A DNA stretch of 64,000 nt from an uncultured Oscillospiraceae bacterium (GTDB lineage Bacteria > Bacillota > Clostridia > Oscillospirales > Ruminococcaceae). Below, in pieces: positions 1-64,000 of this stretch; within the stretch, counting starts at the first letter, position 1, and each line of letters opens with the position of its first letter. A model generated the notes under the pieces. The model ran no database searches, had not been told where the DNA came from, and saw only the letters and a program-made list of their open reading frames with translations. The position numbers and the translations under genes are program-made. The stretch covers positions 2,464 to 66,463 of the forward strand of contig CAYJEQ010000005.1 of assembly GCA_964369235.1 (NCBI GenBank), written 5' to 3'.

Positions 1-749
1 CCTAGTAGAGCACCAGAAGAACCAAATGCCATAATACCAACTACAGCTGCAGAAGCTGCTGGAAGTGCAATATGGTGAGTAGCTGGAACTGCAAAACCTG
101 TTAGTGTAAAGAACAGTGTAATAGCTGAGATACCAAAGCATATTACTGGGTAGATGCCCATAGCTGCTTCAGAAACGCCAGCTGCCATCATGGAAGCTGC
201 TACAAAGCTAACTCCGATACCAACGCCAGCCCCTAGTAGAATATTACAAGTTAGTGTGTTACCACCACTAAACCATACTCTTGGAGTAGAGCCTGTGTAT
301 TTACCTGTAAGACCTGTGCTACCAAATGCAAGTCTTGCAATAATAGCAGAGATTACAACTGTGATCCCTGGAAGGTCAGTCATAGGACCAACTGGAGTTA
401 AGCTTATTAAGTAAAGAACTACATAACCTATAAGGCCAAATATACCACCAACACATAAAACATCAGGAGATGCTAGACCATTTAGGGCAATAGTAATATC
501 TCCACCTGCTGCTATTTTACCTTTTTTACCTGCGTATGCTGCTGCTGCAACACCACCAGCAAAGGCGATATGTGGGCCAAGATATGAGCCAAAAGCTATA
601 AAGCCAACACTAATATCTGCTCCACCTGCTGCAACAACGATACCACCCGCAAGAGCTACGAAACCTGTCATAATAAATGCTGGTAGAGCACCTAGGTAAG
701 CACCTATTAATCCACCACCAAATGCTGCTATTAACGCCATCATATCCAT
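1..749 (-). CDS. Glycine/alanine-rich polytopic membrane protein; 3' end cut by the window edge; last visible gene of the pdu operon
   Basis: The minus-strand frame is open from ATG at 749 (MDMMALIAAFGGGLIGAYLGALPAFIMTGFVALAGG...) to position 1. A GAGG RBS lies about 8 nt upstream, and the start is 32 nt after the pduS stop. It is missing from the ORF track because no stop codon lies in the window. The sequence has repeated hydrophobic G/A-rich segments. Confidence 0.6.
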   Translation of the reverse strand, partial: MDMMALIAAFGGGLIGAYLGALPAFIMTGFVALAGGIVVAAGGADISVGFIAFGSYLGPHIAFAGGVAAAAYAGKKGKIAAGGDITIALNGLASPDVLCVGGIFGLIGYVVLYLISLTPVGPMTDLPGITVVISAIIARLAFGSTGLTGKYTGSTPRVWFSGGNTLTCNILLGAGVGIGVSFVAASMMAAGVSEAAMGIYPVICFGISAITLFFTLTGFAVPATHHIALPAASAAVVGIMAFGSSGALL

Positions 750-781
750 AATGATTACCTCATTTCATAAAACTTTGTTTA

Positions 782-2107
782 TTAAGATTTTACTATTATG
801 CTATCATTGGAAATTTCTAAAACTATACCCTCTATTGTACAGTGTAGATTAGCACCTAGCTTACCTTCTGGTATAGTGGCGATAAGTTGGCCCTTTTCCA
901 CCTTATCTCCTACCTTAACAATAGGCTCAGCTGCCATGCCAACATTCTGTCTTAGAGGTAGGTTAACTACTGTGTAGTTATAACTGACTTCCTCTATTGG
1001 TGCTGCCACATCATACTTATACAGTCCCAGTTGTTTTATCAGCTTCTTTACAGGGTACATTTTATAGCCTCTAAAATTATCCACTTTTTCTGGAGAATTT
1101 TTAAGTGTGCTATTAATGCCATTATCCCTTAAAGCTTTTTTAAGGCCTATATTAAGTTTCCATGGTTGCAAATCCATTACACAGGCATATTGACATAGTC
1201 TGCATTCACAGCACAACACTGCGTTCATAGGGGTTTGCTTAGGATCACACATACTTCCATATCCTGCAATCCTCATAAGTTTGTGAGGCTCTAATCTATG
1301 TCCTAGAAGTCCTCTAGGGCATACTTCAGTACACATATTGCACTGCATACATGCTACTGCTGCTTGTTTAATAGATACCTCTAATGGTTTCTCAACACTA
1401 GAAATTAGGCTGTGATCTGCTGGCAGTACAATAAGGCCTTTGGTGGTTTTTGTAATAGGGCTGTCTACTGGTATAGCTCTCCCCATCATAGGCCCACCGT
1501 TAATTACCTTATATTCTGATACTGTAGTTCCTCCAGCAAGTTCTAGTAGCTGAGCCACCGTTATACCCATTGGTACCTTAACTGTTTTAGGTGTTTTAAC
1601 CTCTCCAGTTATAGTTACATATTTTTCTGTTAAAGTATTACCTCTAACTGCATCCATAACATTTAGAGCTGTTTCAACATTGGTTACTACTACTCCTACA
1701 TGTAGAGGTATTCCACCTTCTGGCACAATACGACCTGTAGCTTCGTAAACCATAACCTGTTCGTCACCTGCTGGGTAGAATGAACCCATTAGGTGCAGTT
1801 TAAGTTTAGGGTATTTAGGTAATTCTTTGTTTAGTGCCTCCACAGCTTTATGATAATGAGACTTTAGTGCCACAATACCTTCCTTAGCGCCTACATGCTC
1901 TACTATTATGGACAGAGCCTCCAGAAGCTCATCAGCCCTTTTTGCCATAAGCTCCTGGTCAACTCTTAATAATGGTTCACATTCTGCGCCGTTTATAATA
2001 ACTGTTTCAGCTTGGGCTTTAAGCTTGACATGGGTGGGAAAGCCAGCACCACCAGCACCGACAATACCAGCACCTTCTACTATTTCTAATAAATCCTTTG
2101 CCATCAA
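782..2107 (-). CDS. pduS: PduS cobalamin reductase (RnfC/NuoF-like flavo-FeS protein)
   Basis: 441 aa. It has an N-terminal GAGGAGFPTHVK nucleotide/flavin site and two Cys clusters (CMQCNMCTEVCP, CCECRLCQYAC). It sits directly after pduP in the pdu operon. Confidence 0.85.
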   Translation of the reverse strand: MMAKDLLEIVEGAGIVGAGGAGFPTHVKLKAQAETVIINGAECEPLLRVDQELMAKRADELLEALSIIVEHVGAKEGIVALKSHYHKAVEALNKELPKYPKLKLHLMGSFYPAGDEQVMVYEATGRIVPEGGIPLHVGVVVTNVETALNVMDAVRGNTLTEKYVTITGEVKTPKTVKVPMGITVAQLLELAGGTTVSEYKVINGGPMMGRAIPVDSPITKTTKGLIVLPADHSLISSVEKPLEVSIKQAAVACMQCNMCTEVCPRGLLGHRLEPHKLMRIAGYGSMCDPKQTPMNAVLCCECRLCQYACVMDLQPWKLNIGLKKALRDNGINSTLKNSPEKVDNFRGYKMYPVKKLIKQLGLYKYDVAAPIEEVSYNYTVVNLPLRQNVGMAAEPIVKVGDKVEKGQLIATIPEGKLGANLHCTIEGIVLEISNDSIIVKS

Positions 2108-2120
2108 GCCCTCACCTCCA

Positions 2121-3524
2121 TTATCTAATGTCCATACTACCTACAAGAACACATCTGCGTCTTCTTGCAAATGATTTAGGTGAAGTCAGTCCTTCTCCTG
2201 TTGGCCCTGCAATTGTAAATGTAGTATAGCCTTCCCCACCAACACCGATACCAGCGTAGGATGGGCCATTTTTCACAAAAATAGTTGTTTGGATAAGCTT
2301 ACCCATTTTAGTTAGTTTATCCACATTTTTTGAGTGCATAATCGCTGTATGTCTAAAGCCATGTTCAACTCTAATTGCCATATCAATAGCAGCATCACAG
2401 TCAGCCACACGAACTAAAGGCAGTACAGGCATCATTAACTCTTCCTGTACAAATAGATGTTTTTCATCGGTTTCCACTAGGATAACTCTAATGTCGTCCC
2501 CTACTGTAATTCCGATTTCTCCTAAGATATACTTTGCACTTTTTCCTACAAAGTTTGTCTTAGGTCCACCTTTTTCTGTAAGTACAGTTTGTTCTAGCTT
2601 AGCGATTAGAGCCTTATCAGTTAGATAATATGCTCCCTCTTTTTTCATGTTGAAAATCAGATAATCAGCTATGCTATCAACTGCTATAATTTCTTTTTCA
2701 GCAATACAAGGTAGGTTGTTATCAAAGCTACAACCATCTACTATGCACTTTGCTGCTCTTTCAATATCAGCAGTTTCATCTACCACTACTGGTGGGTTAC
2801 CTGCACCTGCACCGATAGCTTTTTTACCACTGGATAGCACTGTATGTACTATTGCTGGGCCACCTGTTGCTACTAACATACGGATATCCTTATGGTTCAT
2901 CATAGCATTGGTGTTTTCGATAGATGGTGTTGCCACTGTTACAATTAGATTAGCTGGTGCTCCCACCTCTACTAAAGCTCGGTTAAGTCTATCTATTAGA
3001 TATAGAGAAACATCCTTTGCTCTTGGGTGTGGGCTGTATACTACTGAGTTACCAGCAGCTAACATTCCGATAGAATTACAGATAATGGTTTCTGTTGGGT
3101 TAGTTGTTGGTGTTATTGCACCAATTACCCCAAATGGGGAATACTCAACTATTGTCAGACCATCATCTCCACTAATTGCATCTGTGGTTAAATCCTCAAT
3201 ACCTGGGGTTTTTGTAGCTGCAAGTCTATTTTTGGCAATTTTGTCTGGGGTGTTACCCATACCAGTTTGTTCAACTGTTGCCTTAGACATATACTCAAGC
3301 ACATCTTCCTGTAGCACTGAATCTCTAATTGCTTTTATATATTTTGCCCTGTCACTCATGGTGCAGGACAGATATTTAATCTGTGCATCCTTTGCAGCAG
3401 CAACTGCTTCGTCCATAGTTTCAAACACGCCCATCATGCCATTAGAGCTTGCTGGCTGTGTTCCACCTATGCTTACAAGCACCTGCTGTACAATCTTTTC
3501 TACAACATTGGTGTCGATGTTCAT
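2121..3524 (-). CDS. pduP: CoA-acylating propionaldehyde dehydrogenase (PduP/EutE family)
   Basis: 467 aa aldehyde dehydrogenase fold with catalytic Cys context NNLPCIAEKE. The N-terminal amphipathic peptide MNIDTNVVEKIVQQVLVSIGG is typical of BMC-targeted PduP. Confidence 0.9.
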   Translation of the reverse strand: MNIDTNVVEKIVQQVLVSIGGTQPASSNGMMGVFETMDEAVAAAKDAQIKYLSCTMSDRAKYIKAIRDSVLQEDVLEYMSKATVEQTGMGNTPDKIAKNRLAATKTPGIEDLTTDAISGDDGLTIVEYSPFGVIGAITPTTNPTETIICNSIGMLAAGNSVVYSPHPRAKDVSLYLIDRLNRALVEVGAPANLIVTVATPSIENTNAMMNHKDIRMLVATGGPAIVHTVLSSGKKAIGAGAGNPPVVVDETADIERAAKCIVDGCSFDNNLPCIAEKEIIAVDSIADYLIFNMKKEGAYYLTDKALIAKLEQTVLTEKGGPKTNFVGKSAKYILGEIGITVGDDIRVILVETDEKHLFVQEELMMPVLPLVRVADCDAAIDMAIRVEHGFRHTAIMHSKNVDKLTKMGKLIQTTIFVKNGPSYAGIGVGGEGYTTFTIAGPTGEGLTSPKSFARRRRCVLVGSMDIR

Positions 3525-3536
3525 ATGAAACTCCTC

Positions 3537-4526
3537 CTAAAAGGACATGGCATAGTGTAAAATCTCCATATCCTGTTCTACTGTTCCACCTGATACCCCT
3601 ATACCTCCTAGGGTAGTTTCCCCTAGTTTATAAGGAGCACCACCACCAAACAGTATTATTTTGCCTGGGGCTGATGTTTCTATTCCATAAAGTGGCTGTC
3701 CTGACTGGGATACACTCCCTAGTACATCTGTTGGCATCTTAAAGGCATTAGCCGTATAGGCTTTGCCTATCGCTACCTCTATACTGCCTAAGAATGAATC
3801 AGCCATTCTATTTAAAAGTATAAGATTTCCACCTTGATCCACCACTGCAAAAACAATGGGGACACCTATTTCTATGGATTTTTCTCTTGCTCTTTTTGCC
3901 ATAATCTCTGCCACTTCTAAGGTTAGAGGTGGTTTTTCCACTGGTATGGTAAGATTATTCATGGCTTTTTTCACAAGATCTGTAACCTGTTCTTTTAGAT
4001 TACTTGCCTTTGTGGTTTCCTCTTGCAGTCGTGCCATTGCATATATTGCATCAGAAAGTCTGTTTACATATTTTAAAAGAACCTGTTCTATATCCTCTAC
4101 AGAGGATAGCTCAACCATAGCTCTTTCTGCTCTGCGCACTATAGTCCTTGCAACATGAAGTGTTGCAGAGGCCTTATCCACTCCAGGAATTACAAAAGCT
4201 GTTTGCTTACCTACAATAGATGTGCAGTAATCAACTATACCTTCCAGATAAGAAATATCGTCGCTGTTAATTCTTCCAGTAAGTTTCTTTGCTGTTTCCC
4301 CATCACTGGCAAGCTCTGCCCCTAAGGAAAATAGCCTTTTCTGGATTTCTTTTACAGCTGCTCGAATATACTCTATATCTGTTTGGGAATAGGATAGCCC
4401 TAGCATTGAGTTAGCTTCATCTATAGTACCATAACAATCAACTCTCATGTCAGATTTACTTACTCGTAAACCTCCCACTAGACTTGTCTGTCCTTTGTCA
4501 CCTGTTTTGGTGTATAGATTTGCCAT
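3537..4526 (-). CDS. pduO: PduO-type ATP:cob(I)alamin adenosyltransferase fused to a DUF336/GlcG-like C-terminal domain
   Basis: 329 aa. The N-terminus (YTKTGDKGQTSLVGG) is the PduO-type adenosyltransferase signature. The C-terminal roughly 130 aa (GVPIVFAVVDQGGNLILLNRMD...GGGAP) resembles the heme-binding DUF336 domain found in PduO. Confidence 0.85.
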   Translation of the reverse strand: MANLYTKTGDKGQTSLVGGLRVSKSDMRVDCYGTIDEANSMLGLSYSQTDIEYIRAAVKEIQKRLFSLGAELASDGETAKKLTGRINSDDISYLEGIVDYCTSIVGKQTAFVIPGVDKASATLHVARTIVRRAERAMVELSSVEDIEQVLLKYVNRLSDAIYAMARLQEETTKASNLKEQVTDLVKKAMNNLTIPVEKPPLTLEVAEIMAKRAREKSIEIGVPIVFAVVDQGGNLILLNRMADSFLGSIEVAIGKAYTANAFKMPTDVLGSVSQSGQPLYGIETSAPGKIILFGGGAPYKLGETTLGGIGVSGGTVEQDMEILHYAMSF

Positions 4527-4527
4527 A

Positions 4528-4794
4528 TTATACTACCTCCACGGAATCAACTATTCCTACGATTGAGGCGTCAACAGGTGCATTATCATTGTCAAGAATT
4601 CTACGAGCAGAACTACCTGTAGCAACTATTACTATCTCGCCCACTCCAGCCCCTACGGTATCCACTGCTATTGCAGTTGATCCAACAGGCTCTTTGTGCT
4701 CATTTAGCTCTGCTACTATTAGTAGTTTCATACCAATTAGTAGCTCGTTTTTGCTGGTAGATACTACCGTTCCAACTACTTTACCTAAATACAT
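4528..4794 (-). CDS. pduN: BMC vertex pentamer protein (EutN/CcmL/PduN family)
   Basis: 88 aa starting MYLGKVVGTVVSTSK, which is the EutN/PduN family pattern. The operon position also fits. Confidence 0.85.
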   Translation of the reverse strand: MYLGKVVGTVVSTSKNELLIGMKLLIVAELNEHKEPVGSTAIAVDTVGAGVGEIVIVATGSSARRILDNDNAPVDASIVGIVDSVEVV

Positions 4795-4828
4795 AGTTTT
4801 TCATGCCTCTCTCTCGGTATTTCCTCTA

Positions 4829-5641
4829 TTAATTCTGTATTAACAGTGAAATATTTCTACGGTTAGCTTCGTCACGAGCTAGTTGGGTTATAAGTGAACC
4901 CTTGCTTATAACTGCTTCTCCGTTATTTGGTATAGTTCTCATATGCCCTGCACTAACAACCTTATCACTGATAAAAGTTCTAGTAGCAGTGCTATCTCTT
5001 TTCTCGGTTAATTGGGGTTGTGATTTATTAGTAGTTATTTCCACTCCGGTAACCTTCATTACCTTATGTGCCAAATTCTTATTAATAGTCAGCGTAGCCC
5101 CATAGCTTTTTAGAGTTTCCATATTCTCTCTTAGTTTTGCTTTTAAAGGTTCTGGTGTGTTAAAACCTCTTGCACTTCGATGTACATTATCTGGACAACA
5201 GCCATCAATTGCCACCACTACATTCTTGCCTTTTTGAAGAGCTAGAAATATAGTTTCGCTTGCAGTGCTATTTGACATACAAGCGACTATATGTGCAAGG
5301 GTATGTACTGTCATAGATGGCACTATAATTGTATGGTACTGGGAAATTTTTTCTTCCACAGTGCCTTCATAGCACTCCATCCAAACATTCTTTGCCTTTG
5401 TGGCTTCTTTGATTTTTGCTATTTCTAAAATCTTAGTAGCACCTCTTGACAAAAGCAAATCAAACTCATATCCTTCATCTGCTAGTTTTTTTAGAGAAAT
5501 AAGACCTTCTTCAAAGCCTATATCCGATCCTGTATAGATGACTAAAGCTTTCTTTTGTAGTTTCTTATATTTATCTACTACAGCGTTTACGATGTACTCT
5601 AGAAGTTCCTCGCCGCTCATAGCATCAAAACTTTTACCCAT
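4829..5641 (-). CDS. pduM: PduM-like microcompartment protein, long form
   Basis: 270 aa. The C-terminus (...GSLITQLARDEANRRNISLLIQN) matches my recollection of the Salmonella PduM C-terminus. It lies between eutJ and pduN, and its N-terminal helix is EELLEYIVNAVVDKYKK. Confidence 0.6.
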   Translation of the reverse strand: MGKSFDAMSGEELLEYIVNAVVDKYKKLQKKALVIYTGSDIGFEEGLISLKKLADEGYEFDLLLSRGATKILEIAKIKEATKAKNVWMECYEGTVEEKISQYHTIIVPSMTVHTLAHIVACMSNSTASETIFLALQKGKNVVVAIDGCCPDNVHRSARGFNTPEPLKAKLRENMETLKSYGATLTINKNLAHKVMKVTGVEITTNKSQPQLTEKRDSTATRTFISDKVVSAGHMRTIPNNGEAVISKGSLITQLARDEANRRNISLLIQN

Positions 5642-5659
5642 AAACGGTAATCACCTGCT

Positions 5660-6487
5660 TTACTCTGTACAGTTCATAGCTATCCCCAGTGGTGTTACCA
5701 GTAGCGGTGCTATTGGTTTCACCACCGAGATACCTACTTGTTTCTCGAATACCTTCTCAAATTGTGAGAAACAGCATGCACCACCTACTAGATATACAAT
5801 ATCTGCTGGTGACTGCTTAAGATAGTTATCCACTATAGATGCCATCTTCTCAACAACTGGTTTTATTACAGGGAACACATCGGATTCCTTTTGTGTATCC
5901 CTTTTAATTACCTCTGCTTCTTCGGTAGAACAACCGTGGAAACCTGCTAGTACAAGTGTCATGTGGGTGCCTCCTGTAGGCTCGTCGCCTGTGAAAACAA
6001 CCTGACCATCTTTAATAACACTAATCCCTGTTGTTCCTCCTCCTACATCTACTACTGCACCTTCGGTTAAACCAAGTACTGTAGCTGCTGCAGTAGGTTC
6101 ATCTAGAATGTTTGTCAGTCTAAAGCCAGCGGCTTCAACTACATTTCCTATTGCCTTAACACTGCCTGAGTGCACACCGGGAGGTATGGCACAAGCTGCA
6201 GCATCTAGGGTAACCCCCAGCTGTTTTTCCAGCTGATCTTTTAGCATAGTAACTACACGAACAGCGCCCATGTAATCCACCACAATACCATCACGAACAA
6301 CTGTAGAAGGGTAGGTAGCTCCTGCTATAGGAGTGTTATTCTCATCAACAACAGCCAAAACTATGTTTGCTGTGCCTAGATCCACCCCTGTACGAAGAGT
6401 ACCACTCCACTGTTTATTTTCCTTATTTTCAATAAGGCTCTGGAAGTCAAGTAGGACTTCGTTATAGTTTTCTGACATGTTTTCCAT
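5660..6487 (-). CDS. eutJ: EutJ-like actin/Hsp70-fold putative chaperone
   Basis: Contains GVDLGTANIV, DEPTAAA and VDVGGGTTGISV phosphate-binding motifs. The ORF track starts it at 6586. I prefer ATG at 6487 (MENMSENY...) because it has an AAGG RBS and gives an EutJ-like distance to the GVDLGT motif. The start remains uncertain. Confidence 0.75.
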   Translation of the reverse strand: MENMSENYNEVLLDFQSLIENKENKQWSGTLRTGVDLGTANIVLAVVDENNTPIAGATYPSTVVRDGIVVDYMGAVRVVTMLKDQLEKQLGVTLDAAACAIPPGVHSGSVKAIGNVVEAAGFRLTNILDEPTAAATVLGLTEGAVVDVGGGTTGISVIKDGQVVFTGDEPTGGTHMTLVLAGFHGCSTEEAEVIKRDTQKESDVFPVIKPVVEKMASIVDNYLKQSPADIVYLVGGACCFSQFEKVFEKQVGISVVKPIAPLLVTPLGIAMNCTE

Positions 6488-6625
6488 TCTAAACCTTATT
6501 CCTTTCTCGGTGTTTTGTGTGATTTTCTCATGGTTTTCTATGAGAAAATTTCGGGTGTTATAATGACCGAAAAACACAAAACCCATGTTTGAAACTTTGT
6601 TTCAAACTAACCTCCGAATTAAATT

Positions 6626-7270
6626 TTACAGGATATATCCATTGTCGCCGGTTTTTACACCTAGGCCATTGGCTTCGTCAATATCAATATGCATTTCCAA
6701 AGCATACTTATCAGATGCCCTTACTAAAACATTATTTAGTACAGCTCCTCTAGTAGTGCCCACTTCCACACTTACAAGGTCTCCGTCGGAAACACCCATT
6801 CTCTTAGCATCTGCTAATGTCATATGGATATGTCTGTAAGCTGCTATTACTCCCTGAGATTTACTAACAGATCCCTTAGGGCCAATTATCTCAATCCCCG
6901 GTGTATTATCTAGTTGACCTGATTCTCTTACAGGTGCTTTCACCCCCAGTGAAAAACCGTCGGTTACCGACACCTCTATCTGAGTTTCTGGTCTGAGAGG
7001 ACCTAGTATCCTAACCTTTTTCAGTTCACCTTTTGGGCCACGAATATTAACCGTTTCCTCACAAGCGTACTGTCCTGGCTGGATTAAATCCTTCATCTTT
7101 GTTAGCTCACTACCCTTACCAAATAACACATCCATATCCTCCCTTGACAGGTGGATATGTCGATTGGATACACCAATCACCACAGCTTTTTCCATCTTTA
7201 TAAGATTTTTTATAACTGTTCTGGTTATCTGGCGAATAAGTTCTTCATTAACAGGTAGATTATTACTCAT
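6626..7270 (-). CDS. pduL: Phosphate propanoyltransferase PduL
   Basis: 214 aa with duplicated PduL motifs (GVSNRHIHLS and AAYRHIHMT). The N-terminal helix is EELIRQITRTVIKNLIK. Confidence 0.9.
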   Translation of the reverse strand: MSNNLPVNEELIRQITRTVIKNLIKMEKAVVIGVSNRHIHLSREDMDVLFGKGSELTKMKDLIQPGQYACEETVNIRGPKGELKKVRILGPLRPETQIEVSVTDGFSLGVKAPVRESGQLDNTPGIEIIGPKGSVSKSQGVIAAYRHIHMTLADAKRMGVSDGDLVSVEVGTTRGAVLNNVLVRASDKYALEMHIDIDEANGLGVKTGDNGYIL

Positions 7271-7290
7271 CTTACATCATCCTCTTAATA

Positions 7291-7566
7291 TTATAGAGTC
7301 TTTGGTAGTATTCTCTCAACATCTGTGTGAGGACGAGGAATAACATGCTGTGAAACGATTTCGCCAACTTTTTCAGCTGCGCAAGCGCCTGCATCAACAG
7401 CAGCCTTAACTGCACCTACATCACCACGAACCATAACTGTTACTAGACCAGAACCGATTTTTTCGTATCCTACTAGTGTTACATTTGCAGATTTTGTCAT
7501 TGCGTCAGCTGCTTCGATTGCGCCAACTAGACCTTTAGTTTCGATCATTCCTAATGCTTCGCTCAT
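7291..7566 (-). CDS. pduJ: BMC-H hexameric shell protein (PduA/PduJ type)
   Basis: BMC domain ([21 protein letters not shown]...). The ORF track starts at 7581, but the ATGGAGGAT there supplies a GGAGG RBS 8 nt upstream of the second ATG (MSEALGM), so I place the start at 7566. Confidence 0.85.
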
Positions 7567-7621
7567 AATAATATCCTCCATTATTCCTATTATCTTAAGG
7601 AATTTTTCTTAAGTTTTGCTT

Positions 7622-8074
7622 TTATTTTTTTGCTCTACCCTTGCCTTTAGCTGGAGGAGTGTTTCCATCCTTCTCTTCTGGCTGGGTTTCTTCTGCTACT
7701 TCCACCACTTCTACTATTTCTTCTACTTCTTCTACCTGTAGCTCTACAGTATCTTCAGCAGTTTCCTCAGTAGTTTCTGGTGTGTAACCTACAGTATTCT
7801 CATTGTATACCATAGATATTAGACCAGCAGCAGGTCTTGCAATAACCTTGGATGTAACAAATGTTCCCATTTTTTTAGCTGACACCTCCGCAGCGTTTAT
7901 AGCAGCCTTTACAGCTCCTACATCACCTGTGATTTTTATGGTAGTCCAGCCGCCACCCTTAGCCATTTCATAACCGATTAACTGAACATTTGCAGATTTT
8001 ACCACAACATCTGCTGCTTCAACTGCTGCAAGAAGTCCTGCTACCTCGATTATACCTAGACTATTTAGCTTCAT
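7622..8074 (-). CDS. pduK: BMC-H shell protein with a long acidic/basic C-terminal tail (PduK-like)
   Basis: 150 aa. The N-terminal roughly 90 aa form a BMC domain (LGIIEVAGLLAAVEAADVVVKSANV). The C-terminal tail reads EETAEDTVELQVEEVEEIVEVVEVAEETQPEEKDGNTPPAKGKGRAKK. A GGAAGGAGG RBS lies upstream. Confidence 0.8.
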   Translation of the reverse strand: MKLNSLGIIEVAGLLAAVEAADVVVKSANVQLIGYEMAKGGGWTTIKITGDVGAVKAAINAAEVSAKKMGTFVTSKVIARPAAGLISMVYNENTVGYTPETTEETAEDTVELQVEEVEEIVEVVEVAEETQPEEKDGNTPPAKGKGRAKK

Positions 8075-8095
8075 CTTCCAACCTCCTTCCTATAT

Positions 8096-8461
8096 TTAAC
8101 CATTTTGCAGTGGTTTTAGAGGAAGTTTCTTAACCAGTCTGCCAGCATTTGCCCCTAGTGATCTTACTTTATCAGGATCATTAACCCTTATTTTAAAAAG
8201 TGGCTCATCTAAAGGTAGCTTTCTATAGTGTAGCACTGCAAATCCATTGTCAATAGCAATACCAACCTCTAATTGAGAGTTGTTTGCAGCCTCGTAGGCT
8301 GTTTGTATTGTATCGCCTAAATCTAAAATTTTAATATCCGTAGGGATACCTTCCTCTTCGATTCCGTTTTGCAGGCATTTAAGTAAAACTGTACTAGCTC
8401 CATCTACTGTATATATATGGATGCTAGGTTTTGCTGCTTGTAGTGGTGATTGCATTTGCAT
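8096..8461 (-). CDS. pduH: Diol dehydratase reactivase small subunit
   Basis: 121 aa. Its start overlaps the pduG stop (TAATG), and it occupies the expected position after pduG. Confidence 0.75.
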   Translation of the reverse strand: MQMQSPLQAAKPSIHIYTVDGASTVLLKCLQNGIEEEGIPTDIKILDLGDTIQTAYEAANNSQLEVGIAIDNGFAVLHYRKLPLDEPLFKIRVNDPDKVRSLGANAGRLVKKLPLKPLQNG

Positions 8462-10278
8462 TAACCCCTTTCTGCAGCAGATAGTACAAGTCCTGTAGCT
8501 ACGGCATTTCTCGGCCCTTCGGTTCCTCTGATATTACCTCTACCTGCCACAACTTTATATTGTGATAGGGCGTCAGTTACCATCTGTGGCACCTCAAAGT
8601 CTAAAGCAGAGCCTCCCACTAACACAACAAACTGTATATCCCTTACACTGCCTGTAGGGCTTACTCTTGTAAGTGCTCGAATGGCATTAGTTACAAAAAC
8701 CTTCTCCTTAGCCTGACGGCGAATCAGTCGTAGTTTCTCCATTGACCAGTCCCCTTCTAGTGGGATAAATCCACCGTCTTTTAGCACCACTACCTTAGCA
8801 AAGATATCTGGGCTTAGGGCTTTGTCAAAGAATTCTACTGTACCGTTTTCATGTCTGATGTGGAATAGACTCTCCACCCTTGCTAAAGGATATTTTTTAA
8901 CATCCTCTGCTAGAGCAAATTCATCAATACCCATCTCTGACTGAATTAGAAGTGTAACCATATTACCAGCACCTGCAAGGTGTATGGATTTTACATCCCC
9001 TGCACTATTTATAATAGAGGCATCGGTAGAACCTGCTCCCATATCAAGTATAGCCAGTGGTTTTTGTGTCCCTGGTGTGGTAAGTGCACCTAGTATTGCC
9101 ATGTCGGCTTCTACGCCTCCTACAGATACTGGCACCCCTACTCTTTCTGAGAAAGTATTGGCAATAGACTGCATCTGCAGTTTATCTGCCTTTACCATAG
9201 CTGCAATTCCAACTGCATTTTCCTGAGAGAACTCGTTGGCAATTCCTCCTCGCACCTTTTGTGGTGTAAAGGTATCTACTGCTAACAGATCCTGTATCTT
9301 AATTTCATTAGGATGTTTTGAGGTTAGGTTTGCCATTACCTGACGCACCTTCTCTAGCATTCCCCCAGCATTGGTGCCAGGTTCGCCTTTAACATCTTCT
9401 ATATCACCTATAGTTTCTACTGCTGTCATTATCTTCTGGGCGCCACCTTCTACATCAACTACCAGTTTCCTAGTTAGCCCCTGTATCTCCATGGTACCTG
9501 CTGGAATTTTTCTTTCCTTAACATCTCCTGAAGGAGTCTTGATAACTACTGCAGAGCGATTGCCTATAAGTGCTCGTGAAATAGGTACAACATGCTTAGT
9601 TTCTTCGGAATTTAGTTTAAATAGTGTTGCTATACCATAAGGGTTAGATAGTGTTTCCACCACCCCACCTACTGCAGCAACCTCTACTGCTGAAAGCATC
9701 CCCAGTGGAACTTTATCAATGAGTTTTACCTCGTCCACTATTGGCACCTTCACCTTAAGGCGATTGTGTATTAGTACACCATCGTCCTTTTGTACTATTG
9801 CAGCTGTAATCTGTCTACCTTGGTCAATACTTTGATTTATTAATGATGCTGCAACCTCAAAGTCAACATCGCCAGGTATTACCACTATATAATCCTTATC
9901 CTTTGGGGAGGAAAGCACCTCTGTTACCAGTATGGTTTCCCCTACCCCAACTCCTAATCCACCTGGGGTGGTAGGATTGTGTCCTATCATTGTAGATTCG
10001 GTGATAATGGTTTCTGTGATTGTTTCCATGGCAACATCGCCAATAACAGGTGCTGCTTCATTTAGCCTAATTTCGCTAACCTGACTTTCATCAAGGCCAG
10101 CTGCTGTTAGAGCTTTTTTTAATGAATGGAAGATACCGTTAATATTCTCCGGTGTACCCTTAATACCAGTGGTCATTACTGTACCACTAGATAGAAATAC
10201 TGCCTTGCCATTTTCTACACGGGCTAGGGCTGTTTCGGTAGTAGCATTACCGATATCTATTCCTGCAACAATTCTCAT
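8461..10278 (-). CDS. pduG: Diol dehydratase reactivase large subunit
   Basis: 605 aa. It has an actin/Hsp70-like ATPase N-terminus (IAGIDIGNATTE) and follows pduCDE. Confidence 0.9.
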   Translation of the reverse strand: MRIVAGIDIGNATTETALARVENGKAVFLSSGTVMTTGIKGTPENINGIFHSLKKALTAAGLDESQVSEIRLNEAAPVIGDVAMETITETIITESTMIGHNPTTPGGLGVGVGETILVTEVLSSPKDKDYIVVIPGDVDFEVAASLINQSIDQGRQITAAIVQKDDGVLIHNRLKVKVPIVDEVKLIDKVPLGMLSAVEVAAVGGVVETLSNPYGIATLFKLNSEETKHVVPISRALIGNRSAVVIKTPSGDVKERKIPAGTMEIQGLTRKLVVDVEGGAQKIMTAVETIGDIEDVKGEPGTNAGGMLEKVRQVMANLTSKHPNEIKIQDLLAVDTFTPQKVRGGIANEFSQENAVGIAAMVKADKLQMQSIANTFSERVGVPVSVGGVEADMAILGALTTPGTQKPLAILDMGAGSTDASIINSAGDVKSIHLAGAGNMVTLLIQSEMGIDEFALAEDVKKYPLARVESLFHIRHENGTVEFFDKALSPDIFAKVVVLKDGGFIPLEGDWSMEKLRLIRRQAKEKVFVTNAIRALTRVSPTGSVRDIQFVVLVGGSALDFEVPQMVTDALSQYKVVAGRGNIRGTEGPRNAVATGLVLSAAERG

Positions 10279-10324
10279 ATATGACCGTCCTTATTGCTTT
10301 GTAGTTATAACTACAAAACCCTAA

Positions 10325-10831
10325 TTAGAATTTCTTTAGTCTACCACGCTTGTCGTAAACTTCAGCAGCTTCACTTACTAGCTCAGCAGCTGTTACAGCA
10401 CCATATTTGTTCTTTAGCTCGGAAGCAATGTCTAGTAGCTCCTGCTTTGTAGAACGGTATGGACGAAGTGCGTTGTAAATCTCTAGTAGACGAGCATCTG
10501 GAACAGAGATAAGCTCTGCAGCTCTTCTTAGATTACCAGCAAATGCATGACGGTTAACAGATTCTGCAACCTGAGCCTGTAGCTCAAGAGTTTCAGGAGA
10601 AATTCTCATATCTTCTGCTGTTAACTCCCCAGCAATTAGCTTGTCAAAGCTTAGAGAAGTTAGAGCCTTACCTGTTGGTGTTTTGATGCACTCAGGCATT
10701 TTTTCAGATAGAGGATAGTTAGCAGCGCTTATTTTACCACCAGTTGATGTTGGTGCAGTTGGAGCTGTTGCCCCACCCATTTGTGCCATTACTTGCTCTA
10801 CGATTTGTTTCATCAGTTGTTCCTGGTTCAT
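10325..10831 (-). CDS. pduE: B12-dependent diol dehydratase small (gamma) subunit
   Basis: 168 aa, positioned after pduD. The N-terminal amphipathic extension is MNQEQLMKQIVEQVMAQMGG. Confidence 0.85.
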   Translation of the reverse strand: MNQEQLMKQIVEQVMAQMGGATAPTAPTSTGGKISAANYPLSEKMPECIKTPTGKALTSLSFDKLIAGELTAEDMRISPETLELQAQVAESVNRHAFAGNLRRAAELISVPDARLLEIYNALRPYRSTKQELLDIASELKNKYGAVTAAELVSEAAEVYDKRGRLKKF

Positions 10832-10845
10832 ATGTAAGTCCTCCT

Positions 10846-11493
10846 CTATTTAAATGAAACTGTTACAGCCTGTGGACGCTTGTTACCGTCAACATGCTCT
10901 GTTTCTTTAATATGTAGTAGTGCTGCAACAGCCTGATATTTAGGACGAGCCAGCTGGTCGTTTCTAACTGGTACAGGTGTTGGTGCTTCACCCTTAGCGT
11001 ATTTAGCTGCATTCTTACCCATCTGTCTAAATGTATCCAGATCAATAAGTGGAGCCTGAGAAAATAGCTCAAGGTTACTTAGCGGTGGTAGATCCTTCTG
11101 ATGGATAACTGATGTACCCTTAGACTGAATACCAATACCGATGCCAGAACCAGAGTATTTAGCAGCTTCATGAGCTACGAAAGATGCATCAGATGTCTGA
11201 TAAACCTTAATAATACGATATTTTAGGCCTTCTTCTTCGATACCAGCGATGATTTCTCTAAGAACTTTATCATGTGGCTGATGAATGATTGTTTCTGTCT
11301 GATATACACCAAAAGCTGGTGCTAGACCGATTACAACTTCGTCAGCAGCTGTGCCCTTAGGAGCGTCGCCTTGTTCGGTAAGAGTTAGTTTGCCAGCCTG
11401 TAGAGAACTAGCAGCAGGAGCAGAGCTTGTAGTGCCCATTTCCTTCATTACTTCTTCGATAATACTTCTTAATGTATTTGCATCTATATTCAT
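10846..11493 (-). CDS. pduD: B12-dependent diol dehydratase medium (beta) subunit
   Basis: The ORF track starts it at 11571, inside pduC. ATG at 11493 ([20 protein letters not shown]) has a GGGGTGAGGAAG RBS and lies 19 nt after the pduC stop, so I use 11493. Confidence 0.85.
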
Positions 11494-11512
11494 AATCTTC
11501 CTCACCCCTTCA

Positions 11513-13174
11513 TTAAATATCTTCAGGACGGATAGCACCTGAAATGTTGCTAATTTCTTCCCAACGAGCATCGCTCATCTGGTAACCTGTCATTGGACCC
11601 TTATATGTGTTAGGTGCATTAACAGCAGAAATTACATGGAAGCCTTCACCAAAGATGGAAGCTGTATGTAGGTAGTCCCCAGCAACTTTCTGTCTTAGCA
11701 TATTGTATACGCTATCAGCAATATCAGGGTAACCAGCAGCATTTAGACCCTTAACAAAGTCAACACCTGTTACATTTCTTGCCATCATGTCTTCGATTGC
11801 CTGTAGGTCTTCGTTAACATTACGAGGAGGCATATCGTTAGAACCATGAGCATATGTAGCAGCTTCTACTTCTTCGTCAGTAATAGCTGGTAGGCCTAGG
11901 TATTTAAATAGTCCCTGTAGAGCCTTAGCAGCTTTATTTCTAACTCTGATTACATCGTCCTCTGTTACCGGTCTTAGACCACCGTCAATCTTCATATCTC
12001 TCTGAATGATATTCCAGTCATCGTAGTCCTCAGCATCCCAGTTGGAACCAGCGAACATATTGTCATAGTTAGGTGTTGCAGAGTAACCAGAACAAATGTA
12101 GTCAGTACCAGCAAATAGCTGTGGAACACTACGAGCAACTCTTCTTAAATCAGAGTGTGTAAAGGTCTGGTCATTAGATGTTGTGGACTCTAGGTCAAAT
12201 AGCATACCGATTAGATTCTCAGCAGCTACAGCTCTGATACCACCAGGAACACCAGCAGGTACACCGATACAGGAAACAGAACCATTCTGTGTACCCTGTA
12301 CACCAGCACCCTTAGTAACAGCTAGACAACGAGCTTCTAGGTAAAGCATACTCTTACCTTCAGCGTAACCCATCTGTACTTCTGAACCAGTACCGGAAGT
12401 AAATCTCATTTTTAGACCACGGCTAGCATAGCAGGAAGCTAGGAAAGCCTTGGAGTATGGTGTATCATCACCATCCATAAATACAGGCTCTGAACCGTAT
12501 ACTGAGATTGTTTCAGCATATGTTGTAAAGCCCTTCATGCCTAGCTGAAGTTCAGTTGCTTCTTCTAGTGCACACTGTGTCATAACACCAGGTCTACCAA
12601 CCTGAGCACCGATCATTAGTGACATAGCATTAAATGGTGCGTATCTAGCGATACCAACTGTTGTTTCCATTTCGGAGAAACCACGGATACCAGCTTCAGC
12701 TGCATCTGCTGCAATCTGTACAGGATTATCTCGTACATTTGTAACATGGCACTGGTTAGAAGGCATTAGACGAGCACGCATTTTTGACATACCCATCATA
12801 ATTTCTACGATGTTTAGGCAACCAACAACTTCGGTAATTTTAGCCGGTGTTAGAGATAGTGTAATTGCTAGTACTTCGTCACGGGATACATTAATATCAA
12901 CGATTTTTCTAGCGATTTCATTTGAATCCATTGCCATAGCTTTTGCAGCATTGTCAAGACGGATTGCTCTATCAGCGATAAATGTATCAAGCATATCGAA
13001 TTCATCACGGGTTTTACCATCTAGTTCAGTAATTTTGCCGTTTTCGATTTTAATGCTCGGTTTAGGATCAAATGGGCTATTCATGGCAATTAGACCAACC
13101 TCTGCCCACTCTTTAACAAATCCATCCTGATTAACAGGTCTATTTTTTAGAACTTCAAAACGCTTTGATTTCAT
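11513..13174 (-). CDS. pduC: B12-dependent diol/glycerol dehydratase large (alpha) subunit
   Basis: 553 aa starting [23 protein letters not shown]. This N-terminus and the length are characteristic of PduC/DhaB1. Confidence 0.93.
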
Positions 13175-13207
13175 AATTTAGTACGGCTCCTTCCCAAAAA
13201 TTTATTA

Positions 13208-14005
13208 TTATAGGATATATGGCTGTGTGGAAGAATTAAGTGCTTCTTCTGGAGCCATTGCGTGTAATGCCATTTTACCTACATCTCTAGCAGCGATAAT
13301 AGCCTGTTTAACAGCACCGGAATCACCAGAGAATGTTATAATAACCTCATTGGAGTAGCTTGTTCCACCATTACCTGGGGAGCTGTAGCCTACTACATCA
13401 ACTGTTGCAGCCTTAACAGCTGTATCAGCAAGTAGTACACCGATAGCAGCAGGAGCACCTACAGTAATACCAAAGGATTTACCAATTGGAGCACCGAATG
13501 CTTTGTTTAGAGCGTAGCTTGCTCTAGCTGTGTACTGGAACTCAAGGTGACCAGCGGAGTTTCCGTATACATCACCAAATGTTCTGTCTAGCTCTCTTAG
13601 GCAAACTTCAACAGCTCTTCTTGCATCGGATACATCCTCAGCACCAAAGATGATTAAGCTACCATGACCAGCGCCACCCTGTGTATCACGAGGTAGTTCG
13701 ATTTTAACGATTTCGCAGTTTGTAGCTTTAATAGCTTCGTCAGCTGCAAAGATATGTGGGCCAGCACCTGTTCTAGCGCCGATGATACCGATGGAACGGT
13801 ATTTAGGATCGATTTCCATTTTTTCGTGGATCTGATTGTCTACATTAGCGATAACTAGACCGATTGTAGAACCAATAGCAGTACCTACGAATTCAGTAAG
13901 ACTTGTTGCAGGAGCGATATTTGCAGATTTTGTTGTTTCTGGAGCAGCAGTTCCTAGTTTCTTTAGAACTTCGTCCATAACCTTGTTTAGCATTTCTTCT
14001 TTCAT
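13208..14005 (-). CDS. pduB: Tandem-BMC-domain trimeric shell protein PduB
   Basis: 265 aa with two permuted BMC domains. The N-terminal helix is EEMLNKVMDEVLKKL, and it lies between pduA and pduC. Confidence 0.85.
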   Translation of the reverse strand: MKEEMLNKVMDEVLKKLGTAAPETTKSANIAPATSLTEFVGTAIGSTIGLVIANVDNQIHEKMEIDPKYRSIGIIGARTGAGPHIFAADEAIKATNCEIVKIELPRDTQGGAGHGSLIIFGAEDVSDARRAVEVCLRELDRTFGDVYGNSAGHLEFQYTARASYALNKAFGAPIGKSFGITVGAPAAIGVLLADTAVKAATVDVVGYSSPGNGGTSYSNEVIITFSGDSGAVKQAIIAARDVGKMALHAMAPEEALNSSTQPYIL

Positions 14006-14043
14006 TTGAGTTTACCTCCGTGTTTAATTTAATTAAATTTTAC

Positions 14044-14322
14044 TTATAGTGTTTTAGGTAATATTTTTTCCACATCTGTATGTGGTCTTGGGATTACATG
14101 TGTAGATACTACACAACCCACCTTAGCTGCTGCTACTGCTCCTGCTTCTGTAGATGCTTTTACAGCACCAACATCACCACGAACCATTACAGTCACTAGA
14201 CCTGAACCTATTTTCTCGTAGCCTACCAATGTTACATTGGCAGATTTAACCATTGCATCAGCAGCCTCAATAGCGCCAACTAAACCTTTGGTTTCAACCA
14301 TTCCTAATGCTTCTCTCTGCAT
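14044..14322 (-). CDS. pduA: BMC-H hexameric shell protein PduA; first gene of the operon
   Basis: 92 aa ([24 protein letters not shown]...[15 protein letters not shown]) with an AAAGGAGG RBS. By eye it is a close paralogue of the 7291-7566 product. Confidence 0.9.
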
Positions 14323-14599
14323 AATTAACCTCCTTTCGCCCTTTTATAGCCAAGTCATATACCAATTAAATATATGGCCTGTTTCCATTATATAACATTT
14401 TAGTGCAACTTTCTTGCTCAGTGTAGAGATTTTTTTTACATCAATTTGAATATTTTTCACTGAAATGTTCACAGAAAAACTATTGACAATAACCAAGTGG
14501 TTTTTTTTTACATATAGGTGTATTTAGTCGATGCTCTAACAATTTTCCATTGTAAATATTATGAAATTTACCTATATATTTAATACAATGTAAAAAAGT

Positions 14600-14690
14600 T
14601 GTATAGCAAATCTTAGGGGACAGTCCCTCTCCATCAGCGAGGGACTGTCCCCTAAGATAATTTCACCCTAACAATTAATATAGTGCCTAC
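14600..14690 (+). repeat. Copy A of the dispersed palindromic intergenic element
   Basis: Sequence: tatagcaaatCTTAGGGGACAGTCCCTC-tccatcagc-GAGGGACTGTCCCCTAAGataatttcaccctaacaattaatatagtgcc. It has an 18-bp perfect stem and shares flanks with five other copies. Confidence 0.85.
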
Positions 14691-14732
14691 AAAAAAGAGA
14701 ACAAAAATTATGTAAAATAATTTTTGTTCTCT
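14690..14732 (-). terminator. Intrinsic terminator after gldA
   Basis: A 15-bp stem (agagaacaaaaatta / taatttttgttctct) is followed on the minus strand by TTTTTTG. It lies 39 nt after the gldA stop. Confidence 0.7.
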
Positions 14733-14770
14733 TTATATTGTAAATCTTTACTATTAAATATTATAAAAAA

Positions 14771-15859
14771 TCATAATGTACTACCCAGTGCATCTGCTGA
14801 AATTATCGCTGCATATACATCATCAGCCGTGACAGGGAATGGCATATTATGGATTGTTTCACCTTCTACTGCTGCCAGTTTAGCTACTTCCATAATTTCT
14901 TCTGGTTTAACAGTGTCAATGCCCATTTCCTTTAGAGTTGTAGGTAGGCCTACTGCTCTACAGAAGAAAACTAGCTCCTCTATTTCTTCTAGTGGTGCAT
15001 TTTCTAGCACTAGCTGTACTAGAGTACCAAAAGCAACCTTCTCACCATGATATAGGTGGTGACACTCTTTAATTACTGTAAATCCATTGTGGATTGCATG
15101 GGCTGCTGCTAGTCCACCACTTTCAAAACCCAGTCCTGATAGTAGTGTATTTGCTTCAATAATATTTTCTACTGCTTTGGTGCAAACTTTTTTCTCAGCT
15201 GCTAACTTAGCCTTTACACCTTCGTTAATTAGTGTATTGTAGCACAGTTCAGACAGTGCCATTGCTGCAAGTGTGTTGGTGCCACCTGCACAGGTAGATG
15301 AATTAGATGCTGCTGTAGCTCTAGCCTCAAAATATGTTGCCAGTGCATCACCCATACCTGCTACAAGCAGTCTTACAGGTGCATTTACTATAATAGTGCT
15401 ATCTACAAGCACTAGATTTGGATTTGCTGGTAGGAATAGGTATCTTTCAAAAACACCTTCATCTGTATATATTACTGATAAAGCAGAACAAGGTGCGTCT
15501 GTAGATGCAATTGTCGGCACTATAACCACTGGGCATTTGCCGTAATGAGCCACTGCCTTAGCTGTATCGTGGATTTTACCACCACCAATACCTACTACTA
15601 CATTACAATCGTTGTTTTTTGCTATGTCTAGTACACGATTGATTTCATTTTCAGAGCATTCACCATTAAATGCTTCATAAACTACTGTACAACCAGCACC
15701 ACTAAAGCTAGTATTTAGCACATCTCCAGTTCTCTTAAGCCCACTCTCACTAATTAGCACTAGGACTTTATCCCCTAGATTTTTTGTATATGTGCCTATT
15801 TCTGATATTACTCCTGCACCCTGTACATATTTATTAGGTGATATTATAACTTTAGCCAT
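14771..15859 (-). CDS. gldA: Glycerol dehydrogenase (family III metal-dependent polyol dehydrogenase)
   Basis: 362 aa. The N-terminus SPNKYVQGAGVI, the GIGGGKIHDTAKAVA motif and the His-rich metal site (AAAHAIHNGFT...HGEKVAFG) are typical of GldA. Confidence 0.85.
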   Translation of the reverse strand: MAKVIISPNKYVQGAGVISEIGTYTKNLGDKVLVLISESGLKRTGDVLNTSFSGAGCTVVYEAFNGECSENEINRVLDIAKNNDCNVVVGIGGGKIHDTAKAVAHYGKCPVVIVPTIASTDAPCSALSVIYTDEGVFERYLFLPANPNLVLVDSTIIVNAPVRLLVAGMGDALATYFEARATAASNSSTCAGGTNTLAAMALSELCYNTLINEGVKAKLAAEKKVCTKAVENIIEANTLLSGLGFESGGLAAAHAIHNGFTVIKECHHLYHGEKVAFGTLVQLVLENAPLEEIEELVFFCRAVGLPTTLKEMGIDTVKPEEIMEVAKLAAVEGETIHNMPFPVTADDVYAAIISADALGSTL

Positions 15860-16019
15860 GGCATTACGCCCTCCTTAATTTTGATTAATATTATTTTAAC
15901 AATCTTTTCCATTAATGTACAGGTAATTTTTTGAGGTTCTATTGCCAAATAATTACCTGTATTATCCTTATTATATAATTTCTAAATATCAAAAAAATCC
16001 CACTATAGTAAATATACCT

Positions 16020-17165
16020 TTAAGACTTTGCTGTAATGTTTTCTTTAGATTTTTTATCCGTTAGTAGATATCCTGCACATAGGGCTGTAAGAGGTGCTAC
16101 ACTTACAAGGCCTATACTACCCACTATAGTATCCAGTATCTCAGCTGAAACATATTTGTAGTTTAAGATATTATCAATAGGTGTCCCCTGTGCCATAAAT
16201 ACCATAAGCAATGACATATATCCACCAGAGTATGCCAGCAGCAGTGTTGTAGTCATAGTTCCCATAGCAGCTCTACCTACATTCATGCCACTTTTTACAG
16301 CTTCTATAGCTGTAATATCTGGTTTTTTCTCTACTACTTCATTTATTGAGGAGGTTATATCTACAGCTAAATCCATAACTGCCCCAGAAGACCCAATAAA
16401 TATACTTGCTACAAAAATCTGTGTTAGGTCAAGATTAGGAAAACCACTGTACAGTAGACTTTCTGAGTTTGCCATAACAGCGCCGTTAATAATAAATAAA
16501 TCAGTAAATATCATACCCATTATTAAGGTAACCACACTGCCAGCAATAGAGCCTATAGTAGCAGACACCATCATTCTATCAAAGCCAAAGACCAAGGAGA
16601 TTATCACAATAGTAAGTACCACAGTAATTAAAAAACTAATATATATGGGATTAAATCCATCTAGGTAGCTAGGAATAAGCACCTTCCATATCATTAGTAT
16701 GGTTATAGCAAAGCTAAGTATTGCTCTTACTCCAGTAGCCCCTGCTACCACTATTAGAAACACAGCAAATATCCCTACTAGAATTATCTCCATATCTATA
16801 CGGTAATGATCTATCATAGATATAGTGCCTATCTGACCATCTACAGTGGAGATTAACACCAATGCTTCATCACCTATCTGAAATATCTTATCATTTTCTA
16901 GGGAGCCTGTTAGCATATTATAACCTTCTCCAGCTTGTCCTTTAAAAGTACCATCTTTAATTTTAAGGCTACAGGTTTGATCCCCAGAGTTTACCACCCC
17001 TACTGTTAGCACATTGGTATTATCCACTGCAACCACCTCTGCCACAGCACGCTCTCTATCCTGATAGATAACTGCATCTTCGTATCCTGTAGGCAGTAGC
17101 AGTAACACAGCTAGTATTATAAAGCTAAGTATTACTGCCATATTATTTCTGAGAATTTTTTTCAT
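16020..17165 (-). CDS. YibE/F-like polytopic membrane protein
   Basis: 381 aa with an N-terminal TM segment, a roughly 100-aa soluble segment, and then about 7 TM helices. The architecture recalls the YibE/F family, but the family assignment is from memory. Confidence 0.5.
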   Translation of the reverse strand: MKKILRNNMAVILSFIILAVLLLLPTGYEDAVIYQDRERAVAEVVAVDNTNVLTVGVVNSGDQTCSLKIKDGTFKGQAGEGYNMLTGSLENDKIFQIGDEALVLISTVDGQIGTISMIDHYRIDMEIILVGIFAVFLIVVAGATGVRAILSFAITILMIWKVLIPSYLDGFNPIYISFLITVVLTIVIISLVFGFDRMMVSATIGSIAGSVVTLIMGMIFTDLFIINGAVMANSESLLYSGFPNLDLTQIFVASIFIGSSGAVMDLAVDITSSINEVVEKKPDITAIEAVKSGMNVGRAAMGTMTTTLLLAYSGGYMSLLMVFMAQGTPIDNILNYKYVSAEILDTIVGSIGLVSVAPLTALCAGYLLTDKKSKENITAKS

Positions 17166-17310
17166 TGTTGTGATTATACCTTTCTTTAGCTTGAAAATTT
17201 ATTTTCAAACTAGTGACCATGATTTAAGATATTTTGTAGGCTTATAAGCTACCTAGATTTTTAGTCAGCTAAAGTTTTAGTCAGCTAAAAGTATAGCTGT
17301 AACTACACCA

Positions 17311-17343
17311 CAAAATCTGACTGCTACTAAGCAGCCAGATTTC
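17311..17343 (-). terminator. Intrinsic terminator after the alkaline phosphatase gene
   Basis: Minus strand reads aaatctggctgct-tagt-agcagtcagattTTTTG. It lies about 20 nt after the stop at 17365. Confidence 0.6.
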
Positions 17344-17364
17344 ATGATTATAATAAGATGGGAT

Positions 17365-18891
17365 TTATCTAATTTCTAGGATTTCTGCTAGGTTGTGGTA
17401 GATATCTGTGTTATCATAAGTACCACCGAACATCTCAGCACCTACACCCTGTGCATAAGTACCTACTGTTGTTGCTGTATGAGAATAAGAGCTAAAATCA
17501 ACACCTGCTTTATTATTTAGAACATGAGTAATAGTTACTGTTAGAGGATCATATCCGCCGTAGATAATACCTGATTCCTGCTCACCTACTGTAGCACCAT
17601 GTACGGACACATTGTATGCATCTCTGATTTTTTCTAGCTCATAATCAGTTAGTTTAAAGTCACTTGTATCTGTTGGGTTAGTTGTAAGTCCAAAGTAGCT
17701 TTCAATATCTTTTAGCACTGTTTCAAAAGGGGTTTTGTTAGCGATGTAGCCTTCTACATAATCAGCTTCAAAAGCTTCGTAGGAACCCTGCTGATAACCA
17801 ATCATATTAAGGAATGTATCGTATTTTGTACCAGCATAACCGATGGATAGTCCACCTGTTTCATGGTCACCAGTTACAACTATTAGTGTTTCATCTGGGT
17901 GCTTCTCATAAAACTCATAAGCTTCCTGTATAGCCTTATCAAATGCTAGTGTATCAGAGATAGAGGATCTTGCATCATTCGCATGGCAAGCCCAGTCGAT
18001 TTTACCAGCTTCTACCATCATAAAGAAACCTTCATCATTGTCTAGCACTTCGATACCTTTTTCTACATAGTCAGCTAATGCCCACATATTATCTTCACGG
18101 TCACTTTCGTATGGAAGTGCACCGCCATTTGTGTCCTCACCTACAATAATTACCTTACCTGTGTTTTCATCTACCTTCTCAGCTGCTGCCTGATCTTCAA
18201 GAATTACTGTATAGCCTGCTTCTTCTGCTAGGCTGTAGATATTTTCCTGATCGCCTGTTTTGCCTTCTGGCTGATTAATAGCACCACCAGCAAAATAATC
18301 AAAGTCAGATTCCACTAGTTCTAATGCAATGTCATAGTAGTTATTTCTTGATTCGTTATGGGCATAGTAAGCTGCTGGTGTAGCATGGTTAATTGTTACG
18401 CTGGATACAATGCCGATTTTATAATCTTTTTGCTCTTTTAACTGTTCTGCAATTGTTTCGTATTTCTGGGTAAAGGTTTCATTCATATTAATTGTGCCAC
18501 TGTATGTTTTCTCACCTGTTGCTAGGGAAGTTGCTGTGGAAGCTGAGTCTGGTGCAAAAGATGTAGAGTCATAGGTAGAAGTAATACCAGCTACATCAAA
18601 ATCCATAAAGCTCAGTCTTTCCTTACTTACTAGAATATCTGAGCCCTCTGGCTGATTAAGTGTGTCTATATAGTAGTTAGCCAGCTGTGTTTGTGAGTGG
18701 CTCATACCATCTCCTACAAACATAAATACATATTTAGGCATATCTCCATCATAACTCCCCACCACTCTTGTGGAAGCTTCTGCTGTTTCTACTGGAGTAG
18801 TAATTGCTGATACTGCGTTTACTCCTATTGCTGCTACCATTGCTAAAGTAATTCCTTTAATTAATAAGCTTTTTTTCATTTTAGTGACCAT
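17365..18891 (-). CDS. Secreted alkaline phosphatase (PhoA family)
   Basis: 508 aa. It has a signal peptide (MKKSLLIKGITLAMVAAIGVNAVSA), a VGDGMS metal site, a DSASTATSLATG nucleophile-Ser motif, and GDHETGG. Confidence 0.85.
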   Translation of the reverse strand: MVTKMKKSLLIKGITLAMVAAIGVNAVSAITTPVETAEASTRVVGSYDGDMPKYVFMFVGDGMSHSQTQLANYYIDTLNQPEGSDILVSKERLSFMDFDVAGITSTYDSTSFAPDSASTATSLATGEKTYSGTINMNETFTQKYETIAEQLKEQKDYKIGIVSSVTINHATPAAYYAHNESRNNYYDIALELVESDFDYFAGGAINQPEGKTGDQENIYSLAEEAGYTVILEDQAAAEKVDENTGKVIIVGEDTNGGALPYESDREDNMWALADYVEKGIEVLDNDEGFFMMVEAGKIDWACHANDARSSISDTLAFDKAIQEAYEFYEKHPDETLIVVTGDHETGGLSIGYAGTKYDTFLNMIGYQQGSYEAFEADYVEGYIANKTPFETVLKDIESYFGLTTNPTDTSDFKLTDYELEKIRDAYNVSVHGATVGEQESGIIYGGYDPLTVTITHVLNNKAGVDFSSYSHTATTVGTYAQGVGAEMFGGTYDNTDIYHNLAEILEIR

Positions 18892-19093
18892 CCTTATTTT
18901 TTATATTTTCTCTGTCCATAGTTATATTAATACACTATTAACATATTGCAAACAAATCAAAGTAAAATCACCGTTAAATAAAATCCACTTTTGTAAGATA
19001 ATATAGCTTACCTGACAAAATCCCCCTTACAATGTTAACAAAGTAAATTATCTGTATATTTTCTTGTTAAGGTAAAGATTTTGGTAATTATAT

Positions 19094-19176
19094 GGCTCTA
19101 TATTAATTGTTGGGGTAAAATTCAGTTGGGGTACCGTCCATCGGCGAGGGACGGTACCCCAACATTTGATATTGAA
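19094..19176 (-). repeat. Copy B of the palindromic intergenic element (inverted orientation)
   Basis: Sequence: ggctctatattaattgttggggtaaaattcaGTTGGGGTACCGTCC-atcggcgag-GGACGGTACCCCAACatttgatattgaac. Confidence 0.85.
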
Positions 19177-19220
19177 CCTTCCTTTTTTTATCGCCTACTC
19201 CTACTATTGACAAAGAGCCG

Positions 19221-19256
19221 CAAAAAAAGACAGCAACCAATATAGTTACTGTCTTT
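19221..19256 (-). terminator. Intrinsic terminator after hydA
   Basis: Minus strand reads aagacagtaac-tatattg-gttgctgtctTTTTTTTG. It lies about 60 nt after the hydA stop. Confidence 0.7.
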
Positions 19257-19315
19257 TATAATGATTATCTAATACATCTATTTGATGCTACTAGAAATGT
19301 TTTACTAGTTATCTA

Positions 19316-21073
19316 CTAAAACTTACTTCTAGCTTTATACTTAGTATGTAGTATTTCATGAGCTTTATGTCCACCAAATTCGTCATTAAAGAACTCTGTG
19401 TAGATTTTCTTTAGAACTGGGTTTTCATGGCTCTTTCTCAGTGTATCCTTAGCATCATCAGCATATAGTGCTGCTGCTCTCTGGCTTCTTAGATCAACGA
19501 AGTTTCTAACTGTAGCACTCTGTACTGGCTGTCCACCACCGTTAATACAACCACCTGGGCAACCCATAATTTCGATAAAGTCATACTCAACTTCACCTGC
19601 TTTAATTCTATCAAGAAGAGTCTGAGCATTTCTTAGGCCAGATGCAACTGCAACTCTAACCTTAGTGCCTTTAAGGTCGTAGGTAGCTTCTTTAATACCT
19701 TCCATACCACGAACTTCCATAAAGTCAAGGCTTGTAGCTGGTAGCTCTTCCCCTGTTACCCACTCAGCAGCAGTTCTTAGAGCAGCTTCCATAACACCAC
19801 CGGTAGCACCGAAGATTGTAGCAGCACCTGTGGAAACACCTAGTGGTGCATCAAATGTGCTATCTGGAAGATGTCTAAAGTAGATACCAGCTCTGCTAAT
19901 CATACGAGCAAGCTCTCTTGTTGTTAGAGCAATATCAACATCGGAGATTCCTTCTCCAGCTGCACACTCATGGTCACGCTTAGTTTCAAACTTCTTAGCT
20001 GTACAAGGCATAATACCTACAACTACAATATCCTTAGGATCTAGGTTGTTTTCCTTAGCATACCATGTTTTAGCTAGAGCACCAAACATCTGCTGTGGTG
20101 ATTTACAAGTAGATAGATTTGGAATCATCTCTGGGTAGTAATGCTCACAGAATTTTACCCAACCTGGAGAACAGGAGGTAATCATTGGCAGTGTGCCACC
20201 CTTAGTAAATCTTTCGATAAACTCGTTAGCTTCCTCTACAATTGTAAAGTCAGCAGCAAGGTCGGTATCATATACACCATCAAAGCCCAGTAGACGCAGT
20301 GCGGTTACCATCTTACCCTCTACATTAGAACCAATGGACATACCAAAAGCTTCCCCTAGAGTTACACGAATAGATGGAGCCGTCTGTACAATAACATGCT
20401 TTGTTGGATCATTAATAGCTGCCCACACATCTTCTGTATGGTCTTTTTCTGTAATAGCACCTGTTGGACATACTACGATACACTGTCCACAGGATACACA
20501 CGCTACCTCACCTAAGTCCATGTCAAAGGCACAACCTATATGAGTATTAAATCCTCTGTCATTGACGCCGATTACAGATACTGACTGCCACTTCTTACAC
20601 GCAGCTACACATCTACGACATAGGATACATTTATTATTATCACGAACCATATGAATTGCTGAGTCATCAAAGTCATATCTAACATTCTCACCAGCAAATC
20701 TATCTTCGTCCTCAACATTAAAGTCCTGACAAAGTTTCTGTAACTCACAGTTGTTAGCTCTTAGACAGGATAGACATTTCTTGTCATGAGTGGATAGTAT
20801 TAGCTCTAGGTTGTTTCTTCTAGAATCAAATACCCTTGTGCTGTTTGTCAGTATTTCCATACCTTCTGATACTGGATGCACACAGGAAGCTACTAGGTTT
20901 TTTGCACCCTTAACTTCTACTACACAGATACGACAAGCACCGATTTCGTTAATCTCTCTTAGGTAACACAGTGTAGGAATCTCAATACTATTCTCCCTAC
21001 ATGCTTCAAGTATTGTGGAGCCAGGTGTAACTTTTGCATCTACACCATTTATTTTAATATTAATTAGTTCCAT
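19316..21073 (-). CDS. hydA: [FeFe]-hydrogenase catalytic subunit (HydA/HndD type)
   Basis: 585 aa. It has an N-terminal plant-type 2Fe-2S site (CYLREINEIGACRIC) and accessory 4Fe-4S motifs. The H-cluster motifs are TSCSPGW (L1), MPCTAKKFE (L2) and EIMGCPGGCINGGG (L3). Confidence 0.92.
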   Translation of the reverse strand: MELINIKINGVDAKVTPGSTILEACRENSIEIPTLCYLREINEIGACRICVVEVKGAKNLVASCVHPVSEGMEILTNSTRVFDSRRNNLELILSTHDKKCLSCLRANNCELQKLCQDFNVEDEDRFAGENVRYDFDDSAIHMVRDNNKCILCRRCVAACKKWQSVSVIGVNDRGFNTHIGCAFDMDLGEVACVSCGQCIVVCPTGAITEKDHTEDVWAAINDPTKHVIVQTAPSIRVTLGEAFGMSIGSNVEGKMVTALRLLGFDGVYDTDLAADFTIVEEANEFIERFTKGGTLPMITSCSPGWVKFCEHYYPEMIPNLSTCKSPQQMFGALAKTWYAKENNLDPKDIVVVGIMPCTAKKFETKRDHECAAGEGISDVDIALTTRELARMISRAGIYFRHLPDSTFDAPLGVSTGAATIFGATGGVMEAALRTAAEWVTGEELPATSLDFMEVRGMEGIKEATYDLKGTKVRVAVASGLRNAQTLLDRIKAGEVEYDFIEIMGCPGGCINGGGQPVQSATVRNFVDLRSQRAAALYADDAKDTLRKSHENPVLKKIYTEFFNDEFGGHKAHEILHTKYKARSKF

Positions 21074-21089
21074 AGTTTCACCTATCCCC

Positions 21090-22880
21090 CTACTTCTTGA
21101 TTATTGCATTAAAACGGCATTTGTCAATACAAGCACCACATTTAACACATTTCTCGGTATCAATTACATGAGCTGTTTTTACAGAGCCTGTAATAGCATC
21201 TGCTGGACAAACCTTAGCACATAGTGTACAACCCTTACAAGCTTCTGGTATTACTACAAAGCTTAGTAGATCCTTACACACACCAGATGGACATCTTTTC
21301 TCTAGGATATGTGCTTCGTACTCATCTCTAAAGAATTTCAGTGTACTTAGTACTGGGTTTGGTGCTGTCTGTCCAAGACCACATAGGGAGTTTTCCTTAA
21401 TATGATGGCAAAGTTTTTCCATCTTATCAATATCAGCCATTGTAGCCTCGCCCTTAGAAATCTTTTCTAGCATTTCGTATAGTCTTTTTGTACCGATACG
21501 ACATGGCACACATTTACCACAGCTCTCGTCTACTGTAAACTCTAGGAAGAATTTAGCGATGTCAACCATACAGTTGTCTTCATCCATTACGATTAGACCA
21601 CCAGATCCCATCATGGATCCGATTTCTACTAGGTTGTCAAAGTCAATCTCGATGTCTAGGTACTGAGGAGGGATACATCCACCAGATGGACCACCTGTCT
21701 GAGCAGCTTTAAACTTCTTGCCATCAGGGATACCACCACCGATTTCTTCAATAACTTCTCTTAGGGTTGTACCCATTGGAATTTCAACTAGACCAGTATT
21801 GTTAATCTTACCACCTAGTGCGAATACCTTAGTACCCTTAGAACGCTCGGTACCCATTGCGCTAAACCACTGAGATCCATTTAGGATGATCTGTGGGATA
21901 TTTGCGTATGTTTCAACATTGTTAAGGATTGTTGGCTTGCCAAACAGCCCCTTAACTGCTGGGAATGGAGGTCTTGGACGAGGCTCACCACGATTACCTT
22001 CAATAGAGGTCATCAGTGCTGTTTCCTCACCACATACGAATGCACCAGCACCCAGTCTAATATGTAGGTCAAAACTAAAGTCACTACCAAAGATATTCTT
22101 ACCTAGTAGACCCATCTCTCTAGCCTGATCAATAGCAATCTGTAGTCTATCTACTGCAATAGGATACTCAGCTCTTACATAAACAAAACCTTCATCAGAT
22201 CCGATTGCATAAGCTGCAATAGCCATTGCTTCAATTAGTACATGTGGATCACCCTCTAGGATGGATCTGTCCATAAATGCACCTGGATCCCCCTCATCGG
22301 CATTACAACACACATACTTCTTCTCAGAAGGTGTTCCCTTAGCAAAGCTCCACTTTAGACCAGTGGAGAAACCACCGCCCCCACGTCCACGAAGACCGGA
22401 GTCTTTAACACAAGAGATAACTTCCTCTGGTGTCATCTCTGTTAGCACTTTACCAAGAGCCTGATAACCATCATAAGCAATATATTCGTTAATATCTTCT
22501 GGATCGATTACACCACAGTTTTTAAGGGCAATTCTAAGCTGCTTCTTATAAAATCCTGTGTTATCCAGTGAGGTAACTGTATCTTCTTTAACTGTTTCTT
22601 TGTATAGAAGTCTTTTTACAATTCTACCCTTTAGTAGGTGTTCTTCTACAATCTCTGGAATATCATTAATATTAACCATAGAATAGAATGCACCCTCTGG
22701 ATAGATAATCATAATAGGGCCTAATGCACATAAACCAAAACATCCTGTTTTGATAACTTTAATTTCTTTTGCTATGCCAGCTTTTTCAATGTTATTTTCT
22801 AAAGCCTCTATAATACGCTCGCTGCCTGAGGAAGTACATCCAGTACCACCACAAACAAGTACATGGGAACGATACATCAC
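21090..22880 (-). CDS. hydB: NuoF-like NAD(P)H-binding flavoprotein subunit of the hydrogenase (HydB/HndC)
   Basis: 596 aa. It has an N-terminal thioredoxin-like 2Fe-2S domain, a GLRGRGGGGFSTGLKW FMN site, and C-terminal 2x[4Fe-4S] motifs (CKGCTLCAKVCP, CVKCGACIDKC). Confidence 0.92.
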   Translation of the reverse strand: MMYRSHVLVCGGTGCTSSGSERIIEALENNIEKAGIAKEIKVIKTGCFGLCALGPIMIIYPEGAFYSMVNINDIPEIVEEHLLKGRIVKRLLYKETVKEDTVTSLDNTGFYKKQLRIALKNCGVIDPEDINEYIAYDGYQALGKVLTEMTPEEVISCVKDSGLRGRGGGGFSTGLKWSFAKGTPSEKKYVCCNADEGDPGAFMDRSILEGDPHVLIEAMAIAAYAIGSDEGFVYVRAEYPIAVDRLQIAIDQAREMGLLGKNIFGSDFSFDLHIRLGAGAFVCGEETALMTSIEGNRGEPRPRPPFPAVKGLFGKPTILNNVETYANIPQIILNGSQWFSAMGTERSKGTKVFALGGKINNTGLVEIPMGTTLREVIEEIGGGIPDGKKFKAAQTGGPSGGCIPPQYLDIEIDFDNLVEIGSMMGSGGLIVMDEDNCMVDIAKFFLEFTVDESCGKCVPCRIGTKRLYEMLEKISKGEATMADIDKMEKLCHHIKENSLCGLGQTAPNPVLSTLKFFRDEYEAHILEKRCPSGVCKDLLSFVVIPEACKGCTLCAKVCPADAITGSVKTAHVIDTEKCVKCGACIDKCRFNAIIKK

Positions 22881-22891
22881 ATTACCTCCTA

Positions 22892-23263
22892 TTATTCAGC
22901 AATATTTCCGATTGTATACTCGGAAACAGGGCTGCCGTTTATTATATGCTCTCTAACAATCTTCTCTACCATTTCAGGTGTAACCTTAACATAGGTCACC
23001 TTCTCTTTGCCACCTTCATGGATTTCTACTACTGGCTCAAACTGGCAGATACCTATGCATCCTGTTTGCGCAACTGTAACATTTGAAACCCCACGCTTAG
23101 CAACTTCCTCGGTAAACTGTGTTAGCACCGGTCTAGCACCTGCTGCAATACCACAGGTAGCCATACCTACTACTATTCTAATATTATCATCATCATCGTG
23201 TCTAACGCCAATCTTATTCTGCATCTGGTCACGAAGTGCTTTTAGTTCTTCTAGGCTTTTCAT
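22892..23263 (-). CDS. Thioredoxin-like [2Fe-2S] ferredoxin (HndB-like)
   Basis: 123 aa with Cys pairs in MATCGIAAGA and TGCIGICQFEP. It lies between the ATPase and hydB. Confidence 0.75.
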   Translation of the reverse strand: MKSLEELKALRDQMQNKIGVRHDDDDNIRIVVGMATCGIAAGARPVLTQFTEEVAKRGVSNVTVAQTGCIGICQFEPVVEIHEGGKEKVTYVKVTPEMVEKIVREHIINGSPVSEYTIGNIAE

Positions 23264-23290
23264 AATCGAAATCTCCCTCTCTAAAATAGC

Positions 23291-23863
23291 TTATATAGAT
23301 TTAATTAGTGTTTGTGTGTTTTCATTAATATACTCTTTAATAAATAGTGATACTTCAGGCAGTGATAGTGGAATATCTCCTAGAATTTCTCTAAGCTCTA
23401 CTGTGCTTACCATAAATTCTCTACCATTATATATATACCTGTAAGCTACCTCTGCACCTTCTTCATTACCTGCTAGTATACAATATGTTGCCGCTATATC
23501 CCCCATAGGCATTAAATTAATATGTCCTAAGGTAAACTTAGCCTCAACCTTTGTACCTACATCTTTGGTAGAAATAATGGAAAAACTGCCATCACATAGC
23601 TCCGCAGCCATCTTAAAAAAAGGCACTCCAAAACCTACTTTTCTCGTTGTTCTAGTGGTAAAGAAAGGATTTACTACAGACTCTAGCTGTTTTTCGTCCA
23701 TGCCACATCCGTCATCTTCTATAGTCACCATCAATGTATTTGTGTGGGTGTTTTCATCAATAGTTATAGTTAGAAGTTTAGCCTCTGCTCTAAGAGAATT
23801 ATTAGCAAGATCTAGTATATGTAGAGATAGTTCACTTAGCATATGTATAACCATGCCTTTCAC
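23291..23863 (-). CDS. Stand-alone GHKL (histidine-kinase-like) ATPase domain protein inside the hydrogenase operon
   Basis: 190 aa. It has an N-box (HILDLANNSLRA), a G1 box (DDGCGM) and a G2-like box (GFGVPF). No DHp/His-phosphoacceptor or sensor domain is present. It uses a GTG start with an AGGGA RBS. Confidence 0.7.
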   Translation of the reverse strand: MKGMVIHMLSELSLHILDLANNSLRAEAKLLTITIDENTHTNTLMVTIEDDGCGMDEKQLESVVNPFFTTRTTRKVGFGVPFFKMAAELCDGSFSIISTKDVGTKVEAKFTLGHINLMPMGDIAATYCILAGNEEGAEVAYRYIYNGREFMVSTVELREILGDIPLSLPEVSLFIKEYINENTQTLIKSI

Positions 23864-23901
23864 TTATATCCCTTGGGATATATTGTATTGGTAAGAATAT
23901 A

Positions 23902-24399
23902 TTACACCATGTATTTTTCAACAATTGAGTCAACTTCTTCTACTAATAGTCTGCCGTAAACATCTTCATTAACTGTAATTACTGGTGCTAGACCACAAGC
24001 GCCGATACATCTACAAGCTTCCAGTGAAAATTTACCGTCGTCGGTACATTCGCCACCTGCAATACCAAGCTTTTGGCTAAGTCTATCAAAGACATCACCT
24101 GCGCCTTTAACATAGCAAGCTGTTCCAAGACAGACAGAAATTTTATAATCACCTTTCGGATTTAGGGAGAACTGGGAGTAAAATGTTACTACACCATATA
24201 CCTCAGCTAAGGGAATATCAAGTTCTGTAGATATTATGCGTTGTACCTCTAAAGGAAGGTATCCATATATTTCTTGTGCTTCCTGTAGCACTGGCATTAG
24301 AGCACCTTGCTCGTCCTTGTTTAGGCTAATTACTTCTAGAAGTTTTTCTTCTTGCTCTTTAGTACCCTTAAAAGGGATTTTGGTTTTTTTATTAACCAC
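23902..24399 (-). CDS. hydC: NuoE-like [2Fe-2S] subunit of the hydrogenase (HydC/HndA)
   Basis: 165 aa with the Cys pattern CLGTACYVKG...CRCIGACGLAP, typical of NuoE/HydC. It is the first gene of the operon. Confidence 0.88.
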   Translation of the reverse strand: MVNKKTKIPFKGTKEQEEKLLEVISLNKDEQGALMPVLQEAQEIYGYLPLEVQRIISTELDIPLAEVYGVVTFYSQFSLNPKGDYKISVCLGTACYVKGAGDVFDRLSQKLGIAGGECTDDGKFSLEACRCIGACGLAPVITVNEDVYGRLLVEEVDSIVEKYMV

Positions 24400-24782
24400 T
24401 TGTTCTGCCTCCTTAATGGATTTTACATAGCTAAGTCAATGTCTTATACCAAATCATTACTGATTTGATTATTAATTTTCATGATATTTCACCTTGCTAA
24501 TTCTGATAATATAGTAAAATATCCGATACTAAAACTTAAAGACATATAGCTACTATAATTTGCTCCTTAAAATTGCTAAGATATAGGGCTGTCAAAATAA
24601 CCCTTAAAACATTATACTCAATCGTTAAATTAAAGTCAATACGATTTAAAAAGTGAATTATTTTTTTCACTTCTGCACAAAAAATAAGCACAAATTTTAG
24701 CACTAATATTTTAACAACTTGCCAAATTAATTTGCATTTAGATAAATAGATATAAATTCGTTAAATAATAAATTAAATATGG

Positions 24783-24811
24783 TTGTTTTGACAAATTACT
24801 CGTGCTATAAT
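24783..24811 (+). promoter_or_regulatory. Putative sigma-A promoter with extended -10 for the sensory operon
   Basis: TTGTTT, then 17 nt, then TGcTATAAT (-10 at 24806-24811). It lies 55 nt upstream of the ATG at 24867. Confidence 0.4.
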
Positions 24812-24866
24812 GTAACAAAGGTTATATACTATAAAGTTATTTACACTATATAAGGAGTAAAATTAT

Positions 24867-25214
24867 ATGACAATTAATAGGATTAAAGAACTACTAGAAG
24901 CTACTGTTATCTGTGGCGATGACAATCTAGACCAAGAGGTACTTACCGCTTGTGGAAGCGATATGATGAGTGATGTATTAGCCTATGTAAAAGAACAGTC
25001 CATTTTGCTTACAGGACTTGTGAATTCACAGGTTATACGCACTGCAGAGATGATGGATTTTAGCTGTGTAATTTTTGTCCGTGGGAAAAAGCCTGATCAG
25101 GATATGATTGATCTTGCCAATGACCGAGGAATTATACTTATGTCCTCGCCTAAAAGAATGTTTGTTGCCTGTGGGATTCTTTATCAAAATGGATTAAAAG
25201 GAGAGCTGGAATAA
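24867..25214 (+). CDS. DRTGG-domain protein
   Basis: 115 aa, small single-domain protein (…SILLTGLVNSQVIRTAEMMDFSCVIFVRGKKP…GIILM). It has an AAGGAG RBS. The family assignment is from memory. Confidence 0.55.
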   Translation: MTINRIKELLEATVICGDDNLDQEVLTACGSDMMSDVLAYVKEQSILLTGLVNSQVIRTAEMMDFSCVIFVRGKKPDQDMIDLANDRGIILMSSPKRMFVACGILYQNGLKGELE

Positions 25215-25633
25215 TGTCATTACTATCCTTGGTTTTTACTGTAGATGGTGATGATTTTAGCCGAGCTGGAACCGCATCTAGCAGTACCAAAGCACAACTA
25301 AAAAAACTAGGACTGCCCTCTGATATTATCAGAAGGGTAGCTATTGCTATGTATGAAGGCGAGATAAACATGGTAATACACGCAAATGGTGGTACTGCCT
25401 CAGTGGAGGTAAAGGAAGACTCTATTATAATAACGCTAAATGATGTAGGTCCAGGTATCCCTGATATTCCTAAAGCTATGGAAGAAGGATTTTCCACTGC
25501 CACTGATACTGTACGCAGTTTAGGTTTTGGGGCTGGTATGGGGCTACCTAATATGAAAAAATACACCGATAGTATTGACATCACCAGTGAAGTAGGTGTT
25601 GGTACTAATGTAATTATGCTTATTAATATTTAA
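25214..25633 (+). CDS. Anti-sigma-factor-like GHKL ATPase / serine kinase
   Basis: 139 aa. It has an N-box-like EGEINMVIHA, a G1 box DVGPGIPD and a G2 box GFGAGMGLPN, resembling SpoIIAB/RsbW-type proteins. Its start overlaps the previous stop (TAATG). Confidence 0.65.
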   Translation: MSLLSLVFTVDGDDFSRAGTASSSTKAQLKKLGLPSDIIRRVAIAMYEGEINMVIHANGGTASVEVKEDSIIITLNDVGPGIPDIPKAMEEGFSTATDTVRSLGFGAGMGLPNMKKYTDSIDITSEVGVGTNVIMLINI

Positions 25634-25655
25634 AAACTAATATAAGGAGAGGCCA

Positions 25656-26999
25656 ATGGAAGGATATTTTCATTCAGTTGGACTGGTGGAAGAGTTGTGC
25701 CGTGGATGTACTAACTGTGTCCGTCGATGTCCTACAGAAGCTATAAGAGTTCGTAACGGCAAAGCCCTTATTATAAAAGATAGGTGTATAGATTGTGGCG
25801 AGTGTATACGCATCTGTCCCCATAGTGCTAAACAAGCCGTTGTAAGCAAGTTAGATTCCCTAGATAGCTTTAAATATAAAATCGCACTGCCTGCCCCTAG
25901 CCTATATGCCCAGTTTAATAATCTTGGATCACCTAATATAGTCCTATCAGCCCTAAAAAAATTTGGCTTTGATATGGTTTATGAGGTATCCCAAGCAGCA
26001 GAGATAATCACCCAAAGCACCAAGATGATTTTAAAAGAGAACACTGCAAAAAAGCCAATTTTAAGCTCAGCCTGTCCAGCAGTATTACGACTGATTTCTG
26101 TTAGATTCCCTGAGCTTATCGATAATATATTACCTCTTAAAGCCCCCGTGGCACTGGCTGCTATAAATGCTAGAGAGATTGCTAAAAAAACTACAGGGCT
26201 TTCCGATAATGAAATAGGCGTAGCCTTTATTACTCCATGTCCTGCTAAGGTTACCGAAATTAAATCCCCATTGCTAGATAATCAAATACTAATTGATGAG
26301 GTTATGAGCATCTCAGACATCTATCCCAAACTACTGTCCTTAATGGATACTGCTGATATGCACTCCCATCTATCAGCCTCTGGCAGTGTTGGTGTAGGTT
26401 GGGCAAGTAGTGGTGGAGAATGTTATGGCTTAGACACAGACAGCTATCTTGCAGCCGATGGGATCGAGAATGTTATTGGGGTGCTAGAAGGGCTAGAAGA
26501 CGAGAAAATGCGAAATCTTAATTTTGTAGAGTTAAATGCCTGTCCTGGTGGTTGCGTAGGTGGAGTATTAACTATAGAAAATCCATTTATAGCTAGAACA
26601 AAGCTGGTAAACCTCAGAAAAAAACTGCCATATAATAAGAACTATATAGATGACACCCTGCCTGTGGCAGCTAAGGCAGATATGAGCATTCAGTACAGTC
26701 CAGCTATGCGACTTGATGAGAATTTCGTAGAGGCTTCTAAGAAGCTTAAAAGGCTCAGAGAGATAGAAGCTGGATTATATGGGCTAGACTGTGGCTCCTG
26801 TGGAGCACCAAGTTGTAGATGTTTAGCCGAGGATATAGTAAGAGGATATGCCACTGAGGAATACTGTGTATACAAAATGGCAGAGCTTGCCTCAGACTCT
26901 GATAATCCTATTAATCCCCTACCAATAGCCTTTAGAACTAAGGAACCTCGAACTATACCCCCTATTAGAAAGTCAGGAGAGAGAAAAGATGATTGGTAA
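25656..26999 (+). CDS. Sensory-type [FeFe]-hydrogenase homologue (HydS-like, no PAS domain)
   Basis: 447 aa. It has N-terminal 2x[4Fe-4S] motifs (CRGCTNCVRRCP, CIDCGECIRICP). The H-domain motifs are SSACPAV (L1, with the relay Cys replaced by Ala), TPCPAKVTE (L2) and ELNACPGGCVGG (L3). There is an extra C-terminal Cys cluster, CGSCGAPSCRC...C. Confidence 0.8.
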   Translation: MEGYFHSVGLVEELCRGCTNCVRRCPTEAIRVRNGKALIIKDRCIDCGECIRICPHSAKQAVVSKLDSLDSFKYKIALPAPSLYAQFNNLGSPNIVLSALKKFGFDMVYEVSQAAEIITQSTKMILKENTAKKPILSSACPAVLRLISVRFPELIDNILPLKAPVALAAINAREIAKKTTGLSDNEIGVAFITPCPAKVTEIKSPLLDNQILIDEVMSISDIYPKLLSLMDTADMHSHLSASGSVGVGWASSGGECYGLDTDSYLAADGIENVIGVLEGLEDEKMRNLNFVELNACPGGCVGGVLTIENPFIARTKLVNLRKKLPYNKNYIDDTLPVAAKADMSIQYSPAMRLDENFVEASKKLKRLREIEAGLYGLDCGSCGAPSCRCLAEDIVRGYATEEYCVYKMAELASDSDNPINPLPIAFRTKEPRTIPPIRKSGERKDDW

Positions 27000-27315
27000 A
27001 ATTATAGCAGATGAGAATTTCACAGAGGAAGTAATGGTAGAAGACAGGGAGATAAGCTCTATCTACTGTTGTGACCTACTGAGTATAGCAATGGCTAAAG
27101 CTCCTATGGACGGTATCTGGGTTACTGTTATGGCAAATGCCAATACCCTTGCAGTTGCAAGCCTAGCTGATATATCCTGTGTGGTCTTTGCCGATGGTAC
27201 TCGACTAACACCACAGGACAGTCAAACAGCAAAGGATAAAGGTATTAATGTGCTTTATACAAACCTTGATATATTTACTGCTGCAGTTAAAATCAAAGAA
27301 ATACTAGGACTATAA
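26989..27315 (+). CDS. Second DRTGG-domain protein
   Basis: 108 aa (…GIWVTVMANANTLAVASLADISCVVFADGTRL…). It overlaps the upstream stop by 11 nt. Confidence 0.5.
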   Translation: MIGKIIADENFTEEVMVEDREISSIYCCDLLSIAMAKAPMDGIWVTVMANANTLAVASLADISCVVFADGTRLTPQDSQTAKDKGINVLYTNLDIFTAAVKIKEILGL

Positions 27316-27353
27316 TTTATGCTTATGACTATACATTTAAGGAGGTGGCTTAA

Positions 27354-28067
27354 CTGGAGATAAAATACGATTTACATATCCATTCCTGTTTATCCCCCTG
27401 TGGTGATGATGCCATGACTCCCGATGTAATAGCTGGCATAGCAGCCTTAAATGGACTTGATCTCATAGCCCTTACTGACCATAACTGTGCCCTCAACTGC
27501 CATGCCACTAAAGAAGCTTGTGATAATTATGGTATTAGTTTTATAGCTGGGGTAGAGGTAACTACAGCAGAAGATGTACATATAGTCAGCCTTTTTCCTA
27601 GCTGTGATGATGCAGTTAATTTTAGCAATGAGCTTAGTAGCCACCTGCCACCTATTAAAAATAAAGAGAAAATCTTTGGCAATCAGCTGGTGGCAGATAT
27701 TAATGGCGCGACCATATCCACAGTGGAAAATCTACTTATTATGGCTGTTTCCCTTAATATTTCCCAGTGTGTAAAACTGGCAGAAAAACATGGTGGTTTT
27801 TCCTTTCCAGCCCATGTGGAAAAGGATAGTAATAGTATACTTGCCATATTAGGTGGATTTCCACAGGAATGTGATTTTCCACTAATAGAGGTAAAGAATA
27901 TGGACAAGGCAAATAGCAACCCACTTTTTGAAAGTGAAATAAATGGCAGAAGGGTAATTAGCTCCTCCGATGCTCACTACCCTCACCAAATCACCCAAGA
28001 TGGAGATAGTTTCCTCAGTGATGGCAGTGATTTTTACAGTGTTAGAAAGGCTCTTATGGGTTATTAG
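27354..28067 (+). CDS. PHP-domain phosphoesterase
   Basis: The PHP metal motif YDLHIHSCLSPCGDD lies upstream of the first ATG (27414). The frame is open back to the stop at 27351-27353. The only start with good RBS spacing is CTG at 27354, 8 nt after AAGGAGGTGG. Confidence 0.7.
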   Translation: MEIKYDLHIHSCLSPCGDDAMTPDVIAGIAALNGLDLIALTDHNCALNCHATKEACDNYGISFIAGVEVTTAEDVHIVSLFPSCDDAVNFSNELSSHLPPIKNKEKIFGNQLVADINGATISTVENLLIMAVSLNISQCVKLAEKHGGFSFPAHVEKDSNSILAILGGFPQECDFPLIEVKNMDKANSNPLFESEINGRRVISSSDAHYPHQITQDGDSFLSDGSDFYSVRKALMGY

Positions 28068-28170
28068 TATAACAAGATAAATTACTGCAATAGTCTATAA
28101 TTCCCCTAGAATATTTAGAATGGTATAGCCCATGTGTAAATAAAACATCAAGAAAGGATTGGACATTTAT

Positions 28171-29862
28171 ATGATAAAGATACCTGGTACTATTATGTCA
28201 GAAGGTCTTGCCATTGGAAATGTAGTTATCCCTCAAATGTCTATGGCAACCTTAGAGTTTACCCCTTGTGAAGATAAAGATGCGGAGAAAATCAAGGTTA
28301 ACAAAGCCTTAAAGGTTGCCATAACCTCTCAACAGATGCTTATTAATCACCATAGTTCTGGCAATAAAGACACAAGAGATATACTTATGGCATATCTATT
28401 TATGCTAAAAGACCCCGACCTTAAGGTGCAAATCCATCAAGCTATAGACAATGAGGGCTGTTCAGCACCTTGGGCTGTAAAACAGGTTTTTGACAGTATG
28501 ATAATGTCACTATATAGCTGTGATGACAGTTATATGAAAAGTCGTGGTGAAGATCTATCCAATGTTATGAACCGTCTTGTGGATATACTACAGGGTAGGG
28601 ATCACAATGAGCCTACTCAGATTAAAGAAGGCTCTATACTAGTATTTAACAGTATCTCACCTTCTCAGTTTGCAGCATTAGATCTTAGTAAAGTTGCTGG
28701 ATTTATCTCTGCTACTGGCAGTGCCGGATCCCATATTGCCATTATGGCAAGAGCTGCACAGATACCAGCTATCTGTTGTAAAGCAGATGATATTGAGAAA
28801 ATTTCCTCTGGTCAGTCGGTTGTTTTAGACTCGGTAAATGCAACTATTATAGTAAATCCTAAACAGGATATACTAGCCCGTTACATTAACACTATTATGC
28901 AGAGAAAAGAAATTCTCAAAGAAGAACTGGAGTTTAAAAACAAAGCTAGTAAAACCAAAGACGGTGTAGAAATCCCAGTGGAAGCTAATATATCCAGTTT
29001 AAAGGATATGCCTTCTACAGTTGAGTATCACGCCAGTGGTATAGGACTTGTAAGAACGGAGTTTTTATTTGAAAATGGTCTACCCTCCTGTCAAGAACAG
29101 TTTGAAAAATACAAAAAAATTCTTGAGATGATGTCTGGTAAGCCTGTTGTCTTTAGATTATTAGATGTAGGTGGGGATAAACTATCCAGCCTAAATAATT
29201 ACAAAGAGGATAATCCCTTCCTAGGCAATCGTGGTATAAGACTTCTAACCCACCACAAAGATGTAATTGCCACCCAGATTAAAGCCCTATTAATGGCTTC
29301 TCCATTTGGTGATGCTACAATACTTCTACCAATGATATCCTCGGTAGACGAAGTAAGAGTAGTAAAAAAAGTTATTAAGAAAATTAAAAAAGAACTTATA
29401 AAAGACAATATTCTTTTTGATGATAAAATTAAAGTTGGTGCTATGATAGAGGTGCCTTCTGCAGCAATTCTAGCAGATGAAATTGCCAAAGAGGTGGATC
29501 TATTTAGTATAGGCACCAATGATTTAACCCAGTATACACTGGCTGTAGACAGAACAAATCCTCTAGTAGCCTCTCTATATAATAACTGCCACCCAGCTGT
29601 ATTAAAGTTAATGGAAATGACCGTTAACGCTGCCGACAAAGCAGGTATACCTGTATGTGTATGTGGCGAGATGGCTTCCCAGATTAATATGGTAAGACTG
29701 CTTCTAGGACTGGGTATAGACAAAATCAGCATTAGCCCTAATATGATATGTAGTGTACGCCACGAGCTATCTAAATACACTATGGAGGAAAATATCCACC
29801 TTGCCAACCGTGCAAAACGCTGTATATCTGCTGAGGCTGTGTACGCACTGCTAAGAAACTAA
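28171..29862 (+). CDS. ptsI: Phosphoenolpyruvate-protein phosphotransferase (PTS Enzyme I family)
   Basis: About 563 aa. It has the phospho-His motif GSAGSHIAIMARAAQIPA, the PEP-binding motif FSIGTNDLTQY, and the catalytic Cys in VCVCGEMAS. I chose the ATG at 28171 (MIKIPGT...) over the TTG at 28159. Confidence 0.85.
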   Translation: MIKIPGTIMSEGLAIGNVVIPQMSMATLEFTPCEDKDAEKIKVNKALKVAITSQQMLINHHSSGNKDTRDILMAYLFMLKDPDLKVQIHQAIDNEGCSAPWAVKQVFDSMIMSLYSCDDSYMKSRGEDLSNVMNRLVDILQGRDHNEPTQIKEGSILVFNSISPSQFAALDLSKVAGFISATGSAGSHIAIMARAAQIPAICCKADDIEKISSGQSVVLDSVNATIIVNPKQDILARYINTIMQRKEILKEELEFKNKASKTKDGVEIPVEANISSLKDMPSTVEYHASGIGLVRTEFLFENGLPSCQEQFEKYKKILEMMSGKPVVFRLLDVGGDKLSSLNNYKEDNPFLGNRGIRLLTHHKDVIATQIKALLMASPFGDATILLPMISSVDEVRVVKKVIKKIKKELIKDNILFDDKIKVGAMIEVPSAAILADEIAKEVDLFSIGTNDLTQYTLAVDRTNPLVASLYNNCHPAVLKLMEMTVNAADKAGIPVCVCGEMASQINMVRLLLGLGIDKISISPNMICSVRHELSKYTMEENIHLANRAKRCISAEAVYALLRN

Positions 29863-29898
29863 AATAGTCAAATTTCTTATATAGCCTTATAACAAAAC

Positions 29899-29963
29899 GG
29901 TTCTATAGCAAATGTTGGGGTAGTACCCCAATAGAATTTTATCCCAACAATTAATATAGAGCC
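29899..29963 (+). repeat. Copy C of the palindromic element, with the hairpin core deleted
   Basis: Sequence: ggttctatagcaaatgTTGGGGTA-g-TACCCCAAtagaattttatcccaacaattaatatagagcc. Both flanks are conserved, but the CCCTCGC...GCGAGGG core is missing. Confidence 0.8.
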
Positions 29964-29973
29964 AACAAAACTA

Positions 29974-30009
29974 ATGGTCTGACACTTTATAGCTGTCAGA
30001 CCATTTTTT
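29974..30009 (+). terminator. Intrinsic terminator after ptsI
   Basis: atggtctgaca-ctttatagc-tgtcagaccat, followed by TTTTTT. Confidence 0.8.
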
Positions 30010-30099
30010 ATCTATTTTCTAAGACTATTGTAGAAACAATCTACACTGTTATCCCTGTATATTTACACTATTACCATTGATAGCCCCTGTAATTATTAA

Positions 30100-30188
30100 T
30101 GTTCATCATTAAATATTGGGGTAAAATTATATGGGGCATATTCCCTCGCCATGAGCGAGGGAATATGCCCCATAATTGATATAGAACT
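30100..30188 (-). repeat. Copy D of the palindromic element (inverted orientation)
   Basis: Sequence: ...attaaatattggggtaaaattaTATGGGGCATATTCCCTCGC-catga-GCGAGGGAATATGCCCCATAattgatatagaac. It has a 20-bp perfect stem and ends 18 nt from the leuS stop. Confidence 0.85.
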
Positions 30189-30205
30189 ATTACTTAATTA
30201 CTATA

Positions 30206-32620
30206 TTACTTAACAACTATATTTACAAGTTTACCCTTAACATATAGCTCTTTTACGATAGTTTTGCCTTCTATTGCAGCTGCTACTGATGGATCAGCCT
30301 TAGCTGTGGCAATAACATCTTCCTGTGGACTATCTGTTGGTATAACAATTCTTGCTTTAATCTTACCGTTTACCTGAACAGCAATTTCTACAGAACTATC
30401 TACACACTTAGCTTCATCATATGTTGGCCAGCTTGTCTGATTAATCATACCTTTAAAGCCACATAGACTCCACATTTCCTCGGTAATATGTGGTGCAAAT
30501 GGGTTAAGAAGTGTTAGGTAGATTTTCATCTCACCCTTTGTAATGCTCTTCTTATCAGATATATCATTTAACAGTGCCATTAATGTGGCAATAGCTGTGT
30601 TGTATTTTAGCGTTTCGATGTCATCAGATACCTTTTTAATAGCCTTGTTGAATGGTGTTTCTAGCTCTGGGCTATATCCATCACCACCTACCATTATATC
30701 CATTAGCGCCCAGCTTCTATCTAAGAATCTCTTACAACCCTTAATTGAGCTTGAGCTCCATGGTGCGCTTTTCTCAAAGTCACCAATGAACATTTCATAT
30801 AGACGCATTGTATCTGCACCATACTCGTTAACGATATCATCTGGGTTTACAACATTGCCTTTAGATTTACTCATCTTCTCGCCGTTTTCACCTAGAATCA
30901 TACCGTGGCTTGTTCTCTTTGCATATGGCTCTTTTGTGCTAACTACACCGATGTCATATAGGAACTTATGCCAGAATCTTGAGTAAAGTAGATGTAGGGT
31001 TGTATGCTCCATACCACCGTTGTACCAGTCAATAGGTAGCCAGTAATCTAGTGCTTCTTTAGCTGCTAGTGCAGACATATTGTCCACATCACAGTAGCGT
31101 AGGAAGTACCAAGAAGATCCAGCCCACTGTGGCATTGTATCGGTTTCTCTCTGAGCGTCCTCTCCACAGCATGGGCATTTAACATTAACCCACTCAGTGA
31201 TATTAGCTAGAGGAGATTCACCGTTCTCTGTTGGCTCATAGGACTCTACCTCTGGTAGTTTTAAGGGAAGGTCACTTTCCTCCAGTGGAACAAATCCACA
31301 TTTAGGACAGTTAATTAGTGGGATTGGCTCACCCCAGTATCTCTGACGGGAGAATACCCAGTCACGAAGTTTATAGTTTACCTTTTCTCTAGCTAGGTCT
31401 TTTTCCTTTAGGAAAGCAATAATCTTCTCCTTGCCTTCTTCTACAGATAGACCATCAATAATGCCAGAGTTTACCATTATGCCTGTTGCACAATCGGTAA
31501 AGGCTTCTTCTTCAATATTACCACCCTTAACAACCTCGATAATAGGAAGGCCGAATTTCTTTGCAAACTCCCAGTCACGGGTGTCATGTCCAGGTACAGC
31601 CATAATAGCACCTGTACCATAGGTCATAAGTACATAGTCAGAGATAAAGATAGGAATTTCCTCACCACTTACTGGATTAATACCAGCAACACCTTTAAGG
31701 CATACACCTGTTTTATCTTTGTTAACTTCTGCTCTTTCAAAATCAGATTTCTTAGAAGCTTCTGTTTGGTATGCTCTAATCTCATCCATATTAGTTAGCT
31801 TATCAGCCCACTGATCAATAAATGGATGTTCTGGTGAGATTACCATATATGTTGCACCGTAAAGTGTATCTGGTCTAGTGGTAAATACAGTTAGTGTGTC
31901 CCCTGCTGTAGTAGCAAAATCCACCTCTGCACCTGTAGAACGACCAATCCAGTTAATCTGAGAGGTTTTAACACGCTCTACATAGTTAACTTCGTCTAGA
32001 TCGTCTATTAGACGCTGTGCGTACTTTGTGATTTTTAGCATCCACTGGCTTTTTACCTTACGGATTACTTCATTGCCACAACGCTCACAGCCACCATTTA
32101 CAACTTCTTCATTAGCTAGTACAACCTTACAGCTTGTACACCAGTTAACAGCCATTTCTTTCTTGTATGCAAGACCTTCTTTAAATAACTGTAGGAATAT
32201 CCACTGTGTCCACTTAAAGTAGTTAGGATCTGTTGTGTTTATCTCTCTATTCCAGTCAAAGGATAGTCCCAGTGACTTAAGCTGACTTTTAAACCTTGCC
32301 ACATTATCCCTTGTAACTATCTCTGGGTGGATGTGGTTTTTTATTGCAAAATTCTCAGTAGGTAGTCCAAATGCGTCCCAACCCATTGGGTAAAGCACAT
32401 TAAATCCTTCTAGGCGTTTCTTTCTAGATACAATATCTAGAGCTGTATAGGAACGAGGATGTCCTACATGAAGACCTGCTCCTGACGGATAAGGAAACTC
32501 TACTAATCCGTAGAATTTAGGCTTAGAATAATCATTTACTGCAGCAAAGGTATTGTTCTCATCCCAGATACCCTGCCATTTTTTTTCGATTTGTTTGTAA
32601 TCGTACTTCAAAGATTGCAC
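30206..32620 (-). CDS. leuS: Leucyl-tRNA synthetase
   Basis: 804 aa with class I HIGH (HVGHPRSYT) and KMSKS motifs and a CP1 editing domain. Confidence 0.97.
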
Positions 32621-32649
32621 CCCTCTAGCTTAATTTATATTATTAATTA

Positions 32650-32997
32650 TTAAAACTCTGTGTTAGCTGCGTCAGACCATAGTCTTTCCATTGAGTAGAA
32701 CTCTCTGGATTCCTCAGTGAAAATATGAATAATTACATCTTCATAATCCATTAGAATCCAGTTAGCACTTGTATTACCTTCAACTCTTTTAGCATGTGCA
32801 CCTTCTTTAGCTAGTGCCTGATCCACATAGTCGGATAGCGCCTTAACCTGTGTTATACTGCTACCAGAAGCAATTACAAAGTAATCACATATTGTTGTTA
32901 GTCCACCGATATTTAGTAGTTTTACATCTTTTGCTAGTTTGTCGTCTAGCACTCTAGCTGCTGCTTGAGCTTTTTCTAAAATTGTCATAATATCCAT
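32650..32997 (-). CDS. rsfS: Ribosomal silencing factor RsfS (iojap/YqeL)
   Basis: 115 aa (…ICDYFVIASGSSITQVKALSDYV…WILMDYEDVIIHIF…). It sits in yqeL-like synteny after nadD-yqeK. Confidence 0.88.
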   Translation of the reverse strand: MDIMTILEKAQAAARVLDDKLAKDVKLLNIGGLTTICDYFVIASGSSITQVKALSDYVDQALAKEGAHAKRVEGNTSANWILMDYEDVIIHIFTEESREFYSMERLWSDAANTEF

Positions 32998-33115
32998 TCC
33001 TTTCTTTAAGCCTAGGGATTTATATTATTGGGATATTCCCATAACCCCCTGTTTGAAAATACATTTCAAACCACGGCTTCCTTCTGTATTTATCTCTACA
33101 GTTAATTTTCATTTA

Positions 33116-34042
33116 TTATGGTGTGTTTATATCTTTACCAGTGTATTTTACCACATCTTTAGAAAAAATGCTATTTAATATTTCTGCCGAGGCATCTTTA
33201 TTAATTTTATATATCCACTGATTATTATATACCTGACCTGTTCCCTCTAGGGACTCTATCTTTATACTGTCTACAGTTATATCCACAGCCTTAGGGGCTA
33301 ATCTCATTATTAATGATAGTGGTATATCTGTATAAACATAATCTAGGCATTTTGGTATAAGTGATATTAACTGGCTATAGGATTTCTCCTTTAATGTCTT
33401 AGCTAAGGCAGTCATAAAATACCTTTGCATCTCCATTCTGCCTATATCACCTGTGCCATAACCTTCTCGGTATCTTACCAGCCACTGGGACTGGGTTCCG
33501 TTTATTGTTTGTAAGCCTTTGTATAGGATTTGATTAGGTAGAAACTCTATATCATAGGGAATATCAATCTCCACCCCACCTAGGGTGTCAATAATACTAG
33601 AAAATCCCTCTAAAAACACCACCACTGAATAATCAATATTAATTGGCAGTATTTCTTCCACACTACTAACTAATGATGCAATACCTTTCTCATGGCTTTT
33701 ATGCTGATTATAGATGCTGTTAATCTTCCCTGTTACCGACATATCCCCCACATAGGTATCCCTTGGGATTTGTAGTACCGATAGCTGATTATCAGTCACA
33801 TTATAACTGGCTATCCCCATTACATCTGTAAGCTGTAGGGTGCTATCAGCACCACAATAAAAGATATTAATAATCTCATCAGTGTTATTATCACTACTTA
33901 GGTTTTCATCGGTTAGCTGAGTAGTTTGGTTTTCTATAATGGTATCTTTTCTAACTGCCATAGTATCTATATTAAGCCTGACTACCACCATTGCAGAAAA
34001 AATCATTACTGCACCTGTAATTATTGCTGTTACCTGTTTCAA
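33116..34042 (-). CDS. LytR-CpsA-Psr (LCP) family cell-envelope transferase
   Basis: 308 aa with an N-terminal TM anchor, an LQIPRDTYV motif and an LCP-like core. Confidence 0.7.
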   Translation of the reverse strand: MKQVTAIITGAVMIFSAMVVVRLNIDTMAVRKDTIIENQTTQLTDENLSSDNNTDEIINIFYCGADSTLQLTDVMGIASYNVTDNQLSVLQIPRDTYVGDMSVTGKINSIYNQHKSHEKGIASLVSSVEEILPINIDYSVVVFLEGFSSIIDTLGGVEIDIPYDIEFLPNQILYKGLQTINGTQSQWLVRYREGYGTGDIGRMEMQRYFMTALAKTLKEKSYSQLISLIPKCLDYVYTDIPLSLIMRLAPKAVDITVDSIKIESLEGTGQVYNNQWIYKINKDASAEILNSIFSKDVVKYTGKDINTP

Positions 34043-34171
34043 AAGTATACTCTCCTTTTACTTTTTTCCAAAGCTTACCCTTATTATCTTCTGTCTAGGG
34101 CTTAGCTTATGTAACAGTTACAGGATTATATGTAGTGCTTTATCTAGGTTTTGTTTTACAGGTAAATACTT

Positions 34172-35368
34172 TTATATACAGTAGTAGTTATAGGCTTCAC
34201 AGGTATCTTTTGATATGCTAATACCTCGGTCTACTAAGTCTTTAATAATATAGCCTAGGGCATATTTCATACCATCATCTAGGGAGGTATATCCATGATT
34301 TCGCATTGTTTCTAGGTCATCGTACTTTCTATCCTCTGAGATTAAATCAGCTACATATATTAGCTTTTCTAAGGTACTCATGGCTTTTCTTCCTATGGTG
34401 TGGTATCTAACTGCATTTAATACATCTAGATTGTATACCCCCATATTATAAAAAAGAAACTCAGCCCCTGCAATACCATGGAGCACCTCATTAGTGTTAA
34501 GAACTTCTTCACCCCAGATTATATCGGATTTACCTATTAACTCTAGCATTTCCTCATAGGATATCTCTTTGCAGATGTCATGGGCTAGTCCTGCTAGATT
34601 AGCTAAGTCACTGGGGCAGTTATACAGTAAAGCTAGTTTTTTAGCTTCCTTTGCCACTGCTTTGCTGTGATTAAATCGCTTCTTCCCTAACATGGACTCT
34701 GCCTTATCGTAAACAGCTTGGGTTATTTCACTATAATCATAGTCCCTACAGCCGTATAAATCATTCTGCATTATATACTCGACTACCTTAGGAGGCAGTC
34801 TATCACTGTGGGCTTTTAAGTCTTCTTTAATAAATGTTGAGCTAACATCTACAATCTCATCACAAAGTATCTCTGCCTTGCCACCTATAGCCTCTAGCTT
34901 TTCTTTATAGATAGCTAAAGCCTCTATGTCCTCATCATGACGGGCTAGGCATTTTATCTCTGCCAGTGAGAGAATTTCATTAATATTAAACCAACTATCA
35001 AGGGTTAGAAACATATCACTGCCTACAATTAGAAACAGCTTATCCTTAGGATATTCTGCCTTTAACCTATGTAGGGTAACTGATGTATAGCTGTAGCTAT
35101 CCCCTTTTTCTATGTGGCTTACCTCAGCCACATCTATATGGCTAAAGGCAAGGTTACACATATTAATCCTATGATGAAAATCCAGTAGATCCTGTGGTTT
35201 TTTATGACTGGGTTTACTTGTTGGTATAATAAGCAGTTTATCTAGTGAGGCAAGTTTTACAGCTGTTTCAGCTAGATGTATATGACCTTTGTGGACAGGA
35301 TTAAATGTACCACCTAAAACTCCAATATTCACTATGCTCCCCCCAAAATTATAAGTGAATACAGCCAA
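34172..35368 (-). CDS. nadD: Fusion of nicotinate-nucleotide adenylyltransferase (NadD) with a YqeK-type HD-domain hydrolase
   Basis: 398 aa. The N-terminal half has GVLGGTFNPVHKGH (the HxGH nucleotidyltransferase motif). The C-terminal half has HSKAVAKEA...GLAHDICKE...HGIAGAEF (HD domain). The TTG at 35368 has no RBS. A GTG at 35332 after GGGGGGAG is a possible true start. Confidence 0.8.
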   Translation of the reverse strand: MAVFTYNFGGSIVNIGVLGGTFNPVHKGHIHLAETAVKLASLDKLLIIPTSKPSHKKPQDLLDFHHRINMCNLAFSHIDVAEVSHIEKGDSYSYTSVTLHRLKAEYPKDKLFLIVGSDMFLTLDSWFNINEILSLAEIKCLARHDEDIEALAIYKEKLEAIGGKAEILCDEIVDVSSTFIKEDLKAHSDRLPPKVVEYIMQNDLYGCRDYDYSEITQAVYDKAESMLGKKRFNHSKAVAKEAKKLALLYNCPSDLANLAGLAHDICKEISYEEMLELIGKSDIIWGEEVLNTNEVLHGIAGAEFLFYNMGVYNLDVLNAVRYHTIGRKAMSTLEKLIYVADLISEDRKYDDLETMRNHGYTSLDDGMKYALGYIIKDLVDRGISISKDTCEAYNYYCI

Positions 35369-35486
35369 TTACATTGGCTAATGAAGAAGTAATAGTGAAT
35401 AGTGTAGGTGTGGCTTTGCCACATTATTAAAATAGAATATGGTCTATTTTCACCTTAACTTTTCACTTTTTACTTTTCACTTTTCA

Positions 35487-35780
35487 CTATTTTCCTAGAT
35501 CTATCTGTGGGTTCTTTTCGTTTCTTTTGTACAGTACAAATCTTGTGCCGATTACCTGTACAATGTCAGAATTAGTTGCAACTGCTAGCTCCATAGCCAT
35601 ATCCTTAGCAAATGCTGGTGCATTTTCTAGGGTTTTAACCTTGATTATCTCTCTAGCCTTTAGTGCATCCTTAGCCTGTAGAATTAGATTCTCGTTAATT
35701 CCATCCTTACCAATATGTAGGATTGTGTCAATTTTGTTTGCGATTGCTCTTAGTTTTGCTCTCTGTTTGCTTGTTATCAT
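35487..35780 (-). CDS. yhbY: YhbY/YqeI CRM-domain RNA-binding protein
   Basis: 97 aa (SKQRAKLRAIANKIDTILHIGKDGINENL...), in synteny with nadD. Confidence 0.85.
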   Translation of the reverse strand: MITSKQRAKLRAIANKIDTILHIGKDGINENLILQAKDALKAREIIKVKTLENAPAFAKDMAMELAVATNSDIVQVIGTRFVLYKRNEKNPQIDLGK

Positions 35781-35839
35781 CTGGATATTTCCTTTCTCTG
35801 TCCCATAGGGACTTCTTTTAGGTATTATTAACCTAAAAG

Positions 35840-36427
35840 CTACTTAATAATCTTATCTAAACTATCTGTTAGTTTCTTCAGCGCTACGCCACGATGGCTA
35901 ATACGGTCTTTTTCCTCATCTGAAATCTCAGCAAAGCTACCTTTTTCCACATAGAAAATCGGATCATAACCAAAGCCATTTCCCCCTGAGGGTTTATAAC
36001 CGATATTACCTTCACATCTGCCTTCAAATACATACTCGGTGCTGTCCTTATCAATAAAGGCAATTACCGTAGCAAAATAAGCAGATCTGTCACTGCTACC
36101 TGTGGCATCAATCTCTTGTAGTAGAGTGGCGATTTTTTCATTATAAGGGGTTTCCTCTCCAGCATATCTGGCAGAATACACCCCTGGTTTACCATCAAGG
36201 CAGTTTACACAAAGCCCTGAATCGTCGGATATAACTGGTTTACCTGTAATCTTGTGGATTGCTCTTGCTTTAATTAGGGCATTCTCCTGAAAGGTTGTGC
36301 CGTTTTCCACAATTTCCACATCAATTCCCATATCCCCCATGGATACTACACTAATCTCATAGGGCATAAGAATACGATTAAGCTCCTTAAGTTTACCTTT
36401 ATTACTGCTGGCTGCTATCACTAACAT
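35840..36427 (-). CDS. rdgB: Non-canonical purine NTP pyrophosphatase (RdgB/HAM1)
   Basis: Motifs: LVIAASSNKGKLKEL...SDDSGLCV...GFGYDPIF. The ORF track has a GTG start at 36436. I prefer the ATG at 36427, which is 8 nt after GGAAGG. Either start overlaps the ftsY 3' end. Confidence 0.85.
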   Translation of the reverse strand: MLVIAASSNKGKLKELNRILMPYEISVVSMGDMGIDVEIVENGTTFQENALIKARAIHKITGKPVISDDSGLCVNCLDGKPGVYSARYAGEETPYNEKIATLLQEIDATGSSDRSAYFATVIAFIDKDSTEYVFEGRCEGNIGYKPSGGNGFGYDPIFYVEKGSFAEISDEEKDRISHRGVALKKLTDSLDKIIK

Positions 36428-37364
36428 CCTCTTCACCTTCCTCTTCCATCAGTTTAATATCACCGAATAGGGCATCGGAAAACTCTGCTGGGTCAAAGGG
36501 TTTAAGGTCATCCATCTGCTCACCTATACCGATAAATTTAACAGGCACCTGTAACTCTTCAATTATTCCAATAACAACGCCACCACGAGCTGTTCCGTCT
36601 AGCTTTGTTAGTACAATACCTGTAAGTCCTGCTGCTTCTTTAAACTCTCTTGCTTGGTTAAGGGCATTCTGTCCTGTGGTGCCATCTAGCACCAGTAAAA
36701 CCTCTACATCTGCCTCTGGGCATTCTCTTGCGATTACTCGAGAGATTTTGCCTAGCTCATTCATAAGGTTTTTCTTGTTGTGAAGTCTACCTGCTGTATC
36801 ACAGATAATAACATCACTACCTCTTGCTTTACCTGCTGCTATAGCATCAAATACTACTGCTGCTGGGTCTGCGCCTTCTCCATGCTTAATAATTGGCACA
36901 TTAGCTCTCTCTGCCCATACATTAAGCTGATCTATAGCTGCTGCTCTAAAGGTATCTGCTGCTGCAACTAGCACAGATTTACCTTCACTTTGCAGACGGT
37001 GGGATAGCTTACCTATAGTAGTGGTTTTACCTACACCATTTACACCGATAATTAGTATAATAGATGGCTTGGTATCAATATGTAGCTGGCTATCACCCTC
37101 TAGCATATGTCCCACTGCTTCTTTAATTAAATCTAGTACACCACTACTGTCAGAAATTCCTCTTTCCTTAGCCATTCTTCTAACTTCGGTACAGATTTTT
37201 TCTGCTGTGTGTATACCTACATCTCCCATAATAAGGGTTTCTTCTAGCTCCTCGAAAAACTCATCATCAAGTTTTACATAGGTTCCTGTTAGTATCTCTA
37301 CACTCTTTATCAGTGCATCCCTTGTTTTTTTAAGCCCTTCTGCAATTTTATTAAAAAATCCCAT
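36402..37364 (-). CDS. ftsY: Signal recognition particle receptor FtsY
   Basis: 320 aa NG domain with GVNGVGKTTTIGKL, DTAGR and TKLDG motifs, plus an acidic C-terminal tail. Confidence 0.95.
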   Translation of the reverse strand: MGFFNKIAEGLKKTRDALIKSVEILTGTYVKLDDEFFEELEETLIMGDVGIHTAEKICTEVRRMAKERGISDSSGVLDLIKEAVGHMLEGDSQLHIDTKPSIILIIGVNGVGKTTTIGKLSHRLQSEGKSVLVAAADTFRAAAIDQLNVWAERANVPIIKHGEGADPAAVVFDAIAAGKARGSDVIICDTAGRLHNKKNLMNELGKISRVIARECPEADVEVLLVLDGTTGQNALNQAREFKEAAGLTGIVLTKLDGTARGGVVIGIIEELQVPVKFIGIGEQMDDLKPFDPAEFSDALFGDIKLMEEEGEEDVSDSSQQ

Positions 37365-37375
37365 GGCTACACCTC

Positions 37376-40300
37376 CTATTTAATATCTTTTTTAAAGTCT
37401 AGCTTAGATTCAAGCTCGGTTACATTTAGTTCTAGTAGTTTGGAGATTCCTTCCTCCTGCATGGTAACACCGTATAGAGTATCAGCTTCCTCCATTGTAC
37501 CACGACGGTGGGTAATGGTAATAAACTGAGTTTTATCGGACATTTTTCTTAGATACCTTGCATATTTACTTACATTAACATCATCTAGTGCCGCCTCAAT
37601 CTCATCTAGTAGACAGAATGGCGATGGGTTAACATGAAGTATGGAGAAATATATTGCTATAGCCACAAAAGCCTGTTCTCCCCCTGATAGGGATTGTAAA
37701 CTCTTAATCAGCTTACCTGGTGGCTGTACAAATATATCAATACCTGATTCCAGTACATTATCTGGCTCTGTAAGGGTAAGACTGGCTTTCCCTCCTCCAA
37801 ATAACTCCACAAAAATCTTAGAGAAATTACTATTAATAGCTGCAAACTGCTCTTTAAATATACTCTGCATCTGTGCAGTTAATTCCTCAATTAGTTTCTG
37901 TAGCTTATTTTTAGAGCTTTCTACATCATCTAGCTGTACCTTTAGGAAGGTATATCTGCCATTTACCTCCTGAAATTCCTCTATAGCGCCCACATTAACA
38001 TTGCCTAATGCTCTAATCTTAGAACGAAGTGTAGCAAGTTTACCGTTTGCCTCAGTAGGATTTTCCACCGGCTGTGCTATTTCCTCTGCCATAGTTCGAG
38101 TAAGCTCATACTCATCCCATAGCTTGGATATAATGCTGTCATATTCACCTTGTAGGGAATTTTTCTTCTCTTCCAGTCTTGCCAGTGTAGAGGAGAACTG
38201 CTCCCTTTGATCCATATAGCCTTTGGTGGAATTTCTAAGGGAAGTAGCTTTCTCCTCATACTGATATCTTCTAGCTTGGCTGTCTGATATCTGTTTACTC
38301 AGGGTTTCTATCTCACTTTTTGTTCCCACTAGCTGATTTTCTAATCTTTCTATATCCAGTATAATTTCCTCACTGGATTTATTTAGATTATCTATTCTCT
38401 CACCTAGCTCACGAGCTCTACTTTGCTGATTATCTATCTGGCTGGTATGCTGTGCTATGGTGGTTTCTAACTGTTCCTTGTCCTTTTGGACTAGGGCTAT
38501 ATCCATATCGATTTTTGTAAGGTGATTTTGTAGCTGTGCATAGCTATCCACTATTTCCTTACCATTATCTTCTAGGGATTTTATCTCCTCACCACAGGTA
38601 GCTAGCTCATTTTCTAAGGTGGTAATAAGCTGAGTTACACTACTGCTTTGCTGGGTAAGTTCCTGTAATCGCTTAGTTAGGATTTCTTTTTCTTCCTGTG
38701 CTTTTTTCTGATTATTTATAGCTTCACTATAAGCTGACTGGGCAATTTTTAGCTGTGCCATTGCTGCAAATCTATCTTCACTTGCTGTTAGTAGCTGGCT
38801 GTCTATTGCCTTAATACTAGCCTGTAAACCATTAATCTCAGCTGTGGCTCTTTCTACATCATCACCTAGGGTTTTAAGGTCTTCTGCTAGTTTTCTACTA
38901 TCTGCTTTTAGTGCATCTATCTCGCTTCTACGAGAAAGCACCCCTGCTGATTGTATCTGGGACCCCCCTGTAAAGGAACCACCGGCATTAATTACCTGTC
39001 CATCTAGGGTTACCACTCGGTATCTATATCCATAGGACTTAGCGATACTTGTTCCTTCGTCTAGATCCTCCACTACAATAATACGACCCAGTAGACTAGA
39101 AATTATCCCACTGTATTTTTCATCATAGGTTACAAGTTTGCTTGCTATACCTACAAATCCATAATGATCCTCTATACCTTGCTCATTTATAATCTTACCC
39201 TTTACCGAAGTAAGTGGTAAGAAGGTAGCTCGCCCAGCCTTAGCTTGACGAAGTTTATTAATAGCATCTTTAGCGCTTTGTTCTGAGGATACTATAATAT
39301 TCTGCATAGCTGCCCCTAGGGCTGTTTCAATCGCTAGGGAATATTCCTGTTTAGTGGAGATAACCGAGGACACGGTACCTAGTATGCCTTTAATCTGACC
39401 ACTAGCTGACGCCTTATGGATAAACTTCACACTATAGTTAAAGCCCTCCATTGCATCTTCCATATCTTTAAGAAGTTTCGCTCGTTGCTCCTTACCTGAG
39501 ATACTATCACGAATATCCTTCTCTTTAGCTAGGATATTATTATAACTGTCCATTCTTGAACTTAGCTTATAGTTATAGCCTTCTTTGGTGTTATTTAGCT
39601 GAGTTACACTTTCATCTATATGGGTAATTAACCCATTGCAGTTTGCCACCTCATCACTTAGCCCCTGTAGATTTTCCTCAAATAAATTATGCTGACTATC
39701 TATCTCCTGTAGCCTACTGGTAGACTGCTCTAGTATTGTAGATGAGGTTGCCCCCTGTAGCTTGGTTTCATTTATCTTATTGTGATACTCTGCCCTTCTT
39801 ACCTTTAAAACCTCTAGGTCTTTGTTAATCTCTAGTAGCTTATTGTTAATATGGGTAGAACTATCCTTTTTATCTGCTTTTTCCTGTATATAATCCTCTA
39901 GGGCTTTATTATTAATCTCTAACTGCTCTATGGATTTTGTAATAATATCCTTGATTTTGTCCCTATCACCTAGGGATAAATCTCGGTCTTTCTCCAGCTG
40001 TGCTATAGAGGTTTTATTATGCTCTAGGGTGTTTTTCATTACAGCAATACTAGAATTACCACTAGCTGATTTCTCCTCTAGCTCTTTAATCTCTAGTCGC
40101 TTGCTCTCCATCTCTACACTGCAGTTTTGCATCTGTAGGAACATATCATTAATCTCTGCTTCTATCTGGTCTATAGTGGCAATCAGTCGGTCATAATCAC
40201 CTTTACATAGGGTAATCTTATCCTCCTGCTCCTTTATTAAACCTTTAGAATTATTTATAGTATTAATCCATAGGGATATTTCTAGGGTTTTCTTCTCGTT

Positions 40301-40957
40301 AGAAAGCTCTACAAATTCCTTAGCCTTAATGCTTTCTTTTCTCAGTGGCTCAATACGCTGTTCTAGCTCCATTAAAATATCTTTAAGTCTTGCTAGATTG
40401 TCCTCGGTGGCTGTAAGTCTGCGCTCTGCTTCGGATTTCTGGTAGCGATACTTTGCAATACCTGCTGCTTCCTCAAAAATCTCTCGGCGCTCCTTGCTTT
40501 TTGCCGATACTATCTCGGCAATCTTACCCTGTCCGATTATAGAATATCCGTCCCTACCTAGTCCTGTATCCATTAGCAGTCCATGAACATCTTTAAGCCT
40601 TACCATAGACTGGTTAATACGGTACTCACTATCACCAGAACGATATAGCTTTCTAGTAATATTAACCTCATCACTATCCATGTCCACTATTCGCTGACGA
40701 TTATCTATAGTCAGTGTTACACTGGCAAATCCCTGTGCTTTTCTCGCCTGTGTACCACCAAAAATTACATCTTCCATCTTAGCACCACGAAGTGTTTTAG
40801 AGGACTGCTCCCCTAATACCCAGCGCACTGCATCGGATATATTACTCTTACCACTGCCATTTGGCCCTACCACTGCTGTAATTGGATAGTTAAACTCTAA
40901 TTTAGTCCTATCTGCAAATGACTTAAAGCCCTGTATTTCTATTGATTTTAGTTTCAA
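37376..40957 (-). CDS. smc: Chromosome segregation protein SMC
   Basis: 1193 aa with Walker A GPNGSGKSN, long coiled coils, a hinge, the LSGGE signature and Walker B FCLLDEIEAALD. Confidence 0.97.
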   Translation of the reverse strand: MKLKSIEIQGFKSFADRTKLEFNYPITAVVGPNGSGKSNISDAVRWVLGEQSSKTLRGAKMEDVIFGGTQARKAQGFASVTLTIDNRQRIVDMDSDEVNITRKLYRSGDSEYRINQSMVRLKDVHGLLMDTGLGRDGYSIIGQGKIAEIVSAKSKERREIFEEAAGIAKYRYQKSEAERRLTATEDNLARLKDILMELEQRIEPLRKESIKAKEFVELSNEKKTLEISLWINTINNSKGLIKEQEDKITLCKGDYDRLIATIDQIEAEINDMFLQMQNCSVEMESKRLEIKELEEKSASGNSSIAVMKNTLEHNKTSIAQLEKDRDLSLGDRDKIKDIITKSIEQLEINNKALEDYIQEKADKKDSSTHINNKLLEINKDLEVLKVRRAEYHNKINETKLQGATSSTILEQSTSRLQEIDSQHNLFEENLQGLSDEVANCNGLITHIDESVTQLNNTKEGYNYKLSSRMDSYNNILAKEKDIRDSISGKEQRAKLLKDMEDAMEGFNYSVKFIHKASASGQIKGILGTVSSVISTKQEYSLAIETALGAAMQNIIVSSEQSAKDAINKLRQAKAGRATFLPLTSVKGKIINEQGIEDHYGFVGIASKLVTYDEKYSGIISSLLGRIIVVEDLDEGTSIAKSYGYRYRVVTLDGQVINAGGSFTGGSQIQSAGVLSRRSEIDALKADSRKLAEDLKTLGDDVERATAEINGLQASIKAIDSQLLTASEDRFAAMAQLKIAQSAYSEAINNQKKAQEEKEILTKRLQELTQQSSSVTQLITTLENELATCGEEIKSLEDNGKEIVDSYAQLQNHLTKIDMDIALVQKDKEQLETTIAQHTSQIDNQQSRARELGERIDNLNKSSEEIILDIERLENQLVGTKSEIETLSKQISDSQARRYQYEEKATSLRNSTKGYMDQREQFSSTLARLEEKKNSLQGEYDSIISKLWDEYELTRTMAEEIAQPVENPTEANGKLATLRSKIRALGNVNVGAIEEFQEVNGRYTFLKVQLDDVESSKNKLQKLIEELTAQMQSIFKEQFAAINSNFSKIFVELFGGGKASLTLTEPDNVLESGIDIFVQPPGKLIKSLQSLSGGEQAFVAIAIYFSILHVNPSPFCLLDEIEAALDDVNVSKYARYLRKMSDKTQFITITHRRGTMEEADTLYGVTMQEEGISKLLELNVTELESKLDFKKDIK

Positions 40958-40974
40958 AAAGTCACATCCTTACA

Positions 40975-41979
40975 CTACCCCATTACCGGTTCTATAATAA
41001 TTTCCTCAGATTTTAACTGAGGGTTTTCCTTTATTTTTGCTTTGTATCCTAGTTCTTCTAGCTCTAGGATATTTTTTCGCTGTTGTCCTATCATCTTAGA
41101 TAGTTTGCCCTTAGGCACCTGTATAATTATCTCCCCTAAGGGGATATGTAAATCCTTAATTAATCTCTTAACTCTACCTAGCATTATATAGTTATCACAT
41201 AACTCCCTAAATGCTGGATGGTAGGCACCTGCAATCATATCTTCCTCCAGCTGTTTCTCAGCATGAAGTCCTACTCTGATTACATCTATGGCACTTCCCT
41301 CAAAAAGCTCAATTAGTTCTGCTACTAAAGGCACCGACTGCATAGCACTTGGTGGGTTATAACTGCCCTCCTGTACTAGCTGTGCTAGATATGTATTAGG
41401 TAGTACCACTGTTGGATATATTCGAGCTGTTTTAGGCTCTAGGGCAATTAGTGATTTTGCTGTTAATACTGCTTTCTCATGGCTATCACCATAAAGGCCG
41501 GTCATCATCTGTACCCCAAGGTCAATGCCCTCTGATTTTATAAGAGTGGCAGCTTTTATTACATCATCACTGCTGTGTCCTCGTTTATTTAATGATAGTA
41601 CCTGACTATCCATAGACTGACAACCTAGCTCTATGGCTGTAATTGTATATGGTCTGAGATTTATCATTAACTGGCTGTCTATACAGTCCGGTCTGGTGGA
41701 AAATCTAATACCACTAAAAACTCCTAGTTTTACATATCTTTCAGCTAAATCCAGTAAGCTATACATATACTCAGGGTTAATTGCTGTAAAGCTACCACCG
41801 AAAAATGCCAGCTCACAGCCTCTTTTACCTGAGTTCATAACCTCTATACAGATTTTTTCCACCTGTGCTACTGTAGGAGGTAAAGCTCTCCCTGTTATGG
41901 CGTTCTGATTACAGAAACTGCACTGATTAGGGCATCCCTCATGGGGGATAAATACTGCTACATTGCCTTTTATACTCAT
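40975..41979 (-). CDS. Radical SAM protein (ELP3/HemN-like), function unknown
   Basis: 334 aa with a CPNQCSFC (CX3CX2C) motif near the N-terminus. It sits between rnc and smc and overlaps rnc by 4 nt. Confidence 0.7.
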   Translation of the reverse strand: MSIKGNVAVFIPHEGCPNQCSFCNQNAITGRALPPTVAQVEKICIEVMNSGKRGCELAFFGGSFTAINPEYMYSLLDLAERYVKLGVFSGIRFSTRPDCIDSQLMINLRPYTITAIELGCQSMDSQVLSLNKRGHSSDDVIKAATLIKSEGIDLGVQMMTGLYGDSHEKAVLTAKSLIALEPKTARIYPTVVLPNTYLAQLVQEGSYNPPSAMQSVPLVAELIELFEGSAIDVIRVGLHAEKQLEEDMIAGAYHPAFRELCDNYIMLGRVKRLIKDLHIPLGEIIIQVPKGKLSKMIGQQRKNILELEELGYKAKIKENPQLKSEEIIIEPVMG

Positions 41980-42647
41980 CTACCCATTAGCTCCAGTGCT
42001 TCCTTAGCAGCCATCTGCTCTGCTGTTTTTTTACTTCTTCCTACTCCAGAACCGATTACATTGGAGTTTAGGTGAACCTGTACTGTAAAGGTTTTATCAT
42101 GGTCTGGGCCTTCTTCATCTACCAGTACATATCTCAGATGTTCTTCAGGATTTTTCTGGATAATTTCCTGTAGAATAGTCTTGTAATCTACAAAGGCTGG
42201 TTTACTTTCCCTTACTAGAGATCTCTCTACAAAAGGCAGAATAAATTTTCTCGCCTCTTCTACACTACTATCAAGATAGATAGCTGCTATTAGTGCCTCT
42301 AAGGCATCAGCAAGTATGGAAGGTCTTGTTCTTCCACCTGTGTTTTCTTCCCCTTTGCCTAGTTTAAGGTATTTGCCTAAACCTATCTCCTCTGCAAATA
42401 TGTGTAGGGATTTCTCACATACAATAGCTGCACGCAGTTTTGTTAAATCCCCCTCTGTAAGGGAATAGTTGTTAAATAAAAAATCTGACACCACAATGGA
42501 TAGCACTGCATCCCCTAAAAATTCCTGTCGCTCGTTATACTGTAGGTTTTCCTTAGATTCGTTAGCGTAGGAGGAGTGGGTTAGGGCTATCTGGAGAAGT
42601 TTTTTATTCTTAAAGGTATAACCGATTTGTTTCTCTAATCCGTTCAT
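41976..42647 (-). CDS. rnc: Ribonuclease III
   Basis: 223 aa with the NERQEFLGDAVL signature and a C-terminal dsRBD. Confidence 0.95.
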   Translation of the reverse strand: MNGLEKQIGYTFKNKKLLQIALTHSSYANESKENLQYNERQEFLGDAVLSIVVSDFLFNNYSLTEGDLTKLRAAIVCEKSLHIFAEEIGLGKYLKLGKGEENTGGRTRPSILADALEALIAAIYLDSSVEEARKFILPFVERSLVRESKPAFVDYKTILQEIIQKNPEEHLRYVLVDEEGPDHDKTFTVQVHLNSNVIGSGVGRSKKTAEQMAAKEALELMGR

Positions 42648-42805
42648 ATCTATTTCCGTACCTTTCTAATATTTCAGTTAATATTTGTATAATTATTATC
42701 CTAGAAAGTGCTGGAGATACTGAGAAAAACACACTAAATTCTTAACCTGCTTTTCTCAAAATCTCCCCACCCCAGTAATTTTACCCACTGGGGTGGAGTA
42801 TAATC

Positions 42806-43822
42806 TTAATCTTCTGTTTCTTTAATATCCATCTGGGATAGTACAGCCGACATGGTGTCAATCATGCCACTTTCATGGCAACGCTTTGCCTGTCTAATAG
42901 CATTTTTAAAAGCTAGAGGATTGGAGCTACCATGAGCTTTAATAACTGGTTTTCTAAGTCCTAGCAGTGGTGCACCACCAGTTTCAGAATAGTCCATTTT
43001 ACCTCTTATTGCCTTAATATCCTTTAGTAGAATAGCTGCGCTGATCTTATTAGCAAAGGTTTTTGTGAATATATCCTTTAGAGTGTTGCTAAAAGATTTT
43101 CCCATACCCTCGGTAACCTTAAGGGCGATATTACCTGCAAAACCATCACATACTGCCACATCACACATGCCCAGTGGCATATCTCTACCCTCTATATTAC
43201 CAATAAAGTTAAGTGGGCTATTTTTTAGTATACCGTAGGCTTTTACATATGGAGGTAGGCCTTTTGTTTCCTCAACACCGATATTTAGCAGTGCTACCTT
43301 AGGGCGCTCTCTACCAATTATCTTCTCCATATACACACTGCCCATTACCCCAAACTGTGCTAGCATCTCTGCTCTACATTCGTGGTTAGCACCAGCATCT
43401 AGTAGTAGATAGGGGCCATTCTTTGACAGTGTTGGCACTAGGGCACTAATAGCCACTCGCTTAATAGTCTTAATACGCTTAACTATTAAAGTACCACCTA
43501 CAACTAAAGCCCCTGTGCTACCAGCTGATACAAAGGCATCTCCACCAGCTGTGGAAAGTAGTTTTAAACCTACTGCCATAGAACTATTATTATAGCTTTT
43601 CATAATCTCTGTAGGCTCTGCCTCAATAGGCATAACTGTTTGGGCTTCTACTATCTCCATACGGTCTAGGGAGATGTTATTCTCAGCTGCTGTTTCTTCT
43701 ATAATCTCTTTATTACCTGTTAGCACTATGTCTACATCATATTCGTCAATAGCCATTTTACAGCCTTGTAATACTGCTAGTGGTGCATTATCTCCACCAA
43801 AAGCATCAACAATAATCTTCAC
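42806..43822 (-). CDS. plsX: Phosphate acyltransferase PlsX
   Basis: 338 aa starting MKIIVDAFGGDNAP, the characteristic PlsX N-terminus. Confidence 0.93.
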   Translation of the reverse strand: MKIIVDAFGGDNAPLAVLQGCKMAIDEYDVDIVLTGNKEIIEETAAENNISLDRMEIVEAQTVMPIEAEPTEIMKSYNNSSMAVGLKLLSTAGGDAFVSAGSTGALVVGGTLIVKRIKTIKRVAISALVPTLSKNGPYLLLDAGANHECRAEMLAQFGVMGSVYMEKIIGRERPKVALLNIGVEETKGLPPYVKAYGILKNSPLNFIGNIEGRDMPLGMCDVAVCDGFAGNIALKVTEGMGKSFSNTLKDIFTKTFANKISAAILLKDIKAIRGKMDYSETGGAPLLGLRKPVIKAHGSSNPLAFKNAIRQAKRCHESGMIDTMSAVLSQMDIKETED

Positions 43823-43823
43823 C

Positions 43824-45134
43824 TTAAATCACTCCTTGCTCGGTTAATGCATTTTTATATTCCTCAATGCCTTTAAGTGCCTGAGTTTCATATCTTAGGT
43901 TTTTATCCTTAATCCTAACTGGGTTAGGAGGTAGTATACCCATATTACATCCCATAGGCTGAAAGTCCTTAGAATATCCATCACTAATGTAGTGGCACAG
44001 TGCCCCTGTCATTGATGAAACTGGCAAATCTAGCTGAGGTTTACCCTGTAGCTGATGTGCCATGTTAATCCCTGCAATTATCCCAGACATAGCTGATTCA
44101 ATATAACCCTCTACCCCTGTAATCTGCCCTGCAAAGAATATCCGATTATCTGATTTAAATCTAAAGCCTTTATCTAGTAGCTTAGGAGAATTTATAAAAG
44201 TATTACGGTGCATAACACCATATCTAAAGAATGTAGCATCTTTAAGCCCTGGAATCATAGAGAAAACTCTCTTCTGCTCTGGGAATTTAAGATTTGTCTG
44301 AAAACCTACTATATTATACATACTACCCTGTTCATTTTCCTTTCTAAGCTGTACTACAGCATAGGGGCGAATGTCGGTTACAGGGTGGTATATACCCACT
44401 GGTTTTAGTGGGCCATAGCGCATGGTTTCGGCACCACGTTTAGCCATTACTTCAATAGGCATACAGCCTTCATATACTTTAAAGCTGTCCTTCTCAAATT
44501 CTTTAAGAGGTGCCGACTCAGCCTCTACTAAAGCCTCATAGAAAGCCTCGTACTGGTCTTTGGTAAATGGACAGTTAATATAATCTGCATCTCCTCTGCC
44601 ATATCTTGCAGCATAAAAGGCAATATCCATATCTATGGAATCAAAATCCACTATAGGCGCTGCCGCATCATGAAAGTTAAGATATCCTTCCCCTGTTAGC
44701 TCCCCAATAGCCTTAGATAGGCTATCAGTTGCCAGTGGGCCAGCGGCAATAATAACATTGCCCTCTGGGATTGTAGTAGCTTCTTCTTCCACTATGGTGA
44801 TGTTAGGGTGGTTTCTTATTATCTCGGTAATCATATCAGAGAATTTATCCCTGTCTACAGCTAAAGCACCACCAGCACCTACTGCTGTTTCTTTTGCTAC
44901 CTTTACAATTAGGGAATCCAGTATACTCATTTCTTCCTTTAGCATACCTGCTGCTGAACCTACACGCATGGCTTTTAAGGAATTAGAGCAAACAAGCTCA
45001 GCAAAGCCCTTGTAGTGGTGGGCTGGTGTTAGCTTGTTTGGTTTCATCTCGATAAGTGTTACCTTAATCCCTCTTTGGGCTAGTTGATAGGCTGATTCAC
45101 AACCTGCCAGCCCTGCTCCTATTACTGTTACCAT
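43824..45134 (-). CDS. trmFO: Methylenetetrahydrofolate-tRNA-(U54-C5)-methyltransferase TrmFO (Gid)
   Basis: 436 aa with a VIGAGLAGCESAYQLA FAD site. It lies in topA-trmFO synteny. Confidence 0.92.
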   Translation of the reverse strand: MVTVIGAGLAGCESAYQLAQRGIKVTLIEMKPNKLTPAHHYKGFAELVCSNSLKAMRVGSAAGMLKEEMSILDSLIVKVAKETAVGAGGALAVDRDKFSDMITEIIRNHPNITIVEEEATTIPEGNVIIAAGPLATDSLSKAIGELTGEGYLNFHDAAAPIVDFDSIDMDIAFYAARYGRGDADYINCPFTKDQYEAFYEALVEAESAPLKEFEKDSFKVYEGCMPIEVMAKRGAETMRYGPLKPVGIYHPVTDIRPYAVVQLRKENEQGSMYNIVGFQTNLKFPEQKRVFSMIPGLKDATFFRYGVMHRNTFINSPKLLDKGFRFKSDNRIFFAGQITGVEGYIESAMSGIIAGINMAHQLQGKPQLDLPVSSMTGALCHYISDGYSKDFQPMGCNMGILPPNPVRIKDKNLRYETQALKGIEEYKNALTEQGVI

Positions 45135-47215
45135 TACTCCTTAACTCCTTTTTCAAAGCCACAACCTTCTTTTAGACAGTGGATTTTACCTAGTTTACCC
45201 ATCTTTCTAAATAGTGTTGAGCTACACTTAGGACAGCTGTCTTCTAAAGGTTTGTCCCAAGTCATAAAGTTACAGTTAGGATATCCAGAACAACCAAAGA
45301 ATGCCTTGCCTTTTTTGGATTTCTGTGCAACTATTTTATTACCACAAATCGGACAGTTACCTGGGGTTTCTTGTACGATTTTCTTGGTGTTTTTACACTC
45401 TGGGAACCCTGGACAAGCTAGGAATTTACCAAATCTACCGATTTTGATAACCATGTTTTTACCACATAGTTCACATACAATATCAGTTTCTTCTTCTGGC
45501 ACCTTCATACGGGTACCTTCCATGGTTTTTTCTGCTTTTTCCAATGTTTTGGAGAAATCACTGTAGAAGTTTTCCAGTGTTTTAACCCATTTTGCTTTCC
45601 CTAGCTCAACATTATCAAGGTTTTTCTCCATCTTTGCTGTAAACTCTACATCTACGATATTTGCAAACTGCTCTTCCATTAACTGAGTTGTTACCTCACC
45701 TAAAGCTGTAGGTTTAAGGGCTTTACCCTCACGCTCTACATAGCTTCTTGCAATAACTGTTGTAATTGTTGGTGCGTAGGTAGATGGTCTACCTATTCCG
45801 TTTTCTTCTAGGGTTTTAATAAGTGATGCCTCGGTATATCTTGCCGGTGGCTGGGTAAAATGCTGATTAGGTGCTAGGTCTTTAACCCCTAGTGGCATAT
45901 CTTTTTCAATTGGAGGTAGTGCGCCACTATCCTCATCTGCTTCGTCCTTGCCTTCTTCGTATAGCACTGTAAAACCATCGAATTTAACTGTATATCCTGA
46001 AGCCTTAAAGTTATACTCTCCTGCCCCAATATCAGCAGAAACAGTATCCATTAGGGCATTAGCCATCTGGCTGGCAATAAATCTCTCCCAGATTAGCTTG
46101 TACAGCTTGTACTGGTCGGTAGTTAGACTAGCCTTAACCATATCAGGTGTTAGAGAAATCATTGTAGGTCTAACAGCTTCGTGGGCATCCTGTGCAGCTG
46201 ATTTAGACTTGTAAACACGCTTGGTGCTTGGCAGATAGTCTTTTGAGTACTTATTTGTGATGAAATCCTCTGCTTCTTTAACAGCGTCATCGGATATTCT
46301 TAGGGAGTCTGTTCTCATATAGGTAATAAGACCTACTGTGCCATGTTCAGGTACATCTACACCTTCGTATAGCTCCTGTGCTGCCTTCATTGTTCTTCTA
46401 GCCTGAAAACCTAGCTTTCTTGATGCTTCCTGCTGTAGTGTGGAGGTGGTAAATGGTGGTGCTGGGGATTTTTTTCTAACACCCTTCTTTACAGCTGTTA
46501 CGATAAATTTAGCATCTGCTAGATCCTTCATAATCTGCTCAGCTTCTTCACCAGAGGTAATCTCAATCTTTTCGCCATTTTTGCTGTGTAGCTTAGAGGC
46601 AAAGGCTTTCTTACTGCCTTTAGCTGTTAGCTTTGCATCTATTGTCCAGTATTCTTCTGATTTAAAGGCTGCAATAGCTCGCTCCATGTCCACAATTAGC
46701 TTAACTACAACCGACTGTACTCTACCAGCAGAAAGGCCTTTTCTCACCTTTCTCCACAGGAATGGAGATAGCTGATAACCTACTATTCTGTCTAGTATTC
46801 TTCTTGCCTGCTGTGCATTAACTAAATCCTGATCAATAGTTCTAGGATTAGCCATACCGGACTGTACACCTGTTTTGGTAATTTCATTAAAGGTAATTCG
46901 GTTGGTGTCATTAATATCCAGCCCTAATATGTGAGCAAGATGCCATGAAATAGCCTCTCCCTCTCTATCGGGGTCGGTTGCTAGGTATACTTTTTGGCTT
47001 ACTGTTGCTTGGTGCTTTAGTGTTTTGATAAGGTCTTCCTTACCTTTTATATTTACATATTTAGGTGTAAATTCATTTTCTACATCTACGCCAATCTTAC
47101 TTTTTGGCAGATCTCTAATATGTCCGTTAGAGGCAAGTACCTCAAAATCTTCCCCTAAAAACTTCTTAATAGTTTTTGCTTTAGCTGGGGATTCCACGAT
47201 TACTAAATTAGACAT
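45134..47215 (-). CDS. topA: DNA topoisomerase I
   Basis: 693 aa with a TOPRIM N-terminus (LVIVESPAKAKTI), the active-site region YMRTDS, and three C-terminal Cys4 zinc ribbons. Confidence 0.97.
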   Translation of the reverse strand: MSNLVIVESPAKAKTIKKFLGEDFEVLASNGHIRDLPKSKIGVDVENEFTPKYVNIKGKEDLIKTLKHQATVSQKVYLATDPDREGEAISWHLAHILGLDINDTNRITFNEITKTGVQSGMANPRTIDQDLVNAQQARRILDRIVGYQLSPFLWRKVRKGLSAGRVQSVVVKLIVDMERAIAAFKSEEYWTIDAKLTAKGSKKAFASKLHSKNGEKIEITSGEEAEQIMKDLADAKFIVTAVKKGVRKKSPAPPFTTSTLQQEASRKLGFQARRTMKAAQELYEGVDVPEHGTVGLITYMRTDSLRISDDAVKEAEDFITNKYSKDYLPSTKRVYKSKSAAQDAHEAVRPTMISLTPDMVKASLTTDQYKLYKLIWERFIASQMANALMDTVSADIGAGEYNFKASGYTVKFDGFTVLYEEGKDEADEDSGALPPIEKDMPLGVKDLAPNQHFTQPPARYTEASLIKTLEENGIGRPSTYAPTITTVIARSYVEREGKALKPTALGEVTTQLMEEQFANIVDVEFTAKMEKNLDNVELGKAKWVKTLENFYSDFSKTLEKAEKTMEGTRMKVPEEETDIVCELCGKNMVIKIGRFGKFLACPGFPECKNTKKIVQETPGNCPICGNKIVAQKSKKGKAFFGCSGYPNCNFMTWDKPLEDSCPKCSSTLFRKMGKLGKIHCLKEGCGFEKGVKE

Positions 47216-47306
47216 TATTTCACCTTTCCTTTCCTTGTGCTAGATACCTTATATTACTACAAAGCATCTAATACTTTCTTATATTAAACCTTAATAGGGA
47301 TTTATC

Positions 47307-48500
47307 TTAAATTTTCTCTATGATTGAGTAACTGCCTTTATCACTTCTCTTTATTATCGACTTAATTTCTAGTTGGGTAAGGTGGGATAACACATCCTTT
47401 ATAGAAATTGATGTTATATCGGATATTTCGTCAGCCCTTAACTCATCTACAATCAGTGCTGTGCAGATAATTTCTTCTAACTCTGATAAATCTTTTGGCA
47501 GTGATACTTTAACTATTGCTTTTTCCTGCTTCACAGAAGTTTTGTCCTTTGATTTAGGTTTTTTTACAGGATCCTTTACCTCTTTTGCTATCTCTTGATA
47601 GTTTAGGTTATACTGATAATGGTCTAAATATTCCTCTAATACATCATTGGGATGGCACAGAGGCTTTGCACCTTGTTTTATCAGATTATTTGTGCCTGCT
47701 GAGGTTTTAGAAAATATACTCCCCGGCACTGCAAATACATCTCTATTCTGGTTAAGTCCATGAGTTGCCGTAATTAGTGAGCCACTTTTTTCGTCAGCTT
47801 CTATTACACAGATACCTTTTGCTATGCCAGATAATATTCTATTACGCACTGGGAAATGTTTACCCACTGCTGGGGTTTCTGGTGGATGTTCTGATAGGAT
47901 AGCACCATTACCTGCTAGGATTTTATGATAGATTTCCTCACTGGCTGTGGGATAGATTACATCTACACCACTACCTAGTACCGATACCACCTTACCACCC
48001 TGTTCTATGGCGCCTTCTAGACAGATTGTGTCTATTCCGTCTGCCATTCCACTGATAATTACAGCACCGGCAGCCGATAGACCTGAGGCAATTAACTTCC
48101 CTGCAACTAATCCGTATTTACTGGCATCTCTTGTGCCTACCATAGCTATAGGTAGCTTACTATTAAGGTCTGGTAATGTTCCCAGTCCATATAGTAATAC
48201 TGGTGGCCCATAGATATGTGCTAGTCGTCTTGGAAAAGCTTCATCTTCCGGTGTTATTATAAAACCGCCTAGATTTCTCATCTGCTCTATTATCTCTCTA
48301 GGTCGAGTAAGGTCGACGGCCTTAAACTTAGTTATTTCTCCTATGGTAAGTATACCATATTCCTTTAACTGGCTTTCGCTAGACTCATAGATGGTTTTAG
48401 GTGAGGGGATTACCTCAAGAATACCTGCAGCTCGTACACTGCCTGGATGAAAAAACAAAGAAAACCATATATGATAAATTTTATCTTCCAGTGTACCCAT
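47307..48500 (-). CDS. dprA: DNA processing protein DprA (Smf)
   Basis: 397 aa with a Rossmann-like DprA core (MVGTRDASKYG...GMADGIDT) and a C-terminal winged-helix-like region. Confidence 0.88.
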   Translation of the reverse strand: MGTLEDKIYHIWFSLFFHPGSVRAAGILEVIPSPKTIYESSESQLKEYGILTIGEITKFKAVDLTRPREIIEQMRNLGGFIITPEDEAFPRRLAHIYGPPVLLYGLGTLPDLNSKLPIAMVGTRDASKYGLVAGKLIASGLSAAGAVIISGMADGIDTICLEGAIEQGGKVVSVLGSGVDVIYPTASEEIYHKILAGNGAILSEHPPETPAVGKHFPVRNRILSGIAKGICVIEADEKSGSLITATHGLNQNRDVFAVPGSIFSKTSAGTNNLIKQGAKPLCHPNDVLEEYLDHYQYNLNYQEIAKEVKDPVKKPKSKDKTSVKQEKAIVKVSLPKDLSELEEIICTALIVDELRADEISDITSISIKDVLSHLTQLEIKSIIKRSDKGSYSIIEKI

Positions 48501-48512
48501 TAGTATTCCCTC

Positions 48513-49322
48513 CTATCTGCGTCTATATAACTCCCATGCAATTATAGAAGCCGCTACCGAAGCATTTAAAGATTCTGAACCTTCTGCCATAGGTATAATT
48601 ACCTGATGATCCAGTAAGTTTACTTCCTCTTTAGATAGTCCTCTGCCTTCGTTACCAATGGCAAAGCACACACCTTTAGGAAAATTAGTTTCATTAATAT
48701 TTGTAGCTATAGGACTTAGCACTGCACCGTATAAGGTGATACCTTTATTTTGTAGCAATGTTTTAGCTGTAGCTAGGTCTTTAACTGATATAATATTAGT
48801 TTTGGCTATGCCACCCATAGTGGAACGGATAACCTTAGGACTGTATATGTCTGGGCAATCCTCTGTCATTATTATACCATCAATGCCAAAAGCCCCACAA
48901 GAACGAATTATCGTACCTATATTACCTGGATCCTGTAAGGAACACAGAATTATATAGTTACCATTATTTAAGATTTCCCCACTGGAATTTCCATTGGAAT
49001 TCCAATTGTTTTCTGCTATTTTGCAGACAGCATATATCCCTTGAGGGGATTTAGTGTCGGATATTTTCTCGCTAATAGACTGGGTAATTTCATAAATATT
49101 TTCGGTTTGTGGCAGTAGTTTTGACAATATATCCTCGTAGGTAGCTGCTGCTTCCTTTGTAAGATATATTTCCTGTGGTATAAATCCTGATAGAGCATAG
49201 TCCAGTGCAAGTCTTGCCCCTTCAACGACGAATAGACCTTTATCCCTTCTAGCTTTCCTAGAGGATAAAAGCCTTACAAGCTCTTTTACCTTTTCATTTG
49301 AATTTGAGGTGATTTTTTGCAA
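48513..49322 (-). CDS. TrmH/SpoU-family RNA 2'-O-methyltransferase
   Basis: 269 aa with SPOUT motifs (QDPGNIGTIIRS, AIGNEGRGLS, IPMAEGSESLNASVAASI). Confidence 0.85.
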   Translation of the reverse strand: MQKITSNSNEKVKELVRLLSSRKARRDKGLFVVEGARLALDYALSGFIPQEIYLTKEAAATYEDILSKLLPQTENIYEITQSISEKISDTKSPQGIYAVCKIAENNWNSNGNSSGEILNNGNYIILCSLQDPGNIGTIIRSCGAFGIDGIIMTEDCPDIYSPKVIRSTMGGIAKTNIISVKDLATAKTLLQNKGITLYGAVLSPIATNINETNFPKGVCFAIGNEGRGLSKEEVNLLDHQVIIPMAEGSESLNASVAASIIAWELYRRR

Positions 49323-49361
49323 TGTGCTATCATGCCTTTCTAATTATATCATTTATTATTA

Positions 49362-49388
49362 CAAAAAACGCCCGCTGTGGCGGGCGTT
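49362..49388 (-). terminator. Intrinsic terminator after rplT
   Basis: Minus strand reads aacgcccgc-caca-gcgggcgtTTTTTTG. It lies 10 nt after the rplT stop. Confidence 0.85.
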
Positions 49389-49397
49389 AATAAACAA

Positions 49398-49751
49398 TTA
49401 TAGAGCAGCCTTAGCTTTTTCTACAAGAGCTGTAAATGCAGCTGGATCGTTTATAGCGATTTCAGATAGCATCTTACGGTTTAGTGTGATGCCTGCCTTC
49501 TTTAGGCCGTTCATGAATGTAGAGTAGTTCATTTCATTCATTCTTGCAGCCGCAGAAATTCTTGTAATCCAAAGGCTTCTGAAATCTCTCTTCTTATGCT
49601 TTCTACCGATGTAAGCATATTTACCGGATTTCATTACCGCCTGCTTAGCTGTTTTAAATAGTCTGCTTTTTGCGCCGTAGTAACCCTTAGCAAGTTTAAG
49701 TGTTTTCTTTCTTCTCTTGCGGGTCATCATTGCTCCTTTAACACGAGCCAT
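49398..49751 (-). CDS. rplT: 50S ribosomal protein L20
   Basis: 117 aa starting [16 protein letters not shown]. Confidence 0.97.
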
Positions 49752-49791
49752 ATCTATTTACCTCCGTTTGGAATCTTATTTTTTGTAATTC

Positions 49792-49989
49792 TTATTTGTA
49801 TGGGATTAGCAGTTTAACTGCCTTTACATTTGTGAAATCAGCATAAGCTGCTTTTCTTAGTGCTCTTTTACGCTTAGTAGATTTCTTAGTTAGAATATGT
49901 CTTCTATTTGTGCGTGCGCGCTTAACCTTCCCGTTTTTTGTTAGCTTAAAGCGCTTTTTAGCACCACTGTGTGTCTTTAGCTTTGGCAT
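49792..49989 (-). CDS. rpmI: 50S ribosomal protein L35
   Basis: 65 aa starting [17 protein letters not shown]. Confidence 0.97.
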
Positions 49990-50007
49990 TTTAAGTTCCT
50001 CCTTGTG

Positions 50008-50529
50008 TTATTTAGCGGGCTTTGCTGTTAGGAACATCAGCATACTGCGTCCTTCTAGCTTTGCTGGTTTCTCTACATTAGCATATTCAGAACAGCTTTC
50101 TGCAAAGCGAGTCATAATGGTGTGACCCAGTTCTGGATGTGCCATCTCACGACCTCTAAATCTAATAGAAACCTTAACCTTGTTACCCTGGCTTAAGAAC
50201 TTAAGCGCATGGTTAAGTTTTGTGTTAAAGTCATGGGTATCGATATTAAGTGATAGTCTAATCTCTTTTGTTTCGATAACCTTTTGATTTTTCTTTGCTT
50301 CCTTCTCCTTCTTAGCCTGCTCAAATTTGTATTTACCATAGTCCATTACTCTACAAACTGGCGGTGTTGCTTGAGGAGCGATTTTAACAAGATCCAGATT
50401 TTTTTCGATAGCGATTTTCATAGCTTCTTTAGTAGCTACTATACCTAGCTGACTACCATCTGCACCAATCAACCTAACTTCTTTATCTCTGATTTCTTCG
50501 TTAATCATCAGTTCTTTATTGTTGCTAAT
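50008..50529 (-). CDS. infC: Translation initiation factor IF-3, probable ATT start
   Basis: The IF-3 core is INEEIRDKEVRLIGADGSQLGI. The TTG start in the ORF track (50544) sits inside the GGAGG RBS. An in-frame ATT at 50529 lies 8 nt after GGAGG. Confidence 0.85.
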   Translation of the reverse strand: MSNNKELMINEEIRDKEVRLIGADGSQLGIVATKEAMKIAIEKNLDLVKIAPQATPPVCRVMDYGKYKFEQAKKEKEAKKNQKVIETKEIRLSLNIDTHDFNTKLNHALKFLSQGNKVKVSIRFRGREMAHPELGHTIMTRFAESCSEYANVEKPAKLEGRSMLMFLTAKPAK

Positions 50530-50544
50530 TGTGAGCACCTCCAA

Positions 50545-50725
50545 TACCCTAAATAAAATTTTAAACCTGTATTATCACAAAAAGATAAGGTGCGAAGTGA
50601 AAACTTCGCACCAGCAATACTAATTATAAGAGTTAAACTCTAAAAATTTAGATATTGACCTTGTGTCATCCTATCATGCACAGGTGAGGGAGTGTTCTCC
50701 CTTCTTTGTTTTCTAAAATATTATA
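50545..50725 (-). promoter_or_regulatory. L20-type ribosomal-protein leader with an attenuator terminator upstream of infC
   Basis: The leader is about 180 nt. It contains GGGAGAACACTCCC and, about 50 nt before the infC start, GGTGCGAAGT-tttc-ACTTCGCACC followed by TTATCTTTTTG (50577-50612). Confidence 0.6.
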
Positions 50726-50751
50726 TCAGCTTATTTCCTGTTTGTCAACAG

Positions 50752-51558
50752 TTATTTTCCAAGTTCATAAGCTTTTTTGATTGTTTTATCAAAACAATCG
50801 GAAATCATACTGTCTAAACCTGACTGTTCAAGGGATTTAACCCCCTGTATAGTAGCGCCACCTGGTGTGCATACCATCTCTATAAGATCCTCTAAGCTGT
50901 GGTCGGTTTCTGCTATCATCTTAGCAGAACCAATCATTGCATGAGCAAATAGCTGTTTAGCTTCTTCTCTATCCAGACCAATTTCCTCAGCTTTGTTTAC
51001 TACCGATAAAGCCCAGCGATAAACAAAAGCACAAGCGCTGCTGTTTACCGGAATAACTTCCTTCATTAGGCTTTCTGGTAGCTCATTAGTATGTCCTGCT
51101 GCATTAAATAATGATGTTACAAAGGCAAACTCCTCTTTGGTAGTAGGCTCTATATTAGCTAATGCTGTAGAGGAATAACCAATGCTTAGTGGGGTATTAG
51201 GCATAACCAGCACCACCTTAGTGTCACTGCTAGTGCGCTCTTTAATAAACTTTGAGGTTATACCTGCTGCTATGGAGATAATAACCTGATCTTTTTCTAG
51301 GATTGGTTTTATAAGCTCTAAAACTTCACCAAAATTCTGCGGGTACACACAAATCATAATATTCTGGCAGTTTTCTGCCACCTGTAGTATATCATCTGTA
51401 GTGTTAAATCCCTGATTATTTAAAAAACCCAGTCTTTCAGAATTTTTATCACATAGTAGCATCTCACTATAATCTAACACTTTCCCTGTGATTATCCCTC
51501 TAGCAATGGCATAAGCCATATTTCCACTGCCGATAAAACCTAATTTATACTGCTTCAT
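50752..51558 (-). CDS. proC: Pyrroline-5-carboxylate reductase
   Basis: 268 aa with a GFIGSGNMAYAIARG NADP site and a C-terminal VCTPGGATIQG motif. Confidence 0.9.
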   Translation of the reverse strand: MKQYKLGFIGSGNMAYAIARGIITGKVLDYSEMLLCDKNSERLGFLNNQGFNTTDDILQVAENCQNIMICVYPQNFGEVLELIKPILEKDQVIISIAAGITSKFIKERTSSDTKVVLVMPNTPLSIGYSSTALANIEPTTKEEFAFVTSLFNAAGHTNELPESLMKEVIPVNSSACAFVYRWALSVVNKAEEIGLDREEAKQLFAHAMIGSAKMIAETDHSLEDLIEMVCTPGGATIQGVKSLEQSGLDSMISDCFDKTIKKAYELGK

Positions 51559-51622
51559 AATAACCCTACCCTTCTATTATTAGCTAAATTTACCCTCTAT
51601 TTAACAGGAGAAATTTAATCTA

Positions 51623-52978
51623 TTAAGCTAGTGCTGCCTTAATCATAATAGCACACTCTACTCTTTTCTTTTCCATTTCACAAGCTATGGAGTGAGGTTT
51701 TAGGATATCTCCCTGATACTGCTGATTGTTTGCATTACAACCACCACTACAGTAAAACTTTGCCCAGCAGTCTTCACAGTCGATTTTATCATAAACTGTA
51801 GCGTGAGCAAATTGATCCTTAATCTCCTCATCAATAGATAGGTCGTGAACACTGCCTATCTGCCAGTCATCCATACCTACAAACTGATGACATGGGTATA
51901 CATCACCATCTGGAGTAATAGCTACATATTCATTACCACAACCACAACCCCTTAGACGCTTAATAGCACATGGTCCCTGCTCTAGGTCTAGCATAAAGTG
52001 GAAGAAGTTAAAGGCATCGCCCTTTTCTTCTTTGTCTATCATAATCTTTGCCAGTCTTTCGTACTCAGCAAAAACCTCTGGCATATCTGCTTCGGTTAGA
52101 GAATATGGTAGCTCAGGCCTTGACACTACTGGCTCTACGCTAATCTGATCAAAGCCTAAGCTATTAAGATGTAGCACATCTTCTGCAAAGTCCTTATTGT
52201 ACTTTGTAAATGTACCTCTTACATAGTAATTGTCATGACCTCGTTTATCAACAAGTTTCTGGAATTTAGGCATAATTGTTTCGTAGCAACCTCTGCCGTC
52301 AACTCTTGAACGAACCTTGTCATTTACCTCTGGTCTACCGTCAATAGATAGTACCACATTGCTCATTTCTTTATTAATGAAATCTATCTTGTCATCATCT
52401 AGTAGCAGTCCATTTGTTGTAATGGTAAATCTAAAGGTTTTATCATATTCCTTTTCCTTGCTTCTAGCGTATTTAACAACTTCTTTTACTACATCAAAAT
52501 TCATCAGTGGCTCTCCACCGAAAAAGTCTAACTCTAGATTATGTCTACCTTCAGAATATTTTAGCAGATAGTCAATAGCTTTAAGACCTATTTCCAGTGG
52601 CATTATCTGTCTGCCTTCATGGTAGTCACCCTTACCAGCAAAACAGTATTCACAGCGAAGATTACAGTCGTGGGCAATATGTAGGCACATTGCTTTAACT
52701 GGGGATTTTACCATCATGTCGGAGAACTTGCGATAATCGTCTACTGAATATAGCTGTTCTAGTTTTATTAGGTTTTTAATCTCCTCTGCAGATTCCTTTA
52801 GCTCTAAAGCATCAAACTTGCCTTCAAGCTTTACTACTGCCTCATCAATCTGGGCATCTGTTGGACATGACTCAAAGTGATTTAGCAGTTCATAGGTAAC
52901 ATCATCCACTACATGGATTGCACCACTATTTACATCTAAAACAATATTGTAGCCATTAAGACTGTACTTATGTATCAT
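51623..52978 (-). CDS. scfB: Radical SAM/SPASM maturase of the SCIFF peptide
   Basis: 451 aa with a CNLRCEYC radical SAM motif and a Cys-rich C-terminal SPASM region (CGCGNEY...CHQF...CEDCWAKFYCSGGC). It lies immediately downstream of the SCIFF precursor. Confidence 0.85.
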   Translation of the reverse strand: MIHKYSLNGYNIVLDVNSGAIHVVDDVTYELLNHFESCPTDAQIDEAVVKLEGKFDALELKESAEEIKNLIKLEQLYSVDDYRKFSDMMVKSPVKAMCLHIAHDCNLRCEYCFAGKGDYHEGRQIMPLEIGLKAIDYLLKYSEGRHNLELDFFGGEPLMNFDVVKEVVKYARSKEKEYDKTFRFTITTNGLLLDDDKIDFINKEMSNVVLSIDGRPEVNDKVRSRVDGRGCYETIMPKFQKLVDKRGHDNYYVRGTFTKYNKDFAEDVLHLNSLGFDQISVEPVVSRPELPYSLTEADMPEVFAEYERLAKIMIDKEEKGDAFNFFHFMLDLEQGPCAIKRLRGCGCGNEYVAITPDGDVYPCHQFVGMDDWQIGSVHDLSIDEEIKDQFAHATVYDKIDCEDCWAKFYCSGGCNANNQQYQGDILKPHSIACEMEKKRVECAIMIKAALA

Positions 52979-53086
52979 TATATGACCGAACCTTTCTGTG
53001 AGCTTTTAGCTTTGTATATAATTTTTAAAAGCTATTCTCTATATAAATATCTCATTTACTTTTTATGTATTTTCTATCTTTAAACG

Positions 53087-53119
53087 CAAAAAATTTAGGG
53101 ACATGAATGCCCCTAAATT
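53087..53119 (-). terminator. Hairpin plus U-run between scfA and scfB (partial terminator/attenuator)
   Basis: Minus strand reads aatttaggg-gcattcatgt-ccctaaattTTTTGCG. It starts 13 nt after the scfA stop. Confidence 0.6.
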
Positions 53120-53131
53120 AGAAAACCGTAA

Positions 53132-53275
53132 TTAGTTTTTCTTTTCGCATTTCTGGTTTGCTACTGTGCAAGAAGTTTTGCAAGCAGACTGGCAGGATGC
53201 TTGACATTCGCCACAACCGCCAACTACAGCAGTTTCTTTAAGATTTGGTTTGTTTAGTGTTTTAATATGTTTCAT
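53132..53275 (-). CDS. scfA: SCIFF ribosomal peptide precursor (six cysteines in forty-five residues family)
   Basis: This ORF is not in the ORF track because it is too short. The hand translation is MKHIKTLNKPNLKETAVVGGCGECQASCQSACKTSCTVANQKCEKKN (47 aa, 6 Cys). A GGGAG RBS lies 8 nt upstream. Confidence 0.88.
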   Translation of the reverse strand: MKHIKTLNKPNLKETAVVGGCGECQASCQSACKTSCTVANQKCEKKN

Positions 53276-53307
53276 GTATAAAACTCCCTTTCATATGGAT
53301 ATGTCTG

Positions 53308-53336
53308 CATTATACCATATAATAATCCATTGTGCA
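53308..53336 (-). promoter_or_regulatory. Near-consensus sigma-A promoter for scfA
   Basis: Minus strand reads TTGCAC, then 17 nt, then TATAAT. It lies about 30 nt upstream of the scfA ATG. Confidence 0.6.
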
Positions 53337-53394
53337 ATATTTATAAGAAATTTTTTATAAATTTGCTAAGCAATATAACAATTTGCTTTATGAA

Positions 53395-53817
53395 TTATCC
53401 TCGCTTTTTTATCTTAGGTCGCTTATATATCCTATTAACACCGATAATTCCACCTATACCGCCTGATATAGTGATAAGGAATAGCTTTACCATCATGTCG
53501 GGAATATTATTGTTTTCGCTAAATATCAGGGATATTATAATACAAAAAACATACATAAGCCCTGATACAGCTACACCCATAATTAGCCCGTCTTCTTTGG
53601 TTTTACTAGATATGTAGTAGCCTCCTAGTAAACCACCTAATATTAACCCTACTACCGATAGCTGGCTATACCATGCTGTAGTTAGGGTAAATCCTACAGT
53701 TACCATGGCTATAATAAGGAAAACCATAGCCACTGCCGCTAACTGTATACCTAGACTTTTTAGTATATAGCTAACTACTCCATCTTTTTTTAAACCTTTC
53801 ATAAAAAAACCTCCCAT
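53395..53817 (-). CDS. Small four-TM membrane protein, unknown function
   Basis: 140 aa with four hydrophobic segments and a basic C-terminus (RPKIKKRG). It lies between yajC and scfA. Confidence 0.6.
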   Translation of the reverse strand: MGGFFMKGLKKDGVVSYILKSLGIQLAAVAMVFLIIAMVTVGFTLTTAWYSQLSVVGLILGGLLGGYYISSKTKEDGLIMGVAVSGLMYVFCIIISLIFSENNNIPDMMVKLFLITISGGIGGIIGVNRIYKRPKIKKRG

Positions 53818-53856
53818 AACATCTTTTTATATAAAGATATTATAGGAAGTTCAGTT

Positions 53857-54165
53857 TTATGCTTCTTCTTTATTAACTATTTTTGTCTGGATAGCCCATT
53901 TAGCAATTCTTACCTTGCTTCTGTCACTACCTGTTTCGATAACAAGAGTATCTTCCTTAACACCAATAACGATACCAATGATACCACCGATTGTGATAAC
54001 TTCATCACCAATCTCAATAGCACTACGCATTGCCTGCTGTTCTTTTTCTTTCTTGCGCTGTGGTCTGATTGTTACAAAATACAGTACAGCAAACATCACT
54101 ACAAGAATACCCATCTGTGAGATAAAATCAACACTTGCCACTGATGCAGTCATAAGATTTAACAT
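53857..54165 (-). CDS. yajC: Preprotein translocase subunit YajC
   Basis: 102 aa with a single TM and the motifs RPQRKKEKE and GDEVITIGGIIG. It lies in tgt-yajC synteny. Confidence 0.9.
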   Translation of the reverse strand: MLNLMTASVASVDFISQMGILVVMFAVLYFVTIRPQRKKEKEQQAMRSAIEIGDEVITIGGIIGIVIGVKEDTLVIETGSDRSKVRIAKWAIQTKIVNKEEA

Positions 54166-54292
54166 AATTTATTTCTCCGTTCTAATTGTTCTAGCTTTAC
54201 ATTTTTGTAAAACACGATAGTGAAATTCTACCACATTTTACTTATTAGTGCAAGAAGTAATTGAAAAATTATTTAAAGTATTCTGTTAACTA

Positions 54293-55423
<1,131 letters not shown>

Positions 55424-55512
55424 TTATATAGTTATTCCTTTCTCCCTTGTAGTATTTTGTAACTGTAATCTATTACTTACCAATCACAAACACTACCAAC
55501 TTTCTTTTTCTC

Positions 55513-56541
55513 TTACAATATAATCATGCTATCCCCAAAACTAAAGAAGCGATATTTTTCCTCTACAGCTGTTTTGTAGCAGTTCATAGTATTATCATAA
55601 CCAGCAAAAGCCGATATTAACATTATTAGGGTGCTTTCTGGCAGATGAAAATTAGTGATAATCCCATCTAACACCTTAAACTCATACCCTGGATAGATAA
55701 ATATATCTGTGTCGCCACTCAAGGACACTACTTTACCTTCACAAGCTGAGGCTATGGACTCTAGTGTTCTACAGCTAGTTGTACCAACTGCAATAACTCT
55801 CCCACCATTTCCCTTAGTTTCCTCAATAAGCTTGGCTGTTTCAGGTGGGCAGTAGTAACTTTCACTGTGCATTACATGATCGGTGATTTCATCAGCCTTA
55901 ACAGGTCTAAATGTTCCCAGCCCCACATGTAAAGTTACATAGGCTACATTAACACCTTTTTCCTTTAACTTTTCCATAAGCTCTGGAGTAAAGTGTAGCC
56001 CTGCTGTTGGTGCTGCTGCTGAACCTAACTCTTTAGAGTATACTGTTTGATAGCGTTCTTTATCCTCTAGCTTCTCGGTTATATAATGAGGCAAAGGCAT
56101 TTCTCCCACTTGGTCAAGTACATCATAAAAGTTCCCTTCATAGATAAACTTAACTAGACGATTGCCACCTTCTAGCACCTCTAGTATCTCTGCTTTAAGT
56201 AATCCCTCACCAAAGATAAATACTGCACCTGGCTTTGCTTTCTTACCTGGTTTTACCAGTGTTTCAAATGTATCTATGCCACGCTGTGCCAACAGTAGAA
56301 ACTCCATAGCTCCACCACTGCCCTCTTTATATCCATAAAGTCTAGCAGGCATTACACGAGAATTATTTAGTACTAATAAATCCCCTTTGTCCAGTAAATC
56401 CACTACATGGGTAAAGCTACCGTGTTTTATATCCCCACTATGGCGTGATAGCTGTAAAAGTCTAGAGCTATCTCGTGGATATAGTGGCGTTTGGGCTATA
56501 AGCTCCTCTGGGAGATCATAGTAAAAATCAGATTTTTTCAT
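55513..56541 (-). CDS. queA: S-adenosylmethionine:tRNA ribosyltransferase-isomerase
   Basis: 342 aa starting [20 protein letters not shown], the characteristic QueA N-terminus. Confidence 0.95.
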
Positions 56542-56618
56542 AAAATAATAATTTCTTTCCTGTTCTATAAATTCATCAAAAAAATTTTACTTTATCAGTG
56601 TAATACTGTAATATACAT

Positions 56619-56647
56619 TTGACACTGGTTGTATTAAATGATATTAT
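56619..56647 (+). promoter_or_regulatory. Sigma-A promoter upstream of asd
   Basis: TTGACA, then 17 nt, then TATTAT. It leaves a leader of about 165 nt before the asd ATG. Confidence 0.5.
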
Positions 56648-56819
56648 AAAAAGTAAAATAACTCTGAAATCCACTATATATTATATTGTATTAGTGAATT
56701 GTTTTCAACAGTTTTTTATATTAATAGTTTTATTTTGTGTAAGAGTAATAGCTTTAGGGCTAATTAGCAAAGATAATAACATGAATTTCCCATTAATAAT
56801 GAAAGGTTTGGTAATTATT

Positions 56820-57899
56820 ATGAAAGAATATAAAGTTGGTATAGTTGGCGCAACTGGTATGGTTGGACAGCGTTTTATAACACTAATGGAAAATCATCCT
56901 TGGTTTAAGATAGTATGTTTAGCAGCTTCTCCTCGTTCTGCTGGCAAAAAATATAGCGAAGCTATTGGCAGTCGCTGGACAATGGATACCCCACTGCCAC
57001 AGCATATTGGTGATATGGTGGTAATGGACGCCACAGGACAGGTTGAGGAAATTTCTGCTATGGTTGATTTTATCTTCTGTGCAGTAGATATGGAAAAATC
57101 CGAAATCAGAGCATTAGAGGAAAGATATGCAAAGGCTGAATGCCCTGTTATCTCTAATAACTCTGCTCATCGTGGTACAGTTGATGTACCTATGATAGTT
57201 CCTGAGCTAAACCCTGACCACAGTCAGGTAATATCAGCACAAAGACAGCGTCTAGGCACTACAAAAGGCTTTATTGCAGTTAAGTCTAACTGTTCTATCC
57301 AAAGCTATGTGCCAGCACTATATCCACTAAATCACTTTGGGGTAAAGAGAATTCTTGCCTGTACCTATCAGGCTATTTCTGGAGCTGGCAAAACCTTTGA
57401 CAGCTGGCCAGAGATGGTGGATAATGTTATCCCTTACATCGGTGGAGAAGAAGAAAAAAGCGAAAAAGAACCACTAAAAATCTGGGGACAGGTTAAAGAT
57501 GGTGAAATAGTAAATGCTACTACACCTGATATTACCACCCAGTGTATTCGTGTACCTGTTGCCGATGGACATATGGCAGCAGTATTTGTTGACTTTGAGA
57601 ATAAGCCAACTAAGGAAGAAATGATTAAAATTTGGGCTGATTTTAAGGGTATCCCACAAACAGCTAATCTACCTTCTGCACCTAAGCAGTTCCTTCACTA
57701 TTTCACTGAGGATAATATGCCACAAACCAATTCCCATAGAAATCTAGAAAATGGCATGGCTGTGTCCATTGGTAGACTTCGTGAAGATAGTCAGTACCAG
57801 TATAAATTTGTATGCTTATCCCATAACACCTTAAGAGGTGCTGCAGGTGGTGCTGTGCTAATGGCAGAGCTACTAGCTTACCAAGGTTATATGGACTAA
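56820..57899 (+). CDS. asd: Aspartate-semialdehyde dehydrogenase
   Basis: The true start is probably MKEYKVGIVGATGMVGQRF at 56820, with a GAAAGG RBS. The catalytic Cys is in VKSNCSIQ. The ORF-track N-terminal extension (56619-56819) is AT-rich leader read as protein. Confidence 0.9.
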   Translation: MKEYKVGIVGATGMVGQRFITLMENHPWFKIVCLAASPRSAGKKYSEAIGSRWTMDTPLPQHIGDMVVMDATGQVEEISAMVDFIFCAVDMEKSEIRALEERYAKAECPVISNNSAHRGTVDVPMIVPELNPDHSQVISAQRQRLGTTKGFIAVKSNCSIQSYVPALYPLNHFGVKRILACTYQAISGAGKTFDSWPEMVDNVIPYIGGEEEKSEKEPLKIWGQVKDGEIVNATTPDITTQCIRVPVADGHMAAVFVDFENKPTKEEMIKIWADFKGIPQTANLPSAPKQFLHYFTEDNMPQTNSHRNLENGMAVSIGRLREDSQYQYKFVCLSHNTLRGAAGGAVLMAELLAYQGYMD

Positions 57900-58014
57900 T
57901 TTAAACCTAATAATTATTTTAAACTATACAGGGTGTACTCTGTGGATTTGCAAGGATTTATATTATTTATCTTCTATCCACAGAGTTTGCCCTATAAATT
58001 TGAGGTGAATTATC

Positions 58015-59421
58015 TTGACTACTTTTTTCAGGAGACTCTACCATGTTGGGGATATGGTTTCAAAGGAAGATATTCTAGGAGAATTACCTAGTAATAGATC
58101 AGCCTATAATACTATGTTTCAGATGGCATGGCCTTGTGCATTAGAGGCAATACTGGTTAGTACCATCGCTTCTATTGACACAATGATGGTAGGTACCTTA
58201 GGCCCTGCTGCCATTGCTGCTGTAGGGATTACCTCCCAACCTAAAATGATTGTTCTTGCCGTAATACTTTCTTTAAATGTAGGTGTAACTGCTGTTATCT
58301 CTAGAAGAAAAGGTCAGAACGATCCTGATGCAGCTAACGCTACACTAAAACATTCACTAATACTTTCTTTGGTACTTTCCTTAATTATGGCGGTTTTTGG
58401 TGGGGTATTTGGCAGAGAAATTCTCTCCTTTGCTGGTGCTGGTGATGATTATATTGACACTGCTACCCAGTATCTACAGATTATAATGGTAGGTAATGTG
58501 TTCCAGTCAATGGCACTGACCATAAACGCAGCCCAGCGTGGAGTAGGCAATACCAAAATCTCTATGAAAACCAATGTACTTGCAAACATTGTAAACCTTA
58601 TCTTTAACTACCTTCTTATTAATGGTATATGGATATTCCCTCAGCTTGGCACACAGGGTGCTGCTATTGCTACAGTTTTAGGTAATATAGCTGCATTTAT
58701 CCTATCTGTTTTCTCTATATGTGTTAGAGGTAGATTTCTCTATCTTTTTGACGGGGAAAAGTTTCAGTTTAACAAGATGATTTTATCAGCTATAAATAAA
58801 GTATCTTCTAATGCAATGCTAGAGCAGGTATTTATCCGAGTAGGATTTTTCCTCAATACTATTTTTATAGCAAATCTAGGCACTACTGCCCTTGCAACAT
58901 ATCAAATCAGTGCCAATGTCCTATCCATCTGTTTCTCTATAGGAGATGGCATTAGCATGGCTTCGGCTAGTTTATCAGGCCAGTCCCTAGGGGCAAAACG
59001 CAGTGACCTATCTATAATATATGGTAAAGTTGGTCAGCGTGTAGCAGAGTTTATTGGGCTTACTCTACTGGTACTACTTACTTTATTTAGGCGAGAGATA
59101 ATTACGCTATTTACTGATGAGATACAGATTATCCATATGGGTGCAACCCTGATGATTATAACAGGTATAATTGGCCCTATAATGGCATCTAATTCAGTTT
59201 TTGTAGGTGTACTAAGAGGTGCTGGAGATGTTAAGTACACTGCTAAGGTTTCACTAATTAGCATTACCTTTCTACGACCTACTACCACCTATCTACTAAG
59301 CTATACCTTAGGTCTTGGGGTATTCGGTGCATATCTGTCCATTCTTGTAGATCAGATTGTAAGGTATCTATTATTAAGCAGTAGATTTTACAGCAAGAAG
59401 TGGACTAAAATTTCATTGTAA
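58015..59421 (+). CDS. MATE-family efflux transporter
   Basis: 468 aa with about 12 TM helices and a MATE-like N-terminus (...AWPCALEAILVSTIASIDTMMVG). It has a TTG start 8 nt after GAGGTGA. Confidence 0.8.
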   Translation: MTTFFRRLYHVGDMVSKEDILGELPSNRSAYNTMFQMAWPCALEAILVSTIASIDTMMVGTLGPAAIAAVGITSQPKMIVLAVILSLNVGVTAVISRRKGQNDPDAANATLKHSLILSLVLSLIMAVFGGVFGREILSFAGAGDDYIDTATQYLQIIMVGNVFQSMALTINAAQRGVGNTKISMKTNVLANIVNLIFNYLLINGIWIFPQLGTQGAAIATVLGNIAAFILSVFSICVRGRFLYLFDGEKFQFNKMILSAINKVSSNAMLEQVFIRVGFFLNTIFIANLGTTALATYQISANVLSICFSIGDGISMASASLSGQSLGAKRSDLSIIYGKVGQRVAEFIGLTLLVLLTLFRREIITLFTDEIQIIHMGATLMIITGIIGPIMASNSVFVGVLRGAGDVKYTAKVSLISITFLRPTTTYLLSYTLGLGVFGAYLSILVDQIVRYLLLSSRFYSKKWTKISL

Positions 59422-59444
59422 CCAACCTATTTCTATGGTATAAT
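59416..59444 (+). promoter_or_regulatory. Sigma-A promoter (extended -10) upstream of yebC
   Basis: TTGTAA, then 17 nt, then TGgTATAAT. It overlaps the stop codon of the MATE transporter gene. Confidence 0.5.
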
Positions 59445-59509
59445 ATTAGTCATTATTATTAAATATACAGTATATAATTAAAGTCAAGGCAAATCAGGAG
59501 GCAATATCT

Positions 59510-60229
59510 ATGGCAGGCCATTCCAAGTGGAGTACAATTAAAAGAAAAAAAGAAAAAACCGATGGACAACGAGCAAAAATTTTCACTAAAATAGGCAGAG
59601 AGATTAGCGTTGCAGTAAGAGATGGCGGGCCTGATCCAGCATCTAATAGTAAGCTAAAAGATCTAATAGCAAAGGCAAAGGCTAATAATCTGCCTAATGA
59701 TAATATCGACCGAGTTATTAAAAAAGCCACTGGTGAGGGTGATAAAAACACCTATGAAAGCATAGTTTACGAAGGCTATGGCCCCTGTGGAGTAGCTATG
59801 GTTGTGGAGGCACTTACGGACAATCGCAACCGTACAGCTGGGGATCTAAGGCATTATTTTGATAAATACGGAGGCAATCTAGGCCAAACAGGCTGTGTTT
59901 CCTTTATGTTTAAAGAAATGGGGCTAATTCTTATTGAATCAGATGATATTTCCGAGGATAAGATATTTGAAGATGCCATGAACAGTGGGGCAGAGGATAT
60001 AAAAACAGAAGATGGGCTTTATGAGGTATATACCCTACCTACTAATTTTACAAGGGTTAGAGATGCTTTGGCTAGCTTAGGGTATAGTTTCCTAGAGGCT
60101 TCCCTTGCCTTTATCCCAGATAGCTACAGCTCCATTGAGGAAAACATGACTGCTAAAATGGAAAAACTTCTAGAACTGCTAGAAGATAATGACGATGTGC
60201 AGGAAGTATGGCACAACTGGCAGGACTAA
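59510..60229 (+). CDS. yebC: YebC/PmpR-family DNA-binding regulator/translation factor
   Basis: 239 aa starting MAGHSKWSTIKRKKEKTDGQRAKIF. Confidence 0.93.
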   Translation: MAGHSKWSTIKRKKEKTDGQRAKIFTKIGREISVAVRDGGPDPASNSKLKDLIAKAKANNLPNDNIDRVIKKATGEGDKNTYESIVYEGYGPCGVAMVVEALTDNRNRTAGDLRHYFDKYGGNLGQTGCVSFMFKEMGLILIESDDISEDKIFEDAMNSGAEDIKTEDGLYEVYTLPTNFTRVRDALASLGYSFLEASLAFIPDSYSSIEENMTAKMEKLLELLEDNDDVQEVWHNWQD

Positions 60230-60255
60230 CTATTATAGCAAAGGAGAGTCTTATA

Positions 60256-60891
60256 ATGCAGGGAATAATATTTGATTTAGATGGTACACTGGTAGATTCA
60301 CTACCTTGTTGGAAACAGATGAATTACGCATTTTTCGAGAGATTTCAGATACCACCTTCTGAGGAGGTAATGCACAAGTTTAAATCTCTTAGCCTTGCTG
60401 ACTCAGCTGGGCTGGTTAGGGAGTTATATGATATAGATCACAGTGAGGAAGATATCGTTAATATTTGGCTTGATATGGCACTGGATATGTACACCAATAG
60501 GGTTAAGCTTAAACCCTATGTGCTAGAGTATCTACAGCTACAAAAAAGTAACGGTGTAAAGTTTGGAGTAGCAACTGCCACATATACCAATCTTGCCAAG
60601 GCTTGTTTAGAGGCAAATGGTGTACTGGATTTATTTGAGTTTGTAATTGATGTAAATTTACATAACACCACCAAGCATGAGCCTACAATTTATAATATTG
60701 CACAGGATATGCTAGGGGTAGATATTAATAACTGTGTAGTCTTTGAAGACGCACCTTATGCTATACGCACAGCTAATAATGCTGGTTATAAGGTTATCTG
60801 TGTACAGGACAGCAGTTGGGGTGATGAACAGTCCACTATAACTGGCCATGTTGAAACCACTATACTAAGCTATGAGGAGCTTATGGTTTAG
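60256..60891 (+). CDS. HAD-superfamily hydrolase (beta-phosphoglucomutase-like subfamily IA)
   Basis: MQGIIFDLDGTLVDS (DxDxT motif), with an AAGGAGAG RBS at 60241. The ORF-track start at 60208 lies inside yebC. Confidence 0.8.
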   Translation: MQGIIFDLDGTLVDSLPCWKQMNYAFFERFQIPPSEEVMHKFKSLSLADSAGLVRELYDIDHSEEDIVNIWLDMALDMYTNRVKLKPYVLEYLQLQKSNGVKFGVATATYTNLAKACLEANGVLDLFEFVIDVNLHNTTKHEPTIYNIAQDMLGVDINNCVVFEDAPYAIRTANNAGYKVICVQDSSWGDEQSTITGHVETTILSYEELMV

Positions 60892-61004
60892 TAGTAACTA
60901 ACTATTAGAATTACAGAAACATATACAATAATAACTACAAATGGAAGTAACACAACAATGAAAAAAATCAAATCAAAAATCAAATTATAGCTACTAGTAT
61001 CCTT

Positions 61005-61292
61005 ATGCTAGTGGCAATATTAACAGTTATATTTCATGGGATATCTGGCAACACCCTAGGACCACTGGGGTATATAGGACTATCATTTATTGGAATTGCT
61101 TTCACAGTTCACATAGATAACCTGTACCAGTATATAAAGCATAATATATATATATGGATAGTTAGGGCAAAACTCTATTACAACACAAAAAATCCACACC
61201 ACTTAGGTATAAGTAGTGTGGATTTTAATTATTATTTAATAGATTTTAAGACAGCTTCCATTACCTCTCACTGCTGTCAAAGGCTGAAATAA
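61005..61292 (+). CDS. Doubtful small membrane ORF (possible remnant or phase-variable gene)
   Basis: 95 aa with two hydrophobic segments. There is no RBS. The ORF reads through the bidirectional terminator at 61186-61227 and into yraN. See the finding on the upstream A7 tract. Confidence 0.2.
   Translation: MLVAILTVIFHGISGNTLGPLGYIGLSFIGIAFTVHIDNLYQYIKHNIYIWIVRAKLYYNTKNPHHLGISSVDFNYYLIDFKTASITSHCCQRLK
61186..61227 (-). terminator. Bidirectional intrinsic terminator after yraN
   Basis: AAAAAA-atccacaccact-taggtata-agtagtgtggat-TTTT. There is a U-run on both strands. Confidence 0.8.
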
Positions 61293-61638
61293 TATGGTTA
61301 TAATCCTTTATTTCATAGGGATTATCCTTACAGGTAAATACCTCAAAGACATCAAATCGCCAGTAGTATTCCTCATCTAGCTCCTCCATGTATTTCTGGG
61401 CTGTAGCTATGATTTTTTGTTGTTTTTTATAGTTTACTGCTTCCTCTGGGGAAACTAATGAGCCTTCCCTTCTGGTTTTGACCTCCACAAAGGCAATCTC
61501 ATCATTATCAAGTGCTATAATATCTATTTCGCCTAATCTAGTGTTGTAGTTTTTTGTAAGTATTTTGTAACCTAATTCCTGTAATTTACCTAGGGCAAAT
61601 TCTTCTCCTAGTTTACCTACTAGCTTTTTATCAACCAT
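61261..61638 (-). CDS. yraN: YraN-family (UPF0102) endonuclease-like protein
   Basis: 125 aa (GKLGEEFALGKLQELGYKILTKNY...GEIDIIALD...AFVEVKTR). It lies in rnhB-yraN synteny. Confidence 0.85.
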   Translation of the reverse strand: MVDKKLVGKLGEEFALGKLQELGYKILTKNYNTRLGEIDIIALDNDEIAFVEVKTRREGSLVSPEEAVNYKKQQKIIATAQKYMEELDEEYYWRFDVFEVFTCKDNPYEIKDYNHIISAFDSSER

Positions 61639-62291
61639 TACAAATCGCCACTTTCTAGTAGTTTTTCTCGTTTTTCCTCTAGATTTTTTAGAAAGGATTT
61701 ACGATGAAAATCTGCTACACCATGCTTTAAGATAGCAATATAATGAGCCTTAGTACCATAGCCTTTATGCTTAGCTAGGCCGTACTGAGGGTACTCTTTG
61801 TCTAGCTCTGCCATATTCCTATCCCTAGCTACCTTAGCAAGTATAGAGGCTGCACCTATAGAGGCAGACAGACCATCACCTTTAATAATATACTGACCCT
61901 CTACAGACATATCCACAGGGGTAAAGTTACCATCAATGATTGCGTAATCCGCCTTAACACTAAGATCGTTTATGGCTTTATTCATGGCTTTCATTGTTGC
62001 CTGTCTAATATTAATGCTGTCTATTTCATCGGCTTCACACCATGCAATGGAATATGCTTTGGCTTTCTCTATAATCTCACTGTATAAAGCCTCTCGCTTT
62101 TTTTCAGTAAGTTTTTTGGAATCCTCTAAACCTTCTATAGGATTATCCCTATCTAAGATAACTGCAGCTGCGTAAACTCGACCAGCTAAAGGGCCTCTAC
62201 CAGCCTCGTCAACTCCACAGATATTAATATAACCTTTAGCCTTTAGAGTATCTTCATATAGATATTTAGACTGGGTATTATCTTCACTCAT
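61638..62291 (-). CDS. rnhB: Ribonuclease HII
   Basis: 217 aa with the [15 protein letters not shown] and DSKKLT motifs. Confidence 0.95.
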
Positions 62292-62327
62292 AAATAATCT
62301 AACCTCCTAAACTATCATTATATTAGT

Positions 62328-63266
62328 CTACTTCTTTTTCTTTGCTGCTCTTTTTGCTTTTTTGGCTTTTTTCTCGGTTAGTACCACCTCTGGGCTCTGA
62401 TAATCTGGGGACTCTAGGGTAATCTTGCCTAGTTTACCACCTCTGTACTCGTCTACCACCATAATAGAGGCACGCTGGGTGTTAATATGTCCACCAGCCA
62501 TAAGCATACCACGCTTTTTAGCAATGGCACATAGGAAGTCATAGTTATCTAGCTCTGCAATTTCTTCTTCCTCTAGGACATATCTCTCACAGATAGTTTT
62601 AACATATCTAACTCTTAGTACCTCTAGCAGTCTAACAGATAGATGTTCAATATCAATAACATCGTCCTTAACTGCCCCTGTAAAGGCTAGGTGCTCCCCT
62701 ACTGTTGGGTCTTCAAATTTAGGCCATAGTACCCCTGGCATATCCAGTAGTTCTACTCCACTATCAATCTTAACCCACTGCTTACCTCTAGTTACCCCTG
62801 GTCTGTCCTCTACCTTAGCACGACGAGAACCAGCTAGACGGTTAATAAGTGAAGATTTACCTACATTAGGCACCCCAACTATCATCATACGCAGTGGCAT
62901 ATTTACCATTCCTTTTGCTGCTTTTCTCTCTATCTTTTCCTTAAGGATTTCTTTTACCATAGGAACAATTTTATTTAGCCCCTTGCCTGATTTACAGTCG
63001 GTTGCTACTGTCTGTATTCCCTGTGCTTCAAAATGCTCTATCCATTTTTTCGTCATGTCGGCGTCGGCTTCATCACATTTATTTAGGATAATCATTCGTG
63101 GTTTTTCCCCAATTAGCTTATCTATCTCAGGATTTCTTGAGCTAAATGGTATACGAGCATCTAATAGCTCTACCACTATATCCACCAGTTTAAGGTGGGC
63201 TTCCATTAGTCGCCTGGTTTTGGTCATATGACCGGGGAACCATTGGACTGCTACTTTATCTATCAT
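62328..63266 (-). CDS. rbgA: Ribosome biogenesis GTPase A (YlqF/RbgA)
   Basis: 312 aa with a circularly permuted GTPase ([27 protein letters not shown]) and a Lys-rich tail. Confidence 0.93.
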
Positions 63267-63436
63267 ATTATAGTCTTTCCTTTCGCTAAAGCAATATGCT
63301 TTGTCCTGTATAATCTATTAATTATATCACAATTTTTATTTTTATTCAAATTATTTATATGCTGTGGTATAATTACTACAAACTTTACCAATATGTCATT
63401 TTTACCATTTTAGCAACTTGATACACTATTTTTTTA

Positions 63437-63464
63437 TTGACAATTTACAAAAAAGTGCTATTAT
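63437..63464 (+). promoter_or_regulatory. Sigma-A promoter for the 63507 ORF
   Basis: TTGACA, then 16 nt, then TATTAT. It lies 43 nt upstream of the ATG. Confidence 0.5.
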
Positions 63465-63506
63465 TTTAATATAGGATAGTGTTTAATAAGAAAAGGAGGG
63501 GTTTTT

Positions 63507-63842
63507 ATGTTAGCTTTATCTAGTTTTTTTGATATCCCTGTAGTTAATCCAGAAACCTATGAGTTTAATCATCTAGTGTACTATCTGATGATTGGTACTG
63601 TAATAATCTCTATTATACTTTTTATTATAATGGTAACCATTATCTTTAAATCAAAGAGTAGGGCTAATCTACAAAGTTCTTTATTTGTAGTATCCATAGC
63701 TATAGTGATAAAAATTCTCTATAATCTAACCCTATCTAATACAGCCATCTATGGTATGTTAGAGGATATATTTAGAATAGGCTTCTTATCTTTTGTATTT
63801 CTTATTTTCTATCTACATACACTTAAAAAAAGTAAAAGATAA
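63507..63842 (+). CDS. Hypothetical three-TM membrane protein
   Basis: 111 aa with a strong AAGGAGGGG RBS 6 nt upstream, its own promoter, and hydrophobic segments. No recognisable family. Confidence 0.6.
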   Translation: MLALSSFFDIPVVNPETYEFNHLVYYLMIGTVIISIILFIIMVTIIFKSKSRANLQSSLFVVSIAIVIKILYNLTLSNTAIYGMLEDIFRIGFLSFVFLIFYLHTLKKSKR

Positions 63843-63844
63843 TA

Positions 63845-63920
63845 TTCTGTTGGGGTGTATTCTCTCGCTGTTGCCGAGGGAATACACCCTATAAAAATAC
63901 CAAAACAATTAATATAACTC
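63845..63920 (+). repeat. Copy E of the palindromic element
   Basis: Sequence: ttctgttGGGGTGTATTCTCTCG-ctgttgc-CGAGGGAATACACCCtataaaaataccaaaacaattaatataactc. There is one U-G position in the stem. Confidence 0.8.
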
Positions 63921-63947
63921 TTTATCTATAATAAAGACAAAAATAAG

Positions 63948-64000
63948 GTTCTATTGCAAATATTGGGGTACCGTTCCTCGCCAAGGGCGAGGAACGGTAC
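63948..64000 (+). repeat. Copy F of the palindromic element, truncated by the window end
   Basis: Sequence: ggttctattgcaaatattGGGGTACCGTTCCTCGCC-aag-GGCGAGGAACGGTAC... Confidence 0.8.

Follow-up and report, generated by a model that had tools for sequence, protein, structure and literature searches.

Insertion sequences of the ISL3 family have inverted repeats that start with GG and an 8-bp direct repeat (ISfinder), and their transposition is poorly characterised. Small non-autonomous derivatives of the family are also known. An ISL3-family MITE of 187 nt from Microcystis aeruginosa PCC 7806 has matching inverted repeats and 8-nt direct repeats (PMC11448079). Methanosarcina acetivorans carries a 179-bp MITE in 6 copies, for which ISMac21, a member of ISL3, is the potential partner (PMC3852290). 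The stretch of DNA analysed here, referred to as the window, is 64 kb long and contains six short palindromic elements of this general kind. The reading preferred, with a probability of about 0.9, is that they are non-autonomous MITEs, which arose as internal-deletion derivatives of an ISL3-family insertion sequence (IS).

A hidden Markov model built from the copies, as the preliminary description had proposed, was run on the 64-kb window and recovered exactly six related elements of 65-91 bp (nhmmer E 2.7e-24 to 2.2e-12). The only other matches of the model in the window are reverse-strand echoes of the palindromes (nhmmer). The end motifs, searched in the window with up to 3 mismatches, gave 7 matches against 0.44 expected from shuffled sequence for one motif and 5 against 0.10 for the other. 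Reading of the sequence, alignment and the model agree that the six copies reported at the outset exist, with limits shifted by a few bases at most. The two ends match at 14 of 17 positions, as had been counted, and the strictly intergenic placement holds for all six copies, each lying between ORFs.

Copy A (14597-14687, + strand, 91 bp, E 2.7e-24) has a BMC shell gene (14044-14322, -) on one side and an Fe-alcohol dehydrogenase gene (14771-15859, -) on the other. Its hairpin spans 14612-14656, and the copy folds as single-stranded DNA at -23.5 kcal/mol (z -8.0). Copy B (19094-19178, -, 85 bp, E 1.2e-23, hairpin 19125-19163) is flanked by an alkaline phosphatase gene (17365-18891, -) and an [FeFe]-hydrogenase gene (19316-21073, -). 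Copies C and D occupy the interval between the convergent genes ptsI and leuS. Copy C (29899-29963, +, 65 bp, E 2e-13) lies 37 nt past the ptsI stop codon and 10 nt ahead of the ptsI terminator; it is without the inner 26 nt of the hairpin, and a small residual hairpin is left at 29913-29933. Copy D (30100-30188, -, 89 bp, E 4.7e-21) begins 18 nt downstream of the stop codon of leuS (30206-32620, -). It has a 20-bp perfect hairpin (30130-30174), a single-stranded DNA fold of -25.7 kcal/mol (z -7.9) and a degenerate right, IRL-type end.

Copies E and F are downstream of a small ORF. Copy E (approximately 63837-63921, +, E 1.1e-15) has a hairpin with two G-T wobbles at 63853-63889 (fold z -6.6), and the outer portion of its left end is missing or degenerate. 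Copy F (63947-64000, +), identified by the model (E 2.2e-12) and by alignment, follows copy E after 25 nt in the identical orientation and is cut by the window end. The small ORF, of 111 aa (63507-63842), ends at copy E and has only a weak partial match to the CitMHS transporter family, which at E 5e-4 stays below threshold; it is possibly what remains of a gene beside the tandem E/F insertions.

Multiple alignment bears out the architecture originally described and confirms that it is common to the six copies. It consists of a left end, GTTGGGG, a variable stem, CCCTCGC-loop-GCGAGGG, the complementary stem, CCCCAA, an internal spacer of ~10 nt (AATTTTA) and a right end, CCCAACAATTAATATAG-nGCC. 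At 65-91 bp and without an ORF, the elements are well under the 500 bp of a MITE, and the six dispersed copies in 64 kb share a common interior with an identical junction. The occurrence of this one internal junction, hairpin plus AATTTTA spacer, in all six argues for descent from a single deletion derivative that multiplied.

The terminal inverted repeats are ~23 bp long and read GGYTCTATA(n5-6)TGTTGGGGT. The two ends are 75% complementary over 21 aligned positions, compared with 31-48% when the register is slid. Copy C has the best-preserved inverted repeats of the six, with 17 of 21 Watson-Crick pairs plus one G-T. In copy A a G-to-A change, giving TTAGGG in place of TTGGGG, is present in all three GTTGGGG motifs, that is in the two terminal repeats and the 3' hairpin foot (14612-14618, 14650-14657 and 14667-14673). 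The triple change is concerted and, being known from one copy, has no ready explanation.

Target-site duplications, for which a search had been advised in the preliminary description, were found. Copy C is flanked by AACAAAAC on the left (29891-29898) and by the identical sequence on the right (29964-29971), a perfect 8-bp duplication. An 8/8 match at the spacing of copy C occurs once in 63,919 window positions, namely at the copy C site itself, and the chance of the perfect duplication is ~1e-4 or less. The 8-mers flanking copy A, TGTAAAAA and TACAAAAA, match at 6/8 (chance P ~0.01). No recognisable duplication was seen in the flanks of copy B, and the 7/8 match in the flanks of copy D, obtained only after a one-base shift of both ends, was not counted. 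The duplication is therefore perfect in one of the five complete copies, and its fixed length is judged on copies C (8/8) and A (6/8).

Autonomous IS with matching ends were found in other genomes and none in the window. The right-end 17-mer CCYAACAATTAATATAG was scanned for by exact match in one genome per species, covering 185,579 species. This gave 67 loci, and all genomes but one had single, evidently chance matches in unrelated sequence. The exception, Ureibacillus endophyticus DSM 100506, has nine loci in which the motif forms the repeat tip ...AAACCCCAACAATTAATATAGAACC. The sequences diverge beyond the repeat tip, and seven of the nine loci are ~100 nt from a contig end; contig-end loci include L007, L009, L012, L031, L053, L060 and L063. 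Seven contig ends broken by the element point to a multicopy IS in this genome.

A complete Ureibacillus copy (locus L026, 6052-7514) is 1,463 bp long and has one ORF of 405 aa, in which Pfam recognises DDE_Tnp_ISL3 (E 3.9e-69), Zn_ribbon_ISL3 and HTH_Tnp_ISL3. Its IRL is GGTTCTATATTAATTGTTGGGGT, its IRR, read inward, is GGTCCTTTGTCAAATGTTGGGGTA, and it is flanked by a perfect 8-bp duplication, TAAATAAA. At E <= 1e-60 more than 1,300 homologues of this transposase were found; those with names are mostly called "ISL3 family transposase", and their hosts are Ureibacillus, Rummeliibacillus, Lysinibacillus, Sporosarcina, Solibacillus, Virgibacillus and some MAGs. Eight transposase-bearing relatives, with 60-86% amino acid identity to the Ureibacillus transposase, were examined. 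All eight show the same Pfam set as the complete Ureibacillus copy, so these ends are carried by DDE_Tnp_ISL3 elements. In every case where the DNA examined extends to the end, the IRL is GGYTCTATAWTAWWTGTTGGGGT and the IRR is ...CCCCAACAWTTGAYnnnGnnCC.

Perfect 8-bp duplications also flank a Rummeliibacillus relative (TTTTTATA), a Virgibacillus relative (L079, AAAATTTT) and the relative at L081 (TCCTTTTC). Four IS insertions in all, the complete Ureibacillus copy and three relatives, have perfect duplications, and the sites that show them are L026, L075-77, L079, L081 and MITE copy C. At L078 the IS interrupts a Peptidase_M17 gene, and its duplication is 7/8. A start with GGYTC and 8-bp duplications, the features of the ISL3 family, are common to the ends of the IS relatives and of the MITEs. 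In the plasmid collection the ISL3 transposases have only ~30% identity to the Ureibacillus transposase, which places this subgroup outside the familiar plasmid-borne ISL3 elements.

The ends of the MITEs are those of the transposase-bearing elements. The right end of copy B, GGCTCTATATTAATTGTTGGGGTA, matches the Ureibacillus IRL at 22/24 and that of copy C (...GGGATA) at 21/24, and the other ends of these two copies, GGTTCAATATCAAATGTTGGGGTA and GGTTCTATAGCAAATGTTGGGGTA, match ends of IS relatives at 21-22/24. The right MITE end can be assigned as IRL by identity alone. The left MITE end is about equally similar to the IRLs and the IRRs of the IS; its putative assignment as IRR is based on the shared CAAATGTTGGGG motif and on where the hairpin lies, overall identity being not decisive. 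The left end GGTTCTaTtGCAAA also resembles IS6/IS26-type repeats (GGTTCTGTTGCAAAGTT). The IS6 family was dropped as a candidate because the elements carrying both ends encode ISL3, not IS6, transposases.

In the IRR of the IS relatives (~7497-7502 in the complete Ureibacillus copy) there is an outward-facing, -35-like TTGACA about 10 nt from the tip. At this position the MITEs read TTGATA or TTGCTA, as in copies B (19167-19172) and D (30176-30181). Judged from these motifs, insertions could in principle create hybrid promoters. A promoter scan gave counts no higher than shuffled sequence.

The internal hairpin is the second common feature of the elements. Its core folds at -14 to -26 kcal/mol as DNA, with z of -5 to -9 on either strand (ssDNA/RNA folding). 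In the hairpin alignment 94% of the cells are paired, and 8 of 20 pairs have changes on both sides. None of 500 shuffles was as good, and pairing drops to 41-50% when the register is slid. Depending on the copy, the variable block is ACAG, TACCG, CATAT, TGTAT or TACCGT, and each time its exact complement is present on the opposite arm. All three wobble pairs are G-T on the same strand. The hairpin abuts one inverted repeat, so that the foot of the stem is the GGGG of that repeat.

A similar arrangement is found in some of the full-length relatives. In L071, L072, L073 and L082/83 a hairpin arm runs into the CCCC/GGGG of the IRR, as in the MITE, with a hairpin sequence unrelated to that of the MITE. 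In L072 and L073 the hairpin is followed, reading inward, by a T6 run. The relatives at L026, L075, L078 and L081 have a different arrangement. We infer that the MITE kept an IRR-adjacent hairpin module from its parent IS.

Together the ISL3-type terminal inverted repeats and the 8-bp target duplication single out the mobile non-autonomous element from the options first considered. As a mechanism we propose that a cognate DDE transposase of the ISL3 family, with its gene elsewhere, would bind both ends and excise or copy the element. Insertion would follow a staggered cut of 8 bp in intergenic DNA rich in A/T, in many cases near terminator T-tracts, and the stagger would give rise to the 8-bp target-site duplication. 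Mobilisation would thus be in trans, presumably by a partner IS within the same genome. In the window itself, no transposase, RAYT, Y1 or integrase domain was found by Pfam in the 60 main ORFs, and the best match of an ISL3 transposase in a tblastn search of the whole window had E = 0.76. This agrees with the earlier remark that the window is without a transposase, RAYT or integrase gene. Some points count against the MITE reading: the ISL3 transposase gene missing from the window, the perfect duplication in just one of the five complete copies with none at copy B, the ambiguous similarity of the left end, and the compensatory variation of the hairpin, which is heavier than would be expected of a passively decaying MITE.

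The hairpin variation also speaks for an RNA-level explanation, according to which the elements are primarily RNA modules (an sRNA, a 3'-UTR stabiliser or an intrinsic terminator), retained for their hairpin, with transposon-like ends that are incidental or historical. The three G-T wobbles confined to one strand fit an RNA, and 5 of the 6 copies face the upstream gene with the hairpin followed by AATTTTA. In a loose consensus scan for terminators, copies C and D pass (D as hairpin plus TAATTTTACC on the leuS strand) and A and B do not; D, moreover, is 18 nt past the leuS stop with no other terminator between. However, canonical terminators consisting of a hairpin and U6/U7 stand directly beside A, B and C (14694-14735, -; 19224-19257, -; 29973-30004, +), 6-45 nt from the copies, so the genes there can do without the element. 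Behind the MITE hairpin the T-run reaches just 4 nt, at an offset of 5-7 nt, copy A has the opposite orientation, and the 5/6 bias is not significant. Copy C keeps the best ends despite the loss of its hairpin core, and the symmetry of a palindrome can persist through hairpin-templated repair without selection. The Rfam comparison suggested at the outset gave no match at gathering thresholds in the whole window. Sub-threshold matches are to generic hairpin models such as miRNA precursors; for copies C and D at E <= 1 the best is a miRNA hairpin model with 31.5 bits, compared with a threshold of 90. With no Rfam match, separate terminators at A, B and C and mixed orientation to the genes, the sRNA/terminator module that had been offered as the identity of the elements is improbable as their primary nature. 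Some copies may have a secondary role as terminators.

Short palindromes of this sort also bring to mind REP-like sequences moved by RAYT, or elements of the IS200/IS605 type, in which single-stranded DNA hairpins are recognised by a Y1 (HUH) transposase. Each copy does have a stable G+C-rich ssDNA hairpin (z -5 to -9), the copies are intergenic and dense, and changes in the stem sequence leave its pairing intact. Terminal inverted repeats and target duplications are both absent from REP and IS200/IS605 elements, and IS200/IS605-derived elements have subterminal hairpins. The window elements have ~22-bp terminal inverted repeats and an 8-bp duplication, so both the REP/RAYT and the IS200/IS605 interpretations fail. 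In addition, DDE (ISL3) elements have identical ends, and the window ORFs scanned contain no Y1/RAYT gene. A bare palindrome served by a Y1 transposase is not what is seen here, nor is an IS200/IS605-derived palindromic element, on the same grounds of repeats and duplication. Such an origin is therefore scarcely credible. The description of the ends as MITE/REP-like stands in its MITE part, with ISL3 repeats and duplication, and falls in its REP part, and the inverted repeats and duplication speak against the RAYT and IS200/IS605 TnpA genes suggested as partners. The six copies could instead be independent relics of full-length ISL3 copies, each of which lost its interior in place. The ends are indeed ISL3 ends, and B, D and E have degenerate ends or are without a duplication. 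Against this, the deletion junction, spacer and hairpin layout are identical in all copies, which six separate deletions would not reproduce, and no copy has a trace of the transposase reading frame. Independent decay is thus very improbable.

If the elements are ISL3-derived MITEs, the meaning of their hairpin has still to be considered. The GGGG at the hairpin foot is probably part of the repeat bound by the transposase. In the parent IS the hairpin may act as a barrier to read-through transcription, since in several relatives a T-run comes after it, reading inward from the IS end. The position of the hairpin is conserved across full-length relatives and MITE copies and its sequence is not, which is the basis for regarding it as a working part of this ISL3 subgroup. 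That it is such a part, or that this genome has recruited the MITE as a strand-specific barrier to transcription or as a terminator, is on balance unlikely. The covariation could come from selection on the mobile lineage, from host selection or from hairpin-templated palindrome repair, and six copies cannot separate these sources. In copy C the loss of the hairpin core is symmetrical, and this copy nevertheless combines the best ends with the sole perfect duplication; the hairpin is either dispensable for insertion or was deleted afterwards. Any host role of the hairpin is secondary. If the hairpin is functional, ISL3 transposition or its control might depend on a folded single strand, of DNA or RNA, that hides or exposes an end. 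A compensated, repeat-adjacent hairpin conserved in position is a concrete, testable feature of the ISL3 family; the MITE family itself does not represent a novel sort of system.

The window is ordinary core chromosome with a G+C content of 36-42%. It carries a diol-dehydratase microcompartment operon, hydrogenase genes, leuS, smc, ftsY, rnc and plsX, as well as topA, infC, rplT, tgt and queA. The microcompartment locus (782-14322) is of the B12-dependent diol/glycerol dehydratase type, with large, medium and small dehydratase subunits, a reactivase, PTAC, EutN, an aldehyde dehydrogenase, a cobalamin adenosyltransferase and several BMC shell genes. Two of the shell-gene paralogues (7291-7572 and 14044-14325) have 75% DNA identity. 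Elsewhere in the window, upstream of a MatE efflux gene (58015-59421), is an imperfect inverted repeat of 38 nt (57910-57947 and 57976-58013) with 71% complementarity, for which Rfam gave no match.

All the clear target duplications, TAAATAAA, TTTTTATA, AAAATTTT and TCCTTTTC in the IS and AACAAAAC in copy C, are A/T runs. A preference for A/T tracts as targets would explain the placement of the MITEs at operon boundaries. Some full-length ISL3 relatives (L073, L071, L026 and L075) are also inserted at or near terminator T-tracts. Six copies in a 64-kb stretch of core chromosome suggest a burst of an ISL3 derivative in an uncultured Clostridia-like lineage. Because the closest autonomous relatives were found in aerobic Bacillales, there is also a hint of horizontal spread of the parent IS. 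For annotation, the repeats should be labelled as ISL3-type MITEs and not as candidate sRNAs, REPs or new regulatory hairpins.

Searches of other collections added little to this distribution. A 21-nt end pattern, scanned against metagenomes, matched a Ureibacillus-type IS end and one chance sequence and nothing else, and the scan of viral sequences with the whole-element pattern found nothing. The genome, metagenome and viral scans demand exact matches, so absence from these collections is weak evidence. Chance-level matches were all that a query with MITE DNA gave in the plasmid collection. Apart from a database entry identical to it (P0001), the nearest available relatives of the ptsI protein are at loci L068 and L074 (59% amino acid identity), the next being at 45% ("Oscillospiraceae bacterium"). 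No copies of the element are present in the parts of L068 and L074 that were read. The neighbourhood upstream of copy C (24867-27315), with DRTGG, HATPase, Fe-hydrogenase-like and ptsI genes, is partly common to these two loci. Synteny ends at ptsI, and the C/D insertion site is thus without a counterpart in either.

The window family can now be compared with the systems it resembles. Like REP and BIME sequences associated with RAYT, it consists of short intergenic palindromes, present in large numbers and able to fold as ssDNA or RNA. Unlike it, REPs have no terminal inverted repeats around the palindrome and no target duplication, and depend on a Y1 (HUH) enzyme.

The MITE of Microcystis is a closer parallel, being non-coding, with imperfect inverted repeats that match ISL3, 8-nt repeats and a stem-loop (PMC11448079). 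It differs in its inverted repeat (GGCTCTTCG...), in its length, which is about twice that of the window elements, and in its cyanobacterial host (PMC11448079). Its transposition was observed between laboratory strains (PMC11448079), whereas the mobility of the window family is deduced from its structure. The MITE of Methanosarcina is likewise a miniature derivative whose ISL3 partner was assigned by shared ends, as was done here, but its host is an archaeon, it is longer and its sequence is unrelated (PMC3852290). Miniature derivatives of ISL3 have thus been described before, and the window family is distinct from them in sequence, size and host. The preliminary description had not recognised a named family; no name of its own was found for it, and it nevertheless belongs to a known class, the ISL3-derived MITEs.

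The closest counterparts are the ISL3 IS of Ureibacillus, Rummeliibacillus, Virgibacillus dokdonensis and uncultured Bacillota. These are elements of 1.4-1.5 kb with a DDE_Tnp_ISL3 transposase of ~400 aa, in contrast to the ORF-less 65-91 bp of the MITEs, and their hairpins are unrelated in sequence to the MITE hairpins. Their hosts are aerobic Bacillales, whereas the source of the window is anaerobic and Clostridia-like. The IS and the MITEs share the ends GGYTCTATAWTAWWTGTTGGGGT, with matches of up to 22/24, the 8-bp A/T-rich duplication and insertion near terminator T-tracts. In four of the IS relatives, as in the MITEs, a hairpin abuts the GGGG of one inverted repeat.

Follow-up and report, generated by a model that had tools for sequence, protein, structure and literature searches.

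The five genes transcribed divergently from hydC raised the question of how a putative hydrogen sensor might pass its signal to a bifurcating hydrogenase. The initial annotation of the window (the whole 64,000-nucleotide stretch of DNA that was analysed) had described a DRTGG protein, a GHKL ATPase, a sensory-type [FeFe]-hydrogenase homologue, a second DRTGG protein and a PHP phosphoesterase, in that order. The five open reading frames were present on the + strand at positions 24867 to 28067, and the Pfam matches and the open reading frame list confirmed both their order and their divergence from hydC. Pfam and NCBIfam searches detected no PAS, receiver, DHp or DNA-binding domain in the five proteins, which bore out the earlier statement that two-component logic is absent. 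The literature also agreed with the annotation that such a module has no defined mechanism: the signalling route is described as unknown, and the partners of the group D sensor were still called unidentified in a paper from April 2026 (PMC13104023).

Table 1. Features of the cassette and of the divergent hydrogenase operon.
Feature	Coordinates	Strand	Description
DRTGG1, 115 aa	24867..25214	+	Stand-alone DRTGG-domain protein, proposed kinase partner
GHKL139, 139 aa	25214..25633	+	SpoIIAB/RsbW-type GHKL ATPase, putative serine/threonine kinase
HydS, 447 aa	25656..26999	+	Group D (M2e)-type putative sensory [FeFe]-hydrogenase, without PAS
DRTGG2, 108 aa	26989..27315	+	DRTGG1 paralogue, proposed partner of the PHP enzyme
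PHP metal-dependent phosphoesterase, 237 aa	27354..28067	+	Apparent CTG start codon
GHKL190, 183 aa	23291..23842	-	ATPase encoded between hydC and hydD
HydD, 123 aa	22892..23263	-	Thioredoxin-like [2Fe-2S] protein, probable accessory/regulatory member
hydC - GHKL190 - hydD - hydB - hydA operon	19316..24399	-	NuoE/NuoF-type electron-bifurcating [FeFe]-hydrogenase
Divergent promoter region, hydC/DRTGG1	24400..24866		Promoter-like motifs

The junctions read from the sequence were as tight as had been noted. The DRTGG1 and GHKL139 genes overlapped by 1 nt (TAATG), and the HydS and DRTGG2 genes overlapped by 11 nt. The gap between the GHKL139 and HydS genes was 22 nt, with a ribosome-binding site, AAGGAGAG, ahead of HydS.

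The view that the hydrogenase homologue is of the sensory type was upheld, as its motifs were putative group D hallmarks rather than those of catalytic group A (PMC8163306). Specifically, Pfam identified two Fer4 motifs, an Fe_hyd_lg_C domain and a PF04060 FeS domain, and an alignment with T. kivui HydA1 indicated that the H-cluster cysteines were retained and that TSCCP, MPC and GGGQP had become SSACP, TPC and GVLT, respectively. The proton-relay Cys was replaced by Ala and Met353 by Thr, and a C-terminal Cx2Cx4Cx16C motif was found in 80 of 80 homologues. By these sequence hallmarks, HydS is a putative group D (M2e) sensory hydrogenase like TamHydS of Thermoanaerobacter mathranii. Both proteins have two N-terminal [4Fe-4S] motifs, an H-domain and the C-terminal Cx2Cx4Cx16C cluster, and both lack PAS; in both, the proton-relay Cys is replaced and position 353 holds a hydroxyl residue. 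Moreover, a trimeric bifurcating hydrogenase is encoded next to each of them, as is a histidine-kinase-like ATPase (TamHydS features as described in PMC8163306). The two differ at position 497, which is Asn in HydS and Leu in TamHydS. The TamHydS work (PMC8163306, PMC10407848, PMC13104023) covers the isolated protein, whereas the subject here is a gene cassette. A linkage of group D sensor, protein kinase and trimeric hydrogenase has already been published (PMC3561251, PMC8163306); the DRTGG/PHP composition, the DRTGG1-kinase fusion and the sensor-less variants described below were not found in the searchable literature.

Neighbourhood analysis supported the proposed co-conservation of the five genes, whose order was kept in 76 of 80 related genomes (loci surveyed by unbiased neighbour clustering). 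Because the E-values of cassette homologues reached 1e-193 and the order was kept in these 76 loci, the cassette is conserved far beyond chance. Co-conservation with HydABC was usual: the cassette was adjacent to HydABC in 47 of the 80 genomes (28 divergent and 19 co-directional). In 13 it clearly lay elsewhere, with no NuoEF enzyme within 7 kb, which counts against the phospho-switch proposed below; the other 20 could not be classed either way. We also surveyed 92 further loci with a targeted protein panel and, for a few, by Pfam context. In these loci, the cassette preceded NuoE-HydD-NuoF whatever the catalytic partner, which was an [FeFe] HydA, a NuoG+MvhD+[NiFe] set, an FdhA-like protein or a GltD-fused NuoF. 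HydS is dispensable in about 16 related loci, where the sensor is absent and the DRTGG1-kinase, DRTGG2, PHP and GHKL190 are retained. In type III loci, HydS immediately precedes NuoE-NuoF-FdhA, and it is the sole hydrogenase gene seen there. Because the partner enzymes varied and some loci had no sensor, the constant partner across lineages is the NuoE/NuoF flavin module, not HydA.

The cassette also proved wider than five genes. The ATPase at 23291 to 23863, which the initial annotation had singled out for testing, most likely starts at the ATG at 23842, giving 183 aa. It had Pfam HATPase_c and HATPase_c_3 matches; its ATP-binding domain is of the histidine-kinase type and is followed by a small alpha/beta domain at the C terminus. 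GHKL190 always adjoined hydC/nuoE in related loci, lay immediately 3' of PHP in other phyla and was kept even in sensor-less cassettes; GHKL190 and PHP occurred together in 29 of 35 loci, and neither occurred in 4. Thus, GHKL190 belongs to the cassette as its sixth member. HydD, which had a Pfam 2Fe-2S_thioredx match, was present wherever PHP and GHKL190 adjoined NuoE/NuoF and was absent from type III loci that lacked both, and it is probably an accessory or regulatory member. The module of the initial annotation therefore stood as a co-conserved set of five, but not as the whole set, since GHKL190 and probably HydD co-vary with PHP. In A. mobile, HisK (the GHKL190 homologue) and HydD were absent from the purified holoenzyme and are presumed to act in regulation or maturation (PMC8880783). 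The product of the hydC - GHKL190 - hydD - hydB - hydA operon is the probable regulated target.

DRTGG1 scored 31.2 bits against Pfam DRTGG (cut-off, 25.2). Its motifs ACGSDMMSDVLA, LLTGLxNxQVxRTA and FVRGKxP were 97 to 100% conserved among 80 sequences, and its stop codon overlapped the start of the kinase gene in 70 of 79 loci. GHKL139 had Pfam HATPase_c and HATPase_c_2 matches, and its N box (E48, N52, H56), G1 box (D77xGxG81) and G2 box (G104FGAGMGLPN) were each 100% conserved. The likeness to SpoIIAB that had been noted held by sequence and, for an orthologue, by predicted fold. Specifically, SpoIIAB was the top match in the PDB (1til, E = 2e-7) and in NCBIfam, where the anti-sigma F score of 53.7 bits was under the cut-off of 135. 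Fused proteins of about 270 aa that join DRTGG1 to the kinase made up over 120 protein clusters from other lineages, including Thermovenabulum, Thermosediminibacter, Caldanaerovirga, Aminicenantales and Desulfobacterota. A model of an orthologous fusion (pLDDT, 89.9; pTM, 0.79) placed the kinase half on SpoIIAB with a TM of 0.85 and an rmsd of 2.0 Å, and structure comparison indicated that this fold equals that of SpoIIAB and RsbW. The N-terminal half matched the DRTGG protein AF1212 (PDB 2ioj; TM, 0.81), as well as 3l31. The closest relatives of GHKL139 have STAS proteins as substrates and hold sigma factors inactive by sequestration; neither kind of protein was present at the locus, an observation that counts against a phospho-switch.

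DRTGG2 scored 20.5 bits against Pfam DRTGG, which is under the cut-off, and its orthologues at other loci exceeded the cut-off. It is a clear paralogue of DRTGG1 (BLASTP E = 2e-9), with D29, L30, L31, S32, T46 and N50 conserved at 99 to 100%, and its gene overlapped or abutted that of PHP in 51 of 77 loci. The PHP gene had been placed at 27414 to 28067; Pfam confirmed its presence there, but not the start. The frame 5' of ATG 27414 encodes LEIKYDLHIHSCLSPCGDDA, which holds the HxH metal motif, and 77 of 77 homologues started at the position equivalent to CTG 27354; for these reasons, we assigned the start to that CTG. An AGGAGG ribosome-binding site lies 8 nt upstream of it, and the Pfam PHP score was 32.9 bits (cut-off, 26.4) once this N-terminus was included. 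The metal ligands (D6, H8, H10, D42, H43, E68, H76, H154, D206 and H208) and the cysteine pair C12x3C16 were conserved. With N, G1 and G2 boxes of the kinase and metal ligands of PHP that are 97 to 100% conserved, both enzymes are putatively catalytically competent. The nearest characterised PHP relatives (3',5'-bisphosphate nucleotidase, RNase AM and EndoQ, all far under the family cut-offs) cleave nucleotides or nucleic acids instead of dephosphorylating proteins, and this too counts against a phospho-switch.

We propose that the cassette may be an H2-gated serine/threonine phospho-switch that acts post-translationally on the NuoE/NuoF-type bifurcating enzyme, and we give this reading a probability of about 0.5. 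HydS would bind H2 and slowly turn it over at an H-cluster with an altered proton pathway; such turnover was shown for its relative TamHydS, and the motifs of HydS suggest that it may do the same. An H2-dependent redox or conformational state of HydS would then be read by DRTGG1 and DRTGG2 as adaptors, with DRTGG1 tethering the GHKL139 kinase and DRTGG2 translationally coupled to the PHP phosphoesterase. An adaptor role fits the fusion of DRTGG1 to the kinase and the coupling of DRTGG2 to PHP no less well than a phospho-acceptor substrate role does, and a sensor or docking role for the kinase-fused domain is as likely as a substrate role. Kinase and phosphoesterase would together set the phosphorylation of a target, likely the HydC/HydB flavin module or GHKL190/HydD, so that enzyme activity or assembly would be tuned after translation and not via a DNA-binding regulator. 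The gene content, synteny, motif conservation, the fusion and the variety of partner enzymes were observed directly; the steps after H2 binding by HydS, including which protein accepts the phosphate and which way the system responds, are inferred. The kinase, the phosphoesterase and the two DRTGG adaptors are thus concrete candidates for relaying the signal of this sensor class.

Mitochondrial pyruvate dehydrogenase (PDH) and BCKDH offer a functional analogy: each is a redox complex of several subunits that is switched post-translationally by a serine kinase of the GHKL fold and a phosphatase of its own. PDK and BCKDK were among the structural matches; these enzymes share only the GHKL fold with the cassette, and their targets and docking domains differ. 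We know of no case in which phosphorylation of HydABC was shown.

A transcriptional partner switch is unlikely. GHKL139 would act as an anti-sigma factor or sequester another regulator, a DRTGG protein would serve as the phosphorylatable antagonist instead of STAS, and PHP would replace PP2C. The signal would end at a sigma factor encoded elsewhere or at a repressor, for example Rex, with hydABC and fermentation genes under its control. The closeness of the kinase, and of the predicted fold of its orthologue, to SpoIIAB/RsbW fits this idea, as do public names of GHKL139 orthologues (anti-sigma regulatory factor or RsbT) and the 13 genomes in which the cassette lies apart from HydABC. Like the SpoIIAB-SpoIIAA-SpoIIE and RsbW-RsbV-RsbU/P modules, the cassette combines a GHKL serine kinase of about 140 aa with a phosphatase that would oppose it and with small, ~110-aa partners. 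It differs in having no STAS partner, sigma factor or PP2C, and instead has DRTGG-fold partners, one of them kinase-fused in many lineages, and a PHP phosphatase candidate. In Thermovenabulum, the rex gene and the first gene of the cassette overlap, which means that at least this lineage has a transcriptional route; rex was seen in that one lineage only. Against such a switch, neighbour clustering of the 80 genome loci found no conserved DNA-binding protein, sigma factor, STAS or PP2C gene near the cassette, and the targeted panel and few Pfam contexts detected none in the 92 further loci. Similarly, the window held no rex gene and no Rex box, the hydC/DRTGG1 intergenic region included. A global transcription switch would also have no need to track NuoE/NuoF across operons and phyla.

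Group C (M2f) systems bear on both of these readings. In the hfs operon, the kinase (HfsC) is an anti-sigma-like Ser/Thr enzyme and the phosphatase (HfsD) is a SpoIIE-type PP2C. The hfsABCD operon of Thermoanaerobacterium saccharolyticum resembles the cassette in placing a sensory [FeFe]-hydrogenase with a kinase and a phosphatase beside fermentation hydrogenases, and operon genetics indicated that this arrangement is regulatory; deletion of the sensor gene hfsB raised adhE transcripts, in line with a transcriptional output (PMC5707799). The group C HydS of Ruminococcus albus is of the same type, according to Zheng et al. 2014 as cited in PMC5707799. Group C systems likewise have no classical two-component output. 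However, their sensors carry a C-terminal PAS, which HydS lacks, and the cassette instead comprises the DRTGG pair, the PHP phosphoesterase and, besides GHKL139, another GHKL ATPase.

It is doubtful that the cassette serves maturation or assembly, with GHKL190 as an Hsp90/MutL-like ATPase, HydD, PHP and DRTGG proteins assisting NuoEF cofactor insertion, assembly or repair, and HydS as a scaffold or checkpoint. PHP, GHKL190 and HydD do come and go together, the HATPase_c_3 match fits, and the full-length GHKL190 model matched fragments of MutL/PMS2 (N-terminal), TopoVI-B and ParE. These full-length matches were weak (TM, ~0.5; rmsd, ~6 Å), however, and the model (pLDDT, 88) also matched histidine-kinase CA domains. 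A kinase of the SpoIIAB type points to signalling and not to a chaperone, as does a hydrogenase whose H-cluster site is intact but whose proton relay is disabled, and no GHKL190 or HydD homologues were seen in the cited operon figure for T. maritima HydABC.

Small-molecule signalling is still less probable. PHP would cleave a nucleotide messenger or a 3',5'-bisphosphate, as its nearest characterised relatives might suggest, the DRTGG proteins would respond to nucleotides, and the GHKL proteins would work as switches that bind ATP rather than as protein kinases. Among CBS-pyrophosphatases, only the DRTGG-containing ones respond to diadenosine polyphosphates, but the nucleotides bind the CBS domains, not DRTGG (bioRxiv 10.1101/2020.04.07.028951). 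Moreover, PHP subfamily scores were far under the cut-offs (e.g., 46 versus 400 bits), and no nucleotide cyclase or synthetase was conserved in the 80 genome loci. Finally, an ordinary catalytic HydS with unrelated housekeeping neighbours is very improbable: TamHydS does interconvert H+ and H2 reversibly at low rates, and the type III arrangement would fit, but HydS has other residues at the proton-transfer positions, the window encodes a full catalytic HydA at a distance of 5 kb, the same cassette goes with [NiFe] enzymes and the flanking genes are strictly syntenic, with some fused.

Other known systems share single elements with the cassette. HoxBC-HoxJ/HoxA of Ralstonia eutropha, as outlined in PMC5707799, also uses a low-activity hydrogenase as an H2 sensor that controls hydrogenase function via a kinase. 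Its sensor, however, is a [NiFe] enzyme, its histidine kinase contains PAS and its response regulator binds DNA; the cassette has no counterpart of any of the three. The DRTGG fold is shared with CBS-pyrophosphatase, AF1212 and the related HPr kinase N-terminal domain, and Pfam gave a weak cross-match to Hpr_kinase_N. In these proteins, as in the cassette, it goes along with an enzyme of phosphoryl transfer and serves regulation or oligomerisation. In the cassette, by contrast, the domains are stand-alone or GHKL-fused and form two diverged paralogues, with the TGGDR signature changed to TGLxN in DRTGG1 and to T-x-x-x-N in DRTGG2.

The divergent promoter region contained a promoter-like TTGACT-17-TATAAT sequence (- strand, 24639-24611) and an extended -10 element, TGTTAAAAT (- strand, 24716-24705). 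The latter recurred in 20 of 26 divergent intergenic regions, compared to a maximum of 11 in shuffled controls.

Five closely spaced ORFs on the + strand made up the cassette, as the initial annotation had claimed, and the domains that it had assigned to their products (DRTGG, GHKL ATPase, [FeFe]-hydrogenase homolog, second DRTGG, and PHP) were recovered with Pfam or, for the second DRTGG protein, with BLASTP. We refer to these proteins as DRTGG1, GHKL139 (the kinase), HydS, DRTGG2, and PHP. The two gene junctions described previously were also found: a TAATG 1-nt overlap between the DRTGG1 and kinase genes, and an 11-nt overlap of the HydS gene into the DRTGG2 gene. Reading of the sequence placed a 22-nt gap with a ribosome-binding site upstream of the HydS gene. 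The opposite strand encoded hydC (NuoE-like), a GHKL ATPase (GHKL190), hydD (a small 2Fe-2S protein), hydB (NuoF-like), and hydA. No names for the proteins of the window were on record in public sources. As had been stated, the cassette contained no PAS, receiver, DHp, or DNA-binding domain detectable with Pfam and NCBIfam; HisKA, receiver, and helix-turn-helix domains were absent from every cassette protein of the window in the same searches, and the cassette did not qualify as a two-component system.

Coordinates of features in the window and in related loci
Feature	Sequence	Coordinates	Strand
Five-gene cassette	window	24867-28067	+
HydABC operon	window	19316-24399	-
Catalytic HydA	window	19316-21073	-
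GHKL190, GTG opening the longer ORF	window	23863	-
GHKL190, most likely start (ATG)	window	23842	-
Extended -10 element upstream of hydC	window	24705-24716	-
PHP, start (CTG)	window	27354	+
PHP, ATG of the public gene call	window	27414	+
Region of the conserved PHP start position	window	27340-27416	+
PTS Enzyme I-like gene	window	28159-29862	
Acutalibacteraceae-type locus, cassette not adjoining HydABC	L001	6726-9115 and 12339-12788	
Sensor-less cassette	L083	10001-12822	
Sensor-less cassette	L157	8001-14535	
Sensor-less cassette	L169	8001-14597	
Type III locus	L091	3800-11300	
rex and fused DRTGG-kinase gene, Thermovenabulum gondwanense	L081	9372-10813	
rex and fused DRTGG-kinase gene, Thermovenabulum gondwanense	L082	85-1526	

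A scan of one genome per species yielded 80 loci (HydS identity, 49-56%) from Oscillospiraceae, Acutalibacteraceae, Lachnospiraceae, and relatives. Gene-neighborhood analysis bore out the proposed co-conservation of the five genes, because the order DRTGG1-kinase-HydS-DRTGG2-PHP was intact in 76 of the 80 loci; the four exceptions were three truncated contigs and one locus with PHP displaced. The companion proposal of co-conservation with HydABC usually held: the cassette and HydABC were adjacent in 47 loci, HydABC was definitely farther than 7 kb away in 13, and the other 20 were without a call either way. When they were adjoining, the hydC-GHKL190-hydD-hydB-hydA genes were divergent from the cassette in 28 loci and co-directional with it in 19. 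Start/stop overlaps linked the DRTGG1 and kinase genes in 70 of 79 loci and the DRTGG2 and PHP genes in 51 of 77, which indicated two adaptor-enzyme pairs. No other gene family was common to more than 11 of the 80 loci, and a conserved DNA-binding protein was not among their genes.

In Acutalibacteraceae-type genomes such as L001, the cassette did not adjoin HydABC. The flanks of these loci carried genes for a second PHP protein (292 aa), an unannotated 191-aa protein, a PNP_UDP_1 phosphorylase, and a C_GCAxxG_C_C putative redox-active protein, which were common to 9-11 loci. In the window, the PHP gene was followed, after 92 nt, by a PTS Enzyme I-like gene with a TTG start and PEP-utilizers N-terminal, mobile, and C-terminal domains; the latter gene was rejected as a cassette member, since such a gene adjoined the cassette in 0 of the 80 loci.

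The sensory-type hydrogenase homolog named in the initial annotation has features that would place it in group D. HydS (447 aa) contained two Fer4 motifs, Fe_hyd_lg_C (1.7e-30), and a PF04060 FeS domain in Pfam searches, and residues 11-58 matched Fer4, Fer4_10, and Fer4_9. In an alignment of 15 sequences, C15, C18, C21, C25, C44, C47, C50, and C54 were invariant, as were all four H-cluster cysteines (C140, C195, C296, and C300), which aligned with the TSCCP, MPC, and CxxGC motifs of Thermoanaerobacter kivui HydA1 (PDB 8a6t). Relative to that protein, TSCCP was SSACP, so that the proton-relay Cys (Cys299) was replaced by Ala; MPC was TPC (ITPCPAK), and GGGQP was GVLT. The Met353 position was Thr, and Ser or Thr preceded PC in 80 of 80 homologs. 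A C-terminal Cx2Cx4Cx16C motif (C379, C382, C387, and C404), which matched PF04060, was likewise kept in all 80. Pfam found no PAS domain in HydS, and there was no room for one because just 43 residues followed C404. The Cys-to-Ala and Met-to-Thr replacements, the C-terminal motif, and the missing PAS domain are group D hallmarks, and features of this kind have been published for the M2e/group D putative sensory [FeFe]-hydrogenases, of which TamHydS of Thermoanaerobacter mathranii is the sole characterized member (PMC8163306). High H2 affinity, low turnover, and CO tolerance have been reported for TamHydS only (PMC8163306). Unlike the cassette, in which Pfam found neither element, the group C (M2f) sensory system combines a sensor that has a C-terminal PAS domain with a PP2C partner. 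Searching the PDB by sequence returned no group C or group D structure. HydS-DRTGG2 fusions of 569 and 539 aa were rejected as ORF-extension artifacts with internal stops.

DRTGG1 was used as a query against 1.84 billion representative proteins, and the search found ~270-aa proteins in which DRTGG1 was followed by the kinase. A search with one such fusion protein placed this architecture in >120 clusters. The sources were Thermovenabulum, Thermosediminibacter, Caldanaerovirga, Tepidanaerobacteraceae, Aminicenantales, and Desulfobacterota, and the public names of the proteins were "anti-sigma regulatory factor (Ser/Thr protein kinase)" or "RsbT." AlphaFold modeled the fusion protein from Thermovenabulum with confidence (pLDDT, 89.9; pTM, 0.79). 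Its predicted C-terminal half superposed on SpoIIAB (TM, 0.85) and RsbW, and its N-terminal half superposed on the DRTGG protein AF1212 (TM, 0.81) and the DRTGG domain of CBS-pyrophosphatase; no match to STAS was obtained. By the Rosetta-stone principle, the fusion is evidence for a physical partnership between DRTGG1 and the kinase. Only DRTGG-HATPase_c_2 proteins were retained as true fusions. Long proteins in which a partial DRTGG1 match was joined to SPOR, peptidase M3, ArgJ, or Pyr_redox_2 were set aside as apparent chimeric gene calls, and in most cases these matches spanned just residues 1-85.

In the window, DRTGG1 scored 31.2 bits against the Pfam DRTGG cut-off of 25.2. DRTGG2 scored 20.5 bits, under the cut-off; it is a paralog of DRTGG1 (BLASTP E value, 2e-9), and its orthologs pass Pfam DRTGG. 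GHKL139 (139 aa) matched HATPase_c and HATPase_c_2 in Pfam, and its best matches were to the anti-sigma F factor SpoIIAB (TIGR01925, and PDB 1til at an E value of 2e-7), at scores under the curated family cut-offs (TIGR01925, 53.7 versus 135 bits; RsbW, 18.8 versus 145 bits). The N, G1, and G2 ATP-binding boxes of GHKL139 (E48, N52, and H56; D77xGxG81; G104FGAGMGLPN) were 100% conserved in 80 sequences. A STAS antagonist, a sigma factor, and a PP2C phosphatase were absent from the window cassette and from the conserved neighbors of the 80 genome loci, and the Pfam-annotated surroundings of the further loci that we inspected likewise showed none of them. T49 of DRTGG1 was rejected as a candidate phospho-acceptor; because the equivalent Thr is part of the TGGDR signature found throughout the family, being conserved does not set it apart.

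The PHP gene was present as annotated, but its start was not the ATG at which its ORF had been listed. Upstream of this ATG, the PHP frame reads stop-LEIKYDLHIHSCLSPCGDDA, which includes the HxH metal-binding motif, and 77 of 77 PHP homologs begin 3-6 residues ahead of YDLHIHSCLSPCGD. The conserved start position is without an ATG, GTG, or TTG codon in the window; a CTG codon, 8 nt past an AGGAGG site, aligns with the start Met of the 77 homologs. Because the upstream frame holds the HxH motif and the homologs all begin there, we assigned the start to this CTG. The public gene call for the contig has PHP in a truncated form that opens at the ATG, and thus the HxH metal motif is lost. With the CTG-start N terminus, PHP scored 32.9 bits versus the Pfam PHP cut-off of 26.4. 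The metal ligands H8, H10, D42, H43, E68, H76, H154, D206, and H208 were conserved in 78 sequences. The nearest characterized relatives were pAp phosphatase, RNase AM, EndoQ, and TrlF, all far under family cut-offs; among the curated subfamilies (these four and histidinol phosphatase), the best score was 46 versus 400 bits and the others were lower. PDB matches spanned only about the N-terminal 80 residues. A family-specific C12x3C16 pair, whose residues were conserved in 96% and 100% of sequences, lies straight after HxH. In 92% of homologs, a third Cys occupies position 79, where the window protein has Ser. These family Cys residues could form a redox-sensitive or metal-binding site.

The genomic surroundings of the fusion proteins and of 80 metagenome loci showed three architectures. 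In Type I, the order was DRTGG1/kinase-HydS-DRTGG2-PHP-GHKL190-NuoE-HydD-NuoF, followed by a variable catalytic partner: [FeFe] HydA, a NuoG-like protein with MvhD and [NiFe] small and large subunits, or an FdhA-like protein. The [NiFe] version had HdrCBA-like genes upstream. Type II, found at ~16 loci (including L083, L093, L157, L160, L164, L166, L169, and L172), was the cassette without HydS, followed by NuoE-HydD-NuoF; in two of these loci, which were analyzed with Pfam, NuoF was a ~1020-aa protein fused to a GltD-like module. The sensor-less cassettes of L083, L157, and L169 read DRTGG1/kinase-DRTGG2-PHP-GHKL190. Type III (six loci) had the order DRTGG2-DRTGG1/kinase-HydS-NuoE-NuoF-FdhA, and PHP, GHKL190, HydD, and HydA were not present in these loci. 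At L091, L136, L150, and L151, the HydS gene was immediately upstream of the NuoE-NuoF-FdhA-like genes. The Type III HydS might be an H2 sensor for a formate dehydrogenase-type enzyme or might itself be an H2-handling subunit. The three architectures indicated that the invariant partner was the NuoE/NuoF flavin module, not HydA.

Although the five genes were co-conserved, the module proved wider than the five-gene unit proposed initially. Downstream sequence was sufficient for a comparison in 35 loci: 29 contained both PHP and GHKL190, 4 contained neither, and 2 contained only PHP, possibly owing to contig ends or a divergent layout. Thus, this co-occurrence and the distant contexts indicated that GHKL190 belongs to the module, and HydD probably does as well. 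One locus, L156, had DRTGG1 and the kinase without other members, and a stand-alone receiver followed GHKL190 in one (sensor-less) Desulfobacterota locus only. The GHKL190 ORF of the window opens at a GTG codon; the first seven residues of this longer ORF were missing from 92-98% of homologs, and the predicted start is most likely an ATG, which would give 183 aa rather than 190 aa. GHKL190 consists of a histidine kinase-type ATP-binding domain and a C-terminal domain of ~70 residues, in which the homolog alignment showed no conserved His. Its model (pLDDT, 88.3) matched histidine kinase CA domains and, over its full length, gave weak matches to MutL/PMS2, TopoVI-B, and ParE fragments.

The cassette is very probably the conserved signaling cassette of a group D sensor. 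For its mode of action we propose an H2-gated phospho-switch, to which we assign a probability of about 0.5 and whose steps past gene content, conservation, and fusion are ones that we infer. HydS would report H2, an ability shown for TamHydS and suggested here by the sequence motifs. The two paralogous DRTGG adaptors would link HydS to the SpoIIAB-type serine/threonine kinase and to the PHP phosphoesterase, and these opposing enzymes would determine how far a target that is part of the NuoE/NuoF module, or associated with it, is phosphorylated, the candidates being HydC, HydB, HydD, and GHKL190. The bifurcating enzyme would thereby be tuned after translation. A post-translational output was suggested because the surveyed neighbors included no conserved DNA-binding partner, because the GHKL190 gene is embedded among structural genes, and because the cassette tracks NuoE/NuoF across unrelated catalytic partners. 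We raise only tentatively the broader idea that DRTGG1-kinase, DRTGG2, PHP, GHKL190, and HydD constitute an unrecognized, multi-phylum form of post-translational control of NuoE/NuoF-type (HydABC or Bfu family) bifurcating enzymes, in which DRTGG replaces STAS, PHP replaces PP2C, and HydS is one plug-in input that may even report H2 to a [NiFe] enzyme.

Alternatively, the cassette could be a transcriptional partner switch that acts via an unlinked sigma factor or Rex. In Thermovenabulum gondwanense (L081 and L082), rex overlaps the start of the first cassette gene, the fused DRTGG-kinase gene, by 4 nt, which places this redox-sensing repressor gene and the cassette in one operon. Against such a switch, the 80 genome loci had no conserved DNA-binding protein near the cassette, and the window contained neither rex nor a Rex box, so we consider this explanation unlikely. 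Rex control of the window locus was itself rejected: rex homologs were missing from the window and the 80 genome loci, the hydC/DRTGG1 intergenic region had no Rex box with ≤3 mismatches, and matches in the whole window were at chance level. A search for a conserved operator also ended in rejection, as the sole over-represented 12-mer was the extended -10 element TGnTAAAAT of hydC. Of the 26 divergent intergenic regions from related genomes, 20 contained this element, TGTTAAAAT, with ≤2 mismatches; it is a probable hydC promoter element rather than an operator.

We gave little credence to a role for the cassette in maturation or assembly, and signaling through a nucleotide messenger seemed very unlikely. 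An ordinary catalytic hydrogenase beside unrelated genes was highly improbable; the [FeFe]-type HydS can also occur with a [NiFe] enzyme, and this speaks against a catalytic role.

The phospho-switch would belong to a known kind, hydrogenase-linked kinase/phosphatase signaling. Group D sensors were already known as a class, as was the fact that they are loosely associated with kinases and trimeric hydrogenases: Carere et al. (2012) listed Cthe_0335, TTE0887, Athe_1292, and other M2e genes of group D at a distance of a few genes from trimeric hydrogenases (PMC3561251), and the published locus-tag spacing of the group D reference genes fits the co-directional gene order found here. Literature searches on such locus tags yielded this survey and two papers that, by their titles, are omics studies. 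Deletions in the PAS-containing group C hfsABCD system reveal a regulatory role that requires the hfsC and hfsD genes (PMC5707799). The NiFe-HydABCSL operon of Acetomicrobium mobile encodes HydD and HisK, both of which are absent from the purified holoenzyme (PMC8880783). According to a study of April 2026, H2 does not reduce the C-terminal cluster, and identifying interaction partners is "evidently critical" (PMC13104023). Our comparative evidence names candidate partners for group D sensors, namely, a kinase that many lineages have fused to one adaptor, a phosphoesterase coupled to the other adaptor, and a co-traveling second ATPase with HydD, and points to the common NuoE/NuoF module as the target. 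Full-text searches yielded no paper linking DRTGG domains with hydrogenases or kinases. The composition of paired DRTGG adaptors, PHP, and a second GHKL ATPase was not found in the searchable literature, nor were the kinase fusion, the sensor-less and [NiFe]-linked variants, and the general link to NuoEF-type enzymes. In the fermenters of guts, rumens, and digesters and in biofuel strains, electron-bifurcating hydrogenases set the balance of H2, NADH, and ferredoxin. A switch that is post-translational would be the first known case in which phosphorylation regulates a flavin-based bifurcating enzyme, and it would provide a means of engineering the yields of H2 and ethanol.

The catalytic HydA of the window has TSCSPGW at the position of the textbook TSCCPGW motif. 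In the alignment, this Ser takes the place of the second Cys in the CpI motif, the cluster ligand Cys300. The same TSCSPGW motif was found in 33 of 33 HydA proteins of related loci and in Acetobacterium woodii HydA1 (PDB 7q4v).

Follow-up and report, generated by a model that had tools for sequence, protein, structure and literature searches.

Results

Six copies of one intergenic repeat

The window, by which we mean the whole stretch of 64 kb of DNA that was analyzed, is a chromosomal fragment of an anaerobic Firmicute with a GC content of approximately 39%. It carries leuS, ptsI, an [FeFe] hydrogenase gene, pdu-type microcompartment genes, smc, and ylqF. The nearest relatives of the LeuS encoded in the window were 83% identical and derived from metagenome contigs, and the LeuS proteins of Merdimmobilis, Phocea, and Oscillospiraceae MAGs showed 76–79% identity. 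Motif searches and an nhmmer profile, both applied window-wide, identified six copies of one repeat (A to F), all of which are intergenic. A seventh copy was not detected in the window by the same searches. At this density, six in 64 kb, the whole genome may contain on the order of a hundred copies or more.

Copy A (14597..14687, + strand) consists of the IRR-type end AGTTGTATAGCAAATCTTAGGGG, followed by a hairpin, a spacer, and the IRL-type end ACCCTAACAATTAATATAGTGCC. Its hairpin (14610–14658) forms 20/20 bp around a loop of 9 nt (TCCATCAGC), and the flanking 8-mers, TGTAAAAA (14589–14596) and TACAAAAA (14688–14695), are identical at 6/8 positions. Copy B (19094..19178, - strand) is located downstream of the hydrogenase gene terminator and has the IRL-type end GGCTCTATATTAATTGTTGGGG at 19094–19115 and an IRR-type end at 19157–19178. 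The hairpin of copy B (19125–19163) is a 39-nt near-palindrome with 18/19 pairs and a perfect run of 15 bp; the single mismatch (C/A) lies three pairs off the center. A target duplication was not recognizable in the flanks of this copy.

Copy C (29899..29963, + strand) is a short variant with consensus ends. It is located between the ptsI stop codon and the ptsI terminator and is bounded by a perfect 8-bp target duplication, AACAAAAC, at 29891–29898 and 29964–29971. Its short hairpin (29915–29931; TTGGGGTA-g-TACCCCAA) equals an F-type hairpin minus a 26-nt palindromic core. Copy D (30100..30188, - strand) has one end 18 nt past the stop codon of leuS and lies in the same sense as this gene. 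Both of its ends are decayed, with 7/22 positions of the IRL-type end changed, and the flanking 8-mers, ATTATTAA and ATTACTTA, are identical at 6/8 positions. The hairpin of copy D (30130–30174; TATGGGGCATATTCCCTCGC / GCGAGGGAATATGCCCCATA) has 20/20 bp and a loop of 5 nt (TCATG on the - strand), which agrees with the 20-bp stem given for this copy in the preliminary description.

Copy E (63836..63921, + strand) is the most decayed. It begins 8 nt past the stop codon of a 111-aa ORF (63507–63842), and its IRL-type end is CCAAAACAATTAATATAACTCT, while the IRR-type end is nearly unrecognizable. The copy E hairpin (63852–63888) has 14/15 pairs with one T.G, and a further G.T lies at the base. Copy F (63947..64000, + strand) is truncated by the end of the window and retains the IRR-type end GGTTCTATTGCAAATATTGGGG. 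Its hairpin (63968–64000), cut by the window end, has at least 15 bp (15/15) and the loop AAG.

Anatomy of the element

The element is 65–93 nt in length. Its parts follow one another, in the family orientation, as GGTTCTATAGCAAATGTTGGGG - variable stem - CCCTCG - loop - CGAGGG - stem' - CCCCAAC - tgAATTTTA - CCCCAACAATTAATATAGAGCC. In the transposase-sense order, the IRL (GGCTCTATATTAATTGTTGGGG) is followed by approximately 9 nt (TAAAATTCA), the stem-loop, and the IRR (CCCCAACATTTGCTATAGAACC), and the 3' arm of the stem-loop runs into the IRR. The terminal inverted repeats comprise 22 nt and are imperfect: GGTTCTATAGCAAATGTTGGGG matches the reverse complement of GGCTCTATATTAATTGTTGGGG at 18/22 positions. 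They were seen in copies A, B, C, and D, partially in copy E, and at one end in copy F. The two ends are consistently asymmetric across copies, with TAGCAAATG at the IRR-type end and TATTAATTG at the IRL-type end. Among the copies assessed for it (A to D), an AT-rich target duplication of 8 bp is perfect in copy C, matches at 6/8 positions in copies A and D, and is absent from copy B. The loop ranges between 1 and 9 nt across copies.

The internal junction between the IRL and the stem (TAAAATTnn) is common to all six copies. This shared junction indicates that a single deletion event was ancestral to all copies and, thus, that the stems diverged inside a single MITE family. The element has no coding capacity; the overlapping ORFs are 54 aa or shorter and are attributable to chance alone. 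Small size (under approximately 300 bp), terminal inverted repeats, multiple dispersed copies, and ends that match those of an autonomous IS are all present, and these are among the properties by which a MITE is recognized. The preliminary description correctly reported the hairpins, but overlooked the repeat that encloses them, in which terminal inverted repeats are present and each hairpin occupies a fixed position.

The hairpins exceed chance expectations

Six perfect hairpins of 12 bp or longer were found in the window, against 0–1 in each of 30 dinucleotide-preserving shuffles, and chance does not explain this excess. Four of the five hairpins of 14 bp or longer in the window belong to the repeat family. 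The RNA folding z-scores of the elements ranged between -5.3 and -8.6, and 0/200 shuffles folded as well. Five of the six copies have GC-rich stems of 15–20 bp, the sequences of which differ while the arms match.

The coordinates of copies A, B, D, E, and F were rechecked, and the hairpin positions and arm sequences were essentially as quoted previously. Some details required revision. The arms quoted for copy B are present, but the stem is longer than the 12 bp reported; the single U-G position noted in copy E exists as T.G, but the second G.T at the base was not mentioned. Similarly, the GGGG base and the CCCTCG tip, which had been described as conserved, are broadly so, with exceptions in copies A, B, E, and F. 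In the ungapped register, the GGGG block of copy A is AGGG. The tip is TCCTCG/CGAGGA in copy F, a paired change relative to copy B, while CTCTCG in copy E, CGATGG in copy B, and CCCTCT in copy A are unpaired exceptions.

Paired changes prevail in the middle of the stem

The stems were compared in an ungapped pair table of 19 columns, which was built by hand since MAFFT aligned the hairpins out of register. In this table, every stem of the five full copies is unique, copy F being truncated by the window end. At least 11 extra Watson-Crick pair types were found, six of them within the 6-nt block between GGGG and CCCTCG. The TACCGT type occurs in copies B, C, and F, and copies D and E have TAT in common at X3–X5. 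Copies B and F are otherwise of the same type and differ by one paired change, C:G -> T:A. The paired changes between copies A and B are G:C -> C:G, G:C -> A:T, T:A -> G:C, and C:G -> A:T. Among the transversion pairs, G:C -> C:G and C:G -> A:T have no possible wobble intermediate. Paired indels in copy A, with copy B as the reference, were considered and rejected: in the ungapped register, three paired substitutions account for the difference.

Other changes are clustered. Copies D and E share the change of CCG to TAT with the opposite change of CGG to ATA. In copy A, three adjacent spacer bases are changed, and pairing is extended into the IRR to reach 20 bp. At the base of the stem, copy E has GTT on the IRR side opposite ATA, while copy D has TAT/ATA. 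It looks as if the IRR side of copy D was rewritten from the other arm, with the GTT of copy E as the ancestral state.

The table contains six unpaired cells: one in copy A (beside the loop), one in copy B (three pairs from the center), and four in copy E, two of which are at the stem base, one in GGGG, and one in the tip. None falls within the 6-nt variable block. Mid-stem changes were mostly paired, whereas those in the GGGG and tip blocks were mostly unpaired (7:0 versus 2:4 by parsimony; Fisher p of approximately 0.02–0.03, from a small sample). The variable block is, thus, fully paired, and unpaired substitutions occur outside it in copies A, B, and E.

The stems outlast the ends

The stems outlast the rest of each copy. 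Outside the stem, copies A, B, and C differ from the family consensus at 5/44, 2/44, and 1/44 positions, respectively, copy D at 10/44, and copy E at approximately 20/44. The end changes of copies D and E are not shared and are, thus, specific to each copy. Nevertheless, copy D retains 20/20 pairs, and at most 3 of 18 pairs are broken in copy E. At the per-site decay rate outside the stem, the probability of the observed integrity is 8e-3 for copy A, 3e-5 for copy D, and 4e-6 for copy E; these values are inflated to the extent that part of the flank decay represents subfamily differences or rearrangements. The GGGG and CCCTCG(C) blocks are also nearly unchanged in copies D and E despite changes in 23–45% of the ends (P of approximately 0.03 and 0.008, respectively). 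Since copies with decayed ends have intact stems, drift and a reading based purely on young copies are both rejected. The dismissal of drift in a dead repeat, made earlier from the pairing, is borne out by the near-perfect stems of copies D and E.

The ends match an ISL3 clade

A 17-mer of one end (CCYAACAATTAATATAG) was scanned against 185,579 species genomes. Among the 67 loci obtained, all were chance or coding matches except for IS ends in Ureibacillus. The 17-mer matches the tips (GGTTCTATATTAATTGTTGGGGTTT...) of a multicopy element in Ureibacillus endophyticus, the ORF of which encodes a protein with Zn_ribbon_ISL3, HTH_Tnp_ISL3, and DDE_Tnp_ISL3 domains. Homologues of this transposase form a large clade from Bacillales and one Eubacterium MAG. 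Seven lineages of this ISL3 clade were retrieved for comparison.

Full copies of the clade are 1370–1545 bp in length. The clade IRL is GGTTCTAT(A/T)AT.TTTGTTGGGG and the clade IRR is CCCCAACATTTGAC...GAACC. Perfect 8-bp AT-rich duplications flank three of the IS copies (TTTTTTCT, ACAAATAA, and AATAAAAA), and an ISL3-family transposon with duplications of this kind has been reported (PMC9782665). The IRL-type end of the MITE (TATTAATTG) is identical to the U. endophyticus IRL at 21/22 positions. Regarding the IRR-type end (AGCAAATG), CCCCAACATTTGCTATAGAACC matches the IRR of the Eubacterium MAG, CCCCAACATTTGACACAGAGCC, at 17/22 positions, and the inner 12 nt, CCCCAACATTTG, are identical.

Four of the seven lineages have a stem-loop between the transposase stop codon and the IRR, and its 3' arm overlaps the CCCC of the IRR. 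These four IRR-proximal stems have unrelated sequences (GGTGAATGAAATTG, 14 bp; GGGTGGAG, 8 bp; GGGTGaCGT; and GGaGTGG). Two more lineages have perfect hairpins of 19 and 12 bp located 45–60 nt inside the IRR, and no stem-loop was found near the IRR in the remaining lineage (L092). The position of the MITE hairpin is that of the IRR-adjacent stem-loop in the four lineages. Taken together, the matches of the ends to the IRL and IRR and the shared position of the stem-loop indicate that the MITE consists of the IRL, 9 nt, the IRR-proximal stem-loop, and the IRR.

The clade is represented by Ureibacillus, Lysinibacillus, Sporosarcina, Rossellomorea, and the Eubacterium MAG (P0122, P0224, P0178, P0211, and P0254), and it resembles the MITE in its ends, in the 8-bp AT-rich duplications, and in the stem-loop abutting the IRR. 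In contrast, the MITE lacks a transposase and measures only 65–93 nt. Its stem is longer (15–20 bp versus 7–14 bp) and more GC-rich, and it pairs with 7 nt of the IRR (GTTGGGG/CCCCAAC).

Searches for a parent and for further copies

No ISL3 transposase or transposase remnant was found within the window, and the true parent element of the MITE was not found among the sequences searched. A tblastn search of plasmids with the ISL3 transposase returned four distant matches only, and viral contigs contained a single relative with 40% identity. A metagenome scan with a 23-mer of the element gave three chance matches (one coding sequence). Four pattern scans of viral contigs gave nothing or chance matches, and the element had no significant blastn match among plasmids or phages. 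The nhmmer family profile detected no copy in any of the retrieved loci, and the two loci with the nearest LeuS relatives (L068 and L069, 83% identity) contained neither a copy nor a similar hairpin. Rfam 15 did not match the window at gathering or permissive thresholds; its sub-threshold matches were generic hairpins only, namely, miRNA precursor models that scored 31 bits where the gathering score is 90.

Discussion

In the present study, we found that hairpins with variable stems in an uncultured bacterium are parts of a larger repeat. They are not free-standing features; instead, they are very likely the central stem-loops of a MITE derived from an ISL3-family insertion sequence. The element is of a known kind, and the MITE family itself is new. 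We infer that the MITE is mobile; neither an empty site nor a second genome was found. A cognate ISL3 DDE transposase may act in trans to insert the MITE into AT-rich intergenic DNA, with the duplication of 8 bp.

Why the arms stay paired is a separate issue. The preliminary description offered two causes, selection for a fold and the copying of one arm from the other, and these remain the two live explanations. Each fits the data and each predicts mismatches near the loop, and six copies cannot apportion the changes between them; our own reading is that both operate. We therefore tentatively favor a combined account in which structural constraint acts together with arm-to-arm templated changes, for which the odds seem to us slightly less than even. 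The overall explanation, an ISL3-derived MITE with this combined account of covariation, is the best available and somewhat probable. The counts behind it come from six copies, one of them truncated, so that covariation rests on five and a half stems.

In our view, the stem-loop is a module under structural constraint, which probably serves the IS and, after insertion, some host genes as a 3'-end or terminator-like hairpin. Features that look like constraint are the position of the stem-loop across most of the distant IS lineages, the nearly unchanged GGGG and CCCTCG(C) blocks of copies D and E, the shared orientation of five copies with the upstream gene, and the terminator-like scores of copies C and D. 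Features that look like templated change are the clustered and transversion pairs, the stem bases of copies D and E, the extended stem of copy A, the loop-proximal mismatches of copies A and B, and the loss of the palindromic core in copy C. The paired and often multi-base changes may mainly have arisen from arm-to-arm templated repair, namely, replication template switching in a quasi-palindrome, by which one event may rewrite one arm from the other. Variants with a weakened stem would then be purged by selection. The switching process itself has been documented for quasi-palindromes (PMC8794818). In the Ripley model, as treated by Monttinen and Loytynoja (2022, PMC8794818), a single event yields perfect stems, compensatory changes of several bases, and longer stems, and the same pattern was observed between copies of the MITE. 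However, template switching is a mutational process and not an element family, and its action on the MITE is inferred from six sequences. The regeneration of an arm by snap-back synthesis at each transposition, another form of copying that had been proposed, is unlikely given the constant asymmetry of the left and right ends and the one shared internal junction.

Selection alone may also be considered. According to this explanation, the MITE carries a functional RNA hairpin, an intrinsic terminator or a stabilizer of mRNA 3' ends, which is maintained by independent compensatory mutations and purifying selection. We regard it as rather unlikely, although several observations are in its favor. 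In the terminator scan, copy D, the 20-bp stem of which is followed by TAATTTTA, and copy C scored as terminator-like in the sense direction, with 0.3 expected; they follow leuS and ptsI, respectively. Copy E closely follows the stop codon of an ORF. Five of the six copies run in the same direction as the gene upstream of them (p = 0.11). Both mismatches of copy E in the GGGG and CCCTCG blocks are G.T, which would be wobble pairs in the RNA of that strand. Moreover, copies D and E have no immediately adjacent other terminator, and they have the best stems relative to decay. A mobile repeat that resembles a terminator has a precedent in the pneumococcal SPRITE (PMC3049150). However, copies A and B did not score as terminator-like and are located beside native terminators, and yet they have perfect runs of 20 and 15 bp, respectively. 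Copy A is antisense to its neighbors, and the tail of copy E is A-rich rather than U-rich. No viable wobble path exists for several of the paired changes, which are transversions or clusters of adjacent bases, and stems of 20 bp far exceed the need of a terminator.

Mutational drive alone appears improbable. In this case, quasi-palindromes would self-correct by template switching or hairpin-directed repair, and pairing would be maintained without function. The mechanism has been described (PMC8794818), and it accommodates the clustered multi-base paired changes and the outward growth of the stem into non-homologous flanks in copies A and D. Copies E and D resemble the states before and after such an event at the stem base. 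A fold-back primer requires existing pairs in the loop-proximal block, which is where copies A and B have their unpaired changes, and the precise deletion of the palindromic core in copy C points to hairpin activity at the DNA level. However, the GGGG and CCCTCG(C) blocks stayed nearly unchanged in copies D and E, whereas unselected drive should let pairs drift, particularly to AT in a genome with 39% GC. The stem-loop position is also retained across most of the distantly related IS lineages examined, which suggests a function.

We also speculate, as a long shot, that the IRR-overlapping stem-loop is a conserved cis-acting device of the ISL3 clade. As part of the MITE, it would be a self-perpetuating palindrome that outlives the transposon ends through template switching and is recruited as a portable terminator, as at leuS. 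Such a hairpin might hide the IRR on single-stranded or transcribed nucleic acid and, thereby, gate transposition or outward transcription.

It is very unlikely that the variants are clonal subfamilies, each founded by a master copy with a perfect palindrome, and that the copies are simply young and undecayed. The shared TACCGT type of copies B, C, and F, the shared TAT of copies D and E, and the apparent youth of copy C, with its consensus ends and perfect duplication, are compatible with this explanation. However, copies A, D, and E have decayed ends and duplications with intact stems. All of the stems of the full copies are unique, and a paired change separates even copy B from copy F; thus, the stems do not fall into only two or three types, the outcome that the preliminary description had named as evidence of clonality. 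The paired differences among the masters after a single ancestral deletion would also be left unexplained.

Membership in another class of structured repeats, such as a REP/REPIN mobilized by a RAYT, an integron attC site, an IS200/IS605 subterminal hairpin, or a palindromic protein operator, is extremely improbable: the MITE resembles REP and REPIN elements as a multicopy, GC-rich, extragenic palindrome, the hairpin of which is kept across sequence variants, but its 22-nt terminal inverted repeats and 8-bp duplication are absent from those systems, and no Rfam family matches. REPs have a conserved GTAG, possess neither long terminal inverted repeats nor target duplications, and depend on a Y1 (HUH) RAYT transposase that acts on single-stranded DNA. 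REP/REPIN elements were ruled out by the absence of GTAG and by the terminal repeats and duplication of the MITE; a RAYT-like gene was not noticed in a non-systematic inspection of the ORFs of the window. The GTTGGGG...CCCCAAC of the MITE superficially recalls the core sites GTTRRRY and RYYYAAC of attC. attC sites have the order R''(RYYYAAC)-L''...L'-R'(GTTRRRY), bound a gene cassette, and contain extrahelical bases. In the MITE, the order of the core motifs is reversed, the stems are perfect, and the neighbors are housekeeping genes and not cassettes, which rules out attC. The IS200/IS605 hairpin was ruled out by the terminal repeats and duplication, and a duplex operator site is disfavored by the loop length, which varies between 1 and 9 nt and leaves no fixed spacing.

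The pneumococcal SPRITE, RUP, and BOX are likewise short, non-coding, intergenic repeats of a Firmicute that are MITE-like and have a predicted long stem (Croucher et al. 2011, PMC3049150). They are enriched near gene 3' ends and in the intervals that separate convergent genes, and SPRITE forms a duplex of 18 bp with a U-rich tract after it (PMC3049150). However, SPRITE is AT-rich, its terminal repeats are only AAAA/TTTT, and neither an established duplication nor an IS with similar ends is known for it (PMC3049150). The MITE differs in its clear ISL3 ends, 8-bp duplication, and GC-rich stems, and it shows no sequence similarity to these repeats.

The present results provide the covarying hairpin with a concrete origin, as part of a transposon and not as an unknown RNA gene. 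They add a MITE family in an uncultured Oscillospiraceae-like lineage of gut or anaerobic bacteria, and its ends tie the family to a specific ISL3 clade. Elements of this kind disrupt assemblies, can be mistaken for terminators or small RNA genes during annotation, and can change the 3' ends of transcripts from neighboring genes. Each copy has its own internal clock, the decaying ends and duplication, against which the maintenance of the stem can be measured. As a compact natural test bed, the family would serve to distinguish selection on independent mutations from one-step template switching between the arms.

Native terminators and neighboring genes

MITE insertions directly adjoin native intrinsic terminators in the window (14694-14734 and 29973-30005). 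The former is located on the minus strand after gldA and comprises a perfect 18-bp AT-rich hairpin followed by a T-run, and this T-run is the target duplication of MITE copy A (14597-14687). The latter, a 12-bp hairpin with a T-run, follows ptsI, where copy C (29899-29963) lies between the stop codon and the terminator; it may act bidirectionally and also serve leuS.

Genes for PduB and BMC-domain shell proteins (13208-14322) adjoin a glycerol dehydrogenase gene, and two [FeFe]-hydrogenase-type genes are encoded on opposite strands (19316-21073 and 25656-26999). Gene orientation and GC skew were both reversed in the block from approximately 24 to 30 kb. An imperfect inverted repeat of 38 nt (57910-58013; 71% complementary, 28-nt spacer; core, CAGGGTGTACTCTGTGGAT / ATCCACAGAGTTTGCCCT) occupies the whole interval that separates a MatE transporter gene from a semialdehyde-dehydrogenase-like gene. 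This repeat is not related to the MITE family, and a match to it was not identified in Rfam.

ISL3 elements in other genomes

Some copies of the parent ISL3 clade carried long, perfect, GC-rich hairpins 3' of the transposase gene, 45-60 nt inside the right terminal inverted repeat (IRR). Examples are CCTGCCATCCAATTCTTCC...GGAAGAATTGGATGGCAGG at 2711-2760 of locus L076 and the palindrome CCATGGGAGGGTACCCTCCCATGG at about 2370-2395 of locus L078. A hairpin after the transposase gene seems to be common across the ISL3 clade, with a variable position. In two Logan contigs (L080 and L084), the sequence diverged from the IRR past the IS stem-loop. In L084, it continues into AGATCGGAAGAGCGTCGTGTAGGG, an Illumina adapter sequence. 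The departure in this public contig is not of biological origin and represents an assembly artefact.

The tip of the left terminal inverted repeat of the same ISL3 element was present on at least nine contigs of the Ureibacillus endophyticus DSM 100506 draft assembly (loci L007-L009, L012, L026, L031, L053, L060, and L063), six of which end approximately 100 nt inside the element. These results indicate that the ISL3 IS is highly multicopy in U. endophyticus and fragments its assembly.
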